Notes: generated from the sequence alone by a model not told the origin. Counted from the stretch's first letter, positions 1-64,000 are shown. The stretch is DNA of 64,000 nt from an uncultured Acidobacteriota bacterium (GCA_963700145.1 OY969474.1:3200001-3264000), one strand, 5' to 3'. Made by a program: numbers and translations.

Positions 1-573
1 ACCTTCAACGCCCTGAACCTGCTGGACTTCTTCGGCACGTCCAAGCGCGAGCGCAGCGACAACTTCCTGCCCTTCTTCTACGAGTACACGGCCGGGACCG
101 ACGAGCTCCTCGGCCGCTGCGGGTCGGGATGCCCCGGACAGTGTCCCGGCTGCAATCAAGCGATCTTCGGCTGGCACTTCGGCGGCATCGACGAGTACAC
201 CGAGCTGTACTGGCCCTTCTTCTATGGCCAGAACGTGTTTCAGCGGGCCGGCTGGATCGTGCACGAATCGCGTCACGACGACGTGGGCCACGACGGCGGG
301 ACCACTTGCGGCAACGGCGGCTCGTGCGACACCACTTGGGGACACAACGGCGCGAACCGCTACCAGATCCTCTACCTCTGGTGGCTGAGCGCCTGCGCCG
401 ACGGCGAGCTGCTCGCGACGACCGGCTTGCGCGCCCAGGTCGTCGCCTACGGCAACGGCCTGTGGAACATGTTCAACACCCGCCCCACCCGCGCCGTCGT
501 CTTCGGCCCCAACGTCACCAACCCCGGGGCGCCCGCGGTCATCCCGCCGGCGTCGGCGTGCCCGGCGCTGTAG
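1..573 (+). CDS. 5'-truncated Cys-rich putative zinc metallopeptidase-like protein (HEXXH)
   Basis: Frame 1 is open from base 1 to TAG at 571-573 with high-GC codon usage; contains RAGWIVHESRH (HEXXH) and several Cys pairs. Confidence 0.55.
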   Translation, partial: TFNALNLLDFFGTSKRERSDNFLPFFYEYTAGTDELLGRCGSGCPGQCPGCNQAIFGWHFGGIDEYTELYWPFFYGQNVFQRAGWIVHESRHDDVGHDGGTTCGNGGSCDTTWGHNGANRYQILYLWWLSACADGELLATTGLRAQVVAYGNGLWNMFNTRPTRAVVFGPNVTNPGAPAVIPPASACPAL

Positions 574-626
574 CACTGGCCCCGACCGAATCGCCGAATC
601 TGCGATCTGCGCTACACTCCGTCCAG

Positions 627-1124
627 ATGGCCGAGTACGAGGAATGGCTGGAGCGGTGGATCGCCGAGGACGGCGAGCGGGTCCTCGAGCTGCTGCGCAA
701 GGTGGTCGTCACCTGCGGCCTGACGCGCAAGGACCTCGACCAGCGCCTCGGCCGCGGGGCCGGGTACACGAGCGCCGTGCTGACCCGCCGCATCGAGCTC
801 AAGCAGGAGCACGTCGCGGCGATCCTCCTCGGGCTCGGCGTGCACCCCGGCCTCTTCTACGACGTCCTCTACCCGAAGGACCGCCCCGTCGGGCCGGTCG
901 AGGCCACGGATGACATCGCGCGGCGCGTGGCGCTCGCCGGCGCCTCCCTGCCCGACGCCGCGCCCCCGCCGGTCCCCGCGGCGGCGGCCATGACTCCCGC
1001 CGAGATCAAGGCCCTGGTCGACGACGCCGTCCAGCGCGCCCTCGCCGCGGCGGAGGCGGCCAAGGCGCACAAGGCCCCGCCGCGCAAACGCAAGCGCGCG
1101 ACCGCGGCACCGCGCCGCGGCTAG
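627..1124 (+). CDS. XRE-like HTH DNA-binding protein
   Basis: ATG 627; GLTRKDLDQRLGRGAGYTSAVLTRRIELKQEHVAAIL is an XRE/Cro-like HTH; basic C-terminal tail. Confidence 0.7.
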   Translation: MAEYEEWLERWIAEDGERVLELLRKVVVTCGLTRKDLDQRLGRGAGYTSAVLTRRIELKQEHVAAILLGLGVHPGLFYDVLYPKDRPVGPVEATDDIARRVALAGASLPDAAPPPVPAAAAMTPAEIKALVDDAVQRALAAAEAAKAHKAPPRKRKRATAAPRRG

Positions 1125-1130
1125 CTCCTC

Positions 1131-2438
1131 TTAACGCTCGATCTTCTGCAGGTCGGCCGCCGCGCTCTGGAGGATGGCGACGGTGAGGCGGTCCTCGCGG
1201 ACCGCGTGGCTGAGGAGGAGGACGGCCATGATGGCTTCGCGCTCGATGCGCAGGACGCCGAAGGTTGCGACGGTTTCGCTGACGAGAGCGCGCGCCTCGG
1301 CGGTGCGGCCGCGCTCGAGCCAGAGAGCGGCCAAGTCGAGGGCGACGACGCCGGCGGTGTAGGGGAGCTTGCGGGCGAGGAAGACGTCGCGCGCCCGCTG
1401 GAAGCAGCGCTCGGCGCGGCCGAGCTGGCCGAAGCCGGCGGCGATGCGGCCGTCGAGCCAGACGAGCTTCGCCTGGTTCAGCGGCTCGGGATGGTCGCCG
1501 AACAGCTTGCGGCTCTGCACCGCGAGATCGCGGGCCTCCTCGAGCTGGCCGCAGTCCGCCGAGGTCCACGCCAGGTTGTGCAGGCAGGCCGCGATGGCCT
1601 TCGGCTCGCGCTCGGGATCGAGACGGGGGAGGGCGGCGAGGAAATGGTCTACGGCCGCCTGCGAAGCGGGCTCGTACATGGCCGCGAGGCCCATGTGCAT
1701 GAGGGCCACGCCGGCCTCGTGTCTCCGGTTCTCTCTCTCGTAAAGGCGCAACGCCCAGCCGAGGACCCGCCGGGCGTCCTCAAACCGGCGCTCGTACCTA
1801 TAGACAATCCCTAGGCCCTCCAGAATCTCCGCTAGGACAAGCGGGTCTCCCGTCCCGGCAGCGGAGCGCTCCAGCGCGGCGAGGAGGTCGGCTTCGGCCG
1901 TCTGAAGGTCGTCCCGGACGCGGCGCGCGTTGCCGAGCGCCACCCACGCGCGGGCCTGGAGGTCGGCCAGGGCGCGCGGGCCGCGGAGGGCCGGGTCGAT
2001 CGTCTCGGCGGCGGCCACCGCGATGACGGCGAGCCAGAGCATCTGCTCCGGGTCGTCGTGCCGCATCTTCCAGCTCTCCTCGAGCAGCGTCTCGCAGTGC
2101 CGCCACGCCCGTTTCCCTCCGGGCGGGAGCGGCGGGAGCATCGCGGCGTAGAGCTCGCGCGCCGGCGCCGGGATGGCCGCAGGGGCAGGGCGTCGCCGCG
2201 TGGCCTCGCGGTGGACCGCGCGGAAGGCCTTGCGGATCGGAAACTCGTACTCGCTGCCGTCCGAAAAGGGGCGTGGGGGAAAGAGTGCCGCGGCGAGCGG
2301 GGTGGCGCACTCGGCGCAGCCGCGGACCAGGTGCGCGACGACGGCTCGGACCGAGGCGCGATCGAGCGTGCCGAGCAGGAACCGGCGCAGATCCTCGCGC
2401 GACGGGTGGGCTGCGGCCTGCCGGTCTCCCTCGGACAT
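1131..2438 (-). CDS. TPR protein with N-terminal zf-HC2/ZAS-like motif
   Basis: HLVRGCAEC Zn-ligand pattern followed by multiple TPR-like repeats (ARAWVALGNARR, LAEILEGLGIVYR, ACLHNLAW). Confidence 0.8.
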   Translation of the reverse strand: MSEGDRQAAAHPSREDLRRFLLGTLDRASVRAVVAHLVRGCAECATPLAAALFPPRPFSDGSEYEFPIRKAFRAVHREATRRRPAPAAIPAPARELYAAMLPPLPPGGKRAWRHCETLLEESWKMRHDDPEQMLWLAVIAVAAAETIDPALRGPRALADLQARAWVALGNARRVRDDLQTAEADLLAALERSAAGTGDPLVLAEILEGLGIVYRYERRFEDARRVLGWALRLYERENRRHEAGVALMHMGLAAMYEPASQAAVDHFLAALPRLDPEREPKAIAACLHNLAWTSADCGQLEEARDLAVQSRKLFGDHPEPLNQAKLVWLDGRIAAGFGQLGRAERCFQRARDVFLARKLPYTAGVVALDLAALWLERGRTAEARALVSETVATFGVLRIEREAIMAVLLLSHAVREDRLTVAILQSAAADLQKIER

Positions 2439-2527
2439 CTCCCCTCCGTCAGTTACGCAAGTGGATTCATTCTCTCATAGGGAGAGCATCCGGAGGCGGT
2501 GGTGCCGCCTCCGGCTATCGACGCACG

Positions 2528-2749
2528 CTACCCCCAGGGGTCGATCCCGCCCCCATCGTCTGCCCAAGTTGCCGTGATGCCCTTCCAGGCATCCGCCACC
2601 CGGCTCCACACGCTCTCGATCCAGCTCTCGTGACGCAGCGCGGCGGCCGGGCCGCGGGTTGCGGCCGCCGCGTGAAGTGGTGCCGCCAAGTGCATTACCG
2701 CCGCCACCGCGAGGGCAGCGGCGAGGCGCGAAGCTCTCTTTCCGTTCAT
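2528..2749 (-). CDS. Small secreted peptide precursor (signal peptide; C-terminus DDGGGIDPWG)
   Basis: GGAGG upstream; basic N-region, hydrophobic H-region and AxA-like cleavage site; Trp-rich amphipathic segment. Confidence 0.65.
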   Translation of the reverse strand: MNGKRASRLAAALAVAAVMHLAAPLHAAAATRGPAAALRHESWIESVWSRVADAWKGITATWADDGGGIDPWG

Positions 2750-3018
2750 CTCCCATTCCTCCGATCCGGGAGGCGGCGGAGAGCCCTATTGCCCCCGCGC
2801 CCCGCCGGGGCAACGCGGGTCGGTCGCGTTGCCCCGAGTCTCGCACCAACTTGCGTAAAACGCCTTTCTTCCAACCCTCCCGCGGGCCCCTGATCGTGGC
2901 CCGTTCCGGCAACAAAGCTAGATCAGGTGACAACAAATCCTCCCGAACCTGCGCAACGTTCCCCGTTCGGCGCGTCCGGGTAGGCGTTTCACGCAGGAAA
3001 AGGAGAAAAACACCAGGC

Positions 3019-3047
3019 TTGACGCTTCGTGGACTCGGTCGTAGAGT
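3019..3047 (+). promoter_or_regulatory. Sigma70-type promoter
   Basis: TTGACG (3019-3024), 17 bp spacer, TAGAGT (3042-3047). Confidence 0.55.
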
Positions 3048-3092
3048 TTGCGATCAGTGCAGAATCACCAACGATCAGAGCGCTTCCCTGCG

Positions 3093-3479
3093 GTGCCGCC
3101 GCTCGCCCCCTCCGGCCCCGAGAAGAAGCTCCTCAAGGCGCTCGGCCGGCGCCTCGCGCACGTCCGCGGCGAGCGGGGGTTCTCGCAGAAGGCGCTCGCC
3201 CGCGAGCTCGGCATCGCCGAGGAGCTGATCAGCAAGTACGAGCGCGGCCGTCACGCCCCGAGGATCGGCACCCTCCTCCGGCTCCGCACCCTCCTCTCCG
3301 TCAGCCTCGACTACCTCCTCGCCGGCGCGTCCCTGAACGGCATCACCGATACCCGCCTCCTCCAGTGGGCGCGGGCGGCCAACCAGCTCTCCCCCGGCCA
3401 CCGGGACCACGTCGCCTTGCAGCTCGAGAGCATGGTGCGGGCCGCCCAAGCGCTGGAGGAGCGCATGGAGGAGGACTGA
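3093..3479 (+). CDS. XRE family transcriptional regulator
   Basis: LGRRLAHVRGERGFSQKALARELGIAEELISKYERGRHAP is a classic HTH_3; GTG 3093 chosen because it lies downstream of the promoter. Confidence 0.85.
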   Translation: MPPLAPSGPEKKLLKALGRRLAHVRGERGFSQKALARELGIAEELISKYERGRHAPRIGTLLRLRTLLSVSLDYLLAGASLNGITDTRLLQWARAANQLSPGHRDHVALQLESMVRAAQALEERMEED

Positions 3480-3482
3480 GCA

Positions 3483-3800
3483 ATGCGGCAGCCGAAGGCC
3501 CTGAGCGCGCGGACGTTGCGGAAGTACTTGGTCGCCTTGCCGGACTGGCAGGCCGTCGGCGGCAATCGTGAGCTCGTCTGCCGCCTCCGGCCGCCCGACC
3601 TGCCCTCCGCCACCCTGGCCGCCGCCACCGCCCTGCTCCTGGCCAAGGTTTGCGGCGGGCACGCAGAGGTCGAAAGCTGCGGCGTCGAGCTCGTCGTGCG
3701 CTTCACGACCCCCGAGGCCGGCGGCGTCACCCGCAACGACCTGCGGCTCGCCGCGCTGTTCTCAAAAAACCAGGGCAGCGTGCGGATCTGGAAGGACTGA
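3483..3800 (+). CDS. Divergent pterin-4a-carbinolamine dehydratase (PCD/DCoH)-fold protein
   Basis: LVALPDWQ...LVVRFTTPEAGGVTRNDLRLA resembles PCD; the catalytic HHP motif is not intact. Confidence 0.55.
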   Translation: MRQPKALSARTLRKYLVALPDWQAVGGNRELVCRLRPPDLPSATLAAATALLLAKVCGGHAEVESCGVELVVRFTTPEAGGVTRNDLRLAALFSKNQGSVRIWKD

Positions 3801-3856
3801 GACGCGATCTTCCGGCCCGGACATCCCGTCCGGCGCCGGTTCACAGGAGAGATGAC

Positions 3857-4072
3857 ATGGCCAAGCCCAGGAAACAGTCCCCCACCCCCGTCACCGAGCA
3901 CCTGAAGGCCGAGCGCATCCAGGTGCTCCTCGCCGGCCTGCCGGAATGGCGCGTCAGCGGCGTCCAGATCGCCGCCGGCGTCGTCACCCTCACCCTCACC
4001 ACCGCCAAGACCGCCCGCGGCCTGACCCCGGAGGAGCTGGAGCTCGCGGCGGAGCTGGAGAAGGTGGCGTAG
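3857..4072 (+). CDS. Short PCD-like protein (internally reduced)
   Basis: AGGAG RBS; LKAERIQVLLAGLPEW...VTLTLTT..RGLTPEELELAAELE matches the PCD N- and C-terminal segments. Confidence 0.5.
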   Translation: MAKPRKQSPTPVTEHLKAERIQVLLAGLPEWRVSGVQIAAGVVTLTLTTAKTARGLTPEELELAAELEKVA

Positions 4073-4111
4073 GGAGGATTCCGGTGCGGAAAGCGCTCCG
4101 AGGCGGTCGGC

Positions 4112-4321
4112 GAGATTCATCTTCCCGGGCCCAAGATCTATCTCGACGTGCCGGAGATCTATTTCCCGGCCCGCGAGATCTATCTCGGCGCCCCGGAGAT
4201 GAATCTTCCAGCCGCCGAGATCTATCTCGGAGCGCCCGAAATGAATCTCCTATAGCTCGAGATCTATCTCCGGGCCGCCGAGATCTATCTCCCGGTCCTC
4301 GAGATCTATCTCCGGCGACCA
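4112..4321. repeat. Tandem array of 10 x 21 bp: 12-bp near-palindromic core GAGATCTATCTC + 9-bp variable spacer
   Basis: Cores start at 4112, 4133, 4154, 4175, 4196, 4217, 4238, 4259, 4280 and 4301 (exact 21-bp period); all spacers differ. Confidence 0.95.
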
Positions 4322-4347
4322 AAAACCCTCAATCGAAGGAGCCGATC

Positions 4348-4731
4348 ATGCCAACGAACCTCAGCTCTACCGCCGATAAGTTCAAGACCTGGAACACCTT
4401 AGTCGAAGGGATGAAGCCTCGCCAAGAGGAGCTCGCCCACCTCAAGGAGGACCACGCGGAGCTCGGCGGCATCGTCCAGGAGATCGAAGCGCTCGTCACC
4501 CAGACTGACCAGCACGAGGCCCGCTTCCGGGAAGCCACCCAGAAGCGGCTCGACGCCGAGATCCGCGGCGCCGAGCTGTACGGCCGCCTCGTCGCCGCCC
4601 TCCGGGGCAAGTACGGCAAGCGCGCCCTCTTGCTCCACGAGTTCGGCATCCAACCCAACGCCCTGCCGGGCCCGCCGAAGAAGGATGAGGTCCCGGCCCC
4701 TGCTCCGGAGCCGACCTCCGGCGGAGCCTGA
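4348..4731 (+). CDS. Hypothetical alpha-helical/coiled-coil protein
   Basis: AAGGAG RBS at 4336; 127 aa; ends YGKRALLLHEFGIQP plus a Pro-rich tail. Confidence 0.8.
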   Translation: MPTNLSSTADKFKTWNTLVEGMKPRQEELAHLKEDHAELGGIVQEIEALVTQTDQHEARFREATQKRLDAEIRGAELYGRLVAALRGKYGKRALLLHEFGIQPNALPGPPKKDEVPAPAPEPTSGGA

Positions 4732-4747
4732 TCGCGGAGCCACAACG

Positions 4748-4780
4748 GCCGCCGGCGGAGATCTGACCTCCGCCGGCGGC
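4748..4780. terminator. 13-bp perfect hairpin (terminator or RNA-stability element)
   Basis: GCCGCCGGCGGAG-ATCTGAC-CTCCGCCGGCGGC just after the stop codon; no U-tract. Confidence 0.5.
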
Positions 4781-4827
4781 GCACCGCTCTCCCACAACGC
4801 GGCGCGTCGAACGAGAGGACCTTCCGG

Positions 4828-5568
4828 ATGAACCGCACCAACTCCGCCTTCCGCCTCCACCGCATTCTCCTCGCCCTGCGCGGCGCGGCCCGCGACGGCC
4901 GCCCCATCCGCGACATCTTGGGAGAAGTCTTCGAGCTCGACCCCGCCGACGACCTCGCCCTCCGCCGCCGGCTCCTCGCCGTCGACGACCTCTTCGCCCA
5001 GTCCGAGGCCGCGATCCGGTCGATCCCCGGCCTCGACCCGCCGCCCTACCTCCGCTACTTCCCCGCGGCGCGCAAGGGCCTCCTCGCGGCGCGCCTCGAC
5101 CAGGACTCCCGCCGCTACGCCCCGTTCCAGGAAGGGCTCAGCGACATCGTGCTCCAGTCCGTCGAGTTCTGCGGCGTGCGCATCGCCGAGGAGCTCCCCG
5201 AGTGGATGATCCCCACCGACGACCTGGCCGAGCTCGAGGCCCGCCTCAACGCCCTGTTCGCCTACACCGCCCGCGCCGAGCTCGACCCCGCGCTCCGCGC
5301 CGTCGCCCTCGACATCCTCCAGGCCGTCCGCACCGCCGTCGCCGACTACCGCATCCACGGCGCCCGCGGCCTGCAGGAAGCCGTCGAGAGCGCCGTCGGC
5401 AAGCTCACCGTCCACTACCTCCGCGCCCAAAAGCACGGCACCCCGCTCAACCTCGACTACCTCGAACGCCTCTTCGACCTCATCATCAAGGCCGAGGCCC
5501 TGCTCGCCAAGGCCCACGTCTACCTCCCGGCCCTGACCGAGTACCTCCCCAAGCTCCTCGGAGCCTGA
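4828..5568 (+). CDS. Hypothetical protein
   Basis: GAGG RBS, 246 aa, strong GC3 bias; no motif recognised. Confidence 0.75.
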   Translation: MNRTNSAFRLHRILLALRGAARDGRPIRDILGEVFELDPADDLALRRRLLAVDDLFAQSEAAIRSIPGLDPPPYLRYFPAARKGLLAARLDQDSRRYAPFQEGLSDIVLQSVEFCGVRIAEELPEWMIPTDDLAELEARLNALFAYTARAELDPALRAVALDILQAVRTAVADYRIHGARGLQEAVESAVGKLTVHYLRAQKHGTPLNLDYLERLFDLIIKAEALLAKAHVYLPALTEYLPKLLGA

Positions 5569-5572
5569 CGCG

Positions 5573-6156
5573 ATGGCCGACCTGCGCTGGCTCCGTGAGC
5601 ACCGCACCCTGATCGGCGTCCTCCACACCACCGAAGGCGACACCGTCGAAGCCGCCTGGCGCACGCTAGGGCAGCAGAATGCGGCGCCGCACTTCATCGC
5701 CGGCGAGCACACGATCGTCCAGTGCCGCCCCCTCAACGTCGAGGCCTCCACCCTCCGCCCCCGGCAAGAACAACACCGCCAACGTCCAAGCCCAGGTTCA
5801 GATCGTGGCGCGGAGCAAGCAGACGCTGTGGCTGCCGAAGGCGGCGACGCTCGATCCAACGGTCGCGATCCTGGCCTTCTGCGCGAAAGGCGCTCGGGAT
5901 TCCTCTGAGAGTCCCAAACGGCTGGCCCGACGACTGCTCGGGCATGCCACTGCCGTGGGCCGCGAACAACCAGCGCCGGAGACAGGCCGTCAAGGACCTG
6001 TGGCCCAAGGAGAAGGGCTGGTGGATGTGCCTGGAGGTGCCCTACCAGGGGCCGATGTGGCATTGGGACTGCGGGACGCTGCGGAGGAGCAGAATGCTTG
6101 CGATGGCGAGCCTGGACCAGATCGCCTTCGAGCGGCGGATAGAATCGTCTGAATAG
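5573..6156 (+). pseudogene. Frameshifted Amidase_2-like (N-acetylmuramoyl-L-alanine amidase) gene
   Basis: VLHTTEG...APHF in one frame, a middle segment in a second frame and EVP...HWDCG in a third; apparent +1 shifts in short homopolymers near 5760 and 5887. Confidence 0.55.
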
Positions 6157-6184
6157 GTTCAACCTGTGCCGATGCCGAGGGCCA

Positions 6185-9100
6185 TTGGAGTGCTACCGGA
6201 TGCAGTATTCGCTGTTTGATGGAAGCGGGGAGGGCTTGCTCTTCGGGCACGTCGTGCTCAGGCGTTATCTCGATGATCATCGAGTGACTGCCATACCAGG
6301 TCTAGACGCGACCGGAGCGATCATCCGTGACTGGATCAAGGCGGTCCGAGGAACGTCGGTCAGCAAGGAAACCAGCCTCGAACAGAAGTTTGGGCACGAC
6401 ATCCTCGGGGGGGCGCTGGGGTACCGCCTCTGGCCGCCGAGCCCAGGCGCAACCGCCACGGCTTGGCCAAAACCGCCCTCTTCGGAAACAGAGATTTCTG
6501 GAGAGCCGGACTTTGCCCTCGGCGCTTTTGACTCAGATCAGCGTGCATTCGCCGCGATCCTTGAATTGAAGTCTCCCGGTACCGACCTTGATGCACCGCA
6601 ATCACGCTCTGACCACCGCACTCCTGTGGAGCAGGCCTTTCACTACGCGCACCAGCTTCTTGGTGTCCAATGGGTCCTAGTTTCCGACATGATTCAGATA
6701 CGACTTTATTCCGTCGAATCCGCGCGCGAGTTCGAGCGGTTCGCTCTCGACTTCGATGGTCAGCTATCGCAAAGCACCACGATCGACAAGCTCCGGCGCC
6801 TCGTCTTATTGCTTCATCATGATTATCTGATTAGCGGTGGTAACGACTCTCCGGTGGCACGCTTACACCGCAAGTCGGCATCACGGCAGCTGCAGATCAG
6901 GCAGGGCTTCTACAGGGTCTATTTCGAGATCCGGCGCGATCTTTTCCATAGCATTCGGGAAGCAGTGTCTCAGGGCGGAGTCGAAGTAACTCGCAATGAG
7001 CTGCTCGAGGCCACACAGCGCCTTCTCGATCGACTTATGTTCATCTACTACTGCGAAGATCACCCCCAGAAGCTACTCCCTGATGGGCTGATTGAACGTA
7101 TTACTGCGGCTGCACGCCAACTTCCTGGCCGGAGCGATAGGAGGGTTTTCGACCAACTAAAAGAACTGTTCCATGAGATTGATAGCGGCAGTCCTTACGC
7201 GAGCGGTGCCCAGGTACCAGGCTACAACGGTGAACTCTTTAAGAGACATCCGGTCATAGATTCTATCTCTCTCCCTGACGCGCTGCACGATCGCGTCTAT
7301 GACGCCGTAGACCCCGATGGGAGGGTTCGGCAGGTGCGGGGAGCATGGGGCCTGCACGTTTACGACTTCTGGTCGGAGCTGAACGAACACCTTCTCGGCC
7401 ATATTTTTCAGGAGTCACTGTCGGATCTGGTGAGCCTGGCTGCCGGCCATGACGTCTCACTTGCGGACAAGCTGCATGAGCGGAAGCGGAAAGGAATCTA
7501 CTACACCGATCGGCTTCTTTCCGACTTTGCGTCTTCGAGCGCAATCAAGGCACTTTTGGGAGAGTTCCCCACTATTGCACCAGAGGCTAGTTCTCTGGAG
7601 CTGGTCGACCACCTCGAAGGTCGACTCCAACAAATCGCGACCCTCCGAATCATCGATTTCGCTTGTGGTTCTGGCGCATTTCTGGTGTCTGCCTATCACG
7701 AACTGCTAAATGAGACCTGGCGCAACCGCGATCTGTTGGAGGTATTGCGAGCGCAGTCCAATAGGGGTCAACTCCCTTTGCAGCCCGCAGATATCGGATT
7801 GACTCAGGCGCGCGTGCTGCGGGAGTGCCTATTTGGAGTCGATCTTCTTCCACAGGCCGTCGAAATCGCGAAACTCGCCCTCTGGTTACGCTCGGCGCGG
7901 AAGGGCGAGAAGGTTGCCGACCTCGGCTCTAATCTGATCGCGGCCGACAGCCTCGATGTTGATACCCTCTCTAGACTCATCGGCGAGAATCGGGGCAGCT
8001 TTGATCTGGTCATTGGTAATCCCCCGTGGGGAGGAGAGGTCGATTCCAGCTCTCACAGCCGTATAGCCTCATGGCTCGGCATAGACACAGATTACGATTG
8101 GGACTCCTGGGAACTATTCGTCTTGGTAGGCATGCGCGCTCTGCGCGAGGGCGGCCGGCTGGCGTTACTTGTGCCGGACAGCTTTCTTTACCCAGAGAAG
8201 CAGAGGCTGCGCCAAATCCTCCTTGAGTCGGCAACTGTCGAAAAGGTCTACAGCCTTGGGCCCGATTGGTTTGGAAGCTCGGTGCGAATGTCCACGGTCT
8301 TCCTACAAGTACGGAACGGCAAACAGATGGCCCATTCGATCCGAGGCCTTCTGCTTGCAGGCCCTCTTCGTCTCAAGGCCATCAAGGGTGAGGTACCCCT
8401 CCAGCAAATCGAGGCCCGCCTAAGCCGAGACTTGCCTTACGAGCGCAGTCTCAGTCCAGGGTACCCCATCGAAGTATTCCGGGGTGGCCGCGATGACAAA
8501 CTCCTTGCCCAAATGGAAGACGGGGGGATTCCATTGCGGGAGCTATGCGACCACTTTCGTGGCGAGGAGATGAGTAAATTCGGCCTCGTGTGGGTTTGCC
8601 CTGGGTGCCTGTCACCGAACACCCCCGGCGAAAAGAGCAAGGGCGGTGGATTTGACTCAAAGACCTGTTCCTTCTGCGACTTGTCGCTCTCGCCTGACAC
8701 CGTTCAAGCTCTTCGCCTTGTTAGAGAGTCGCGAGAAGGCCCAAGCTACGATCCATTCATAGATGGCGACGACATAACGCATCGATATCAAAGGGTCGAG
8801 AATTCTAAGTGGCTTTGGCTTGGGCTAGAAGGCTGGAAGTACAAAAAGGCGGCCATATATGCGGCACCCAAGATACTGATCCGTCAAGCAGGTATCGGCG
8901 TACTTGCAACATACGACGAGAGCGGTGCGCGGTGCCCGCAGTCAGTCTATGTATATCGCCTCAAGGAGCGTTGGGCCAAGGTTGGCTATCGCCATGAATT
9001 TGTGCTTGGTGCACTCCTGTCGCGAACCATGGCCTATTACATCTTCAAGCGATTTGGAGAGGTTGACCCCGCAAAGGCACATGCGAAGCTCACGCACGAA

Positions 9101-9379
9101 CGACTCAGGGACCTCCCGATTCCGAAGGTGGACCACAGTGAGAAGTGGGAACGAGCGGCTCACGCTAAGGTGATCGACAATGTGGGGAAGCTGCTGGACG
9201 GCAGCGCACGCCTGGGAGGTCCGGAGGACCGCGAAGTGGAGAGCGACTTGAGGAAGCTGTGGCGTGTTTCGCCAGAAGATGGCGCATACCTCCACAGGGA
9301 ATTGGCAGGTCTACCCGATAGCCGCATTCTCTCCGGTTTATTCCCTGACGGGCGACCAGGAGCGCCGGCTGGCAGTTAG
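6185..9379 (+). CDS. Type IIG (Eco57I-like) restriction endonuclease/N6-adenine methyltransferase
   Basis: PDFALG...ILELK (PD-ExK), GIYYT, IIDFACGSGAFL (motif I), GNPPW (motif IV), TaqI-C-like PKILIRQ; lower GC than flanks. Confidence 0.9.
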   Translation: MECYRMQYSLFDGSGEGLLFGHVVLRRYLDDHRVTAIPGLDATGAIIRDWIKAVRGTSVSKETSLEQKFGHDILGGALGYRLWPPSPGATATAWPKPPSSETEISGEPDFALGAFDSDQRAFAAILELKSPGTDLDAPQSRSDHRTPVEQAFHYAHQLLGVQWVLVSDMIQIRLYSVESAREFERFALDFDGQLSQSTTIDKLRRLVLLLHHDYLISGGNDSPVARLHRKSASRQLQIRQGFYRVYFEIRRDLFHSIREAVSQGGVEVTRNELLEATQRLLDRLMFIYYCEDHPQKLLPDGLIERITAAARQLPGRSDRRVFDQLKELFHEIDSGSPYASGAQVPGYNGELFKRHPVIDSISLPDALHDRVYDAVDPDGRVRQVRGAWGLHVYDFWSELNEHLLGHIFQESLSDLVSLAAGHDVSLADKLHERKRKGIYYTDRLLSDFASSSAIKALLGEFPTIAPEASSLELVDHLEGRLQQIATLRIIDFACGSGAFLVSAYHELLNETWRNRDLLEVLRAQSNRGQLPLQPADIGLTQARVLRECLFGVDLLPQAVEIAKLALWLRSARKGEKVADLGSNLIAADSLDVDTLSRLIGENRGSFDLVIGNPPWGGEVDSSSHSRIASWLGIDTDYDWDSWELFVLVGMRALREGGRLALLVPDSFLYPEKQRLRQILLESATVEKVYSLGPDWFGSSVRMSTVFLQVRNGKQMAHSIRGLLLAGPLRLKAIKGEVPLQQIEARLSRDLPYERSLSPGYPIEVFRGGRDDKLLAQMEDGGIPLRELCDHFRGEEMSKFGLVWVCPGCLSPNTPGEKSKGGGFDSKTCSFCDLSLSPDTVQALRLVRESREGPSYDPFIDGDDITHRYQRVENSKWLWLGLEGWKYKKAAIYAAPKILIRQAGIGVLATYDESGARCPQSVYVYRLKERWAKVGYRHEFVLGALLSRTMAYYIFKRFGEVDPAKAHAKLTHERLRDLPIPKVDHSEKWERAAHAKVIDNVGKLLDGSARLGGPEDREVESDLRKLWRVSPEDGAYLHRELAGLPDSRILSGLFPDGRPGAPAGS

Positions 9380-9504
9380 CTCCTAGCCGCGACCGGCACC
9401 GGTTTGCGGCCGAAGGTCTCGAAGGGTTCGGCGAGATGCCCTGACGCTGTACGAGACCGTCAGTATTAATTGACACAGCTTAGGAGTGCACCTAATCTAG
9501 GTCC

Positions 9505-10404
9505 GTGAGCGATATCCGCGACGTGTTCATCTGCCACGCCTCCGCTGATAAGGAGGAGGTCGTTTATCCTCTCGTGAAGCTACTCGAGGCGGGGGGTGTC
9601 TCGTGCTGGTTGGATGAGGCAGAGATTGCCTGGGGAGATAGCGTCACGCAGAAGGTCAACGACGGCCTGCGAACCTCACGACTCGTTATAGTCGTCTTGA
9701 GCCCAAACTTTGCGCGACACTGGCCACAGCGCGAACTCTACTCAGCCCTAGAATTGGAAGCCTCGTCAGGCGCTGTGAGGGTTCTGCCGCTCTTGACGGG
9801 ACCTGCCCAACACCGATCGGAAGTCATAGACCGTTATCCTCTCCTACGCGACAAACTATATTTGCTTTGGCCCGGGGGTCAGGAGAGGATAGTACCGGAG
9901 ATACGGAGGCGATTGGGAGCAGATCGAGATCCAGGCCAGCCAGCTCCACCTCCGGTGCCGAAGCGATTCGACATCCCGATTCCACAGGTGAGAACGGAGC
10001 CGAGCCAGCTGGATCGAGACCGATTCGCGCAGGAGGGGTTCGAGACGGTGAAGGCCTACTTCGCAGACGCCCTCCAAGAGCTCCGCGCCGCGAACCCAGC
10101 GGTACAAACAGATTTCTTGGAGGTGCATGCGCGGAAGTTTGTGGCGAAAGCATATGCGGGAGGTGATTTAAAGGCGCAGTGCAAGATTTGGTTGGGCGGG
10201 CCGTTCAATGACGTTCAGATTTCTTACAGCGCAGACGCCAGAGATGTTGATCGTGATAATGCATACAATGACTGGCTTTCTCTGAAAGCAGGTAGCTTAG
10301 CCTGGGAACCTAGTATGCCGCCGTACGGCAGTGAGCGCGGGCCTTTCGATCATGAGGGCGCTGCTGCCTACTTGTGGGAACGGTTCATCGAAGGACTGCG
10401 ATAA
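9505..10404 (+). CDS. TIR domain protein
   Basis: DVFICHASADKE...CWLDEAEIAWGDS...IVVLSPNF..WPQREL (TIR_2 with the conserved Glu). Confidence 0.9.
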   Translation: MSDIRDVFICHASADKEEVVYPLVKLLEAGGVSCWLDEAEIAWGDSVTQKVNDGLRTSRLVIVVLSPNFARHWPQRELYSALELEASSGAVRVLPLLTGPAQHRSEVIDRYPLLRDKLYLLWPGGQERIVPEIRRRLGADRDPGQPAPPPVPKRFDIPIPQVRTEPSQLDRDRFAQEGFETVKAYFADALQELRAANPAVQTDFLEVHARKFVAKAYAGGDLKAQCKIWLGGPFNDVQISYSADARDVDRDNAYNDWLSLKAGSLAWEPSMPPYGSERGPFDHEGAAAYLWERFIEGLR

Positions 10405-10417
10405 AGGAGTACGTTCG

Positions 10418-10564
10418 ATGGAGAAGAGACGATTCCATTGCCGGCACTGCGGGTGTAAGTTCGAAAAGGATGTTTTTGAACCCGGAGAGGCGGAGGACAA
10501 GAACCTTCCGAGTGGGCCAGTCCGCTGTCCCGAGTGTGGTAGCACGGACGTTGAGCGACGGTAA
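10418..10564 (+). CDS. Small zinc-ribbon protein
   Basis: AAGGAG RBS; CRHC...CPEC; 48 aa. Confidence 0.75.
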   Translation: MEKRRFHCRHCGCKFEKDVFEPGEAEDKNLPSGPVRCPECGSTDVERR

Positions 10565-10627
10565 TCGACTAGAGAATCCCTACCGCTCCTCGCCTGTACC
10601 CACCGCAGCTCTTTAGCTTGGTTCAGC

Positions 10628-11224
10628 TCAACCCGGCGGGCGGCGGTTACGACGTCGTGAGCGTCGAGCGAGCGGGGATCGGGCACCCCGAGCGGTCGGA
10701 GCGACCGCGAGTAGCTCCCTGGCCAGTTGCGCGGGCGCGGCGATCTTGTGTCTGGCGTAGAGCGCCTTGGGGTCGGTTTCGCCCTGCTGCTGGGCGATCC
10801 GCTTGAGCCGGTCCCAGGGGTCCTCTGCCGGTCTGGGCGCGGTTCGCAGAAGCCATACTTGTGCTTGGTGCCCGTGCTTCCGCTTAGCGATCCAGGGGAG
10901 GTAGGCCAGCACCAAACCGGTCGCCTTGATGGGGTCATCCCCTGCTGCATCGGCTACCACGAGGGTCAGCTTGGTCTGGATCAGCACCGCCAGCTCTCGC
11001 TCCTGCAAGAGCATTGAGTTGTCGGTCGTCACCAAGCCATCGCACGCAGGGGACTCGCGGCTGAGCACGACGAGCAGTTGCCAGTCGTCCAAAGTTGGCA
11101 GCCGCGGGTGGATGTCCCCGATCGCCACAAGGTCCGCCTCGACGATGTAGTCGCGGAGAGCTGCGACAATCGGAGCGGGGAAGTTCTGATCGAGAGCGAA
11201 GCGCGGGCGCCGAGGCAGGCTCAC
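10628..11224 (-). CDS. PIN-like domain toxin (VapC45/DUF5615-like)
   Basis: RFALDQNFP...DDWQLL...LVTTD; overlaps the upstream DUF433 gene. Confidence 0.7.
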   Translation of the reverse strand: MSLPRRPRFALDQNFPAPIVAALRDYIVEADLVAIGDIHPRLPTLDDWQLLVVLSRESPACDGLVTTDNSMLLQERELAVLIQTKLTLVVADAAGDDPIKATGLVLAYLPWIAKRKHGHQAQVWLLRTAPRPAEDPWDRLKRIAQQQGETDPKALYARHKIAAPAQLARELLAVAPTARGARSPLARRSRRRNRRPPG

Positions 11225-11883
11225 GCGGCCCTGCGGAGGTTGCTGGCGAGCTGCTGCTCCAGATCCAGCGCCTCTTCGATCGCCTCGCTGGTGACCGCCG
11301 GATAGAGAATGCCGATGCGATCGGCCGAGTAGCCGCGGGTCGCCAAGGCGGCCAGGGCCCGCGTTTCGATGCGGGTTCCCTCCACGTGTGGAGAGCCCGC
11401 CAACTTCAGCGGGAGAATCCGCAGGTGCTGGCGCGGCGACTGGAGATCCGGCCCACGCAGCCCTTCCGCGGTCTTGAAGGGCGCCACCACGTCCAGGAGG
11501 TCCCGCGAGACCGTCTGCCCGGTAGGAGTCTGCAGGGCAAGGCCCGGCGGATCCAGGAGGACGTTGCCGCTCCGATCGATGACCACTAGCGGCCGCCCAT
11601 TTTCAAACAGCTCGAGGTCGAGAGCGCGCAACGCTTCCAGCGAGCGTCGAACTGCCGGCATCGTGCTCGAAGGGATCTCCTGGCCGTCGCTCGTGCGCTT
11701 GGGCTGCCGCAGCCAGTAAATCGTTCGCAACGCCAGCAAGTCGGTGTAGGACCAGAGCTTGACGCGCTCGGGCGAGATGGAGGGCACCAAATGCCCCTTC
11801 CGCGCCCAATAGTGGACGGTCGACTTCGGCACACCGGAGAGGGCGGCTGCCCGGTCGGCGGTGTAGGCCCCGGCGCGATCCAT
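11221..11883 (-). CDS. MerR-like HTH + DUF433 antitoxin (VapB45-like)
   Basis: YTADRAAALSGVPKSTVHYW and C-terminal GSPHVEGTRIET...YPAVTSEAIEEALDLE. Confidence 0.85.
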   Translation of the reverse strand: MDRAGAYTADRAAALSGVPKSTVHYWARKGHLVPSISPERVKLWSYTDLLALRTIYWLRQPKRTSDGQEIPSSTMPAVRRSLEALRALDLELFENGRPLVVIDRSGNVLLDPPGLALQTPTGQTVSRDLLDVVAPFKTAEGLRGPDLQSPRQHLRILPLKLAGSPHVEGTRIETRALAALATRGYSADRIGILYPAVTSEAIEEALDLEQQLASNLRRAA

Positions 11884-11926
11884 GGGTGCAGTATACGTGG
11901 GCGCGAGCTTGATCCTCACCTTCTTG

Positions 11927-12211
11927 CTACACAGCTCGAATCGTGAGCTGCCCCGCCCGGACCTCGATCTCGTAGTGCTGGCCGCGGTCGAAGCCGGCGT
12001 GCTGGAGCCAGTCGCCGGAGATGCGGAGGTCCGGGACCACGCGGCGGTAGCCGCGGCTGCGGCAGCAGATCGTGCCGAAGCGGTGGCCTTTCGCGCGGGC
12101 GGCCGCGGCGCGGGCGAGCTTGCGCTCGCGCCACTTGTCGGGCTGAGGGAGCTGGTCGGGTTGGGGGGCGGAGAAATCCGGCGACGTAGAATGACTGGCA
12201 CGTCCACGCAT
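11927..12211 (-). CDS. symE: SymE family type I toxin
   Basis: VPDLRISGDWLQHAGFDRGQHYEIEVRAGQLTIR is the SymE signature. Confidence 0.8.
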   Translation of the reverse strand: MRGRASHSTSPDFSAPQPDQLPQPDKWRERKLARAAAARAKGHRFGTICCRSRGYRRVVPDLRISGDWLQHAGFDRGQHYEIEVRAGQLTIRAV

Positions 12212-12322
12212 GAGGTGACTCTCCTGTGTGGGCCAGGGCCGGCAGAGGCTCCACCCTCTGCCGCGCCCGCTTATCGTTCTCGGCCCGGAGCGACCGGGCC
12301 GGCTGCACGCGCTACGGGTCTC

Positions 12323-12351
12323 ACTCTACTTACGCCTGCGTTGCGGGTCAA
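12323..12351 (-). promoter_or_regulatory. Sigma70-type promoter for symE
   Basis: Minus strand TTGACC, 17 bp spacer, TAGAGT. Confidence 0.55.
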
Positions 12352-12377
12352 GGGGAAGGGGTGTACGCTGCTCTTCG

Positions 12378-12635
12378 ATGACGTGGCAGGAGATTCGTAG
12401 CCACTACCCCCACCAGTGGTTGGTCGTCGAAGCCCTGGAGGCTCGTTCCGAGCAGGGGAGGCGGGAGCTCGACGATCTGGCCGTCGTCGACGCGCTGAGT
12501 GACGGAGAGACCGCCTTTCGCGCCTACTTGAAGCTCCATCGCGGCGCGCCGGAGCGCGAGCTCTACGTGCTTCACACCGACCGCGAGGAACCGGACATCA
12601 CCGAGCGGACCTGGCTGGGCCTCCGCACCGCCTGA
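12378..12635 (+). CDS. Small hypothetical protein (DUF5678-like partner of aspartyl proteases)
   Basis: MTWQEIRSHYPHQWLVVEAL; TGATG coupling to the next gene. Confidence 0.7.
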   Translation: MTWQEIRSHYPHQWLVVEALEARSEQGRRELDDLAVVDALSDGETAFRAYLKLHRGAPERELYVLHTDREEPDITERTWLGLRTA

Positions 12636-13066
12636 TGAAGATCCGCCTCGAGCGCGGCCTGGCTTACGTCGAGGCCACGCTGACCTATGGCGGCCGCAGT
12701 CTGCAGATCGCGGACGTCATCCTGGACACAGGCTCCGCGGGGACCATCTTTTCGGCCGATCGGCTGTTCGAGATCGGGGTCGCACCCGAGGGAACCGATC
12801 CGCTGCGGCGCATCCGCGGGATCGGTGGGGTGGAGCTGGTGTTCATGAAGCGGTTGGAGCGGTTGGCGGTCGGCGAGCTCGAGGTTCCTGACTTCGAGAT
12901 CGAGGTGGGTGCGATGGACTATGGCTTTCCGGCGGATGGGATCCTCGGGCTCAATTTCCTCGTCGCGGCAGGCGCGCTCATTGATTTCCGTCGTCTCGAG
13001 CTTGGCGGGGCGACGGGCCCATCCAGCATGAGTGACAAGCCGAAGCCCGAGGTTGCACAAAACTAA
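12635..13066 (+). CDS. Retropepsin-like aspartyl protease
   Basis: ILDTGS and GILGLNFL motifs. Confidence 0.85.
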   Translation: MKIRLERGLAYVEATLTYGGRSLQIADVILDTGSAGTIFSADRLFEIGVAPEGTDPLRRIRGIGGVELVFMKRLERLAVGELEVPDFEIEVGAMDYGFPADGILGLNFLVAAGALIDFRRLELGGATGPSSMSDKPKPEVAQN

Positions 13067-13087
13067 AGCCTGGCTTAAGGTTTGTGC
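13055..13087. promoter_or_regulatory. Inverted-repeat operator upstream of abiEi
   Basis: GCACAAAACTAAAGCC / GGCTTAAGGTTTGTGC (14 of 16 complementary), immediately before the ATG. Confidence 0.55.
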
Positions 13088-13090
13088 GCC

Positions 13091-13663
13091 ATGGCCGTCC
13101 CCGACTGGGATGCTCTGTTCGAGGTCGCGCAAGCGCAGGCCGGCTACTTCACAACCCGGCAAGCAGCCGCCACGGGCTACTCGCCGCAGCTGCTCGCCTA
13201 TCTCGGCAGCAAGAAGGTCGCCCGCATCCGGAGGGGCATCTATCGCCTCGTGCACTTCCCGGCCAGCGACCACGAGGACCTCGTCGTCCTCTGGCTCTGG
13301 AGTGAGCAGGCCGGCGTGTTCTCTCACGAGACGGCGCTGGCGCTCCACGACCTCTCCGACGTGCTTCCCGGCAAGGTCCATCTGACGCTGCCCGCGGCCT
13401 GGCGCCGGCGACGCCTCCGCGTTCCGGCGGGCCTCGTGCTCCATTTCGCCGACGTCGGCGACGCCGACCGCGCGAGCTTCTCAGCCGTGCCCGTGACAGC
13501 CCCGCTCCGAGCTCTCAGAGACTGCATCGAGGCCAACGTCGCTCCGAGCCTCGTCCGGCAGGCGATCCTCCAGGCGCGGCGGCGGGGTCTCATCACGGCG
13601 AGGGAGGAAGCTCGCCTCGCGGCAGAGCTCGGCGACCAGAAGGGCGCGGCGGTCGCGCGATGA
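13091..13663 (+). CDS. Type IV TA antitoxin, AbiEi family
   Basis: AQAQAGYFTTRQA...RIRRGIYRL...FSHETALALHDLSD...VPVTAPLRALRD. Confidence 0.9.
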   Translation: MAVPDWDALFEVAQAQAGYFTTRQAAATGYSPQLLAYLGSKKVARIRRGIYRLVHFPASDHEDLVVLWLWSEQAGVFSHETALALHDLSDVLPGKVHLTLPAAWRRRRLRVPAGLVLHFADVGDADRASFSAVPVTAPLRALRDCIEANVAPSLVRQAILQARRRGLITAREEARLAAELGDQKGAAVAR

Positions 13664-14568
13664 CCGCGCGCCAGTACGCGACGCCCCTGGCCTTCAAGCA
13701 GGCGCTGGAGCAGCGGCTCAGGTCCGCGTCGACCACGGGGGCGGACTTCGCGCGCCGTCGCCAGCTGCTCGTCTTCGATCGGTTTCTCGCACGCCTGACC
13801 CAGGTCGCCAGCGATGCGGTCATCCTCAAAGGCGGGCTGGTTCTCGAGCTGCGCCTCGCCCGGGCTCGGACGACGAAGGACGTCGATCTGCACATGATGG
13901 GTTCGTCCGGCGACGTGCTCGAGCGCCTCCAGGAAGCCGGGCGGCTCGACCTCGGCGATCACATGCGGTTCGAGGTTCAGCCGGACAGGGAGCACCCGGA
14001 CATCCAGAACGAAGGGATGCGTTACGAGGGCTTCCGCTACCGCGCCGAGTGCCGGCTGGCCGGGATGATCTACGGCCGTCCGTTTCGGCGTCGACGTGGC
14101 CTTTGGTGACCCGCTCGTAGGCGAGCCTGACGTCGTCATTGCCGACGACATTCTCGGCTTCGCCGGGATCGCTCCTCCATCGCTGCGGCTTTATCCCGTC
14201 GTCTCGCATGTCGCCGAGAAGCTGCACGCGCTGACGTGCCCCGAGCGAGGCCGAACACGCGAGTGCGCGATCTCCCCGACCTTGCGCTCCTGGCCACGAC
14301 CGGACCGATCGAGGGGGCTGCGCTTCGCCGGGCCATCGAGAAGACATTCGAGTTCCGCGGCACTCATCCGGTGCCGGTTGCGGTTCCGCCGCCTCCCGAG
14401 TTCTGGGAAGCCCCGTACGCCGCGATGGCTACGGGCGACGAGCTGATTTGGAGGACCCTGGCGGAAGTGACGCAGGCGGTGACGAGCTTCCTGGATCCCG
14501 TCCTCGCGTCAACCGACTGCGGCTCCTGGCAACCTGCCGCGTGGACTTGGAACGGCGTGGTGCCCTGA
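13660..14568 (+). pseudogene. AbiEii nucleotidyltransferase toxin with two frameshifts
   Basis: ILKGG..RTTKDVD in frame 1; AEKLHA in a shifted frame (shift near 14083); NTRVRDLPD after a second shift (near 14236). Confidence 0.8.
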
Positions 14569-14583
14569 TGGGAGCTTCGGGGA

Positions 14584-14601
14584 CGCATACGGGATTCGAA
14601 C
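14584..14601 (-). repeat. 18-bp copy of the tRNA-Glu 3' region (att-like)
   Basis: CGCATACGGGATTCGAAC is identical to 33838-33855. Confidence 0.8.
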
Positions 14602-14622
14602 TCTGAGCCGAGCTGCTGAAAG

Positions 14623-14654
14623 AACGTCGGCACTTGACAGTAAGTGCCGACGTT
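14623..14654. repeat. 13-bp perfect inverted repeat next to the att-like site
   Basis: AACGTCGGCACTT-GACAGT-AAGTGCCGACGTT. Confidence 0.7.
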
Positions 14655-14871
14655 TGGCGATCTCGGCGCCCTCGCTCAATACGCACACGACGTCATCGTG
14701 AAGAAGGTCTGATCGACGCCGCCACCCAGGCGGTCCGCTACAATTCCTCGGCATTTAGCCATGAATGCCAAGGTATCGTGACAGGTAGCACTCCCCCCGA
14801 CCGCGCCCTCGAGCTTCTCGAGCGGTCCTTGACGAACGTCGCCGCGTCCGTACGGGCGCGCCTGCTCCAGC

Positions 14872-15429
14872 TCAGGCGTCAGCGGAGTCTGGGGCCAGCC
14901 ACCCTTCTTCGCGGAGTCGTTCCATGGCCGTCTGGATCTGGCCACGACTGAACTGCCGTTTGGTCGGTCCCCAGGCGTAGGTCGCCTCGGCCACGGATTC
15001 TTCGCCGGCGGCGTCTTCCTCGGCTACGACCCAGTGGACGGTCGCCAGCAGCTCCATCCCGAAGGGAGTCTCGAATCCCTCGACTAGACGAGCCACTCGA
15101 TCAAACCGTTTAAGCGTCTCTGGGTGCTCCTCCAGGAATCGCTCGGCCTCGGGGACTGCCCCCGGGACGAGCACCAGGTGCTTTCCAGGGGCGTCTCCAC
15201 CATCGGCGTAACCGGCCACGAGATGGCCCTCGATGTCGCGGATGACGTGACGTAGGTTCTCGGCGTACGGACCATATAGGCCCTTCTTGAACTGCAGCCG
15301 GAGAGGCTCGCCGGCGACCTGAAGGAAGTACATCAGCTTGTGGACTTCGAGCAGGGTGATGGCCGGGTCCATCAGACCCGCGAGGTAGCGGCCCATCAGG
15401 CTCACGAGGGCGGCACGACCCGCGGTCAT
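14872..15429 (-). CDS. C-terminal domain of a DarG-like antitoxin (macrodomain absent)
   Basis: MTAGRAALVSLMGRY...LLEVHKLMYFLQ..GEPLRL...YGPYAENLRH...GFETPFGMELLATVHWV. Confidence 0.75.
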   Translation of the reverse strand: MTAGRAALVSLMGRYLAGLMDPAITLLEVHKLMYFLQVAGEPLRLQFKKGLYGPYAENLRHVIRDIEGHLVAGYADGGDAPGKHLVLVPGAVPEAERFLEEHPETLKRFDRVARLVEGFETPFGMELLATVHWVVAEEDAAGEESVAEATYAWGPTKRQFSRGQIQTAMERLREEGWLAPDSADA

Positions 15430-15551
15430 GCGCGCTCCGGCGGCTCGGCGATGACGATGACTTCCGCCTCGCCCGCTGGACAGTCAGAAGGCAACGTCAC
15501 CTTGACCTCGTGATCCTCCGTGACTCTGGCTCTGGTCCGATGTGCTTGCAT
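15426..15551 (-). CDS. 41-aa antitoxin-like fragment
   Basis: MQAHRTRARVTEDHEVKVTLPSDCPAGEAEVIVIAEPPERA*, ATGA-coupled to the next gene; below the ORF-track cutoff. Confidence 0.45.
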   Translation of the reverse strand: MQAHRTRARVTEDHEVKVTLPSDCPAGEAEVIVIAEPPERA

Positions 15552-15576
15552 GACGTTCACCCGCGCCGCGGGGCTC

Positions 15577-16416
15577 TCAGTCGAAATCGAGGGACGTCGA
15601 GAGGTCCCGCTCGGCGTCGATCTGCGCCTTCAGGTCGGCGATCTTCTGCTCCGCGGTGGCGATGGCGTCGGCGCCGGCGATGAAGCGGCGCGGCGGCGGG
15701 TCTTGGCCCGCAATGGCGATGAGGGCTCGCGCGAGCTTCGCCGGGTCGCCGGATTGCTGGCCGTTCTGGGCTTTCCAGAACTCCAGCTGCTGCGCTCTGC
15801 GCTCGTCGTAGTCCTCGATGGACGGCTCGGCGTAGTTGGTCGATTGCTCCGTGAGGAGCTCCGTGCGGAAGAACCCCGGGTTGAGGATGGTGGTGGTGAT
15901 GCCGAACGGCGCGACCTCGGCGTGCAGCGACTCCATCCAGCCCTCGAGGCCGAACTTCGAGGCGGCGTACGCGCTGACGAACTCGAAGCCGGCGGCGAGG
16001 CCCGCTGAGGAGGAGATCGAGATGACGTGCCCCGAGCGCTGCCGGCGCATCACCGGCAGGACGGCGCGGGTGACGTTCATCGGGCCGATGAGGCTCGTCG
16101 CCAGCTGCCGCTCCATCTGCTCCGGCGTCAGCTCCTCGAAGTAGCCCGCGTAAAAGCTGGCGGCATTGTTGACCAGCACGTCGATGCGGCCGAACCGGTC
16201 GACAGCGGCCCGCACCGCCGCCTCGGCATCGGCGCGGCTGGTGACGTCGAGCTTGACGGCCAGCAGGTCGTCCGACGGTCCCAAGGCCTCGGACACGCGG
16301 CCGCTGTCCCGGCCCGAGGCCACAACCGCGTGGCCGGCCGCCAGGGCGGCCTTGGCGAAATCGGCGCCCATGCCGCGGCCGGCGCCGGTGATGAGCCAGA
16401 CCTTCTTGTTCGTCAT
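15577..16416 (-). CDS. SDR family oxidoreductase
   Basis: WLITGAGRGMG, VNNA and YAASK motifs. Confidence 0.95.
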   Translation of the reverse strand: MTNKKVWLITGAGRGMGADFAKAALAAGHAVVASGRDSGRVSEALGPSDDLLAVKLDVTSRADAEAAVRAAVDRFGRIDVLVNNAASFYAGYFEELTPEQMERQLATSLIGPMNVTRAVLPVMRRQRSGHVISISSSAGLAAGFEFVSAYAASKFGLEGWMESLHAEVAPFGITTTILNPGFFRTELLTEQSTNYAEPSIEDYDERRAQQLEFWKAQNGQQSGDPAKLARALIAIAGQDPPPRRFIAGADAIATAEQKIADLKAQIDAERDLSTSLDFD

Positions 16417-16439
16417 GGCATGCGGATCAGCGAACAGCA

Positions 16440-16685
16440 CTAGAGCTTTTCGCCCTTGGCCGATTGCCCGCGAAGCAGAAAGGTCCTGGGAAACTTGCCC
16501 TCACCGCAGATCTTGAAGGAGCCGAAGTCCTTGTACCAAGGGCCCTCCGGGGCCTCGGGCTCGGATTCTCTCCATTCCTTCAGCCGGTAGAGATCCTCTA
16601 CTGTGATCTTCCTTTCCCGGAGGCGGTCGAAGAGATGGTCGCGAAGCTGGGGAGGTAGCTGAGTCCACTGGATCTTCGGCATCAT
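16440..16685 (-). CDS. Hypothetical small protein (candidate toxin)
   Basis: 81 aa, basic; overlaps the stop codon of the RHH-like gene. Confidence 0.7.
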   Translation of the reverse strand: MMPKIQWTQLPPQLRDHLFDRLRERKITVEDLYRLKEWRESEPEAPEGPWYKDFGSFKICGEGKFPRTFLLRGQSAKGEKL

Positions 16686-16957
16686 TCACCGAAGGTCATG
16701 CGGGCCAGTTCCTCCTTGAGGCTCCGCTGCTCCTCCGGATCGCCGCTGCTCGCTAGGCGGTCGGCCAGCTCGAAGAAGCGTTGCCGCTCCTTCTCCCTTG
16801 CCTCGAGGCCGGACTCGATCAGCTCGACGAGGATGCGGTTGGCGCTGGTACGGCTGGAGTCGGCAAGCGCTTTGACGCGGCGAGCGACTTGCGGAGGGAG
16901 GCTGACGCTCTGACGGACTGTCGTCTTCGACCGAGCTGCCTGCGCCGTCCGCCTCAT
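16682..16957 (-). CDS. RHH/CopG-like DNA-binding protein (candidate antitoxin)
   Basis: VRQSVSLPPQVARRVKALA...SANRILVELIESGL. Confidence 0.7.
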   Translation of the reverse strand: MRRTAQAARSKTTVRQSVSLPPQVARRVKALADSSRTSANRILVELIESGLEAREKERQRFFELADRLASSGDPEEQRSLKEELARMTFGE

Positions 16958-16976
16958 GAGCCGAGGATACACCGAA

Positions 16977-16992
16977 GTGCACCATGGTGCAC
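16977..16992. promoter_or_regulatory. Perfect 16-bp palindrome, candidate operator
   Basis: GTGCACCATGGTGCAC, about 20 bp upstream of the RHH gene. Confidence 0.6.
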
Positions 16993-17016
16993 CAGGAGCG
17001 CCGTCCCCTCCGGGGA

Positions 17017-17829
17017 TCACGCGCCCTTCCAGGCCTCGCCAGGGAGACGCGGCGTGATCTCGTCGAAAACGAGTCGCGCCGCGCGCTCCAGATCCCACTC
17101 GACGCCCGGCGCCAGCAGCGGCTGAAGATCGGCGGTAAACACGCGATCCTCGAGCTTGCCCATCAGATTTGCCTCGAGCTCGGCCCGAGAGACGCGAAGT
17201 CCGTCTGACCGCAGGTACTCGCGGAAGCAGGCGACAACGCGATCGATGTCGATCGCGGCGTGGCTTGCCGCCCACCAGAGGTCGAAGAGGTCCCTGCCCT
17301 TCCTGCGCTGGTAGAGCGCGCGGAGCTTGGTGCCGAGCAGCTCGTCGAGGGCGTAGGTCGAGATCGAGGCAGCTCCCGAGAACCAGCGGGAGCGTACGGC
17401 GTACGGTCGGCTCTCGAGCCCGAGGACGCTGAAGTGCTCGCGTGAGTTGATCTCGACCTTGAGACGAAGCGGGAGAGGCTCGGCGTCTTCCGAGGCGAAT
17501 CGATAAAGGAGGGTGACCCGGCCCTCCGTGAGCGTTCGCTTCGGCGGGCCGAGCCAGGGGTCGAGCCGCGAGCGCAGGCGATCGAGCGTCGCTCCGATCG
17601 GTTCGGCTCGCGTCTGGACGAGATCGATGTCCTCCGAGTACCGGGGAGCCGGCGTCAGGTGCAGCTTGAAGAGCGCGGTCCCTCCCCGGAAGGCGAGGGC
17701 TTCCGCGAGGTCCGGTTCGCCGAAGATCTCGACCAGGACCCGGCTGAGGACGAGATCCTGCTCAACCTGAGAGCTCGGCACCCAGGCGACGTGCTGCCGC
17801 CACTCGGCAATGTAGTCCGCCGGGATCAC
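17017..17829 (-). CDS. AbiEii nucleotidyltransferase toxin
   Basis: QVEQDL, FRGGTALFK, RYSEDIDL, TKLRALYQRRKGRDLFD. Confidence 0.92.
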   Translation of the reverse strand: MIPADYIAEWRQHVAWVPSSQVEQDLVLSRVLVEIFGEPDLAEALAFRGGTALFKLHLTPAPRYSEDIDLVQTRAEPIGATLDRLRSRLDPWLGPPKRTLTEGRVTLLYRFASEDAEPLPLRLKVEINSREHFSVLGLESRPYAVRSRWFSGAASISTYALDELLGTKLRALYQRRKGRDLFDLWWAASHAAIDIDRVVACFREYLRSDGLRVSRAELEANLMGKLEDRVFTADLQPLLAPGVEWDLERAARLVFDEITPRLPGEAWKGA

Positions 17830-18629
17830 AGGTCGGGCTCCACGTCCGCGTTGACGCGGAGCTTCCAGCGCTCGTCGCGCGGCGCATTCTTGAGCTCATC
17901 TCCTGGGATGAGCGAGGCCGTCTCGGTCGCATGCCGGGCGACGAACGCCGCCAGCGGCTCGCTGCGCGACGACTGCCCGACCCGATCGAGGAGGTAGCCG
18001 AGGCGCTGTGCCCAAGGAATCGGCGAGAGTGGACCAAGGGCAGCGAGCCGGTCCGCGTCAAGCTTCTCGGCCAACTCCGCCAGGACGGTGGCGACGTTGT
18101 CGAGACCACCGCAGCGCTCCTGGTAGCCGACCAGATCGAAGGCTGTGGCCTCGGGAGAGGAGACACGAAGGAATCCCCGCGGGGTGTTCACCTTGTCTGT
18201 CGGCACGGCCTCTGCGTTGCGCCGCGCCACGAAGTCGACCCCCACCCGGCCGCAACGGATCGGCGGCCGGTTCTTCGGCACGACGACCTGGAACTGCTGC
18301 GGCTGCTGATGTGCGGCACCGTGGTAGCGCGCCGCCGTCAGAAGTCCGGCGTAGTGGACGACCGAGAGACGATCCATCAGCTGAGGGACGAACTGCTCGG
18401 GGGGCAGGCAGCCGAGCGACTGGTATTCAGGGGGAACGAAGAGATGGAAGCCCCGGTACGGAGTGGCGATCTCCCCTCTCGCCTTCAGCCGGCGGAGAGC
18501 GGCACGCGCCGCAGTGCCCGCGACCCCGAGCTCTCGGACGACCTCGTCTGTCGAGAAGAGGTATCGCCCGCGAGCGGCCCACTCCCGAACCAGATTACGT
18601 GCCGCGAGGCGGCCAGTCTCCGGATTCAC
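17826..18629 (-). CDS. AbiEi family antitoxin
   Basis: VPPEY..LGCLPPEQF, YAGLLTAARYHGAAHQQPQ, VSSPEATAFDLV; upstream IR GTAACGT-AAA-ACGTTAC (18639-18655). Confidence 0.9.
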   Translation of the reverse strand: MNPETGRLAARNLVREWAARGRYLFSTDEVVRELGVAGTAARAALRRLKARGEIATPYRGFHLFVPPEYQSLGCLPPEQFVPQLMDRLSVVHYAGLLTAARYHGAAHQQPQQFQVVVPKNRPPIRCGRVGVDFVARRNAEAVPTDKVNTPRGFLRVSSPEATAFDLVGYQERCGGLDNVATVLAELAEKLDADRLAALGPLSPIPWAQRLGYLLDRVGQSSRSEPLAAFVARHATETASLIPGDELKNAPRDERWKLRVNADVEPDL

Positions 18630-18687
18630 GCGACGAAGGTAACGTAAAACGTTACATTTGTCGAGTGAATCCGGAGCTTACGCGCAC

Positions 18688-19053
18688 TCAGCGCCCTAGC
18701 ACCACGTCGATCCCCGCGAACAACAGCTCCAGTTGGCGGGTGCCTACCTTGCCTGCTTGTTCGGTCAACTGCCGTGCACCACGACCACCGGCCGGCGGTA
18801 TCCGGGGCCCGACCCGAGCGGTTCGCCGAGGTCGGCCCACCAGACCTAGCCCTGGCCGATCACCACTCGCTGCGCTCGAGCACACTCCGCGCGGCCCGCC
18901 GCGTGAACTCGTCGACCTCGGCTCCGGCCTCCTCGACCGTGCGATCCATCGCTTCGGTGATGCGGTCAGGCGCGTGCCGTGCCACGAACTCCGTCAACGC
19001 GCGGCTGTAGAGCCGGCTGCGCGAGGTCTTCAGCTCCGCGGCCAGCCGCTGCC
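18688..19053 (-). pseudogene. Degraded mazEF-type TA pair
   Basis: Antitoxin remnant RLAAELKTSRSRLYSRALTEFVARH...SEW*, then VIGQG*VWWADLGEPLGSGPGYRRPVVVV with an internal stop and deletion, ending LFAGIDVVLGR. Confidence 0.75.
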
Positions 19054-19140
19054 AGACGGACTTCGCGCGCCGTCGCCATATACTCCGCCGCTGCGCGACA
19101 TGACACCGCTCCTGTCGACCACCAGCGAAAGGGGATTGAG

Positions 19141-20196
19141 ATGAGCCATCGGTTCAGGGCCTTCGCGTCGTTGTGCGTCGCGCTCGCAGTTGGGTCGATC
19201 ACCGGCTGTAACGGGAACAACCCGCCCGCCAGCGGGCCATTGCCGACGCCGGTGTTCACCCTGCTGGAGATTCCCGACCCGAACGGGGCCCCCGTTTGGC
19301 AGCCGATTCCGATCCCTCCGGCGCCGACAGTGCTGCCCACACGGGGACGCGGCGTGCGCGTGTCTTTCTCCGCGCCCGTCGGCAGCTCCTTCAGCGTGTC
19401 GCTTCGGCCCCTCGGCGGCACCCTGACGCCGGTGCCTGAGAACCAGGGAGCTCCAGCGCCGCCGGAAGCCGGTTACTTCCAGGTCTTGAACGTGAATACC
19501 AGCGCCAATCCGCCGGTCTACCGCATGTACGTGCGCGCGCCGATGTCGCTGTCGGACCCGGCGAACTACGACGTGGAGATCGTCAACCGCAGCCTGCGCA
19601 CCGACGTGACCGACAGCAGCCCCCTGGTCGTTGGTCTGCGCCAGCGCCCCGTCTTCACGGTGACCGTCATGGTGCAGGGCGATGGCCACGTGACGAGCAC
19701 GCCCCCCGGCATTCAGTGCGGCCGCTCGCCGGGCGGCTCGACATTGACACCGTGCAGCTACACCTTCGGGCCTGGCCCGGTGAGCCTCGCGCCCAACTCG
19801 AACGATCCCAATACGACGAAGTTCATCGGCTGGAGCGGTAACTGCGCGCCCAACGTTCAGGTGTGCACGTTCGCGCTCGCCGGTCTGTCGGCGATCAGCG
19901 CGACGGCGACCTTCGGCCCGCGCGCGACCAACGTGCCGGTATCCGCTTGTCCCGCCGCGGCGGCGATACCGGGACTCAGGTGGACCGACGTACCGCAATG
20001 CGACATCACCCATACGGGCATCAACCTCAGATGCGACGCGCAGGGCTTTTTTTGCTGTGAACCGGCGCCTATGAACGCCAACGCGCCACGCTGTGGTGGT
20101 CAGGGGCAGCTCGAGACCAGCCCAAATTGCCAACATCTCGCACCGCGGGGCCTGCTACGCCCCGGCGGATGCTACGAGGTCGACAGCGGGCCGTAG
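19141..20196 (+). CDS. Lipoprotein with InlB B-repeat-like domain and Cys-rich C-terminus
   Basis: Lipobox ITGC; GDGHVTSTPPGIQCG...FIGWSGNC. Confidence 0.75.
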   Translation: MSHRFRAFASLCVALAVGSITGCNGNNPPASGPLPTPVFTLLEIPDPNGAPVWQPIPIPPAPTVLPTRGRGVRVSFSAPVGSSFSVSLRPLGGTLTPVPENQGAPAPPEAGYFQVLNVNTSANPPVYRMYVRAPMSLSDPANYDVEIVNRSLRTDVTDSSPLVVGLRQRPVFTVTVMVQGDGHVTSTPPGIQCGRSPGGSTLTPCSYTFGPGPVSLAPNSNDPNTTKFIGWSGNCAPNVQVCTFALAGLSAISATATFGPRATNVPVSACPAAAAIPGLRWTDVPQCDITHTGINLRCDAQGFFCCEPAPMNANAPRCGGQGQLETSPNCQHLAPRGLLRPGGCYEVDSGP

Positions 20197-20202
20197 CTGG
20201 GG

Positions 20203-22137
20203 CTACTTCCCGGCGATCACGGGCAGCTCGATCGCGCTCGCGCTGCCCGGCGCATGCCAGATTCGCTGGGTCGCCTTCACGTAGCTTTCGGGCTTGGCGT
20301 ACATGATGTTCGGCACGAAGGTCTGCGGATTGCGGTCGTAGAGCGGGAACCAGCTCGACTGGATCTGCACCATGACGCGGTGCCCGGGCAGGAAGGTATG
20401 GCTCGCGTGCGGCAGCCGGATGCGGTACGGCAGGGCCTCGTTCGCCGCCAGGGGCTCGGGCTTGGCGGGATCGACGCGGAAACGGCCGCGGAAGATGTCG
20501 GCCGAGAGCATCTGCTGATAGCCGCCCAGGCCGGGCTGCTCGGGCACCTCGTCCGGCCACACGTCGACGATCTTCACGACCCAGTCCGAATCGCTGCCGC
20601 TGGTGGAGGCGTAGAGGTGCGCGACGGGCTCGCCGGCGATGCGCAGCGGCTCCTTGAGGACGTCGGTCTGATACACCAGCACGTCGGTGCGCGAGGCGGC
20701 GTTGCGCTGGTCGTCGAGCAGCCATTCGCCCCAACCGGAGCCCTCTGCGCCGGTGGGGAGCGTCGGGCGCGTCCGGTACGGCACCGGCTTGGCGGGATCG
20801 GAGACGTACTCGTCATAGCGCTCGCCCGCCGCGGCCGGAGGCTCGAAGCCGAGCCGGCCGCCGGGCAGCAGGAACAACGACCGGGACCGCTCCGCGCAGC
20901 CTTCGCCGCAGGAGCGCGGCCAGTGGTCGTACCGCCGCCACTCGTCGGCGCCCGTCTCGTAGACCAGCACCCGGGGCGTGTCGGGCTTCGGCGCGTCCTT
21001 GAGGTGGTGGTCGAGGAACGGCTGCATGACCGTGCGGCGAAACCGTCCGGCGGTATCGCCCTCGAACTGGATGGCGCCGATGCCGCGGCCCGCCCGCCGG
21101 CCCTGGCCGTGGTTCCACGGCCCGAGCACCAGGTGCACGAGCTCGCCGCCCGGGTCCTTGGGCGCCAGCGCCCGGTACAGCGCCGGGCCGCCGTAGATGT
21201 CTTCCTGGTCGAAGAGCCCGCCGACGATCATCAGCGGCACCGTCAGCGGCTCCTTGGCGAGCAGCTTGTCGACGGCCTGGTGCCGCCACCACTCGTCGTA
21301 GCTGGTGTGCGCGGCGAGGGCGCGCCAGAAGCCGAGCTGCTCGAGGCCGCGCGAGGCGGCGAGGGCGCCGGCCGAGCCGGCCCGCAGGAACGTGTCGTAG
21401 GCGTCGTACTCGCCCGTCCACCACTCGTGGTCGCCTTTGCGCGCCGCCTGCTGGTCGTAGATGAACTCGAGCGCGACGGCCTGCCGGAAGGCGCCGTTGT
21501 GGAACCAGTCGTCCCCCATCCACCCGTCGACCATCGGCGCGAACGCTACCGCGGCCTTGAGGGCCGGATGCGGGCCCACCGTCGACATGACGGTGGTGTA
21601 GCCCTCGTAGGAGCCGCCGATCGTTGCGACGCGCCCGTTGCTCTCCGGCACGTTCTTCACCAGCCAGTCGATCGTGTCGTAGCAGTCGGTCGCGTGGTCC
21701 ACTGCCGTCGGGTTCAAGGGGCCGCGCAGCGGGCGGGTCAGCACGTAGTCGCCCTCGGACCCGTGCTTACCGCGCACGTCCTGGTAGACGACGATGTAGC
21801 CGGCCGCCACCGACGTGTCGTTCATGTGCGGCACGGCCGCCGCGAGGCGCGGGCTGTTGAAGCGAGAGACGCGCCCCTCCGCGCCGTACGGCGTACGAGT
21901 CAGCAGCAGCGGTGCGTTGGCGGCGCCTTTGGGGACCAGGATGAGGGTCTTCAGCTTGACGCCGTCGCGCATCGCGATCATGACTTCGCGCTTCTCGAAA
22001 TCGAACGCTTCGGTGCGGGGCGTGAAGGTCTCGGGCGTCTCGCTCGGCAGCGAGCGCACGCGCTCGTCGGCGGCGGCGTACGCGGCAACGCCGACAACCG
22101 CGACCGCGACGATGCAGGCGCCGCGCAGTGGGTTCAC
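20203..22137 (-). CDS. CocE/NonD family hydrolase (alpha-amino acid ester hydrolase-like)
   Basis: MRDGVKL, RTPY, QDVRGKHGSEG, GGSYEG nucleophile motif, signal peptide. Confidence 0.93.
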   Translation of the reverse strand: MNPLRGACIVAVAVVGVAAYAAADERVRSLPSETPETFTPRTEAFDFEKREVMIAMRDGVKLKTLILVPKGAANAPLLLTRTPYGAEGRVSRFNSPRLAAAVPHMNDTSVAAGYIVVYQDVRGKHGSEGDYVLTRPLRGPLNPTAVDHATDCYDTIDWLVKNVPESNGRVATIGGSYEGYTTVMSTVGPHPALKAAVAFAPMVDGWMGDDWFHNGAFRQAVALEFIYDQQAARKGDHEWWTGEYDAYDTFLRAGSAGALAASRGLEQLGFWRALAAHTSYDEWWRHQAVDKLLAKEPLTVPLMIVGGLFDQEDIYGGPALYRALAPKDPGGELVHLVLGPWNHGQGRRAGRGIGAIQFEGDTAGRFRRTVMQPFLDHHLKDAPKPDTPRVLVYETGADEWRRYDHWPRSCGEGCAERSRSLFLLPGGRLGFEPPAAAGERYDEYVSDPAKPVPYRTRPTLPTGAEGSGWGEWLLDDQRNAASRTDVLVYQTDVLKEPLRIAGEPVAHLYASTSGSDSDWVVKIVDVWPDEVPEQPGLGGYQQMLSADIFRGRFRVDPAKPEPLAANEALPYRIRLPHASHTFLPGHRVMVQIQSSWFPLYDRNPQTFVPNIMYAKPESYVKATQRIWHAPGSASAIELPVIAGK

Positions 22138-22496
22138 AGGCGGCGCCAGAAGAAGTACGAGAGCCCCCAGAGCACGCCGGCGCCCGCCGCCCAGCCCCAC
22201 GCCTCCGGGCCGTCGCCCACCGCGAAGTGGGCGATGAGCGCCGAGGCGAGGGTGATGGCGAAGCCGGCGTAGGCCCACTCCTTGAGCCGCGCCGGCACCG
22301 GCGCAAGCAGCAGCACCACGCCGAGGAGCTTGGCCAACGCGAGCTCCACCCGGAAGTAGCCGGGGAAGCCGAGGTGGGTGAACGCCTCCGCCACCACCGG
22401 CAAGGTCAGTTGCGCGTAGGCGGTGAAGCCGATCTGCAGGCAGAAGAGCGCGGTGGCGATCCAGTAGACGATGGTCTTGGCTTTGGGGGTGGCCAT
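22134..22496 (-). CDS. DoxX family membrane protein
   Basis: YWIATAL...HLGFPGYF...AKLLG...LKEWAYAGF. Confidence 0.88.
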   Translation of the reverse strand: MATPKAKTIVYWIATALFCLQIGFTAYAQLTLPVVAEAFTHLGFPGYFRVELALAKLLGVVLLLAPVPARLKEWAYAGFAITLASALIAHFAVGDGPEAWGWAAGAGVLWGLSYFFWRRL

Positions 22497-22540
22497 ATTC
22501 GTCAATCCTATGACGGGCCGCGATGGGAGAATGTCGCCCG

Positions 22541-25183
22541 ATGCGAACCGCGGCCGCGGCACTCCTCCTCGGTCTGCTCTGCCTACTGGTCTACAACGCG
22601 AACCTGCGGTGGATCGGGGCCGGAGACACGTTCCCCGCCCGCTACCTGCCGCTCGGCATCTGGCGCCACGGGACGCTCGAGCTCGACCCGGTCGCACGGC
22701 TCGTCGCCCACGGTCACCCCTCGGCGGAGACGTGGAGCGAGCCGCCCGGCCCCGGCAATCCCGGCACGTTCTTCGAGCCCTGGGCCTACTGGATGATCGA
22801 GACGCGCCGCGAGAATCTCGCCTCGATGTATCCGATCGTGACGCCGGTCCTGGTGGCGCCGCTCTACCTCCCGGCCGTGGCCTATCTCCGTGCGCGGGGC
22901 TGGCAGCCGTGGCAGGTCGACTGGGTCGCGACCATCATGGAGAAGCTCTCGGCGTCGCTGCTGGCCGCGCTCACGGTGGTGATCGTGTATCGGTTGCTGC
23001 AGCGCGAGGCCGGACGATGGGCCTTGCCGCTCGCCGTGGCGTTCGCCTTCGGCACCAACACCTGGATGATCTCGAGCCAGGCCCTCTGGCAGCACGGAAC
23101 GGGCGAGCTCCTGGTCGCGCTCGCGCTGCTGCTGGCGACGTCGACGCTGACGCCGGCGCGCTGCGCGGCGCTCGGCGCCGTCTGCGTCGCGATGGCGGCG
23201 AACCGTCCTCCCGACGCGCTGATCGCCGCGGCCATCGCGCTCTACGCCGCGTGGGCCGTGCGGCGGACGGCGGCGTGGCTGGCCGCCGGGGCTCTCGTGC
23301 CGCTCGCGCTGGTGGTCGCCTACAACCTGCAGGTGACGGGGAGTGTCTTCGGCGGGTACGGCACCGTCGAGGCGCCCGGCTTCCTCGAGCATCCGCTGTG
23401 GGCCGGGCTCGCCGGGCTGCTGGCCAGTCCGATGCGCGGTCTGTTCGCCTTCTCGCCGTTCCTCCTGTTCGTGCCGCTGGGGCTCGTCCGGCGCCTCCGC
23501 ACGCCGGGTACGCGGCTGCTCGCGGCGCTGTTGGCGGCGGCCGTCGTCGGGCAGCTCGTGCTCTACGCCAAGGCGGACTGGCGGGCGGGGTTCTCCTGGG
23601 GGCCGCGCTGGCTGACCGACATCTTGCCTATCCTGATGTGGATGCTCGCGCCCGCGCCGCTCCTCCTGCGCACCCCGGCGCGCATCGCGCTGGTGGCGAC
23701 GATGGCGGCCTCCATCGCGGTGCAGACGATCGGCGCCTTCTGGTACACGGGGGCGAGCGACCAGCCTCTCTACGCCGGCGCCGACGGCTGGATGCGGAGA
23801 GCCTGGCAGGTCGCCAACGCGCCGGTGGCGGCCGAGCTGCGCCACCCGCGCCCGCGCGGCGACCTCGCGTGCTCCGCTCGCGGCCATCTCGACTTCGTCG
23901 GCGCCGCGCCGGCGTCCGAGCCGGGAGGACGCCCGCTGGTGGTCGCTCCCGGCACGAGCTTGCGGGGCTGGGCCCTCGCCTGCGGGAAAACGCCCGCCTA
24001 CGTGCTCCTGCTCGCCGACGGCCTGATCATCGGACAGACGAGCCGATTCGCGCCGGCACGCCCCGACGTCGCCGCGGCGATGCAGACCACCGCGCGCTCG
24101 ACGTGGCGCATCGCAGCGGACACGCGCGGCCTCCCGCCCGGCGAGCACGTGGTGCAGGTCGCCGTCCGCGCCGGAAAGGACAGCGACATCCGCATCGCGA
24201 GCGAGAGCCGCGTGCTGATCGCGCCGCCCCTGGCGGCGCTCGCCCACCGTGCCGCCGCGCTGCTGCGCGAGCACCAGAGCCCGGCAGGCTACTGGCTGAC
24301 GACGCACACCATCGAGCCCCGCTTCGCGAGCCCGCTGCAGGAGATGAACACGTACCTGACCGCGACGCTGGTCGACCTGCTGGCGCCGGTGGCCCCGCGC
24401 CACGGCCTCGAGGACGTGCTGGACAAGGCTCGCCGCCACCTCACGGCCCAGATCGAGCCCGACGGGCTGGTGCGGTATCACGGGCTCCCTGACGGCCCCG
24501 GGATCGGCACGCTCGGCTGCGCCATCACGCCGGACGCCGACGATTCGGCCCTGACGTGGAGGCTCGCCCCCCCGCCCGCCGGGGATCCCCGGCGCGCGTC
24601 CATGCTGCGTATCTTGGAGAGCTATCGCGACGGGCGCGGCTTCTACCGCACCTGGCTGGCGCCGCAGGGGCGTTACCAGTGCCTCAACCCCGGGCGCGAT
24701 CCCAATCCTCCCGACGTGGCCATCCAGATGCACGTGCTCCTCATGCTCGCGGAGGCGGACCCCGCGGCCGCCCGGCGTCTGTGCGCGGCGCTCGCCGCCG
24801 AGGTCTCCGACGAGAGCCTCTGGGTCTACTACGCGCGGGCCCCCCTCGTGCCGCTGCTGCGCACCGCGGACCTGCGGAGGGTCGGGTGCGGGGTGGAGAT
24901 CGCAAGCGAGCGGCTCGCGGGAGCTCCCGGCCAGGAGCGCTGGATCGAGGCCGCACGGCGCCTGGTGGACGCGCAAGCGAGGACCGCGGCCGCGAGCCCG
25001 GACGATGCGCCCGCCACCCTCGCGCTGCTCGCCGAGCTCGGCCGGGACGACTTCGCGGAGCTGCGCCGCACGCCGCCGCTGCTCTACCACAACGACCTGA
25101 CGGCGACGGTGTCGCGGTACTACTGGTCCGAGGATTTCGGCTACGCCCTGTGGCTGCGTCTCTGGGAAACGACACTCCGATGA
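22541..25183 (+). CDS. Membrane GT-C-like domain + Ig-like domain + prenyltransferase/terpene-cyclase-like domain
   Basis: Multi-TM N-half (SSQALWQHG, SWGPRWLTD); LRGWAL..GEHVVQV; C-terminal TPDADDSAL. Confidence 0.65.
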   Translation: MRTAAAALLLGLLCLLVYNANLRWIGAGDTFPARYLPLGIWRHGTLELDPVARLVAHGHPSAETWSEPPGPGNPGTFFEPWAYWMIETRRENLASMYPIVTPVLVAPLYLPAVAYLRARGWQPWQVDWVATIMEKLSASLLAALTVVIVYRLLQREAGRWALPLAVAFAFGTNTWMISSQALWQHGTGELLVALALLLATSTLTPARCAALGAVCVAMAANRPPDALIAAAIALYAAWAVRRTAAWLAAGALVPLALVVAYNLQVTGSVFGGYGTVEAPGFLEHPLWAGLAGLLASPMRGLFAFSPFLLFVPLGLVRRLRTPGTRLLAALLAAAVVGQLVLYAKADWRAGFSWGPRWLTDILPILMWMLAPAPLLLRTPARIALVATMAASIAVQTIGAFWYTGASDQPLYAGADGWMRRAWQVANAPVAAELRHPRPRGDLACSARGHLDFVGAAPASEPGGRPLVVAPGTSLRGWALACGKTPAYVLLLADGLIIGQTSRFAPARPDVAAAMQTTARSTWRIAADTRGLPPGEHVVQVAVRAGKDSDIRIASESRVLIAPPLAALAHRAAALLREHQSPAGYWLTTHTIEPRFASPLQEMNTYLTATLVDLLAPVAPRHGLEDVLDKARRHLTAQIEPDGLVRYHGLPDGPGIGTLGCAITPDADDSALTWRLAPPPAGDPRRASMLRILESYRDGRGFYRTWLAPQGRYQCLNPGRDPNPPDVAIQMHVLLMLAEADPAAARRLCAALAAEVSDESLWVYYARAPLVPLLRTADLRRVGCGVEIASERLAGAPGQERWIEAARRLVDAQARTAAASPDDAPATLALLAELGRDDFAELRRTPPLLYHNDLTATVSRYYWSEDFGYALWLRLWETTLR

Positions 25184-26079
25184 ACGGGCCGGCGGGGTTT
25201 CGTCAAACGGGGCGTGCGCTCCGGCACGTGGCGGGCGGGCGCTGGCTCGAGGTGCTCCTGCTGCAGGCGTCGCCGCTTCTGGGAGCGGCCTTCGGCGGCG
25301 GCGCGAGCGCCATCGGGCTCGGACGGCTGGCGACCCTGGCCGCCGGCAGCGTGCTGCTCACCGCGCACGTGTTCGTCTTCAACGACTGGGCCGGCCGCCA
25401 CGGCGATCTCAACGACCCTTACCGCGCTCCTCGCGTCTTCGCGCACCACGGCATCGGCAGCGGCACCGTCGCGGCGATCGCCGTCGCGCTGCTCGCCAAC
25501 GCGATGGCGGCGCTCGCCGCGCTCGGCTTCACCGCCGCCGGGCTGGGCGCGGCGATCGCGTGCCTCGGCATCCTCTACTCGGACACCGAAGCCGACGGCA
25601 AGGGAGTGCCCGTGCTCGCCTCGCTCATCCACCTGGTGGGCGGCGCGCTGCACTTCCTGCTCGGCTACACCGTCGCGCGGCCGATCGACCTTTCGGGGCT
25701 CGCCATCTCGCTCTTCTTCGGGCTGGTGTTCGCCGGCGGCCATCTCAACCAGGAGGTGCGGGACCGCGACGCCGACTTGCGCAACGGCATCCGCACGACC
25801 GCCGTCGTCTTCGGACCGCGGCGCGCCTTGCTCGCCAGCCTCGCCGTCTTCTCGGCCGCCCTCGGCGAGCTCGCCCTGCTCGCCGTGCGCGACGTCGTGC
25901 CGCGGCCGGTGCTCTGGGCGGTGGCGCTGCTCTGGCCGGTCCAGGTCGTGTGGACGCTGCGCGCGCTGCGCGGCGAGCCCGGCAGCGAACAGGCCCGCTG
26001 GCTGCAGCGGCGCTACCGGCTCCTCTTTGCCATTCTCGGTGTGGTCATGTTCTCCTCACTGGTCCGGTTCGAGCACTAG
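25180..26079 (+). CDS. UbiA family prenyltransferase
   Basis: FVFNDWAG..GDLND and NQEVRDRDADLRNGIRTTAVVFG Asp-rich motifs; multi-TM. Confidence 0.85.
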   Translation: MNGPAGFRQTGRALRHVAGGRWLEVLLLQASPLLGAAFGGGASAIGLGRLATLAAGSVLLTAHVFVFNDWAGRHGDLNDPYRAPRVFAHHGIGSGTVAAIAVALLANAMAALAALGFTAAGLGAAIACLGILYSDTEADGKGVPVLASLIHLVGGALHFLLGYTVARPIDLSGLAISLFFGLVFAGGHLNQEVRDRDADLRNGIRTTAVVFGPRRALLASLAVFSAALGELALLAVRDVVPRPVLWAVALLWPVQVVWTLRALRGEPGSEQARWLQRRYRLLFAILGVVMFSSLVRFEH

Positions 26080-26649
26080 GTCGAACCGGACCCTCCAGCC
26101 GGGCCTGCCGCGTTCCGCCTCCTCGGGCTGGAGCGGCACGACCAGCGATTCCTTCACCCACGGATCGCGACGCAGGTAGGGATCGCCGGCGAAGTAGAGC
26201 TGGGTGACGAGCCTGCGGTGGCCGGGGCAGGTGACGAGGAAGTGCACGTGCCGCGGCCGCGTGAGAACCCAGAGCGGATAGTGGCCCGGGATTCTGGAGA
26301 CGAAGCGATAGCGACCCTCGCCGTCGGACCGCAGGCGCCCGCGCAGGCGGTACCCTCGCGGATCGCCCGGCCTCGCGAGCCCGAGGAGGTTGGAGTAGAG
26401 CCCGCGGGCATCCGTTTGCCAGACGTCGAGCAACGCCGCCGGCAGCGGTACGCAGGTGCCGGCGGCGGTCACGGTGCCTTCGACGACCAGCCGCTGGCCC
26501 GGCTCGGAGGGATCGCAGAGAAGCTCGCGAAAGGGCGCGCCCCGTCGATAGACGGGACCCTTCACGCTGTCGGCGGTGGGAACGCACGCGACCGCCAGCC
26601 GGCGCGCGAGCGGGAGTAGGCGACTCACCACCGACGCATTCGAGTGCAC
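26056..26649 (-). CDS. Intradiol ring-cleavage dioxygenase family protein
   Basis: GPVYRRGAPFR, DVWQTDARGLY, PGHY...RPRHVHF, TQLYF; start uncertain. Confidence 0.85.
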   Translation of the reverse strand: MHSNASVVSRLLPLARRLAVACVPTADSVKGPVYRRGAPFRELLCDPSEPGQRLVVEGTVTAAGTCVPLPAALLDVWQTDARGLYSNLLGLARPGDPRGYRLRGRLRSDGEGRYRFVSRIPGHYPLWVLTRPRHVHFLVTCPGHRRLVTQLYFAGDPYLRRDPWVKESLVVPLQPEEAERGRPGWRVRFDLVLEPDQ

Positions 26650-26714
26650 GAGGCGTGCCCCGAGGGCGCGGCACACGGCTTGCTCCCTTGCCTCGTGGCG
26701 CGGAGGTGGAGGCG

Positions 26715-27061
26715 ATGCCAGGACAAAGCGGGAAGGCGCGGACGAGGAAGAAGGGGCGACTGGCAGCCCAGCCCGGTCCAGGGGCCCATCGCGCCAGCGG
26801 TGGTCGGCGCGCGTTACCTGGGAAAGCAACGCGCTCGACTTGCGACCAGGGGTCTTCACGCTGGACGACCCGCGGGCGATCGCCCGCTCGCTCAAGCGAT
26901 CGGCCGAGCGCAGCCGGCGCCGCAAGAGCGATCCCTACCGGTCGGCGATGTCGATGCTGACCTTCTATCTCAACCGCGCCGGCAAGAGCCTGCCGGCGCG
27001 CCGGCGCCGCGTGCTGGAGCGGGCCAAGGAAGAGCTGCGCGACCTCTACCACCGGCGCTGA
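26715..27061 (+). CDS. DUF3175 family protein (5' end possibly frameshifted)
   Basis: RWSARVT.ESNALDL..GVF...RSAMSMLTFYLNRAGK; the nearest RBS+ATG (26715) is out of frame. Confidence 0.7.
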
Positions 27062-27100
27062 GCGCGGGCCTCGGCGCACCGCCGCAACGGTGCCAACTCA

Positions 27101-27241
27101 GCATACGGGATTCGCTCCCGAGCGCCCGAGCCGAAGGCGAGGGCGCGACGACCGAAGCCCGAATGCGCTGCTAAACCGAGCGAAGGCGAGGTTTGGTAGC
27201 CCATCCGGTGCTGAGTTCGAACCAAGTCTGGGATTCGAACC
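27101..27241 (-). repeat. Cluster of degenerate tRNA-Glu 3'-end fragments (att scars)
   Basis: GCATACGGGATTCG (27101-27114), TGGTAGCCCATCCGG (27194-27208) and GGGATTCGAACC (27230-27241) versus tRNA TGGTAGCGCATACGGGATTCGAACC. Confidence 0.65.
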
Positions 27242-27729
27242 GCATTTTCGCCTGGCTCCATGAAGTCGCGGCCCTGAGGCCGGCGGCGTGAAGCGAAGCC
27301 TACGCCAGCTGCGCCTTCAGGTGCCCGTGCGCGTCTCCGGCCCCTGCCCTGCGGGCAGTCCGGGCGGCGCCGTGCGGTCCCTGAAAGCCAGATGCAGTCC
27401 TGGTGCGATCACTGCGGCGAAGTCCGGTTCGAGGTCCCGCAGCGAGCCCCCGCGATCCTCCGAAAAAATCGGTGGCATCAGGAGTCGACGGTCACCTTAC
27501 TCTTGCGCCTCGAACTTCCATCGCTGCCGCGTCGGGTTCCCGGCTTGGTTCTCGTCTTGGGCGAATCCGGACCGTCTCAGTCGATCCGAGATTTCTCGGT
27601 ACCTCCCTTGGTCGAAAGGGCGGTGGCGAGGCCGCCGCCGTCCGTGAGCTCGGCCGGGAGGCACGCGCCGAAAACGGACGCCGCCGACCGTCTTCACAGG
27701 AGCTCATCCGACACAAGTGCGCTCGCGCA

Positions 27730-29844
27730 TCAGGTCCGCACCGAGACGTTCCTGAAGGTCGCCGTCGCGGGCAGACGGCTATCGTCAAGTCGCCCAGCGA
27801 GCTCCTTGGATCGGGGCACCCACAGGTTCGCATGCAGCCTCATCGGGAGATGGGGAAGCGGGGTGGGGTCCCAGCCTACGCGCTCGTGAACGACTCTGCC
27901 GTCTACGAACCAAGTAATGCAGCCGGGTCGCCATTCGGTGGCGTAGCAGTGGAAGTCGCGAGTGGCATCAAAGCCGAGGTCGATGTGGCAAGGGGAGCCC
28001 CGATAGCCAAAAGCCATCGTCGTCCCCTCGTCGCCTGGATTGAAGTACACATTCACCAGCATGCGAGTTGGGTCGCCGCCGGCGAGTTCAACGTCGATTT
28101 CCTGGCGTGGCGCATCTCGATGGAGGAAGAAGCCGGTGACTAGGCCGGCACCGGCAGCCGCCTGAATTTCCGCTTCGAAACGTCCGTACATGAACGAGCG
28201 GACGGAGGCGAACGCCCCGGAACGATAGGGCCTGCTTCCGAGCCCCGCCTTGGTGACAACGAGGCGCGCACCCTTTTCATCGTGCACAAGACCTTCCTTG
28301 GCGAAGGTCGCCAGATTGCCCGGGAAGGTTTCAACGAGCGGACGGAAGCAACTCGATGCCTGCCCCATCGGTGCGTGGATCAGGCGGCGTCCTGCAGACG
28401 GAGTCCTCCGCGCAGTCGGGATCGCCGGCTGCCAGCCGCTCCTAGGCGGCAAGACCCATGGCGAGTCGTCCATAGGGGGGACATTCCGGTGGAACAGAGT
28501 GGCGACGGCGCGCGGTGGAGCGTCGCGACGATCGTCTCGGAAAACCCGGAGGTCTGGCGCCGCTCCGCTAGGGAACGGCTGCGCAGGCTCCTCGAGGCGC
28601 AGGAAGGAGCAGAGAGGCTTCCAACGCTCTTGATCTCGCAGGTCGGCCGGAAGAATCAAGGTCCTATCGGAGGGGAACTGATCTCGCAATCTTGACGTTG
28701 AACGTGCCCCCTCCTCGATCAGGAACTTAGACTCACTCGTCGCAAGAGTTGCGGCCAGCGCGTTTGGGCTTAGCCGTGGATTGACGAGAGCGTCGAAGGT
28801 TTCAAAGGCAGTTGAGAGGGCCTCAACCTGAACCTCACCCTCGTCGTCATCGAAAGCTCGAACGCGGAGCCCAATCATCGACAAGGCCATGGAGAGGCTT
28901 TCCTGCTCGCCAGGTGTGGTCCACGCGAGCACGTGCCCGCCCTGCGGCCGATCGGATGGCGCTGGCTTCGAGCCCGCATCAGTGGTTCCAGCGCGCGCGA
29001 GGTAGGGCATGATTGAGTAGGAATTGTCAGAGCCGGCGTCCCGCCGCTGCAGGATCACCGGGGAAGAGAGCGCAAGCGCGCCGAGCGCCTCGAAGCGGTA
29101 ATTCATCCACAGGTCTACGGGACCAACTACGGGCATTGCCCGCAACAGTGCGGCCGCACCCTCCCGCGACAAAACATAGCCCGAGAGGAACCAGAGACCA
29201 CGGACCGGTCGGAACAGTCCGTCGGCCAAATCGGCGCGCTCCGCCGTGCCGCCAGCGTCTAAGTAAGAGAGGTAGAGAAGCGTCGGTCCGTCTCCAGGAC
29301 CGCAGTGCTTGAGCGCGGCGGCCCAGCCGCGGTCGATAGCAGCCGCTGCGCCAGGCCTGAACCAGACATCATCCTCAAGCACGAGCACGTAGTCCTCCGA
29401 GCCCGTCGCGACCGTTTTCCACACCTCAACGTGCGATCTCGCGACGGCCACCTCCTGCCGCGTCATCCTGACGGGCTCCTCGGCGCCAAAGCACGCAGCT
29501 AGCCTGGCGTCAGGCTGCACATGCAGCTGGTCCCCGACGCGATACACCGTGTCCACATCGGCGGTGGCCGCCACCGCTCGGCCATCGCGAGCATCCACCG
29601 CCGACAGCCTCCGTGTGATCGACGGCAGGGGCGCACCGTCGCAGGTTCTAAAGCGGCCAAGTTCGCGGCAAGTCCTTCGCCATCGCCGCGGCTGACGGTC
29701 AAGATTCACAACGACTATCGCTCCGATCCTGCATTTGCCCGCCCCGAACGCCGAGATCCGGCCTCCTGGAAGCAGGCCCGACACCGCTCGCGTGATCCGA
29801 AATCCAAGCCCCCGCAAGGGCCCGGAGGTCTTCGCGAGATTCAT
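27730..29844 (-). CDS. GT25-like glycosyltransferase fused to GH16 glycoside hydrolase
   Basis: VVNLDRQPRRW...SHVEVW...LVLEDD (GT25); YGRFEAEI...GLVTGFF...QEIDVEL...FHCY..EW (GH16 EIDxE). Confidence 0.85.
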   Translation of the reverse strand: MNLAKTSGPLRGLGFRITRAVSGLLPGGRISAFGAGKCRIGAIVVVNLDRQPRRWRRTCRELGRFRTCDGAPLPSITRRLSAVDARDGRAVAATADVDTVYRVGDQLHVQPDARLAACFGAEEPVRMTRQEVAVARSHVEVWKTVATGSEDYVLVLEDDVWFRPGAAAAIDRGWAAALKHCGPGDGPTLLYLSYLDAGGTAERADLADGLFRPVRGLWFLSGYVLSREGAAALLRAMPVVGPVDLWMNYRFEALGALALSSPVILQRRDAGSDNSYSIMPYLARAGTTDAGSKPAPSDRPQGGHVLAWTTPGEQESLSMALSMIGLRVRAFDDDEGEVQVEALSTAFETFDALVNPRLSPNALAATLATSESKFLIEEGARSTSRLRDQFPSDRTLILPADLRDQERWKPLCSFLRLEEPAQPFPSGAAPDLRVFRDDRRDAPPRAVATLFHRNVPPMDDSPWVLPPRSGWQPAIPTARRTPSAGRRLIHAPMGQASSCFRPLVETFPGNLATFAKEGLVHDEKGARLVVTKAGLGSRPYRSGAFASVRSFMYGRFEAEIQAAAGAGLVTGFFLHRDAPRQEIDVELAGGDPTRMLVNVYFNPGDEGTTMAFGYRGSPCHIDLGFDATRDFHCYATEWRPGCITWFVDGRVVHERVGWDPTPLPHLPMRLHANLWVPRSKELAGRLDDSRLPATATFRNVSVRT

Positions 29845-29863
29845 CGCGACGTGCGACCCTGCT

Positions 29864-30712
29864 TCATGACTCGGGGGCGTCCATGTTGCGCCAGTTACGA
29901 TGGTCACCCCGATACGAGAGGTCCCAGCGCGTCTCCGCGATAGCTTCCCAGTCCTCCAGTAGTTCGAAGTCGAAAGGCGCGCCCGCGAGAATGAGATCGC
30001 GGGCGTGCGCAACCAAGGCTGCCGTCAGGTTTCCCGGACCAGTCGTCGCTTGGATTTCAGGACGCGGATCATTGCCCAACAGCTTCCGGGTCGCACGCGT
30101 TAGGGCGCGGCGCAGGACGGGATGGCCGGCTGGTGCCGCGATTGGGTCGTTGTTCACGTAGAAGATGCGCGCCTCGGTAGGCAGATCGCGTCGCCAGATC
30201 TCAGCGACGGGGACCATCCGACCGGCTGGGATGTCGTAGCACAGCGGCTGCAGCTTCAGCTCGCCATTCCGGAAGATGGTCTTCCAGCCGTCCCCCAACA
30301 GCACGTCGTCCGCATCGACGTAAAATCCTCCTTCCGCAAAGAGGAAGCACAGTCTCAGGTAGTCGCTGCGCATCGCCGGATGCCGACAGCGGGCAAATGC
30401 GGCGCGCGTCCGCGCGTCGTATCGCATCGCAATGTAGGCGGCTGCCGACGCCTCGCTGAACGTTCGGAGTTCGAAGCCCGCTTCCGCCAGTCGGTCCCAG
30501 CTGGCGAGGCAAGTTCCCACGTCGTCAGGCAGATCATCCGGGTCGTTCCAATACCGGATGAGCGTTTTGGGGACAACGGGAGATCGGCTCGGGTGGTCGG
30601 CGTCAGGGGTCGTGGAGCGCTCCGCTTGTTGCAGTGTAATCGCCCGCATGAAGGTCGATCTGAGCAGATCATCCTCCTCGAACCCAGGTGAAAAGGTCTC
30701 CATGCTCAGCAT
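29864..30712 (-). CDS. GT32-like (DXD) glycosyltransferase
   Basis: VPKTLIRYW, MRSDYLRL..L..EGGFYVDAD, TTGPG. Confidence 0.88.
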   Translation of the reverse strand: MLSMETFSPGFEEDDLLRSTFMRAITLQQAERSTTPDADHPSRSPVVPKTLIRYWNDPDDLPDDVGTCLASWDRLAEAGFELRTFSEASAAAYIAMRYDARTRAAFARCRHPAMRSDYLRLCFLFAEGGFYVDADDVLLGDGWKTIFRNGELKLQPLCYDIPAGRMVPVAEIWRRDLPTEARIFYVNNDPIAAPAGHPVLRRALTRATRKLLGNDPRPEIQATTGPGNLTAALVAHARDLILAGAPFDFELLEDWEAIAETRWDLSYRGDHRNWRNMDAPES

Positions 30713-32340
30713 GTCACGCGCTTGCCGGCCGGAAGCACTGATGTGTGCCGATAGCGTTGATACGGCTTGGAGGCTCTCCTGAGATAAGCGCGCCCTTCGA
30801 CGACAAAGCCGTCCAGGGCACGCTCTGACGCGTAGGCAGCGAGATCGCCTATATTGTTGATGAAGCCCCTCCCATTGAAGTTAAGAGAGGTGTTGCACAG
30901 CACGCCGTAGCCTGTGCGCGCTCTGAATGCGACAAGCAGGTCGTGCAGTCGTCGGTTGCTTGCTGGGGTGACCGTCTGGATGCGGGCGGTGCCGTTCACA
31001 TGCGTAACCGCTGCGAGCGCATCCGTCGTCGCCCGGTACGTGAAGAGCATGTAAGGGCTTGCATGATCACAGTCGAACCACTTGCCGGCCTCATCCAGCA
31101 GGCAGACCGGCGCGATGGGACGGAACTGTTCGCGTTGCTTGATCTCGTTCAGGCGTACTCGGCTGCTATCGTTGAACGGCGCTGCGAGGATGGACCTGTT
31201 GCCAAGCGCCCGCGGACCAATCTCATAGCGGCCATTCGCCCATCCTAAAATGGGTTCGTTCGCCAGGAGATCGGCGATTCGCTCATCGTCCGCTTCGTGG
31301 ATCTCGTACAGACCGGGATCGACCGCCCCCTCGGCCTGAAGCGGCAGGCCGGAGTAAACGTCCCACTCGATCGTCGGGTCCCCAGTGAAACGGAGCTGGG
31401 CGTCAATCGCCGTACCGATGGCGGATCCCGAGTCGTTGGCCACAGGTGGCACAAAGACTTCGGAAAAGTAGCCCGTCTCTCTCCACCGACTGTTCCAGTC
31501 GCAGTTGAGGCCACATCCACCGGCGATGACCAGAGGGCGCCCTGGCCTCAGATTCTTTTGAGCGAACCGGTAGAAGATGTCGAAAATCGCATCACTGTAG
31601 ATTCCCACGAAGTTTCGGAACTCCGGATCTTCAACGCCGACGTCCAAGTGTGGCGCGCGCTCGAGATCCTCGTAGGCGCTCAGCTCCCGATATGGCCCTT
31701 CCAGGAGGAATGTGAGCAGCTTTTTTTCCCGGGGGGACGGTGCGCTTCTGGTCGAGAATGACGCCAGCGCCATCAGCTTCCCCGCATCCGAGAGGCGCGG
31801 ATACAAGCCGGTCTTGGGGAAGGTCGGGTCAGCCAGTCCGTACAGCAGGGCGAAGCGGTTGCCCGGTTGGTTCAGGACGTCGGCGATGAGCTTGACGTTA
31901 AGCTCCGCATCGATTTCGTAGAAGGCGCCGATCGCACCTTCCCAGACCAACGCATAGCATGGCGCACCCTTGGGCAGACGGGACATGCCGAAAGCGCACA
32001 GAACGTGCGATCGCTCATGTGATGACGAGAAGTAATCGACCTCTTCCCCCAGGAAGCGCTTCTTCCCGACGACGATGTCGCAATCCGAGATTCCACGGTA
32101 ACCTGCATTCTTGCTCGATGCGTGCACATATTCATGGTGATCTCGCGGCCACCACCCCCCCATGCAGACGACATCTGGAGGATCGCGCATCTCGCCGATC
32201 GCATTCAGGATATCTGGGCTAGAGATTGGTGAATAACGATAGTTAGAGTCCTTCTCGGCTTCGATCGACATCACGAGTCGACCGTCTTCAAGAAGGGCGA
32301 CAGCCCCATCGTGGCCCGGATTATACGAGAGGATCCTCAC
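30706..32340 (-). CDS. NodU/CmcH family carbamoyltransferase
   Basis: GHDGAVA, HERSH, GKLMALA, AGGCGLN, NDSGSAIG, EIGPRALGNRS, REQFRP, LCNTSLN. Confidence 0.95.
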   Translation of the reverse strand: MRILSYNPGHDGAVALLEDGRLVMSIEAEKDSNYRYSPISSPDILNAIGEMRDPPDVVCMGGWWPRDHHEYVHASSKNAGYRGISDCDIVVGKKRFLGEEVDYFSSSHERSHVLCAFGMSRLPKGAPCYALVWEGAIGAFYEIDAELNVKLIADVLNQPGNRFALLYGLADPTFPKTGLYPRLSDAGKLMALASFSTRSAPSPREKKLLTFLLEGPYRELSAYEDLERAPHLDVGVEDPEFRNFVGIYSDAIFDIFYRFAQKNLRPGRPLVIAGGCGLNCDWNSRWRETGYFSEVFVPPVANDSGSAIGTAIDAQLRFTGDPTIEWDVYSGLPLQAEGAVDPGLYEIHEADDERIADLLANEPILGWANGRYEIGPRALGNRSILAAPFNDSSRVRLNEIKQREQFRPIAPVCLLDEAGKWFDCDHASPYMLFTYRATTDALAAVTHVNGTARIQTVTPASNRRLHDLLVAFRARTGYGVLCNTSLNFNGRGFINNIGDLAAYASERALDGFVVEGRAYLRRASKPYQRYRHTSVLPAGKRVTC

Positions 32341-32761
32341 GGGGTGCCTTTTCCACTTGAGCTTTCCGAGCCCTACGCGTCACGCATGATATCCTGCACA
32401 GTCAAGGTTGCATCATCGGGCCAGATACCTGCGGGAATCCCACGCGATAGCCCATCGCCTGCCACGCCGATGAGTGGCTAGGTCATCGCGAGAGAACAGC
32501 GACTATGCACTTCTCCGGAATTCAGCTGCCTCAGCTTTGCGCCATGAGGCACCGTCGTGAAGCGGACATTCTAGGGCTCGGCTCCGGCACGACGAGACAC
32601 CCGCCAAAGTTGATGGTCGGACGAGTTGGGCGCTTCTTTCGCCAGAAGACCGATGGCTGGATGCACTGAGCCCTGCCCAACTAGACGCGAACGGGCGTCG
32701 CCTTAGCGTGCAGACGGATGATTGATGCTCTGCAAACATCGCGGACGGCCACGTTCTTCGA

Positions 32762-33272
32762 GGGATAGGGAGTTGCCTTTCAGCGTACCCAGCCTACGAC
32801 GGCCCTGGGCGCTCGGGAGTGCGCTGGGAGGCGCAGGATGCGGCGGCAGGCGGGGGTGGCCACGATGCAGTTGGGGGTTGGGGGGATGGGGATAGCCGGG
32901 GTGCCGTCAGGGATGGCGAGGGGGCGAGACGGGTGCGGCGGCAGGGGTTCGAGGCGGACCTCTGCGGTAGCCGGCGAGGAACGGCGGGCTGTGGGAGGCA
33001 CCTCAGGAGGCAGCGCGGGGTGGGAGCGGAGATCTGCTCGGACGGGGCTCGCGAGGGGCGCCTGCCTTGGCCCTCGATGCGGCCAGGATCTGGCGGATGG
33101 ATGCGGGCTCTTGGATGAACGCGACGACCCGCATCGGCGAGCCGCAGTGGCGACAGGTCGGCGGGCCGGCCTCGTAGACGGGGCGCAGCAACTGCGCCCA
33201 GGCCGGCACTGGCGGCGGCGTTGCGCCGTGTCGTCCGTCTTGGCCGCTCGACGTCGGCGGTGGCACCGGCAC
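32762..33272 (-). mobile_element. IS91/ISCR-like transposase C-terminal remnant with oriIS-like end
   Basis: WAQLLRPVYEAGPPTCRHCGSPMRVVAFIQEPASIRQIL; downstream minus-strand GCAACTCCCTATCC resembles IS91/ISCR ori ends. Confidence 0.6.
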
Positions 33273-33744
33273 GCTGGTCTGAGCTGCTCATCGCCGCCGA
33301 CGCTCACTGTCGGGTCATCGTCGTGGATCGCGAAGTCGCCACGCTCGCGAGCGCGCGGCGGCGTGTGGGCCGCCGGGGCTGGCTCGTCGTCGCCAGCGCC
33401 GGAGAGCTACCGCTGCGCCGGGAGTCCGTCGACCGCGCGCTGCCAAGTCTCGTCTTCCACCGCCTGCCGCCTGTCGTCAAGCGCGCCGCTCTCGCCGAGA
33501 TCCGCACTGCGCGTCGGCCCAGCACTGGTTCTGCCTGCTCGACTTCGACCGGCCTCGCGATCCGCTCTCGTGGGTCATCGGGCTGGCGGTTCGCTCCTTC
33601 GACGGCTGGGCGAACACGCGTGACGACTTCGCCGGCAGGCTGCCGGCCCTCATCGAGAGAGCAAGATTGGACACACCCGTAGAGCTGGCTCGCGAGTGGG
33701 CGGTCGTCGGTCCCCCCGTCTACAGTCCGGCACGCCGGGCGTGA
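33243..33744 (+). pseudogene. Degraded class I SAM methyltransferase
   Basis: LDVGGGTGTLV*, then SAGELPL..ESVDR..SLVFHRLP...AALAEIR and LLDFDRP in shifting frames. Confidence 0.6.
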
Positions 33745-33831
33745 CGCGGGGCGGCTTCGAAAGTGCCCAAGGTCCGTCGCGGCGGTCGACAGCCGCTATC
33801 CCCCTAAATCTAATGGGGTCCACGGATTGGC

Positions 33832-33907
33832 TGGTAGCGCATACGGGATTCGAACCCGTGTTACCGCCGTGAGAGGGCGGCGTCCTGGACCCCTAGACGA
33901 ATGCGCC
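33832..33907 (-). tRNA. tRNA-Glu(CTC)
   Basis: GGCGCATTCGTCTAGGGGTCCAGGACGCCGCCCTCTCACGGCGGTAACACGGGTTCGAATCCCGTATGCGCTACCA folds as a cloverleaf. Confidence 0.97.
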
Positions 33908-34020
33908 ACGTGTCCCGGTCGGGACGGCCGGTAGGCTAGCACAGGGCTCCAACAGCGGACAACCCGGAGGCCATTCCAAACGGGCTCGCGGGCGGGCGTG
34001 CTGGTGTACCGTTTCGAGCT

Positions 34021-34458
34021 ATGAGCTACGACCGTTTCCCTTCTCTCCTCGGCGCCGTCGTCCTGTCGCTCCTGGTGGGCTGCCAGCCGGCGCCGCCGAC
34101 CCCGGAGCCGCCGCCCTCGCCGGAGCCGCCGACCCCGGAGCCACAGGCCTGCACCATGATCGGCTGCTCCGACGGGCTCAACGTCGTGGTGGAGAACGCT
34201 CCCGCTCCTCCTTACACCGTCGAGGTAATCCTCCCGAATGGCACCCGCCGCACCTCCCGCTGCGAGGCCGTGCCCGGCTGCGACGCGGGTCTCTTCGTCG
34301 AGGGCATCACGGCCGAAGAGGTGACGGTTCGCGTCACCGCCGGCGCGGGGAGCAGCTCGCAGGTCGTCCGGCCACGCTACGAGACAGCGCAGCCGAACGG
34401 ACCGGGCTGCCCGCCCGTCTGCAAGCAGGCGCGCGTGCAGGTACGCTACGCGCCGTGA
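34021..34458 (+). CDS. Lipoprotein
   Basis: Lipobox LVGC, Pro-rich linker, CTMIGC...PNGPGCPPVC. Confidence 0.8.
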   Translation: MSYDRFPSLLGAVVLSLLVGCQPAPPTPEPPPSPEPPTPEPQACTMIGCSDGLNVVVENAPAPPYTVEVILPNGTRRTSRCEAVPGCDAGLFVEGITAEEVTVRVTAGAGSSSQVVRPRYETAQPNGPGCPPVCKQARVQVRYAP

Positions 34459-34485
34459 CCCCTTAGAGGGGCCCTTCGGAACCGC

Positions 34486-36075
34486 TTGAGCCTCCGCCTC
34501 ATCGCCGACGGCGATCGCACCTTCGTCCTACCGGGCGGGCGCGCCTATACCGTCGGACGCTCGGAGCATTGCGACCTGCCGGTGCGCGAGCCCACCGTCT
34601 CGCGCCGCCACGCCGAGCTCGAGCCGGACGGCGCCACCCTGCGGGTGCGCGACCTCGGCTCGACGAACGGCACCTTCCTGAACGGCAAGCGGGTGGCCGA
34701 AGCGGTCGCCCGCGCCGGCGACACCCTCGCCTTCGGCAAGCTCGCCTTCGCGCTCGAGGAGCTGCCGAGCGAGCCGGCGGCCGGCGTCGAGGAGCTCCTC
34801 GACGCCACGATCCTGCGCCAGGTGCCGGTGCGCGCCCCGGGCGAGCCGGCCGCGCCCGGCAGCGGCACGATGGGCGGCCTCGGCACGGTCAACGCCTCGG
34901 TCCTCCGCCGCGCCGGCTCGGACGCGGAGCGCCAGGCGCTGCAGCTCGCCCTCCTCCTCGACATCGCCCAGACGCTGTCGCGCCAGGCCGAGCTCGACCG
35001 CCTGCTCGAGAAGGTGGCCGACGTCGCCTTCGAGGTGATGAGCGCCGACCGGGTGGGGGTCTTGACCGGCGCCTCGGGCGAGGCGCTGGTGCCGCGCATC
35101 TGGCGCACCCGCGGCGAGGAGATGAAGGCGCCGGCGTCGGTGCCGCGGGCGGTGGCGCGCAAGGCGATGGAGGAGCGGCTGGCGCTGCTCATCGAGAACG
35201 CCCCCGACGACAGCCGCTTCGGCGAGGGCACGATGCACTCGCACGGCGTGCAGAGCGCCATGTGCGCGCCGCTCTTGGGCTCGCGCGGCTGCCTGGGGAT
35301 CGTCTACCTCGACAACCTCTCGCTCATCCACTCCTTCGACGCCGGCGACCTCGACTTCCTCTCGGCCTTCGCCGGCATCGTCGCGGTGGCGATCGAGAAC
35401 AGCGAGCTGGTCGAGCAGGTGCGGCGCGAGGCGGTGGTGCTGTCGAACTTCCAGCGCTACTTCGCGCCCGACCTGGCGGCCGAGATCGCCGGCCACGCCG
35501 AACGGGTGCAGCTCGGCGGCACGAGGACGCGCGTCGCCGTCCTCTTCTCCGACATCCGCGGCTTCACCGCGCTCTCCGAGGGGCTGGCGCCGGAGGAGAC
35601 GGCGGGCCTCCTCAATGACTACTTCACCGAGATGGTGGAGATCGTCTTCCAGCACGGCGGCACGCTCGACAAGTTCATCGGCGACGCGCTGATGGCGCTG
35701 TGGGGCGCGCCGCTCGCCCGCCCCGACGACGCCGACCGCGCGGTCGAGGCGGCGGTGGCGATGCAGCGCGGCCTGGCGCGGCTCAACGAAGCCTGGGCGG
35801 CGCGCGGGCGGCCGCGGCTGGAGGTGGGGATCGGCCTCTCGGCCGGCGAGGTCTTCGCCGGCAACGTCGGCAGCGAGCGGCGGCTGGAGTACACGGTCCT
35901 CGGCGACGCGGTGAACACCGCCTCCCACCTCTGCGCCGAAGCGCAGGGCGGCGAGATCCTGATCGCCGAGCCCCTCCGCGCCGCCCTCGCCGCCCCGCCG
36001 CCGCTCGCGCCCGTCGCGGCGATGCAGCTCAAGGGGAAGGCGCAGGTGGTGGCGGTGTACCGGGTGGCGTGGTGA
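34486..36075 (+). CDS. FHA-GAF-class III adenylate/guanylate cyclase
   Basis: VGRS..VSRRHA..DLGSTNGT; GAF; LFSDIRGFT, DKFIGDALMA, YTVLGDAVNTAS. Confidence 0.95.
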   Translation: MSLRLIADGDRTFVLPGGRAYTVGRSEHCDLPVREPTVSRRHAELEPDGATLRVRDLGSTNGTFLNGKRVAEAVARAGDTLAFGKLAFALEELPSEPAAGVEELLDATILRQVPVRAPGEPAAPGSGTMGGLGTVNASVLRRAGSDAERQALQLALLLDIAQTLSRQAELDRLLEKVADVAFEVMSADRVGVLTGASGEALVPRIWRTRGEEMKAPASVPRAVARKAMEERLALLIENAPDDSRFGEGTMHSHGVQSAMCAPLLGSRGCLGIVYLDNLSLIHSFDAGDLDFLSAFAGIVAVAIENSELVEQVRREAVVLSNFQRYFAPDLAAEIAGHAERVQLGGTRTRVAVLFSDIRGFTALSEGLAPEETAGLLNDYFTEMVEIVFQHGGTLDKFIGDALMALWGAPLARPDDADRAVEAAVAMQRGLARLNEAWAARGRPRLEVGIGLSAGEVFAGNVGSERRLEYTVLGDAVNTASHLCAEAQGGEILIAEPLRAALAAPPPLAPVAAMQLKGKAQVVAVYRVAW

Positions 36076-36078
36076 ACC

Positions 36079-36483
36079 TCAGGTGAGCAGCTCGTAGCGG
36101 ACGCCGACCGCCTCGTAGGCCTGGAGGGCGCGGCGGTCGCGAGTGAGCAGCGTGGCACCTGCTTGCTTAGCGGTCGCGGCCACCAGGGCATCGTAGATCG
36201 CTCCCCCCGCCAGCCCCGCGCTGACGGCGAGACGCACCAGGTCCCGCTGCTGGTCTCCGAGCAGCGTCAAGGGAGTGGCCGGGAAGCGGGCGGCGAGGAA
36301 TCGCTCGACGACGTCGGCCGGGGCGCGGTGCGGCGGAGGCAGCCTCGTCAGGACGGAAAAACTCTCGATCACCACGTGGGCGGGGATGCGGGGCCGGCGC
36401 GCGAGCGCCGCGATCGCGCCAGCGTGTCCCTCGTGCCAGACGGCAAATGCCGCCACGACGACGCTGGTGTCGAGCGCGATCAA
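36079..36483 (-). CDS. vapC: VapC PIN toxin
   Basis: ALDTSVVVA...E...YDALVAATA...LLTRD. Confidence 0.9.
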   Translation of the reverse strand: MIALDTSVVVAAFAVWHEGHAGAIAALARRPRIPAHVVIESFSVLTRLPPPHRAPADVVERFLAARFPATPLTLLGDQQRDLVRLAVSAGLAGGAIYDALVAATAKQAGATLLTRDRRALQAYEAVGVRYELLT

Positions 36484-36725
36484 CGCCGCGAGCGTTCGAG
36501 CGTGGCGCGGACGACATCGTCGGTCAGGGGCGGCAAGCGCCGCTCCGGCACTGCCGCCAGTCCGCCTTTTGTCTTGGCGAGCGTCATCGGCGTCGCCGCC
36601 GGCTCGAGCTCGATCCGGCCTTCCCGCTCGCGCAGCTCCAGAACCTCGCCGCCGTTGAGGCCGAGACGCTCACGCAGAGACTTGGGGATCACGACCCGAC
36701 CGGCGGCGTCCATGGTCGTCTTCAT
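36480..36725 (-). CDS. vapB: AbrB/MazE-type antitoxin
   Basis: MDAAGRVVIPKSLRERLGL; upstream IR ATGGTA-N6-TACCAT. Confidence 0.9.
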   Translation of the reverse strand: MKTTMDAAGRVVIPKSLRERLGLNGGEVLELREREGRIELEPAATPMTLAKTKGGLAAVPERRLPPLTDDVVRATLERSRR

Positions 36726-36767
36726 GGTAGAACCATACCATTGGTCCGCCCATCGGGCGGCCGCAGG

Positions 36768-39464
36768 TCACTCGACGCGCAGGGTCGTCATCGGGTCGAC
36801 GCGGGTGGCGCGGAGAGCCGGGAGGAGGGAGGCGGCGAAGGCGGTGGCTGCTAGGACTGCCGCGGCGGCGGCGAGGCTTGCGGGGTCGGCGGGGGCGACG
36901 CCGTAGAGGAGGCCGGCGAGGCCTCGGCTGGCGGCGGCGGCCAGGGGGAGGCCGACGAGGAGGCCGAGGGCGCAGAGACCGAGCGCCCAGGCGGTGGTCG
37001 TCCAGGCGACGCGCGCCGAGCCGGCGCCGAGGGCGATGCGGATCGCGATCTCGCGCCGCCGCGCCGCCAGGGTGAAGGCGATCAGGCCGTAGAGGCCGAC
37101 CGCGGCCAGGACCAGCGCGATGACGGCGAAGAGGCCGAGGAGGACCGCCAGGAGGCGCTCGCGGCGGGTGGCCTCGGCGAGCACGCTGGACAGGGTGCGC
37201 GCGTCGTAGAGCGGCAGCTCGGGGTCGAGCCGGGCGACGCGCGCGCGCAGCGGCGGCAGCAGCGCCGCCGGGTCGCCGGCGCGCGCCCGCAGCAGCAGCG
37301 AGGCGCCGCGCAGCGGCAGGTCCGCCAGCTCGCCCGTGGTCTCCTGCCCCAGCGGGACGAAGACCTCCATGGAGTCGGCCGCCGCCAGGCTCTGCACCCG
37401 CTCGTCGGCGACCACCCCCACCACCGTCCGCCAGAGCGTCTCCTCCATCCCCTCGATCGCCAGCCGGTTGCCGAGCGGATTGCGGCCGCCGAAGAGCCGC
37501 CGCGCCAGGGTCTGGTTGATGACGACGACTGGCGGCGATGCCGCGTCGGTGCCGGGGTCGAAGCCGGGACCGCGCAGCAGGCGCACGCCGGCGGTGCGGA
37601 AGTACTCGGGGGTGACGATGCGCCGGTTGACGTCGATCACGGCCTCCGCGGCCGGCCGCCCTTCGAGGACGATGTCCGTCGTCCAGTTGCGCCCCTCGAG
37701 CCCGAGGCTGCTGGCGAGGGCGGCGTCCGCCACGCCGGGCAGGGCCCGCGCCTCGGCGAGGAGGCGCTGGTAGAAGGCGTGGACCTGCGCCTTCTCGGGA
37801 TAGCGCGCTCCCGGCAGCGCGAGGTCGACGGCGACGCGCCCCTCGGGGCGGAAGCCGGGGTCGACCGCCGTCAGCGCGCCCAGGCTGCGCAGCGTGATCG
37901 CCGCGCCCGCCAGCAGGACCATCGCCAGCGCCACCTCGGCAAAGACCAGGAAGCCGCGGCTCCACGGACCCTCCCGGCCCGCGGTGACGCGGCCGCCGCC
38001 CTGCCCGCGCAGCAACGGCGCGGGCGGCGCGCTCGCCAGGCGCAAGGCGGGTACCACGCCGAAGAGGAGCACCGCGAGGACGGTGGCGCCGAGCGCCGCG
38101 CCGAGCGCGGCCAGGCTGGTCCCCACCTCGTGGGCGCGCGGCAGGGTGTCGGCGGCGAGCCGCAGCAGCAGGCGGGTGCCGGCGGCGCCGAGCAGCGCGC
38201 CCACCGCACCGCCGAGGGCGGCGAGGACGAGGCTCTCGGTCACCAGTTGCCGCGCCAGCCGGCCGCGCGAGGCGCCCAGCGCGCCGCGCAGGCCCAGCTC
38301 GTGCGCCCGCGCGCCGGAGCGGGCGAGGAGCAGGCCGGCGGTGTTGGCGCAGGTGACGAGGAGGAGGGTGACGACGGCGGCGAGGAGCACCAGGAGCGGG
38401 CGGCGGACGTCCCCCACCAGCACCTCCTTGAGCGGCGTCGCGCCGGCGCCCATCAGCCGGTTGGTGTCGGGATAGCGGCGCTCGAGGCGCGCCGCGACGG
38501 CGGCGAGCTCGGCGTTGGCCGCGGCGACCGAGACGCCGGGCCGCAGGCGGGCCACGCCGTGCAGGAAGTGCGCGCGCCGGAACCACACCTCGCCGGCGGC
38601 GCTGCGCGGGAATTCCGACGGCACCCAGACGTCGAGGCCGGGCCGGGGGTAGGCGAAGCCGCGCGGCGCGACCCCGACGATCGTGCGCGGCTCGCCGTCG
38701 AGCTCGATGCGGCGCCCCAGGACCCTGGGGTCCCCCGCGAAGCGGCGGCGCCAGAGGTCGTGGCTGATGATCACCGTCCGCTCGCCCCCTTCCCAGTGCT
38801 CTTCGGCGTGGAAGTCGCGGCCGAGCCGCGGCGGCACGCCCAGGACGGTGAAGAAGCGGCCGAAGACGTCCACCCCCTCGACGCGCTCGGGGCGGCCGCC
38901 GCCGCCAAGCGCCCACCCGCCGACCCAGCCGCGGGCGGTCGCGCCCTCGAACGCCTTCACCTGCTCGCGCCAGTCGAGGAGGTTGGCCGGCGCCACCGAC
39001 TCGCGCTCCCAGCCGCGCTCGGGGTTGCTCTCCCAGAGCGCGACGAGCCGGTCGGGCGCCGGGTAGGGGAGCGGCGCGAGCAGGACGGCGTGGACGATCG
39101 GCACGATCGCCGTCACCGCGCCGATGCCGAGCCCGAGGACGACGATCGCGGTGGCGCTGAACGCCGGCTCCTTGCGCAGGACGCGCAGCGACCAGCGCAG
39201 GTCCCGCGTCGTGGTCTCGAAGAACGGCAGGCCGCGCTCGTCGCGGCAGGCCTCGCGCACCTGCTCGACGCCGCCGAAGTCGCGCAGCGCCGCCCGGCGC
39301 GCCGCCTCCGGCGTCAGGCCGCGGGCGCGGTGGCGCTCGGTCTCCATCTCGAGGTGGAAGCGCAGCTCCTCCTCGGTCTCGCGGTCGCGGGCGGCGGCGC
39401 GGGGCAGCGTCCGCAGCCGGTGGAGGAGGCTGCGCAGCGCCGGCCGCGCCCGCCCGCCGGTCAT
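36768..39464 (-). CDS. Acidobacterial duplicated orphan ABC permease (ADOP)
   Basis: [17 protein letters not shown], two MacB/FtsX units, C-terminal [14 protein letters not shown]. Confidence 0.92.
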
Positions 39465-39793
39465 GAGGTGCGGAGCACCTGGAAGACGGCCGCGGCCAGC
39501 CGCTCCCAGCTCTCCGTCTCCGCGGCCAGCCCGCGCCGCCCGGCGGCGGTCAGCTCGTAGTAGCGGGCGCGGCGGTTGTTCTCGGAAGGCCCCCAGGACG
39601 AGCGGATCCACCCCTGGCGCTCCAGCCGGTGGACCGCCGGGTAGAGCGAGCCCTGCTGCACTTGCAGCACCTCGTCCGACATCTGCCGCAGCCGCTGCGC
39701 GATCCCCCAGCCGTGCATCGGGCCGCCGGCGAGGGCCTTGAGGATGAGCATGTCGAGCGTGCCCTGCAGGAGGTCCGACTTGTCGCTGGCCAT
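39461..39793 (-). CDS. PadR family transcriptional regulator
   Basis: [19 protein letters not shown]...GSLYPA...[10 protein letters not shown]. Confidence 0.95.
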
Positions 39794-39804
39794 GCGGCTC
39801 GCGT

Positions 39805-39863
39805 CTCCCTTTGACGTTCTACAGGAGGAGGGTAGGACCGCTCCTGTCGATTGTCAAGGGGAG
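39805..39863 (-). promoter_or_regulatory. PadR promoter with paired operator repeats
   Basis: 23-bp inverted repeat (19/23); minus-strand TTGACA, 17 bp spacer, TACCCT. Confidence 0.7.
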
Positions 39864-39875
39864 CCGCGCGGCAGC

Positions 39876-40268
39876 TCAGTCCAACTGGCGAAGGTAGATC
39901 TTGACCCCGTCGGGGTCGTGGGTCTCGAAGAGGAGGCTCTCGGCATCGCGGCGGAGGCCGCCGGGGATCTCCTTGTCGCGGAAGAGAATCTCTTCATACG
40001 CCTTCTCGGCCGAGGGGACCTGGAAGACCAGCAGCAGCTTGTGCTCCGGGCCCTGGTACTCGAAGACCTCGTCGTAGTCGCCGGAGTCGTCGCTGGCCGG
40101 GCGCCCAACGACCTCGATCACGCCGGGGCCGGCCAGGTAGAGGGCACCGCGCAGGTCCTCGCGCTCCCAGCTCGCGAGCCGCGGCAGCGCCAGCGACTCG
40201 CCGTAGAAGCGGCAGGTGCGCTCGAAGCTCCGCGCCCGCACCACCACCCGGAACTGTCTTATCTCCAT
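39876..40268 (-). CDS. VOC/glyoxalase family protein
   Basis: FYGESLAL...DPDGVKIYL. Confidence 0.8.
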   Translation of the reverse strand: MEIRQFRVVVRARSFERTCRFYGESLALPRLASWEREDLRGALYLAGPGVIEVVGRPASDDSGDYDEVFEYQGPEHKLLLVFQVPSAEKAYEEILFRDKEIPGGLRRDAESLLFETHDPDGVKIYLRQLD

Positions 40269-40292
40269 AGGCAAGAGTGTATCCTTCGCCGG

Positions 40293-41888
40293 ATGACCGC
40301 GCGCCGCCTGCTCGGGCTCGCCTGCCTCCTGCCCCTCGCCTTCGCCGCCGCACAGGGCGCCCGCACGGCGGCGCAGGGGGAAGGGACCGCGCGGGCGCCC
40401 GTCGTCACCCTCGAAGGCCAGGCGCTGGCGGTGCCGGTGACCCTCGCGCCGGCCGGGCCGCTGGTCGCGCTGGCGCCGCTCGCCAACGCCCTCGAAGGAA
40501 CGCTGGCGCGCGACGCCGAGAGCGGCAGCTGGACCCTCACCCTGCGGCAGGCGCCCGAGAAGCCGATCGTCCTCGCGCCCGGCAGCTCGGTCGTGACCGT
40601 CGGCGACAACATCGTCTCGCTATCGCAGCCGGTCAACCTGGGCGACGGCGGCCCGCAGGTGCCGGTCGACTTCCTCGAGCGGACCTACGGCGCGCTCGCC
40701 GGCTACGCCTTCGAGTGGCGCCCCACCGAGGCGCGGCTCGCCATCGGCCAACGCACCGCCAGGCAGGTGCCGGTCGCCGTCGACGTCGTCCACCTCCAGG
40801 ACACGACGACCGTCGTCCTGCAGTTCGGCGAGATGCCGCGCTACCGCCTCGTCGAGACGCCGGCGGGGGTCGAGGTGGAGGTCCTCTCCGACCGGCTGGC
40901 GATCCCGGCGACCCCCGTCGTCCAGGACCCGCTGGTGCAGAGCGTGACCGTCGAGCCGCAGCGGGTGCGGATCGCGCTCGCCCCCGGCGCGCGGGCGGAG
41001 AGCTACGTCCTCGAGAACCCCTTCCGGCTGGTCTTCGACATCCACGCCACCGACCTGGCGCAGCCGGCCGGGCCGGCCTTCACCCCGCCGGCGCGCCCGA
41101 GCGGCATCCGCACGATCGTCCTCGACCCCGGCCACGGCGGCGCCGAGACCGGCGCCATCGGCCCGGGCGGCGCGGCCGAGAAGGACCTGACGCTGCAGCT
41201 CGCCCGCGCGCTCGCCGACCGGCTGGCCTCGCGCCTCGGCGTGCGCGTCGTCCTGACCCGCACCGCCGATGCCCTCCTGCCGCTCGAGAGCCGCACCGCG
41301 ATCGCCAACCAGAACAAGGGCGACCTCTTCGTCTCGATCCACCTGAACTCCTCGCGCGGCGCCGGCGCGCACGGCGCCGAGACCTACTTCCTGAGCGCGC
41401 AGGCGACCGACCCGCGCGCCGCCCGCGCCGCGGCGGCCGAGAACGCCGCGGCGGCCGGGGCACCCATGCCGACCGAGGGGGACGCGGACCCGCTCTACGA
41501 CCTGCAGCTCATCCTCTGGGACCTGGCGCAGAGCCACCACCTGGCCGAGAGCCAGCGCTTCGCCGGCCTGGTGCAGCAGGAGCTCAACCAGGCGCTGGCG
41601 TTGCGCGACCGCGGCGTCAAGCAGGCGCCGTTCCGCGTGCTCGTGGGTGCGGCGATGCCGGCGGTGCTGGTCGAGCTCGGCTTCCTCAGCAACCCCGAGG
41701 AGGAGAAGAAGCTCGGCCAGGCGACCTACCGCGCCGAGCTGGTCGAGGCGCTGGTGCGCGCGATCGGCCGCTACAAGGAGTCGGTCGAGCAGACCGCGCA
41801 GCCCGCGGCGCCGGCGCCGGCCGGGCCCGCCGGCGGACCCGCCCAGCCCGCTCAGCCAGGAAAGCCGCCGGGGCAGCCGCCGCGATGA
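40293..41888 (+). CDS. N-acetylmuramoyl-L-alanine amidase (Amidase_3)
   Basis: IVLDPGHGG..EK, FVSIHLNS, PAVLVELGFLSN; signal peptide. Confidence 0.95.
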   Translation: MTARRLLGLACLLPLAFAAAQGARTAAQGEGTARAPVVTLEGQALAVPVTLAPAGPLVALAPLANALEGTLARDAESGSWTLTLRQAPEKPIVLAPGSSVVTVGDNIVSLSQPVNLGDGGPQVPVDFLERTYGALAGYAFEWRPTEARLAIGQRTARQVPVAVDVVHLQDTTTVVLQFGEMPRYRLVETPAGVEVEVLSDRLAIPATPVVQDPLVQSVTVEPQRVRIALAPGARAESYVLENPFRLVFDIHATDLAQPAGPAFTPPARPSGIRTIVLDPGHGGAETGAIGPGGAAEKDLTLQLARALADRLASRLGVRVVLTRTADALLPLESRTAIANQNKGDLFVSIHLNSSRGAGAHGAETYFLSAQATDPRAARAAAAENAAAAGAPMPTEGDADPLYDLQLILWDLAQSHHLAESQRFAGLVQQELNQALALRDRGVKQAPFRVLVGAAMPAVLVELGFLSNPEEEKKLGQATYRAELVEALVRAIGRYKESVEQTAQPAAPAPAGPAGGPAQPAQPGKPPGQPPR

Positions 41889-42454
41889 ACCGCCGGGCGG
41901 CGGGCCTGGTGCTCGCCATCGCCCTGCTGGTCGTCGCCGGCGGGCTCGTCTGGTGGTGGGCGCGCGGCCGGGACGGCGAGATCGCCGGCGCCGAGGGTCC
42001 GCCCCCCGGCGGCACCGGCAAGCGCATGACGCTCGAAGCCGTCCTCTACTTCCCCGGCCCGCAGGGCGGGCTGGTCGCCGAGCGGCGGCGCCTGGAGACG
42101 ACCGACGTGCCGGCACACCAGGTGTGGTCGGTGGTGCGCGCCGCGCTCGTCGGGCCGCAGAACGACGCGCTGGGGCGCATCTTTCCGGAGGACGTGAAGG
42201 TCGGGGCCGTCCTGATCGGGCCGGAGGGGACCGCCTACGTCGACCTCCGCGCGCCCGAGCGCCCGAACCCGCCTCCCGGCGGCTCGACCGCGGAGATGCA
42301 CATGGTTTACGGCCTGGTCAACGCGGTGACCGAGAGCGTGCCATCGGTGCGCTCGGTGGCCCTCCTCTGGAACGGCAGCCAGCGCATGACCTTCACAGGC
42401 CACCTCGACACCAGCCGCCCGCTCGCCGCCGACCGCTCGCTGGTGGCGCGCTGA
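41885..42454 (+). CDS. GerMN domain protein
   Basis: N-terminal TM; LYFP...LVGP...TAYVDL...GGSTAE...LVN; typical position before murI. Confidence 0.85.
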   Translation: MNRRAAGLVLAIALLVVAGGLVWWWARGRDGEIAGAEGPPPGGTGKRMTLEAVLYFPGPQGGLVAERRRLETTDVPAHQVWSVVRAALVGPQNDALGRIFPEDVKVGAVLIGPEGTAYVDLRAPERPNPPPGGSTAEMHMVYGLVNAVTESVPSVRSVALLWNGSQRMTFTGHLDTSRPLAADRSLVAR

Positions 42455-42477
42455 GCGCGGGAGAGGGCGCGACGCGC

Positions 42478-43272
42478 ATGGGCCCGATCGGCGTCTTCGA
42501 CTCCGGCCTCGGCGGCCTGACCGTCGCCGCGGCGCTGCGGCGCCGGCTGCCGAGCGAGTCGATCCTCTACCTCGGCGACACCGCGCGCCTCCCCTACGGC
42601 TCGAAGTCCCCCGAGACCGTCACCCGCTACACCCGGCGCAACATCGAGTTCCTGGAGGAGCGCGGGGTCAAGGCGGTGGTCGTGGCCTGCAACACCGCCT
42701 CGGCGCTGGCGCTGCCGCAGATGGAGACTCGCCTCCCGACCTGGGGGGTGATCGAGCCTGGGGCGCGGCGGGCGGCGGAGCTGTCGCGCGGCTCCGTCGG
42801 GGTGATCGGGACGGAGTCGACGGTGCGCTCGGGGGCCTACGCCCGCGCGCTCCAGGCGGTGCGCCCCGACCTCCAGGTGGTGAGCCGCGCCTGCCCCCTC
42901 TTCGTGCCGCTGGTCGAGGAAGGGTGGCACGACGATCCGCTGACCCAGGAGGTGGCGAAGCGCTATCTCGGGCCGCTCCTCGCCGCCGGGATCGACACCC
43001 TGGTCCTCGGCTGCACGCACTACCCGCTGCTGGTGCCGGTGCTGGAACGGGTGGCGGGGCCGGACGTGACCCTCGTCGATTCCGCCGAGGCGGTGGCCGA
43101 GGTCGTGGCGCAGGGCCTCGAGGCCGCCGGCCTGGCCGGCGCCGAGGGCGAGCCCACCTACAGCGTCTGCGTCACCGACGCCGGCGAAGGCTTCCGCAGC
43201 ATGGCCACCCGCATCCTCGGCCACGACCTCGAAGACGACCAGGTGACGATGGAGTGGGTGGAGGTGGTCTAG
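42478..43272 (+). CDS. murI: Glutamate racemase
   Basis: IGVFDSGLGG, VACNTAS, LGCTHYP. Confidence 0.97.
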   Translation: MGPIGVFDSGLGGLTVAAALRRRLPSESILYLGDTARLPYGSKSPETVTRYTRRNIEFLEERGVKAVVVACNTASALALPQMETRLPTWGVIEPGARRAAELSRGSVGVIGTESTVRSGAYARALQAVRPDLQVVSRACPLFVPLVEEGWHDDPLTQEVAKRYLGPLLAAGIDTLVLGCTHYPLLVPVLERVAGPDVTLVDSAEAVAEVVAQGLEAAGLAGAEGEPTYSVCVTDAGEGFRSMATRILGHDLEDDQVTMEWVEVV

Positions 43273-43288
43273 CGTCTAGAATCGCCGC

Positions 43289-44125
43289 GTGACGACCCCG
43301 CTCAGCTCGCCGCAGCCGCGCGCCCGGCCGAACGGGCGTGCCGCCGACGCGCTCCGGCCGCTGCGGCTGGAGACCGGGGTCATGAAGTTCGCCGAAGGGT
43401 CGGCGCTCATCGAGCTGGGGGACACGCGGGTGGTCGCGGCGGCGAGTGTCGAGAACCGGGTGCCGCCCTTCCTGCGCGACAGCGGGCGCGGCTGGCTGAC
43501 CGCGGAGTACTCGATGCTGCCGCGCGCCACCCACACGCGCGCGGCGCGCGAGGTGACGCAGGGGCGCCCCTCCGGCCGCACCGCCGAGATCCAGCGCCTG
43601 ATCGGCCGGAGCCTGCGCGCGGCGGTGGACCTCGGGGCGATGCCCGACCGCACGCTGATCCTCGACTGCGACGTCCTCCAGGCCGATGGCGGCACCCGCA
43701 CCGCGGCGGTCACCGCCGCCTACGTCGCGGCGGGCCTCGCGCTCGGCAGGCTCTTCCTGACCGGCGACCTCCCGGCCTGGCCTCTCCTCGGTCCGGTCGC
43801 CGCGGTCTCGGCCGGGCTGGTCGACGGCGTACCGCTCCTCGATCTCGAATACGTCGAGGACCAGGTCGCGGAGGTGGACATGAACGTCGTCGCCACCGAG
43901 GCCGGCGAGCTGATCGAGATCCAGGGCACGGGCGAGAAGCGGAGCTTCCGGCGCGACGAGATGGACGCGCTCGTGGACCTGGCGCTCAAGGGAATCGGCG
44001 AGCTCGCCGCCGCACAGCGGCAGGCGCTGGCGGCGACGCTCGAAGAGGTGGCCGCGGTGCGCGAGCGGCGCGGGCGGGGGCCGGCGGCGCCGAAGTCGGA
44101 GAAGGACCTCTGGGGCAGGCCGTGA
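43289..44125 (+). CDS. rph: Ribonuclease PH
   Basis: WLTAEYSMLPRAT, EIQRLIGRSLR, QADGGTRTA, IEIQGTGE. Confidence 0.97.
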   Translation: MTTPLSSPQPRARPNGRAADALRPLRLETGVMKFAEGSALIELGDTRVVAAASVENRVPPFLRDSGRGWLTAEYSMLPRATHTRAAREVTQGRPSGRTAEIQRLIGRSLRAAVDLGAMPDRTLILDCDVLQADGGTRTAAVTAAYVAAGLALGRLFLTGDLPAWPLLGPVAAVSAGLVDGVPLLDLEYVEDQVAEVDMNVVATEAGELIEIQGTGEKRSFRRDEMDALVDLALKGIGELAAAQRQALAATLEEVAAVRERRGRGPAAPKSEKDLWGRP

Positions 44126-44139
44126 AGAGCCCCCACCAC

Positions 44140-44227
44140 TGTCATTCCGAGCGCAGCGAGGAATCTGGGCGGGGGAAGGCCGGGAAGCAGCCCGCCCCCC
44201 AGATTCCTCGCTGCGCTCGGAATGACA
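44140..44227. repeat. REP/MITE-like palindromic element
   Basis: 30-bp perfect IR TGTCATTCCGAGCGCAGCGAGGAATCTGGG ... CCCAGATTCCTCGCTGCGCTCGGAATGACA. Confidence 0.85.
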
Positions 44228-44242
44228 AGTTGAGAGGCTGTC

Positions 44243-45178
44243 TTGCTCCATGTAATTAGCGGCGACTGCGCCGCCGAGGAGCTGCGGCGGGCCGGGCTGC
44301 CCGGCGAGGTGCTCGCCTGGCGCGACTCGCCGGCGGTGGGGCCGGCACCGGCGGCGGTGCCGGAGGCGGAGCGCCGCGCCCTTCGCGCCGCGTTCTGGGG
44401 GGTGCCGGAGGACGAGCTGCAGGACCCCGCGGCGGCGCACGCCGACGGCGGCGAGACCGTCTTCTGGTTCGACGGCTGCCCGTGGGACCAGGCGATGCTC
44501 GTCGAGCTGCTCGCTGCCGGCAACGGCGCCGCGCCGCCGTCCCTGATCCAGGTCGGCGAGCACCCCGAGGTCCCCGGCTACGCCGGTCTCGGACAGCTCT
44601 CGCCCGAGCAGCTCGCGGCCTTCTACCCCGAGCGCCGGCCGGTCACGCCCGCGCAGCGCGTGCTCGCCGCCGCCGCGTGGAGCGCGCTCGGCGCCGACGA
44701 CCCCCGGCCGCTCGCGGACCTCCTCGACGCGGACACCTCGCCGCTCCCCTATCTCGAGCCCGCGCTCGAGCGCCTCCTCGAAGAGCTTCCCTCGACAGCG
44801 AACGGCCTCTCCCGCACCGAGGAGCAGGTGCTCCGTGCGGTCGCCGACGGCGCCCGCCGGTTCCCCGACCTGCTGCGCGCCGTCGCCGCGATGGAGCGGC
44901 CGAGCCATGGCCTCTGGTTCGGCGACCGGGTCCTCGCCCTCACCCTCCGCGCGCTGGCCTCGGCGCCGGAGCCGGCCCTCGCCGCCGACGCGGTCGCGCT
45001 CACCCCCTTCGGCGAGGCCCTCCTCGCCGGCCGCGCCGACTGGGTGCGCGACCACGGCGTCGACCGCTGGCGCGGCGGCGTGCGGCTCGCGGGCCGCGGG
45101 CCGGTCTGGCGCTGGGACCCCGCGGCGCGGCGTCCGGTCCTAGGCGCGAAAGCTTTCGCGCCGGGCTCCGATTCTTAG
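44243..45178 (+). CDS. DUF1835-like protein
   Basis: MLHVISGDCAA...WRD...NGLSRTEEQVL...DRWRGGVRL. Confidence 0.75.
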   Translation: MLHVISGDCAAEELRRAGLPGEVLAWRDSPAVGPAPAAVPEAERRALRAAFWGVPEDELQDPAAAHADGGETVFWFDGCPWDQAMLVELLAAGNGAAPPSLIQVGEHPEVPGYAGLGQLSPEQLAAFYPERRPVTPAQRVLAAAAWSALGADDPRPLADLLDADTSPLPYLEPALERLLEELPSTANGLSRTEEQVLRAVADGARRFPDLLRAVAAMERPSHGLWFGDRVLALTLRALASAPEPALAADAVALTPFGEALLAGRADWVRDHGVDRWRGGVRLAGRGPVWRWDPAARRPVLGAKAFAPGSDS

Positions 45179-45185
45179 CCCGCGC

Positions 45186-45986
45186 ATGCTCCGCGTCGCG
45201 CGCGAGCTCTTCCGCTACCGCGGCCTCCTCTGGACGCTCACCGCCCGCGAGCTCAAGGCCCGTTACCGCGGCTCCGCGCTGGGCTTCCTCTGGTCGCTCG
45301 CCAACCCGCTGCTGCTCCTCGCCGTCTACACCTTCGTCTTCGCCGTCGTCTTCGAGCCCCGCATCGGCGGCGTGCCGAACTACCCCCTGTTCCTGGTCGC
45401 CGGCCTCTTCCCCTGGATCTGGGTCTCGTCGTCGCTGCTCGAAGGGTCGATGTCGCTGATCGCCAACGGCGGCCTCTTGCGCAAGGCGGTCTTCCCCGCC
45501 GAGCTGCTGCCGATGGTGGCGGTGCTCTCGAACCTCGTCCACTTCCTCCTCGCCATCCCGATCCTCCTCGTGGCGCTGGCGGCCGGCTACCTCCTCGACG
45601 CGCGGGTCGGCGGCCTGCCGGCGGTGCTGCTGCCGGCGGTGATCCTCCTCGAGCTGCCGCTCGTCGCCGGCCTGACGATCGGCATCGCGGCGCTCAACGT
45701 CCACTTCAAGGACGTGCGCGACCTTCTCGCCAACCTCTTGACGCTGCTCTTCTTCCTGACCCCGATCCTCTATCCGCTCTCGGCCGTCAAGAGCGACGTC
45801 CTGCGCTGGCTGGTGCGGCTCAACCCCTTCGCCCCCTTCACCCTGGCCTACCAGCAGACCCTCGTCGACGGCACCTGGCCGGAGCCGCTGCTCTGGGCGC
45901 AGATGGCGCTGGTGAGCCTCGTCGCCTGGGCGCTCGGCGCCTGGGTCTTCGACCGGCTGCGCGACACGTTGGTGGAGTCCGTGTGA
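45186..45986 (+). CDS. wzm: Polysaccharide ABC exporter permease
   Basis: RELKARYRGSALGFLWSLANPL, FLTPILYP, LNP. Confidence 0.92.
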   Translation: MLRVARELFRYRGLLWTLTARELKARYRGSALGFLWSLANPLLLLAVYTFVFAVVFEPRIGGVPNYPLFLVAGLFPWIWVSSSLLEGSMSLIANGGLLRKAVFPAELLPMVAVLSNLVHFLLAIPILLVALAAGYLLDARVGGLPAVLLPAVILLELPLVAGLTIGIAALNVHFKDVRDLLANLLTLLFFLTPILYPLSAVKSDVLRWLVRLNPFAPFTLAYQQTLVDGTWPEPLLWAQMALVSLVAWALGAWVFDRLRDTLVESV

Positions 45987-46068
45987 GTTTGATCCCATCT
46001 CCTCCCCTCCTGGCCTCCCCCCCGCACGGGGGGGAGGAACGTCTCTGGGTAGCATTCCGCGGCCCATC

Positions 46069-47340
46069 ATGAGCGACCTCCGTTCCGCCGCCATCCAGGT
46101 AGAGGGGCTGACCAAGCTCTTCCGCCGCGCCGCCCCCGGCGAGCAGCTGCGCACGCTCAAGAGCGCGCTCCTCGAAGGCAGCCTGACCGCGCGCCTCAAG
46201 CCCGAGGAGGCGATCGCGGCGCTCGAGGACGTGAGCTTCGAGGTCGGTCGCGGCGAGGCCTTCGGCGTCGTCGGCGGCAACGGCTCGGGGAAGAGCACGC
46301 TGCTGAAGCTCGTCGCCGGCATCCTTCGCCCGACCGCCGGGCGCGTCGTGGTGGACGGCCGCGTCGCCGCGCTCATCGAGCTCGGCGCCGGCTTCCACCC
46401 CGAGATCTCGGGGCGCGAGAACGTCTACATCAACGGCGCCATCCTGGGGCTCTCGCGGCGCGAGATCGACCGCCGCTACGACGCGATCGTCGAGTTCTCC
46501 GGCCTCGCCGACTTCATGGAGGAGCCGGTCAAGAACTACTCTTCCGGCATGTACGTGCGGCTGGGGTTCGCGGTGGCGGTGCACACCGACCCGGACGTGC
46601 TGCTGGTGGACGAAGTGCTGGCGGTCGGCGACGAGGCCTTCGCCCACCGCTGCCTGCGGCGGATCGAGGAGCACCTGGCGGCGGGCAGGACGCTGCTCTT
46701 CGTCAGCCACACGCTCGACCTGGTCGAGCAGGTCTGCGACCGCACGCTCTGGCTCGACGCCGGCCGCCCGCGCCTCCTCGGCGAGCCGCGGCGCGTGGTG
46801 GACGCCTACCGCCAGGCGGTGGCCGAAGAGGAAGGCCGCGAGCACCAGGCCGCGAAGGAGCAACAGGAGGGCGACGCCGCGGCGGCGGCGGCGCTGCGCT
46901 GGGGATCGGGGGAGGCGGAGGTCGCGGGGCTGCGGCTCCTGGCCGGCGCGGCGGGCGAAGAGCGCTACCACCTGGTCTCGGGCGAGCCCGCGGTCTTCGA
47001 GCTCACGGTGCGCGCCGCCCGCCCGCTCGCCGACTTCGTCTTCGGCATCGCCGTCGCCACGCCGCGCGGCGTCGAGGTCTGGGGCACCAACACCGACCTC
47101 GCCGGCTTCCGCCCGGCGCAGCTCGAGGGCGAGGCGGTCGTGCGCGTCGTCTGCCCGAGCCTGCGCCTCGCCGCCGGCGACTACGAGGTGGACGTCGCCG
47201 TCCACGCCAAGGAGGGCGCCCCCTACGACTACCGCCGCCGCGCCCTCACCTTCACCGTCACCGCCCCGGAGCGCGGCGTCGGCGTCTACCTGCCGGAGCA
47301 CCGCTGGGAGTTCGCGGGCGGAGTCAGGTGGGAGACTTAG
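46069..47340 (+). CDS. wzt: Polysaccharide ABC exporter ATPase with Wzt_C domain
   Basis: GGNGSGKST, YSSGMYVRLGFA, DEVLAVGD. Confidence 0.95.
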   Translation: MSDLRSAAIQVEGLTKLFRRAAPGEQLRTLKSALLEGSLTARLKPEEAIAALEDVSFEVGRGEAFGVVGGNGSGKSTLLKLVAGILRPTAGRVVVDGRVAALIELGAGFHPEISGRENVYINGAILGLSRREIDRRYDAIVEFSGLADFMEEPVKNYSSGMYVRLGFAVAVHTDPDVLLVDEVLAVGDEAFAHRCLRRIEEHLAAGRTLLFVSHTLDLVEQVCDRTLWLDAGRPRLLGEPRRVVDAYRQAVAEEEGREHQAAKEQQEGDAAAAAALRWGSGEAEVAGLRLLAGAAGEERYHLVSGEPAVFELTVRAARPLADFVFGIAVATPRGVEVWGTNTDLAGFRPAQLEGEAVVRVVCPSLRLAAGDYEVDVAVHAKEGAPYDYRRRALTFTVTAPERGVGVYLPEHRWEFAGGVRWET

Positions 47341-47343
47341 GAA

Positions 47344-50300
47344 ATGCATGTACTGGAGGACCACGACCAGCCCATCGAGAAGCCTCAAGAACAGCCGCGG
47401 CGCCGCCTCAAGAACCTCGCTTCCCAGTAGGACAATCTTGCGCAAGTACCGCCGCGCCGAAGTCCTGGCATACGCGTTTTCGTCTCGTCCACCTTCGTCG
47501 ATATGGACGAGGAGCGAAGCGAGCTCGCATATCGGGTCTTCCCGTTCCTAAAGAGCAGGTGTGAGGAACGTGGTATTCCTTGGTCAGAGGTGGACCTTCG
47601 GTGGGGAATCACAGATGAGCAGAAAGCCGAAGGCAAGACGCTCGAATTGTGCTTCGCCCAAATCGATCGCTGCCGCCCCTTTTTGATCGGGCTTCTAGGA
47701 GATCGTTATGGCTCGATACCACAGGAGATTCCAGCAGACCTCCTGGCGCGAGAGCGGTGGCTTACCGAGTATCAAGACCGCTCCGTTACAGAGCTTGAGA
47801 TTCTCCATGCTGCTCTAAATACCCCTACACAGGCTACATATGCTTTTTTTTATTTCCGGCAGTCCCGCACACTATCCGTTCTTGACTTGAACCAGAAGAA
47901 GCTTACGGCCCTCAAGCAGAGGATCCGCCAGAGCGGTCTCAAGCTGCACGACAACTATCGCACTGCTCATGAGCTTGCGGAGATGATCATTGCTGACTTC
48001 TCCGCGGTCATCGATTCCTTAGCGCCCAAAGCAGCGCATACAGATCCACTGGCGCGAGCTGCCGCCGAGCAAGAAGCATTCGCTCAGTCCAGGACCGACG
48101 TTTACGTCGGCCGTGACTCGGACTTTGCGCGCCTGCACCAGCATGTGCTCGCAGATGGACCTCCCCTCGTAGTAATCGGGGCAGCGGGGTGCGGAAAGAC
48201 TGCGTTGCTTGCAACCTGGGTGCTTCGCCAGCAGAGAGAAGAGAAAGTTTGCTTTCACTTCATCACTCGCGGATCGAGCGTGAGAGAAATGCTGCGTAGG
48301 CTTCTGAGCGAGCTCAGGTTGGCCTTCAAACTGCCGCCCGAACTAAGAAAGGGGCTTGGGCTGCGACAAGAGTTTGAGGAGTGCCTGGGATCGCTGAGGG
48401 GCAAGGGAAGATTAATTCTGTTGTTGGACGGACTGGATCAACTCGAGGAGCGTGATGGCGCTCATGATCTAGCTTGGCTGCCCCTTGATATCCCGAGCGA
48501 AATCCGCCTGGTCATCTCCACGTCGGGAGGCCGCACATTTCAAAAGCTGGTGGATCGCGGGTGGCCAATATTCGAGGTGGCTCCGTTCACGATCGCTGAG
48601 CGCCAAAGCGTAATCGAGGCAGTTCTAGGAGCCTATGGAAAATCCCTTCCGGTGGAACTCGGCACACGTATCGCTCGCTCGCAAAGCACGGCCCTGGCTT
48701 TATACCTTCGGACTCTGCTAGACGAACTCCGATTCCATGGAGATCCATCTACGCTCAGTGAGCTCGTGGACCAGTACCTCGCAGCTACAAGGCTTGATGA
48801 TCTATTGGTTCGCGTTCTCAGGCGGTACGAGCGCGACTATGAACGTGACCGCCCCAGCCTGGTACGAGATACAATGTCCGCGCTATGGGCCGCTCGGCAA
48901 GGACTGGCCGAGGCCGAGCTGCTTGAGCTGCTCGGCACCGACGGCGAGCGGCTACCGCGTTCGTTGTGGTCCCCAATCTACATTGCCTCCGAAAGAGGGT
49001 TTCTCCATCACGCCGGCCGCCTTGCCCTTCAAGGATATTGGCGCCGTGCGATCCAGCGACATTTCCTGCCTACGGAAGTTGAGCAGCGGCGGGCTCATCG
49101 ACTCTTAGCGGCCTATTTCTCGGCGCAGCCGACCCATGCTAGAACGCTCGCGGAGCTCCCCTGGCAACTTGCAGCTGCGGAAGCTTGGCAGGAACTCTAC
49201 CACCTCCTGCGAAGGCCTTCCTTTTTTCAGGCACTCTGGATTCACAACCAGTTTGAGGCAAGAGGCTTTTGGGCACAATTGGAAGCGCGTTCTTCCTATC
49301 GGCTGCAGGAGGCCTACCGATTTGTTTGCATGCAACGAGGGCACATCGATCCGCACTTCGCGACGAACGTGGCCTCGTTGCTTGCCTTCGGTGGGCACGC
49401 GCAAGAAGCCCTCACGATTCGGGAGTGGGTCGTTCGTCATTACCAAGCCGCCGGGAAGCGAGGCGAGCTCGCTGACGCTCTCAACAACTTAGGGCTGAGT
49501 TATTTAGGAACCGGAAATCTGGACCTTGCACATGAGGTGTTCAAGGCTAGCGAAACGATCTGCCGCGAGCTGAACGACGGGGCTCGCCTGTGCCTGGTTT
49601 TAGGTAATCGCGCGGCCACGTTAATCAGGGAGGATGACCATGAGAGGAAGCTGGGGATAACTGAACTATTGGTCAGCCGGCAGCGAAAGAGTCGAAGGCT
49701 CGATGAAGCGCTTGTTCTTCTGAGAGAGCAGGAAGAGCTCGCGCGCGAACTTCAAGACGCTCGAGCTCTGGGAATGTCACTCCTCAATCAAGGGACGGTG
49801 CGTTTCAAGTGTGACGACGCCGGAGGTATCGAACCCCTGAGGCAAGCGGAGGCTCTATTCTTAGAGATTGGCGATCTTGGAGACTTGGCGACCTGCTTGC
49901 TCAATCAGGCGAGCATGCTGATCCTCAAGCGTAAGAGTCAAGCTATAGGCCTATCCCAACTTGAGAGATCAGAGCAAATCTATCGTGAGTTGGGAGATCG
50001 TGCAGGATTAGCCACTGTCGAAGTGGTCCGGAACGCCGCGCGAGCAAAGATCCCGAATGATGGGATCCTTGACCCGCTGACCGAGTTCGTTGAGTTCTCG
50101 GAGGAAGAGCTCCGGCTGCGCCAGTTAGGTGACGACAGAAAGGTGATCCGAGCTCAACTCGGTCAAGCGAAAATTCGCGGAGCACTTCGAGACTCGGTCT
50201 CGCGCCAACGCGGATTAGAACTGTACCAGGAAGTGGCACGAGCTTGTAGTCAACTCGACGATACCGAAGGCCTCCGTGAGGCCCTCATAGCGATTGGTTC

Positions 50301-50502
50301 ACTTCTCCTAGTTACAGTCACGCCTCTGCGAATTGCGTTGCCCATTCTCGCCGAGGGGCGAAAGTTGGCGAGGAAGCAGCATCAGTTTTTCCTCTGGTTT
50401 GCTTTGCAGGGGTTCCGGTTCTTCATAGTTCTCCTCGCACCGTTCCCCTCACTGGTGGCTCGCTTGATCAACTTCATTGGATCGTTCTTATCAAAGCTAT
50501 AG
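47344..50502 (+). CDS. DUF4062 + P-loop NTPase (NACHT/STAND-like) + TPR protein; in-frame TAG at 47428
   Basis: IRVFVSSTFVDMDEER...DLRWG...GDRYG (DUF4062), GAAGCGKT, LLLDGLDQL, TPRs; lower GC; ORF track starts at 47503. Confidence 0.85.
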
Positions 50503-50571
50503 GTGTCATTCCTCCCAGTCACCGGGCGAGTGAATCGAGCGCAGCATTAAGGCGAGGCGGGGGGGCGCGTC

Positions 50572-50673
50572 ACTGCCGCCGTGCCCTCACCTTCACCGTC
50601 ACCGCCGCCGAACGGCGTCGGCGTCTACCTGCCGGAGCACCGGTGGTAGTTCGAGGGCGGGGTGGCGTGGGAG
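50572..50673 (+). repeat. Degenerate duplicate of the wzt 3' end (47228-47334)
   Basis: Identical blocks GCCCTCACCTTCACCGTCACCGCC (24 bp) and CGGCGTCGGCGTCTACCTGCCGGAGCACCG (30 bp). Confidence 0.9.
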
Positions 50674-50699
50674 GACGTCCGTTCAGAAGAACAAGAGAC

Positions 50700-51113
50700 C
50701 TAGGGCAATAGCTCGAAGGCTTCCAGCCGGCGCCCCACGCGGACGCGATAGGTCGAGAAATCGTCGCGGTCCAGACTGAAGATCCTGCGGGTTTGGAGCT
50801 GCTCGGCCGCGACGACGAGGCTGGCGTCAGCGAGGTCCATCGGATGGTCGGCGTACTCCTCCATCAGCTCGAACGCGCGACGCAGCGCGTCCTCGTCGAG
50901 GAACCAGACCGCCAGGCCGTCGCGACGGACGAACTCCCGCAGCGCGGTCGAGCCACGGCTGGCGGGAGAAAGCAGATGGAAGGCTTCGGTCAGAACGGGG
51001 ACCGTGGTGACAAGCGGCTGGCGCAGCTCCTGGACGACGGCCTTGCAGCGGCTGTGGTTCCGGTCGCGAGGATCGAAGAGGGCGACGAGCGGACCTGTGT
51101 CCGCCAGGATCAC
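50700..51113 (-). CDS. vapC: VapC PIN toxin
   Basis: ILADTGPLVAL...VLTEA...MDLADASLV...FSLD. Confidence 0.92.
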   Translation of the reverse strand: MILADTGPLVALFDPRDRNHSRCKAVVQELRQPLVTTVPVLTEAFHLLSPASRGSTALREFVRRDGLAVWFLDEDALRRAFELMEEYADHPMDLADASLVVAAEQLQTRRIFSLDRDDFSTYRVRVGRRLEAFELLP

Positions 51114-51376
51114 CGTCCGTGTTTCCGGCGGACAGCGGCCAGAACGCCGTCTCGCGCCCGGTCCGAGGGCGCGATCGCGTAGCCGCCGGGCCCGAGGTCG
51201 AGCTCCCGGTAGATCTCGAACGCCATGCGCGCCGGCTTCTCCTCGGCCTCGATGCGGTCGCGCAGAGCGCGCAACCCCTCCTTGAGAACCCCCGAGGTCG
51301 AGAGCCCGGTCGCCTGCACGAGCTGCTCCAGGATCTCTTCGCTGTCGTCGTCGAGCCGGACCGTGCGCGTGGCCAT
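51110..51376 (-). CDS. RHH antitoxin
   Basis: TRTVRLDDDSEEIL...; upstream IR GTAATAC-GGAGT-GTATTAC (51389-51407). Confidence 0.85.
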   Translation of the reverse strand: MATRTVRLDDDSEEILEQLVQATGLSTSGVLKEGLRALRDRIEAEEKPARMAFEIYRELDLGPGGYAIAPSDRARDGVLAAVRRKHGR

Positions 51377-51437
51377 CGCCGTCACCTCGTAATACGGAGT
51401 GTATTACAGGTACGCCGGCGCGTCGACCTCACAGAGG

Positions 51438-53486
51438 CTACTTGCCTAGCAGCTTCTTGACGCGCGCCGCGACGACTTCCGGGGTGAAGCCGAGGTCCTT
51501 CGCCAGATCCTTGTAGGGGGCGGAGGCGCCGAAGCGCTCTAGGCCGTGGACCTCGCCCTCCTCGCCGACCCAGCGGTGCCAGCCGTCCGGGGCGGCGGCT
51601 TCGACGGCCAGGCGCTTGCGCACGGCCGGGGGCAGGACCGCGTCGCGGTACTCCTGGTCCTCGGCTTCGAAGAGCTCCCAGCAGGGCATGCTGACGACGC
51701 GCGTCCACACCCCCTCGGCCGCCAGGGCCTTGTGCGCGGCGAGCGCCACGGAGACCTCGGAGCCGGTGGCGAGGAGCAGCGCCTCCGGGTCGCCTTCGGC
51801 CGGGTCGGCGAGGACGTAGGCGCCGCGCCCCACCCCCGCCGCGGCGCGCTCGCGCGTCTCGGCGAGGACCGGCAGGTTCTGCCGCGTCAGCGCCAGCGCT
51901 GTCGGCGCGTGCCGGCGCTCGATCGCCACCCGCCAGGCCTGCGCCGTCTCGTTGGCGTCGGCCGGGCGGATCACCGCCAGGCGCGGCACTGCGCGCAGCG
52001 CCGCGAGCTGCTCGATCGGCTGGTGCGTCGGGCCGTCCTCGCCGAGAAAGATCGAGTCGTGGGTGAAGACGTAGACCGCCTGCACGCCCATCAGCGCCGC
52101 CAGGCGGATCGGCGGCCGCATGTAGTCCGAGAAGATCAGGAAGGTGCCGCCGTAGGGCACGAAGGCGCGCGAGAGGGCGATGCCGTTCAAGATCGAGCCC
52201 ATGGCGTGCTCGCGCACGCCGAAGCGGAGGTAGCGGCCGTTGCGCTCCGTCGCCGAGAAGTCGGCCGAGCCCTTGATCCTCGTGTTGTTCGAGGGCGTCA
52301 GGTCCGCCGAGCCGCCGACGAGGTGCGGCAGCGCCGGCGCCAGCGCCTCGAGCACCTTGCCCGAGGCGGCGCGGGTCGCCATCCCCTTCTCGTCCGGCTC
52401 GAAGACGGGCAACGCCTCCTGCCAGCCTTGCGGCAGCTCGCCGGCGAGCCGCGCCCGCAGCTCCCGCCCCTCCTCCGGGTGTGCCGCCGCGTAGCGCGCC
52501 ACCAGCTCCTCCCACTCGGCCTGCAGCCGCCGCCCGCGCTCGCGCGCCTCCTCGAACGGCGCGCGCCCCCCCTCCGGCACGTGGAAGAGCGGCTCGAGCG
52601 GCCAGCCGAGCGCCCGCTTCGTCGCCTCCGCCTCCTCTTTCCCGAGCGGCGAGCCGTGGACATCGGCGGTGCCCGCCTTGTGCGGGCTGCCGTAACCGAT
52701 CACCGTGCGCACGACGACGAGCGACGGCCGCTCGCTTTCCGCCTCCGCGCCGCGGATCGCCGCCTCCAGCGCCGCGAGGTCGTTGCCGTCGTCCACGCGC
52801 TGGACGTGCCAGCCGTAGGCGGCGAAGCGCGCGCCGACGTCCTCGGAGAAAGCGAGTGACGTCGGCCCGTCGATCGAGACGTCGTTGTCGTCGTAGAAGA
52901 CGGTCAGCTTGCCGAGCTTGAGGTGGCCGGCGAGCGAGCAGGCCTCGGAGGCGACGCCCTCCATCATGTCGCCGTCGCTGGCGAAAACCCAGGTGCGGTA
53001 GTCGACGACCGGGAAGCCGTCGCGGTTGAAGCGCGCGCCGAGGAGCTGCTCGGCGATCGCCATGCCGACGGCGTTCCCCACCCCCTGGCCGAGCGGGCCG
53101 GTCGTCGTCTCGACGCCGCGCGTCAGCTCGCGCTCGGGGTGCCCCGGGGTCTTCGAGCCGAGCTGGCGGAAGCGCTTCAGCTCCTCGATCGGCAGGCCGT
53201 ACCCCGCGAGGTGGAGCAGCGCGTAGAGCAGCGCCGAGGCGTGGCCGCAGGAGAGGACGAAGCGGTCGCGGTTCGGCCAGTCGGGGTCGTCGGGATGGTG
53301 GCGGAGGTGGCGGGTCCAGAGGAGGTAGGCGAGCGGCGCCTGCCCGAGCGGCGCACCGGGGTGCCCGGAGGCCGCCGCCTCGACCATGTCCACCGCCAGG
53401 AAGCGGATGGTGTCGATCGCCAGGCGGTCGGCGTCGGTCGTCGCGGTCTCGCTCGTCGCGGCGCGCGTCTCCAGGTCCGTCGTCAC
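51438..53486 (-). CDS. tkt: Transketolase
   Basis: [42 protein letters not shown]. Confidence 0.98.
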
Positions 53487-53515
53487 GGGGGCATACTCTA
53501 CCCCGCGGTGCTGTT

Positions 53516-53544
53516 TTGACTGCCCGGCGGGCGGCCCCTACAAT
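53516..53544 (+). promoter_or_regulatory. Sigma70 promoter of tRNA-Ser
   Basis: TTGACT, 17 bp spacer, TACAAT. Confidence 0.75.
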
Positions 53545-53565
53545 GGTCCGCTCGGTCGAGAGCCC

Positions 53566-53660
<95 letters not shown>

Positions 53661-53707
53661 CGACGACCCGGCCGGCGGCCTCCGCCGGCCGCCGCGGCAC
53701 CCCGACA

Positions 53708-55066
53708 ATGAAAGCGACCAATCCGGCCACCGGCGAGACCCTCGCCGACTACCCCGACACCTCGCCCGAGGAGGTCGGCCGCCTGCTCGCGCGCGCCGAG
53801 GAGGCCTTCGCCGCCTGGCGGCGCGAGCCCTTCGCCGAGCGCGCCCGCCGCATGCACCGGCTGGCGGAGCTGCTCGGCGAGCGCCGCGCCGAGTCCGCCA
53901 AGCTCATCACCGAGGAGATGGGCAAGCCCATCGCCGCCGCCGAGGCTGAGATCGACAAGTGCGCCCTCGGCTGCACCTTCTACGCCGAGCACGCCGAGGC
54001 CTTCCTCGCCCCCGAAGAGGTGGCGACCGAGGCCTCGCGGAGCCTGGTGCGCTGCGACCCGCTCGGGCCGCTGCTCGCGGTGATGCCCTGGAACTTCCCC
54101 TTCTGGCAGGTCTTCCGCTTCGCCGTCCCGGCGGTCATGGCCGGCAACGTCGCGGTCTTGAAGCACGCCGGCAACGTCCCGGGGTCGGCGCTGGCGATCG
54201 AGGCGCTCTTCCGCGAGGCCGGCTTCCCGGAGGGGGTGTTCACGACCCTCCTGGTCTCCTCCGATCGGGTGGCCGAGGTGATCCGCCACCCGGCGATCAA
54301 GGGCGTGAGCCTGACCGGCAGCGACCGCGCCGGCATGGCGGTGGCCTCCGCGGCCGGCGGCGCGCTCAAGAAGACGGTGCTCGAGCTCGGCGGCTCGGAC
54401 CCCTTCCTGGTCCTCGCCGACGCCGATCCGGTGGCGGCGGCGGGCGAGGCGGCGAAGGCGCGCGCCCTCAACTCCGGCCAGAGCTGCATCTGCGCCAAGC
54501 GCTTCCTGGTCGAGGAGCCGGTGGCCGACGCCTTCGAGGCGGAGCTGGTGCGGCGGATGGACGCGCTGGTCGTCGGCGATCCGCTCGACCGCGCGACCGA
54601 GGTCGGCCCGCTCGCCCGCGAGGACCTGCTGCGCGACCTCCACGACCAGGTGCAGCGCACCGTCGCGGCCGGCGCCGTCCTGCGCACCGGCGGCCGGCGC
54701 CTGCCGGGGCCGGGCACCTACTACGCCCCGACCGTGCTCGCCGGCGTCCTGCCCGGGATGGCCGCCTTCGAGGAGGAGACCTTCGGGCCGGTGGCGGCGG
54801 TGACACGGGTGCGCGACGCCGAGGAGGGCGTCGAGCTGGCGAACCGCTCGCGCTACGGCCTCGGCGCTTCGATCTGGACCGGCGACCCGGCGCGCGGCGA
54901 GGAGCTGGCGGCGCGCATCGACGCCGGCTCGGTCTTCGTCAACGGCATCGTCAAGAGCGACCCGCGGCTGCCTTTCGGCGGCGTCAAGGCCTCCGGCTAC
55001 GGCCGCGAGCTGGCGCGCGAGGGGATCCGCGAGTTCGTCAACCTCAAGACCGTGTGGGTGAAATGA
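53708..55066 (+). CDS. NAD(P)-dependent succinate-semialdehyde dehydrogenase-like ALDH
   Basis: VMPWNFPFWQVFRFA, LELGGSDP, GQSCICAKR, EETFGP. Confidence 0.93.
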   Translation: MKATNPATGETLADYPDTSPEEVGRLLARAEEAFAAWRREPFAERARRMHRLAELLGERRAESAKLITEEMGKPIAAAEAEIDKCALGCTFYAEHAEAFLAPEEVATEASRSLVRCDPLGPLLAVMPWNFPFWQVFRFAVPAVMAGNVAVLKHAGNVPGSALAIEALFREAGFPEGVFTTLLVSSDRVAEVIRHPAIKGVSLTGSDRAGMAVASAAGGALKKTVLELGGSDPFLVLADADPVAAAGEAAKARALNSGQSCICAKRFLVEEPVADAFEAELVRRMDALVVGDPLDRATEVGPLAREDLLRDLHDQVQRTVAAGAVLRTGGRRLPGPGTYYAPTVLAGVLPGMAAFEEETFGPVAAVTRVRDAEEGVELANRSRYGLGASIWTGDPARGEELAARIDAGSVFVNGIVKSDPRLPFGGVKASGYGRELAREGIREFVNLKTVWVK

Positions 55067-56526
55067 CCGAGATCACCGGCCCGGTGCGGGTCCGCTTCGC
55101 TCCCTCGCCGACGGGGTTCCTGCACGTCGGCGGCGCGCGCACCGCGATCTACAACGACCTGCTGCGGCAGAGCGCCGGCGGCGCCTTCGTGCTGCGCATC
55201 GAGGACACCGACCGCGAGCGCTCCGACGAGGCGATGACCCACCAGATCCAGAGCGCGCTCGCCTGGATCGGCGTCGAGTGGGACGAGGGGCCGTACCTCC
55301 AAAGCGAGCGGCTGGGCCGCCACCGCGAGCGCGCCGAGGAGCTCCTGGCCGCCGGCGGCGCCTACCGCTGCTTCTGCGCGCCCGAGGAGCTGGACCGCCT
55401 GCGCCAGGAGGCGCAGAAGCGCGGCGACGCCTTCCGCTACCCGCGCACCTGCCTCAAGCTCTCCGACGACGAGGTGCGCGAGCGGCTGGCGCGCGGCGAG
55501 CCCTTCGCCGTCCGCTGCCGCATGCCGGACGAGCCCATCCGCTTCCACGACCTGGTGCGCGGCGACATGGACTTCCCGCCCGAGGCGCTCGACGACTTCG
55601 TCCTGCTGCGCTCGGACGGCACGCCGACCTACCACATGTCGGTCGTCGTCGACGACATCGACATGGCGATCACCCACGTCATCCGCGGCGAGGACCACCT
55701 CTCGAACACGCCGAAGCACATCGCGCTCTTCCGCGCCTTCGGCGCCGCGGTCCCGACCTTCGGCCACCTGCCGCTGATCCTCGGGCCGGACAAGAAGCGG
55801 CTGTCGAAGCGGATCGGCTCGACCGCCGTCGAGGAGTTCCGCGCCGAGGGCATCCTGCCGCAGGCGCTCTACAACTTCCTCGCCCTGCTCGGCTGGAACC
55901 CCGGCGACGAGCGCGAGGTCCTGTCGCGGCGCGAGCTGATCGAGCTCTTCACCGTCGACCGCCTCAACGCCTCGGCGGCCGTCTTCGACCGCGACAAGCT
56001 GCTGTGGATGAACGCGCAGTACCTCTCGAACCTGCCGCTCGGGGAGATCCGGCCGCACCTCGAGCCGTTCCTGGCCGAGGTGGGGTTGGGCGGCGGCGTG
56101 ATGGACGAAGCGCGGCTCGCCGCGGCGCTCGAGCTGCACAGGACGCGGGCGCGGACGCTAAGGGACTTGGCGCAGGCGGTCGTGCCGTACTTCGCGCCCG
56201 CGCTCGACTACGACCCGGCGCTCTGCGGGAAGTACGTCGAGGATCCGGCGGTGGCCGAAGGGCTCGCCGCATTGCGCGAGAAGTTGCTGGCCTTGCCAGA
56301 ATGGGAGAAGGGCGCCATCGAGGCGGAGCTGCGCGCCGTCGCGGAGGCGCGCGGCGTCAAGGCCGGGGCGCTCATCCACCCCACCCGCATGGCCCTCTCC
56401 GGCGCCAGCGCCGGACCGCCGCTCTTCGACCTCCTCGAAGTCATGGGCCAAGAGGCCACCGCGCGCCACCTGGAGCGCTTCGCGGCGTGCCTGCGAGAGG
56501 AATTCCGCCCGGCACCGACCGGTTGA
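55063..56526 (+). CDS. gltX: Glutamate--tRNA ligase
   Basis: RFAPSPTGFLHVGG, LRIEDTD, IRGEDH, RLSKR. Confidence 0.97.
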   Translation: MTEITGPVRVRFAPSPTGFLHVGGARTAIYNDLLRQSAGGAFVLRIEDTDRERSDEAMTHQIQSALAWIGVEWDEGPYLQSERLGRHRERAEELLAAGGAYRCFCAPEELDRLRQEAQKRGDAFRYPRTCLKLSDDEVRERLARGEPFAVRCRMPDEPIRFHDLVRGDMDFPPEALDDFVLLRSDGTPTYHMSVVVDDIDMAITHVIRGEDHLSNTPKHIALFRAFGAAVPTFGHLPLILGPDKKRLSKRIGSTAVEEFRAEGILPQALYNFLALLGWNPGDEREVLSRRELIELFTVDRLNASAAVFDRDKLLWMNAQYLSNLPLGEIRPHLEPFLAEVGLGGGVMDEARLAAALELHRTRARTLRDLAQAVVPYFAPALDYDPALCGKYVEDPAVAEGLAALREKLLALPEWEKGAIEAELRAVAEARGVKAGALIHPTRMALSGASAGPPLFDLLEVMGQEATARHLERFAACLREEFRPAPTG

Positions 56527-56572
56527 GCGGGTTGACCCAAAACGCCCCGTTCGGCTAGCGTCCGCAAGGCCT

Positions 56573-56646
56573 TGGGAGGTCGTTCAACGGTAGGACACGT
56601 GGCTCTGGACCACGGTATCGGGGTTCGAATCCCTGCCTCCCAGCCA
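56573..56646 (+). tRNA. tRNA-Gln(CTG)
   Basis: TGGGAGG...CTCTGGA...GGTTCGAATCC...CCTCCCAGCCA. Confidence 0.95.
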
Positions 56647-56701
56647 ACGCCGGTTTCGTCGTAACCCCCTCAAGACAAAGCTGCTGCTAGACTGCCGCTC
56701 G

Positions 56702-56986
56702 ATGAGCGGCATCCTGCGGAAGTACCGAGCGGAGATCCTCGACCTGGCGAAGCGCCACGGGGCGGGGAACGTGCGTGTCTTCGGTTCCCTTGCGCACGGC
56801 GAGGGTGGCGAGACCAGCGACCTCGACCTGCTCGTGACGCTCGCGGAAGGACGCTCGCTGCTCGATCTCGTGGGGCTCAAACAGGACTTAGAAGACCTCG
56901 TCCATCGCCGGGTGGACGTTGTCACGGAGCGGGCACTCTCTCCCTACCTGCGAGAGCGTGTTCTCTCAGAAGCGCTCCCGCTGTGA
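56702..56986 (+). CDS. MNT minimal nucleotidyltransferase antitoxin
   Basis: VFGSLAHGE...SDLDLLV. Confidence 0.92.
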   Translation: MSGILRKYRAEILDLAKRHGAGNVRVFGSLAHGEGGETSDLDLLVTLAEGRSLLDLVGLKQDLEDLVHRRVDVVTERALSPYLRERVLSEALPL

Positions 56987-57315
56987 GCCGGGATGATCTC
57001 TACCTGCAGCACGTCTTAGATGCCATCGCGAAGATCGAGCGGTATGTAGAGGTCGGCCACGATGAATTCATGGCCGCTTCCCATTGGCAGGACGCGGTAG
57101 TCCGCCAGCTCGAGATCATCGGCGAAGCGATCAAACGCCTTCCATCCGCGCTGACACAGCAGAGACCTGAGATCCCTTGGCGTCGCATCGCCGGCATGCG
57201 AGACGTCCTAATCCACGATTACATGGGCGTGGACCTCGAAGCCGTCTGGCAGGTCACGCAGCACGATCTACCCAAGCTGCGCGACGCTATCGAGGAACTC
57301 CAGGGCAGGAGATAG
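56983..57315 (+). CDS. HEPN (DUF86) toxin
   Basis: LEIIGEA...IPWRRIAGMRDVLIHDY (RX4H). Confidence 0.92.
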   Translation: MSRDDLYLQHVLDAIAKIERYVEVGHDEFMAASHWQDAVVRQLEIIGEAIKRLPSALTQQRPEIPWRRIAGMRDVLIHDYMGVDLEAVWQVTQHDLPKLRDAIEELQGRR

Positions 57316-57421
57316 CGTTCTTGCTCGAGCTTCCCCTTCGCGCCAACGGGGTGGCCCACGCGCGTGAAGACGTCGCTTTCGATAGTCCGCTCTCCGCCAG
57401 CAAGAAAAGTCGCCGAGGTGA

Positions 57422-59296
57422 TTAACCGAGATCCTTCGTCGGTATAAGTCGGTCTACCTCAGAAAACTCAACCCTAACGTACTGCTCTACTCTCTTTGGC
57501 ACTTCGTTGGCAGCCACCAACACTTGGATCTCCTCGCCGAGTTCAGCGGATAGATTGATCAGCGCAGTCCAGATATCTTCGATCCGGGCCGCGTCGTATC
57601 CCACTGTCCCGATGTTCTTGGCGATTCCGTCGATCATGATTAGTCCTGGAAGGGGTAAGCCAAGTTCAAGCGCTGCGCGATGGTGGGCGAGAAGGTGAGC
57701 TATGTTGACCAGCACACGAACACCCGCGCTGAGCTGAGCGAATTTCTGTCCGTTCACTATTGGCTCGTAGCTGTTGCGGTCAATTGCGGCGCGCACTGCG
57801 CTGCCGAAGCTTGGAATTTCAAGTGCCTCAACGTATCGAGCAAACCAGCTCTCTAGGTGCTCGATCCTGCTCACAGTCACAGCCTCAAGCTGCTCGGCTC
57901 GCTCCAAAGCTGCTTCGAGTTCTGCCCTTTGCTGCATGAGCTCCGAAATTCGCGAGAGCACGCTGTCAAGTCGCTGGAACACGCCAACGTAGTCTTCCAG
58001 GCGCCGTATGCGCTCGCCGAGCACTGCCTGATCACGCGCAAGCCTCTCGATAAGTTCCGCCTGATCTGATATAAAGTGAGCCACCTCGTGATCCAAGGCG
58101 GATCCGAGCTTTTTCCGTTCCGACTCAAGCGCCTCAACCGTCTGTTCAAGCTCTCGACCACGTTGTTCGTGCGCGTCGATGAGCTCCTCCGTCTCCGCAA
58201 TCTGTGCGTTCAGGCGATCTTGTTCGCGAACGAGTTCCTTGCGTGTCAGTGCGGGCGGCTCCGGCTGGAGACAAAGGTAGCAGTGACCCTCCTCTGCTCG
58301 ACCCCCGACGAGCTTGGACCCGCAACGCGGACAGACCACAAACTCGAAGTCGAAGAAGCGCTCGCCGGCAACAATGGCTTTGGTAAGGCGTATCGAGTGT
58401 GCCTGTAAGTCGTTCGCAAGCTCGCCCAGCTGGACGGCGCTGCGACGCTCGTGTTGGAGTTCTGCTGCCGCGTCGCCCATTCGCTGTTCCAGAGCTGCGA
58501 TCTCCGTCCGCAACTGGAGCGCCTCTGGTGTTGTCTGCTCCGGAGCGACGAGCTGTGCTCGCTCGTATGCGAGTGCAGCCTCTCGCTCACGCGCTTCGCC
58601 AAGCTGGCGTTGGATCGCGGCGCGATTTGCGAGAGCAGTTCCCTCAAGGAACCTCTCGAACGCCGCCTGTCCCCCCTCGAGCTGGCTTAGCTCGGATTGT
58701 ACGGCCCGAAGCTGATCCTGAAGGCGAGCGACTTCGAGATCGTAGCCTCCATACAGAATTCGGAAGACGTAGCGCCGTTTGATGTCACGAAACGGCTGCG
58801 ACGAGCCAAGGACATCGACATCGATCTCGTCTTGACGCAGCCGGCAGTAGCGGAGGTAATCATTGATGCTTACAGGAATGAAGGCCGACTCCGCCGGCCG
58901 CGTCGGAGCTTGTGGCACCCGGAGGACAGGAAGGTTGAGCTGCTCGAGTAGCCAAACGCCATAGGTGACACGTGCGCCGGCATCAAGCCGCATTGCCGGA
59001 AGCCGCTCGGCGACTTGGTCACCAGCGATTTGCACGCGCGCCGTGTCGCTCTGAACCAGGGGGCGGATCACTGAGTATGCGCGGTGATCGATCGTTAACT
59101 CACCTGCGAGTTCGCTGACCGAGCGATCCACTTCTGGGCTGATGCCGCGATAACTCCCGCCGAGGAGTACTTCAAACAGCTTCATCAACGACGTCTTCCC
59201 CGTCGAGATCGGCCCGAGAATCACGTTCAGACCTGTCTGAAAGCGAATCGCACGTGAGGTCCCGACGAGAGCGAGCGAATCTACTCGGAGGATCAT
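57422..59296 (-). CDS. SMC-like ABC ATPase of a Lamassu/ABC-3C system (LmuB-like)
   Basis: GPISTGKT Walker A, long coiled coil with CPRC...CYLC zinc hook, LSAG signature, LIMID Walker B. Confidence 0.85.
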   Translation of the reverse strand: MILRVDSLALVGTSRAIRFQTGLNVILGPISTGKTSLMKLFEVLLGGSYRGISPEVDRSVSELAGELTIDHRAYSVIRPLVQSDTARVQIAGDQVAERLPAMRLDAGARVTYGVWLLEQLNLPVLRVPQAPTRPAESAFIPVSINDYLRYCRLRQDEIDVDVLGSSQPFRDIKRRYVFRILYGGYDLEVARLQDQLRAVQSELSQLEGGQAAFERFLEGTALANRAAIQRQLGEAREREAALAYERAQLVAPEQTTPEALQLRTEIAALEQRMGDAAAELQHERRSAVQLGELANDLQAHSIRLTKAIVAGERFFDFEFVVCPRCGSKLVGGRAEEGHCYLCLQPEPPALTRKELVREQDRLNAQIAETEELIDAHEQRGRELEQTVEALESERKKLGSALDHEVAHFISDQAELIERLARDQAVLGERIRRLEDYVGVFQRLDSVLSRISELMQQRAELEAALERAEQLEAVTVSRIEHLESWFARYVEALEIPSFGSAVRAAIDRNSYEPIVNGQKFAQLSAGVRVLVNIAHLLAHHRAALELGLPLPGLIMIDGIAKNIGTVGYDAARIEDIWTALINLSAELGEEIQVLVAANEVPKRVEQYVRVEFSEVDRLIPTKDLG

Positions 59297-59835
59297 AGTG
59301 CCTCGCCCCAACTCGCTTGTGTTACCTCGGGAAAGTGTTGGTAGATAAAGTTCTTGAGAAACGTGCCGCCCTGCTGCGGGAAAGCGCGCTTCAGCAGGCG
59401 CGCCCGCTCGGCGGCCTGAGCCCAAGCCTCAGTCGTGGAGAGCTGCTTCGCTAGGACCCGCCCAACTTCCGTCGCGCGGAATCCAATAAAGCGGGGCTGC
59501 GGAATCGTCTCGATCAAGCCGCGGCCAAGGAGGCTTCCGAGGAGGGCGTAGTAAGCCGGATCCCATGGACCGTATCGGAATCGAACCATCCGCTGCTCGA
59601 TTGTGTTCTCACTTGTGCCCGGTTCGTGTAGATCGATATCGATCTTCCGAATACGCAGAGCTCGACGAAAGAACGAGGGGTACCTAAGAAGAAAATCTAG
59701 TTTGGCGAGCTTTGTACGACCCTGCAATGTCCCCTCACGGCCGGAGAAGGCGTTGATTAGGAGAAGTAGGCGAGCTTCGCCTTCGACAGAAGCAGCGTAG
59801 ACAGCCGGTGACATCGTCAAGCGGGTCTCAGCCAT
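59293..59835 (-). CDS. ABC-3C middle component (LmuC-like)
   Basis: TKLAKLDFLLRYP...MVRFRYGPWD; coupled between the effector and the ATPase. Confidence 0.75.
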   Translation of the reverse strand: MAETRLTMSPAVYAASVEGEARLLLLINAFSGREGTLQGRTKLAKLDFLLRYPSFFRRALRIRKIDIDLHEPGTSENTIEQRMVRFRYGPWDPAYYALLGSLLGRGLIETIPQPRFIGFRATEVGRVLAKQLSTTEAWAQAAERARLLKRAFPQQGGTFLKNFIYQHFPEVTQASWGEAL

Positions 59836-60991
59836 CTGTTCCCCATCGGAACTTGCACTCGTCCGAGTATTCGCAGATCGCCCCCATAAGCAGCAGTGGC
59901 TCCTGGCTGAGAATGCGGCGAGGGTCGTGCTCGATCGGGTGCGTCTCTAACCGCCGTTGGATCGCACGCCAAGTCGTGGGTGCCGGAGGCCTGTCACTTA
60001 CAGTTGCCGCAGTAGCCTCAGCCACCGCGAGTAACCGGAATTCAAGGTCGGCGAGCAAGTCGTCGACGTTGAGGAGACTCGAGGCACGAAACTCGCGCAT
60101 GCGGAGACTGGCTTGTGCTCGGAGTTGCTTCGCATGTTGGATGAGTGCCGCCGGCGCACCCGCGGTCTCCATTTTTTGTTCCAAAGCGGTCGCTCTCAGG
60201 CGATCGGGATCCGTAATGCGAGCAAGTAATGCGCGGTCGCTGCCCTCTAGACGCCCGAGGGTCGGCGAGAGCCGCAGGCGATCAAGGCGCTTGGCCTCTG
60301 CCCGCCGCCTTGCTTCCTCCTCCGCGTTCTCAGGTTCGAGTATTACCTTAGGCCACGCATCGGCGAGCAACTCTGCCCGCATCGCCTGCTCAATCAAGTC
60401 AATTGCCGCCTCGTAGATCGCCTTCAACTCGTTTGCCGATAGGTGCCCCGCGGCGCGACCGAGGTGGCCGAGGTTCCGGTCCTCAATGAGTTCCCGCGGA
60501 GGCTCCCCGGCGTGAACGACCACTCGCGCCAACAGAGCCGTCGCTTCTGCCTCGTTGCAGTCCAGCTTCCGCGCACAGGTCTGCGTCATCTCCTGGTTGG
60601 CTCCACTACCACTACGCGGGAAACAACGAATGTCGTCCTCCCGGTGAGGCGCTCCCTCAAGCCGAATGTCGTAGACGATCCGGCGCCCGTCGTTGAAGTC
60701 GCCGATAGCGCGATGTGTGCGCAGCAAACTCTTTAGTGCGCCACCAGCCTCCAACAAATGCCGGTATCTCCAGGGACCCCGGTCGGCGTTGCGTGTCTTG
60801 ATCTGGACAAAGCGCAGCTCGTCTCGTGATTCGACTAGGATGTCCTCGAAGTGCTCGGGCAGGACAGCGAGCACACCTTGGTTGAAGTAGCATCTCAAGC
60901 AGAAAGGGAATGCGACGTGAGCTTGATATCGGAAGCGGGTGAAAGTGCCCGCACCCGAGTCGTCGGGCGGCTGCATCTCAGAAATCGACAC
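59828..60991 (-). CDS. Cap4/DUF4297-like dsDNA nuclease effector with ABC-3C CTD (LmuA-like)
   Basis: DSG..T..RFRYQ...EHFEDI...FVQIK; C-terminal LMGAICEYSDECKFRW. Confidence 0.85.
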   Translation of the reverse strand: MSISEMQPPDDSGAGTFTRFRYQAHVAFPFCLRCYFNQGVLAVLPEHFEDILVESRDELRFVQIKTRNADRGPWRYRHLLEAGGALKSLLRTHRAIGDFNDGRRIVYDIRLEGAPHREDDIRCFPRSGSGANQEMTQTCARKLDCNEAEATALLARVVVHAGEPPRELIEDRNLGHLGRAAGHLSANELKAIYEAAIDLIEQAMRAELLADAWPKVILEPENAEEEARRRAEAKRLDRLRLSPTLGRLEGSDRALLARITDPDRLRATALEQKMETAGAPAALIQHAKQLRAQASLRMREFRASSLLNVDDLLADLEFRLLAVAEATAATVSDRPPAPTTWRAIQRRLETHPIEHDPRRILSQEPLLLMGAICEYSDECKFRWGTDG

Positions 60992-61315
60992 AGACCTGTA
61001 TCTTAGGCTAGTTACCGAGCATCCGCAGCCCGTCGGGCCGCAGCCTCTCGGGCGTCGCAGGATCCCATGCTACCTACTGCCGGCAACGGGCCGAGGCGAG
61101 GACCTCGTCAGGTCGCATCGACCGGGATGGCTCTCGCCCTAGGTGCGACAACAACCACCTGGGCGGCTGCTGGGTGAAAGCGCAGCGCGGTTTGTTCGTC
61201 TCGACCGATCAGGCCGAGAAGCCGGCCAGATTCCCGTTTGGCCAACCGTGCGGGGGCGAAAATCCGGCGCTTGCCGGCAGGTTCGGTAGGCGCTAAGGTC
61301 ACGTTGGAGACGCTG

Positions 61316-61657
61316 ATGATGACGACCATCTCGCTCAAGGATGCCGAGTCCTGGCTGGCGGAGACGGTGAAGCGTGCCGAGGCGGGGCCCGTGGTGCTGG
61401 AGGACTCGGGTCAGCCTGTGCCAGTCGTGCTCTCGGTCGATGAGTATCGCCGCCTCGCCGTCGTTGAGAACCGAGAACACGAGCGCCTCTCGCAAAAGGC
61501 CTACGATCAGGTCTTCGGTCCCTTCGACCGGGGTGAGCTCCGCGAGCTCACCGACGAGGATTGGCAGGCTCTGATCGATGGGGAGCGCAAGTTCCCGCAC
61601 GACCCCCTGAGCCTCGCCCTGCCGTCCAAGGACCTGGGCGGGCTAAATACCAGCTAG
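61316..61657 (+). CDS. Phd/YefM-like antitoxin (no adjacent toxin)
   Basis: TISLKDAES.LAETVKRAEAGPVVL..SGQPV.VVLSVDEYRRL. Confidence 0.7.
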   Translation: MMTTISLKDAESWLAETVKRAEAGPVVLEDSGQPVPVVLSVDEYRRLAVVENREHERLSQKAYDQVFGPFDRGELRELTDEDWQALIDGERKFPHDPLSLALPSKDLGGLNTS

Positions 61658-61686
61658 TAAAGAGTTTCCAACCCGGAGACCCGTTT

Positions 61687-61896
61687 CCGCAGGCGCCGCG
61701 GGAAATGCCGCGGGCGTTGCGGGGAATCCCGCGGGCGCCGCGGTACACATTTCTCCGGCCGCGGTACACCCCGCAGCCGCCGCGGGAAACTCCGCGGGCG
61801 CTCCGGGAAATGCCGCAGGGCCTGCGGGAAATGGCGCGACGCGCAGGGGAAATGCCGCGGGCGGCGCGGGAAATCCCGCGGCGGCTGCGGACATCC
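61687..61896. repeat. Tandem array of 10 x 21 bp, consensus CCGCGGGCGNNGCGGGAAATG
   Basis: Units start at 61687, 61708, 61729, 61750, 61771, 61792, 61813, 61834, 61855 and 61876. Confidence 0.9.
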
Positions 61897-61962
61897 CTTT
61901 TCGCGCTTCCGCGCCGCCGATCCGCGCGACGCCAGGCACCCGCAAGGCGCTGCGCTGTTCGG

Positions 61963-62166
61963 CTATCCCTTCGACTTGCTGCCCACTGGGAGCCCCCGGG
62001 GGCGAGTCGAGGCCTCCAGGACGGTGATCCCGATCAGCTCCTTGCCGTGATAACGAAGCAGGACGCCCTCGTCGGTCGTCTTGGTATCCGTCGCCTGCTG
62101 GGGCCGCCGGAAGCTGATGTACAGGACATCAGCTTCCCTGTCGTAGTCCACCCAGAATCGCTCCAC
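61963..62166 (-). CDS. DUF2283 family protein
   Basis: VDYDREADVLYISF...LIGITVLEAS. Confidence 0.8.
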   Translation of the reverse strand: MERFWVDYDREADVLYISFRRPQQATDTKTTDEGVLLRYHGKELIGITVLEASTRPRGLPVGSKSKG

Positions 62167-62242
62167 GCGGTGATGATAAACCCGGCGGTACGGGAAAGCT
62201 GGCGGGGCAAGCCACGCCCGCCTGTGCGAGAATCCACCCCGC

Positions 62243-62725
62243 ATGGCCCGCTTCCGCTTCCGCCCGCTTCACGGCGTCTTCCTGGTCCTCGTCTTCATCG
62301 CGGCGGTCTTGGGGGCCGACTACGTGCTCGAGGGGCGGATGGGGCAGGCGCGGTTCGAGCGGGTGGGGCCGGAGCCGGACGGCAACGTCCGCGTCTCGCT
62401 CGCCGGGCTCGACGCGCGCGAGGTGCGCTTCTATCGCTTCTTGAACCCCGGCAACCAGGAGGTCCGCTTCTTCGTCGGGCGCGATCCCGAGGGGGTCGTG
62501 CAGGTCGCCTTCGACGCCAGCGAGAGCCACGCCAACGTCGGGCGCGGCTTCCGCCACGAGGGGGAGTGGGTGGTGGACAACAAGTGCGACACCACCGTCC
62601 GCCTCGCCTCGGTCAACCAGGGGGGCGGCGGCTGCAAGCCGGTGCCGCTCGTCCACCGCGTCGAAGGGGACACCCTGGTCCTCACCGAGTCCGACCTGCT
62701 CGCCGGCTGGCGCCTCTTCCGTTGA
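62243..62725 (+). CDS. DUF2318-like membrane Fe-S protein
   Basis: N-terminal TM; VAFDASE...GF...KC...GGCKPVPL; the first Cys pair is replaced. Confidence 0.75.
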   Translation: MARFRFRPLHGVFLVLVFIAAVLGADYVLEGRMGQARFERVGPEPDGNVRVSLAGLDAREVRFYRFLNPGNQEVRFFVGRDPEGVVQVAFDASESHANVGRGFRHEGEWVVDNKCDTTVRLASVNQGGGGCKPVPLVHRVEGDTLVLTESDLLAGWRLFR

Positions 62726-62780
62726 GGCCTTCGGCATAGAATCCCGGCGGGCCGCGCCGCACGGTCCGGAAAGGCTCCCC

Positions 62781-63275
62781 ATGTCCTCCGCCGACTTCGT
62801 CCTCTACGAAGAGGAGTTCCGGCACCTCCAGGAAGCGCTGCGCCGGCTGCGCCAGGAGGCCAACGCCAAGGCCGTGTTCCTGATCGACAAGAACGGCCAG
62901 CAGATCGCCTCGGCCGGCGAGGTCGAGCAGTTCGACACCACCTCGCTGGCCTCGCTGACCGCCGGCAACGTGGCGGCCACCGACGGCCTCGCCAAGCTCA
63001 TCGGCGAGCGGGAGTTCTCGGTCCTCTTCCACGAAGGGCAGCAGGACCACATCCACATCTCGATCGTCGCCAAGCGCGCCATCCTGGTGGTCATCTTCGA
63101 CGACCGCTCCTCGCTCGGCCTGGTGCGGCTGCGGGTCAAGCGCGCCAGCGCCGACCTCGAGCGGATCTTCGAGACGATGGCGGAGAAGGCGGCGCAGGGC
63201 ACGCTCGGCGCCGGCCACGCCAGCCCGTTCGCCGAGATCACCGACGAGGACATCGACGCCCTGTTCGGCGAGTAG
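62781..63275 (+). CDS. mglB: Roadblock/LC7 protein MglB
   Basis: FLIDKNGQ..DTTSLASLTAGNVAATDGLAKLIGE..SSLGLVRLRVK..EITDEDID. Confidence 0.95.
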   Translation: MSSADFVLYEEEFRHLQEALRRLRQEANAKAVFLIDKNGQQIASAGEVEQFDTTSLASLTAGNVAATDGLAKLIGEREFSVLFHEGQQDHIHISIVAKRAILVVIFDDRSSLGLVRLRVKRASADLERIFETMAEKAAQGTLGAGHASPFAEITDEDIDALFGE

Positions 63276-63287
63276 CGCCGTGCCGCG

Positions 63288-63872
63288 ATGACCTTCATCA
63301 ACTACGCCAGCAAGGAGATCAACTGCAAGATCGTCTTCTACGGCCCCGGGCTCGGGGGCAAGACGACGAACCTGCAGTACATCTACGGCAAGACGGCGCC
63401 CGAGGCGAAGGGCAAGATGATCTCGCTCGCCACCGAGGCCGACCGGACGCTGTTCTTCGACTTCCTGCCGCTCGACCTCGGGTCCATCCGCGGCTTCACC
63501 ACCCGCTTCCACCTCTACACCGTGCCCGGCCAGGTCTTCTACGACGCCAGCCGCAAGCTGATCCTCAAGGGGGTGGACGGCGTCGTCTTCGTCGCCGACA
63601 GCCAGGAGGAGCGGATGGAGGCCAACATCGAGTCGATCCGCAACCTCGAGGAGAACCTCCGCGAGCACGGCTTCGACCTCGCCGCCATCCCCTACGCCCT
63701 ACAGTTCAACAAGCGCGACCTGCCGACGGCGGTGCCGGTCGATCAGCTCTACCGCGTCCTCAACTACAAGCGCGAGCCGACCTTCGAGGCGGTCGCCACC
63801 ACCGGCCTCGGCGTCTTCGACACGCTGAAGGCCGTGGCCAAGCAGATCCTCATCGAGCTGCGGAAGCGCTAG
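63288..63872 (+). CDS. mglA: Small GTPase MglA
   Basis: [39 protein letters not shown]. Confidence 0.97.
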
Positions 63873-63882
63873 GGATCCCCCG

Positions 63883-64000
63883 ATGGCGGGTTGCAAGCTG
63901 GTCGCGGTCGGCGGCGGCACCGGGCTCTCGGTGCTGCTGCGGGGCCTGAAGCACCAGGTCGGCGGCGAGCGGCTGCGCGAGCTGGTTGGGGTCGTCACCG
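63883..64000 (+). CDS. yvcK: YvcK/UPF0052 family protein (3'-truncated)
   Basis: VAVGGGTGLSVLLRGLK. Confidence 0.8.
   Translation, partial: MAGCKLVAVGGGTGLSVLLRGLKHQVGGERLRELVGVVT

Follow-up and report, generated by a model that had tools for sequence, protein, structure and literature searches.

Phased palindrome arrays beside a family of small coiled-coil genes in an Acidobacteriota bacterium

Described repeat systems and the array locus

Iterons, such as those of P1 incA, R6K and RK2, are direct repeats of ~20 bp that lie in helical phase beside the gene of their binding protein, which extra arrays titrate. The R1 par repeats are direct as well, with a unit of 11 bp, and hns represses its own gene. 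In centromeres of the parC/ParR type, as outlined in PMC5016525, one dimer binds each repeat, the DNA wraps a protein superhelix and the promoter is also repressed, and PMC3130281 presents parH/ParG as a centromere of type Ib. REP and BIME elements are summarised (PMC3733652) as dispersed intergenic palindromes that are often clustered, are targets of insertion sequences and vary in presence and absence. TIGR arrays, in the outline given by PMC12045711, combine two alternating repeats of 8-12 nt with 9-nt spacers, mostly in 5-15 units beside an effector gene, and their repeats carry UG...CCA ends. Defining traits of the TIGR-Tas type are a neighbouring gene for a Tas protein with a Nop domain, edge and loop repeats in alternation with box C/D-type ends, and RNAs of 36 nt as processing products. 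Proteins of the H-NS type are portrayed in brief (PMC5418058) as coiled-coil oligomers with a flexible basic DNA-binding end, which nucleate at helically phased high-affinity sites.

The window analysed here, 64,000 nucleotides from an uncultured soil Acidobacteriota bacterium, carries at 4112..4321 a phased palindrome array of ten 21-bp units, to which no strand is assigned. Each unit, as read from the DNA, joins a 12-bp core, (G/A)AGAT-NN-ATCT(C/T), to a 9-bp G+C-rich linker, and the cores start at 4112, 4133, 4154, 4175, 4196, 4217, 4238, 4259, 4280 and 4301, in steps of exactly 21 bp. Five of the ten cores are perfect GAGATCTATCTC and the other five have one mismatch each, a transition, while the ten linkers are all distinct from one another. 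The exact 21-bp periodicity, the conserved core and the ten differing 9-bp spacers had been recorded in an earlier note on this DNA, and we saw all three in the sequence, the description given there being right wherever it could be checked. The 42-bp dimer at which that note had hinted held for the window array, in which self-identity was 0.69 at lag 42 against 0.63 at lag 21, a weak super-period; TRF described the array as 9.6 copies of period 21 with 65-69% matches or 4.6 copies of period 42 with 75% matches. With up to two mismatches allowed, the core pattern matched 37 times in the whole window compared with 22.9 +/- 4.3 times in shuffles, and ten in-register matches occurred within the window only at 4112-4321. 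A second array lies at 61687-61881. A literature search at abstract level returned no description of such arrays in Acidobacteriota.

The array is placed between a truncated PCD-like gene, pcd2, and the ribosome binding site of the gene that we call p127: it begins 40 bp past the pcd2 stop and ends, at 4321, 14 nt before the AAGGAG, in agreement with the distance previously given for the array end and the 127-aa coiled-coil protein. The cassette in the window runs from an XRE helix-turn-helix (HTH) gene through a PCD-like and a truncated PCD-like gene to the array, p127, p246 and p111. A sigma-70-like match, TTGACG-17-TAGAGT (3019..3047, + strand, a consensus match only), lies 5' of the XRE gene and was the one site found by a promoter search for which shuffles predicted 0.1. 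The XRE-family HTH protein (3048..3479, +; HTH_19 1.4e-12, HTH_3 2.2e-12) has 143 aa as called, although its true start may be later, and 9 or more of the 16 cassettes have such a gene no farther than 2 kb 5' of p127 (seven and the window by Pfam, L016 and L019 by homology to the L007 HTH). It is followed by pcd1, a PCD/DCoH-like protein of 105 aa (3483..3800, +; Pterin_4a 3.8e-09, 37 bits, above cut-off), and by pcd2, 71 aa (3857..4072, +), whose PCD-like domain has an internal deletion and matches the pcd1 profile only at positions 1-20 and 57-89. Directly upstream of the array in the window, pcd2 is also immediately 5' of the array in cassettes 2032, 3107, 3387 and 3889, and remnants of it occur at two orphan arrays, 4166670 and 3807684. 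All genes from XRE through p127 share one strand, with short gaps, after the single promoter-like site, which we infer to be a possible start of one transcript through the PCD-like genes and the array to p127.

Downstream of the array, an A/C-rich leader precedes the AAGGAG (4336..4341, +) of p127 (4348..4731, +; ATG at 4348), a 127-aa coiled-coil protein of an uncharacterised family and the constant neighbour of the arrays. The hairpin formerly noted after p127 is present (4749..4779, +), with a 12-bp G+C stem, CCGCCGGCGGAG / CTCCGCCGGCGG; no T-run follows the stem and a terminator search of the window gave no terminator there. Next come p246 (4828..5568, +), an all-helical protein without family that is found in five cassette copies, has no Pfam match and gave an AF2 model (pLDDT 81) without a Foldseek PDB match at E <= 0.001, and p111 (5573..5908, +), a small ORF whose paralogs follow p246 in other copies, several of them interrupted, with tblastn matches in split segments at 3389711, 3104069 and 3891630.

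Like parC/ParR and parH/ParG, the locus has tandem short repeats just 5' of a small gene, but the arrays here are chromosomal, number 123 per genome, come with at least 16 gene copies and are built from palindromic units of 20-21 bp rather than 11-bp direct repeats. Unlike ParR or ParG, p127 is helical from residue 8, which leaves too few prior residues for the ribbon of a ribbon-helix-helix, and Pfam found neither a ParM, ParA or TubZ-type NTPase nor a ribbon-helix-helix ParR among 13 window proteins and 60 cassette-flank proteins. The same proteins held no Rep initiator family and we saw no origin context; with iterons the arrays share directly repeated units of ~20 bp in helical phase, but the cores are palindromic, close p127 paralogs have unrelated cores and the 123 sites are chromosomal. 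With REP and BIME the arrays share being dispersed intergenic palindromes that host insertion sequences and are variably present, whereas they differ in their strict 20/21/42-bp phasing, in the many unrelated cores per genome, in the conservation of arms in situ and in having a constant protein-gene partner; the Y1 (IS200/IS605-like) family PF01797, to which the RAYT transposases that mobilise REP and BIME belong, had no match in the genome, while the control was found in 6 of 14 named genomes. Repeat and linker lengths, the dimeric unit and the adjoining small gene of the window array are like those of TIGR arrays, but the linkers here are drifting DNA and most arrays stand alone. The window array has a single palindromic core type with a weak 42-bp super-period, and UG...CCA ends were not seen in its cores. 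A possible likeness to H-NS-type proteins, which join an N-terminal coiled-coil oligomerisation domain to a C-terminal minor-groove-binding motif, would lie in the predicted coiled-coil dimer of p127 and in the RGR-type runs of some of its tails; Pfam detected no H-NS, Lsr2 or MvaT domain in p127, and H-NS sites are set apart by the 16 p127 paralogs per genome and the long regular arrays with palindromic cores found here.

Phased arrays across the genome and their linkage to p127 genes

The genome is one contig of 5.46 Mb with 71.5% G+C. Segments of 126 bp with more than 62% self-identity numbered 12720 at lag 21, 10746 at lag 42 and 2130 at lag 20, compared with 157, 120, 170 and 143 at control lags 19, 22, 23 and 24. 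Merging yielded 123 arrays (95 of period 21, 15 of period 20 and 13 of period 42), which cover 35.3 kb or ~0.65% of the genome's DNA; the dimer period was the stronger one in only 12 of 77 arrays. Cores vary from array to array, and their classes hinge on k-mer thresholds: GAGAT-NN-ATCTC occurs in ~17 arrays, other types are GGAAGCTTCC, GCGAAGCTTCGC, GGAAAGCTTTCC, CGGAT-NN-ATCCG, CGGAAC-NN-GTTCCG, GATAC-N4-GTATC and GTAC-N4-GTAC, and non-palindromic cores such as TCGGACC exist. Among the 110 arrays of period 20 or 21, 58 had consensus arms of at least 5 and 36 had arms of at least 6, against 12.6% and 3.7%, respectively, after shuffling.

Most arrays (108 of the 123) are orphans, with no p127-like segment within 700 bp. 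The idea that orphans are decayed cassettes was rejected, as just 15 of the 123 arrays have a p127-like segment within that distance; short N-terminal p127 remnants were seen by eye at two more arrays, 3138474 and 4237684. Intergenic orphans number 91, with 25 between convergent, 19 between divergent and 47 between tandem genes, compared with a background of 378, 474 and 1108 by the crude gene calls, a distribution that they approximately follow. Some orphans are copies of each other, unit order and linkers included, as in 3054202 and 3576876, whose right flanks are also alike. Insertion sequences lie inside arrays, one of the IS256 type between 84939 and 86397 and another between 2566539 and 2570350, and towards their ends arrays grade into degenerate units. 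Clustering the flanks of all arrays gave one large mixed component.

Using an iterated profile search we found 16 p127 genes, of 123-141 aa, in the genome. An array ended between -60 and 150 bp from the start of 15 of them, against 48 of 3525 genes in the set of crude GC3-based calls (binomial P = 1.6e-27), and the sixteenth had a weak upstream 21-bp signal, with a lag-21 identity of 0.42 against 0.27-0.35 at other lags. The linked arrays have period 20 at two paralogs and period 42 at one. In 201 sampled genomes of the class the p127 family was found in 5, which make up the full sample of one bacterial family and gave from 7 to at least 21 matches each, and in 0 of the 196 sampled genomes outside it. 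Across 24 homolog loci in three other genera, 12 had an upstream array of period 20-22 or 40-43, 4 had a downstream array, all of these in G006, and 8 had no array above a segment identity of 0.56. Metagenome loci with close p127 homologs had an upstream array in 3 of 3 cases, although one of these arrays is decayed and was recognised only by eye. The earlier note had proposed searching homolog flanks for 21-bp periodicity, and the outcome was positive both inside the genome, in 15 of 16 paralogs and weakly in the sixteenth, and beyond it, beside 16 of the 24 loci in the three other genera and all three metagenome loci. More widely, the family has 1315 cluster representatives at E <= 0.001 among 1.84 billion, nearly all of 105-165 aa. 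We take as a member any array of period ~20, 21 or 42 bp at most 150 bp from a p127-family gene, which is the arrangement at the window locus. The linkage within and across genera supports the suggestion of an undescribed array and protein system, and to judge from these genomes the arrays and the small coiled-coil gene look like an undescribed array-plus-protein module. A candidate rule of one p127 per core class was discarded, as the p127-linked arrays covered 12-14 k-mer classes against 11-13 in random draws (P = 0.32-0.46, four class definitions).

The order pcd2, array, p127, p246 is common to the window and at least four other cassette copies. Flanks share 80-92% DNA identity between copies, whereas the arrays could not be aligned in 8 of 10 pairs; dS between the window cassette and its paralogs was 0.66-0.85 for p127 but 0.26-0.28 for p246 and 0.11-0.39 for pcd2, with a p127 dN/dS between copies of 0.26-0.63. 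Judged by these divergences, p127 is older than its cassette neighbours. Since the dS of p127 exceeds that of the flanks, and the flanks are alike while the arrays are unalignable, array and p127 appear as one unit, which behaves as a module of long divergence between flanks that were homogenised recently. Some cores are intermediate, as in cassette 3889, whose array has both GAGAT and GGAAT arms and can be aligned with the GGAAC array of cassette 3107. The strict GAGAT pattern had matches in 4 of 41 genomes of relatives, and G002 was missed because of a variant core, a 12-unit GGGAT..ATCTC array in a related cassette. Several of the fragmentary contigs from four soil DNA runs, representing paralogs and relatives, end just past the pcd2 stop, at 4068-4071, and none spans the array.

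Conserved arms and the search for a core reader

Ortholog comparisons covered five arrays in total. In the sister species G001 the window array has the same ten units in the same order, with substitutions at 1 of 100 arm positions and 10 of 105 other positions. The array of cassette 3889 compared with G004, in which units and order are likewise kept, showed 4/120 in arms and 8/90 elsewhere, and orphan 3709400 compared with G004 showed 3/131 and 15/97, so that these three well-aligned pairs sum to 8/351 in arms versus 33/292 elsewhere. No arm-conservation excess was present in orphan 5427457 against G004 (14/93 versus 10/72, coverage 0.79) or in orphan 4387899 (15/78 versus 29/201, and 12/78 versus 36/200), for which the arm definition picked up only a 3-bp palindrome. 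Pooling all rows with coverage above 0.8 gave 35/507 in arms versus 98/693 elsewhere (Fisher P = 8e-5), and array arms look to be under selection in these comparisons. Orphan 3709400 is missing at the same site in G002, and arrays can therefore be dispensable. Because the unit order is kept while linkers accumulate substitutions, the 'spacers' are, on the ortholog alignments, vertically inherited and weakly constrained linkers, not acquired guides.

The AF2 model of p127 (pLDDT 84) has a helix at 8-25, a 60-residue helix at 30-89, a short helix at 94-99 and a disordered tail. As a homodimer it reached an ipSAE of 0.66 (0.65, 0.66 and 0.66 in separate runs), against 0.00 for the best of three controls, with at least 94% contact agreement between runs and a partner pLDDT of at least 86; as high a mark was attained by 20 of 30 proteins known as same-chain pairs from solved structures and by 1 of 23 known as single chains. 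The predicted dimer is antiparallel, with contacts 74-42, 78-39 and 49-67, and the model thus supports p127 as an antiparallel coiled-coil homodimer. Past a conserved proline the tails are basic in several paralogs, with PRGRKR, PRGGRR or PRRRR runs, while that of the window p127, PPKKDE, is weakly so. We found no DNA-binding fold in p127 by Pfam or by Foldseek against the PDB; the best Z in a wide VIA-align search was 6.5, to generic helical hairpins, a PDB sequence profile gave coiled-coil noise only, and Pfam, PHROGs, Foldseek PDB, VIA-align and ESM Atlas together returned only hypothetical Acidobacteriota clusters or generic coiled coils. Ten further family members, longer ones included, had no Pfam match above cut-off, one of them having two sub-threshold matches.

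Among the HTH, pcd2 and p127 proteins of the cassettes none was seen to co-vary with the core, near-identical HTH proteins and similar pcd2 and p127 proteins being found beside different cores. Between cassettes 3387 and 3889 the HTH protein differs, by eye, at 1 of ~113 residues, yet the cores are GATACC-NN-GGTATC and GAGAT/GGAAT-NN, respectively. The p127 genes of cassettes 2032, 3107 and 3387 have 79-87% DNA identity and three different cores, and a metagenome p127 that is 79% identical to that of the window belongs to a CCGCGG..GAAATG array. As no cassette protein tracks the core, no sequence-specific reader was identified, and p127, if it binds, must read phasing and shape; otherwise class-specific readers would be encoded elsewhere. 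A tree of 40 p127 proteins places the two period-20 paralogs as sisters (100/99) and brings some of the AAGCTT-like cores together, which linked inheritance explains equally well.

A docking-site reading and its rivals

We favour, tentatively and at a confidence that stays somewhat short of even, the reading that each array is a row of docking sites along one face of double-stranded DNA, to be occupied by a dimeric protein, because the periods correspond to two or four helical turns, palindromes are in excess, arms are conserved and the gene partner is constant. In-phase protein-binding sites had been one of the two options offered at first sight, and with periods confined to 20, 21 and 42 bp it is the option that fits best. 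We infer binding of a protein, the identity of the binder and the effect of binding as follows. A dimeric protein would bind each palindrome, the palindromes being two helical turns (21 bp) apart, and neighbouring dimers would touch along one face of the helix and form a nucleoprotein filament. At the window array such a filament would set p127 expression, and at the ~100 orphan arrays elsewhere it would mark or shape the chromosome. The likeliest partner would be p127 itself, which as a predicted antiparallel coiled-coil dimer would hold basic, partly RGR-type tails at opposite ends of a rod of ~9 nm, compared with an array period of 7.1 nm; a p127-like partner would read phasing and groove shape rather than exact core letters. 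Against the docking reading stand the lack of a DNA-binding fold in p127 together with its weakly basic tail in the window, the failure of any cassette protein to track the core, the 108 orphans among 123 arrays, the 25 of 91 intergenic orphans between convergent genes, where a promoter operator would be ill-suited, the two ortholog comparisons without an arm-conservation excess and the one orphan array missing in G002.

The chief rival is a selfish or neutral dispersed minisatellite, BIME/REP-like or MIRU-like, that spreads and decays between genes and that the p127 cassette merely contains or attracts; we consider it rather unlikely, though to be taken seriously. It explains the 108 orphans, the copying of whole arrays (3054202 and 3576876) and the orphan locus that is empty in G002, and it is in keeping with the insertion sequences inside arrays, the fading array ends and the occurrence of orphans in all intergenic classes approximately as in the background. 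However, neutral slippage does not predict periods of about two or four helical turns, and the minisatellite reading likewise leaves unexplained the arms conserved in situ while linkers drift and the pairing of arrays with p127 across four genera; moreover, the genome has no Y1/RAYT transposase.

The docking reading can also be extended to a family-restricted chromatin system, which we regard as unlikely on present indications. Here the p127 paralogs would serve as antiparallel coiled-coil 'rulers' with basic tails about one period apart, polymerising along more than 100 arrays, in an H-NS-like but array-addressed nucleation of silencing or of chromosome structure, with each p127 gene under its own array.

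Less likely still is an RNA element, in which the array would be transcribed between pcd2 and p127 and its self-complementary 12-mers would fold into long imperfect helices that govern how the p127 message is processed, how stable it is or how it is translated. The genes from XRE to p127 are co-directional with short gaps after a single promoter-like site, the array of paralog 2131738 reaches the start codon, so that at least its end is transcribed, and C-rich sense strands in 13 of 16 p127-linked arrays (mean GC skew -0.089) point weakly to an asymmetry linked to transcription. Array RNA folds well (z = -5.1), but the antisense folds equally well (z = -5.4), a period of 20, 21 or 42 has no reason in RNA, many arrays lie between convergent genes, and Rfam gave only the sRNA family RF01781, at 23.8 bits against a gathering threshold of 40, inside the p127 gene and outside the array. 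The earlier note had pictured stems that present each spacer as a loop, and the junctions it listed (one compensatory pair, two with G-U pairing, one mismatched) do exist, but not above chance expectation. In 66 arrays the complementary share of double changes was 0.425 within the core and 0.376 across the linker, compared with 0.444 for random arms of the same array, so neighbouring arms are no richer in such changes than random ones, and the compensatory pair in the window array is no evidence for stems. For the p127-linked arrays an RNA element retains a low probability.

A guide array of the TIGR or CRISPR kind, whose 12-nt repeats and 9-nt spacers would give small guide RNAs for an unrecognised effector, had been the other option offered at first sight and is very improbable. 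Its layout does resemble that of TIGR arrays as outlined in PMC12045711, and the window array has a 42-bp super-period. However, the 'spacers' are inherited in fixed order and drift like neutral DNA, the genome has 123 arrays, most without a constant neighbour, and the dimer period prevails in only the 12 of 77 arrays. Pfam Nop (PF01798) had no match anywhere in the genome, while the control was positive in 4 of 14 named genomes, all archaea. Fold searches with the p127 and p246 models listed no Nop or Tas chain among the PDB matches, which taken alone does not decide the matter. We agree with the initial remark that no Nop-domain or Tas gene is visible and that the units are too short for CRISPR: CRISPR-type repeats of ~23-50 bp, with spacers of similar length that are acquired at one end, are not seen, the whole unit being 21 bp, and no cas family was detected in the 13 window proteins or the 60 flank proteins of the other 15 cassettes.

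Scarcely credible, finally, is a translated heptad repeat, with the 21-bp units read as RDLSxxx heptads that extend p127 at its N terminus (ORF 3946-4731), an outcome that the earlier note had set against its own view. The p127 frame is open through the window array, as a 261-aa ORF, and for at least 100 codons upstream in 9 of 16 paralogs, but at 71.5% G+C open frames turn up often. Seven of the 16 paralogs are interrupted by an in-frame stop that lies 4-50 codons ahead of the start codon, inside the array or between the two, and all 16 have a ribosome binding site and a start at the same alignment column (GGAG/AGGA at most 18 nt from the chosen start, a choice that favoured such matches). 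The cores are palindromic and differ between near-identical cassettes, and in the one long open frame read by eye the changes between the 3889 array and its G004 ortholog are mostly amino-acid-changing. On the sequences compared, the array is non-coding DNA.

Should the arrays be docking tracks, a single bacterial family would possess a large set of phase-locked protein landing pads together with a private protein family, which would amount to a new means of organising or silencing bacterial DNA and a natural model for cooperative filaments that read the geometry of DNA and not its sequence. Even a selfish family of repeats that keeps to two helical turns and conserves its palindromic arms would be unusual, and it would need a copying mechanism outside the known RAYT enzymes.

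Decayed, interrupted and absent arrays

Two further copies of the start of the gene for p127, the 127-amino acid predicted coiled-coil protein, were found elsewhere in the same genome, at positions 3138415-3138474 and from 4237684 on, each cut to about 20-30 codons and adjoining a GAGAT array in which the order of the units matches that of the array in the window. These p127 remnants and their arrays are decayed duplicates of the window's cassette. Outside the window, arrays are also interrupted by insertion sequences: at genome positions 84939-86459 a GAGAT-type array lies in two halves, separated by the gene for a 420-amino acid transposase of the IS256 family (Mutator type), the inverted ends of the element being GTCCCGATTCTTGTGGA, and the array at 2566393/2570350 is divided by another insertion sequence, whose ends are TACTGTCCT. 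Three GAGAT-type arrays outside the window (genome positions 3709340-3709400, 3576855 and 4237405) have in common the left-junction motif CAAGCCGTG, which possibly marks a target or a junction. At the orthologous site in the related genome G002, GTCAAGCCG is retained and the array is absent.

Arrays and neighbours of p127 homologs

The window holds a second phased array (61687-61881), consisting of 9.3 units of 21 bp with the unit CCGCGGGCGCCGCGGGAAATG. The same type of array lies immediately 5' of a p127 homolog in the metagenome locus L084 (460-676), and this homolog shares 79% identity with the window's p127. In genome G006, from another genus, the phased arrays are instead found 3' of the p127 homolog and not 5', at locus L028 (1078-1324; period 20/40, core CGAATTCG) and locus L048 (2067-2354; period 42). 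In the window's own genome, type II toxin-antitoxin pairs occur within two p127 neighbourhoods (L012, 3472-4097; L014, 1181-1765), with VapB/PIN immediately 3' of one paralog and MazE/MazF about 1 kb 5' of another.

Low-G+C stretches of the window

Adjoining the cassette, positions 6185-10404 have a G+C content of 0.56-0.61, as against 0.70, and encode a 1064-amino acid restriction-methylase fusion of the MmeI/Eco57I type together with a TIR-domain protein of 299 amino acids; this region looks like a defence islet. Two more stretches of low G+C (0.56-0.62), at 47000-51000, which contains an ORF of 999 amino acids (47503-50502), and at 57000-61000, may be islands gained horizontally.
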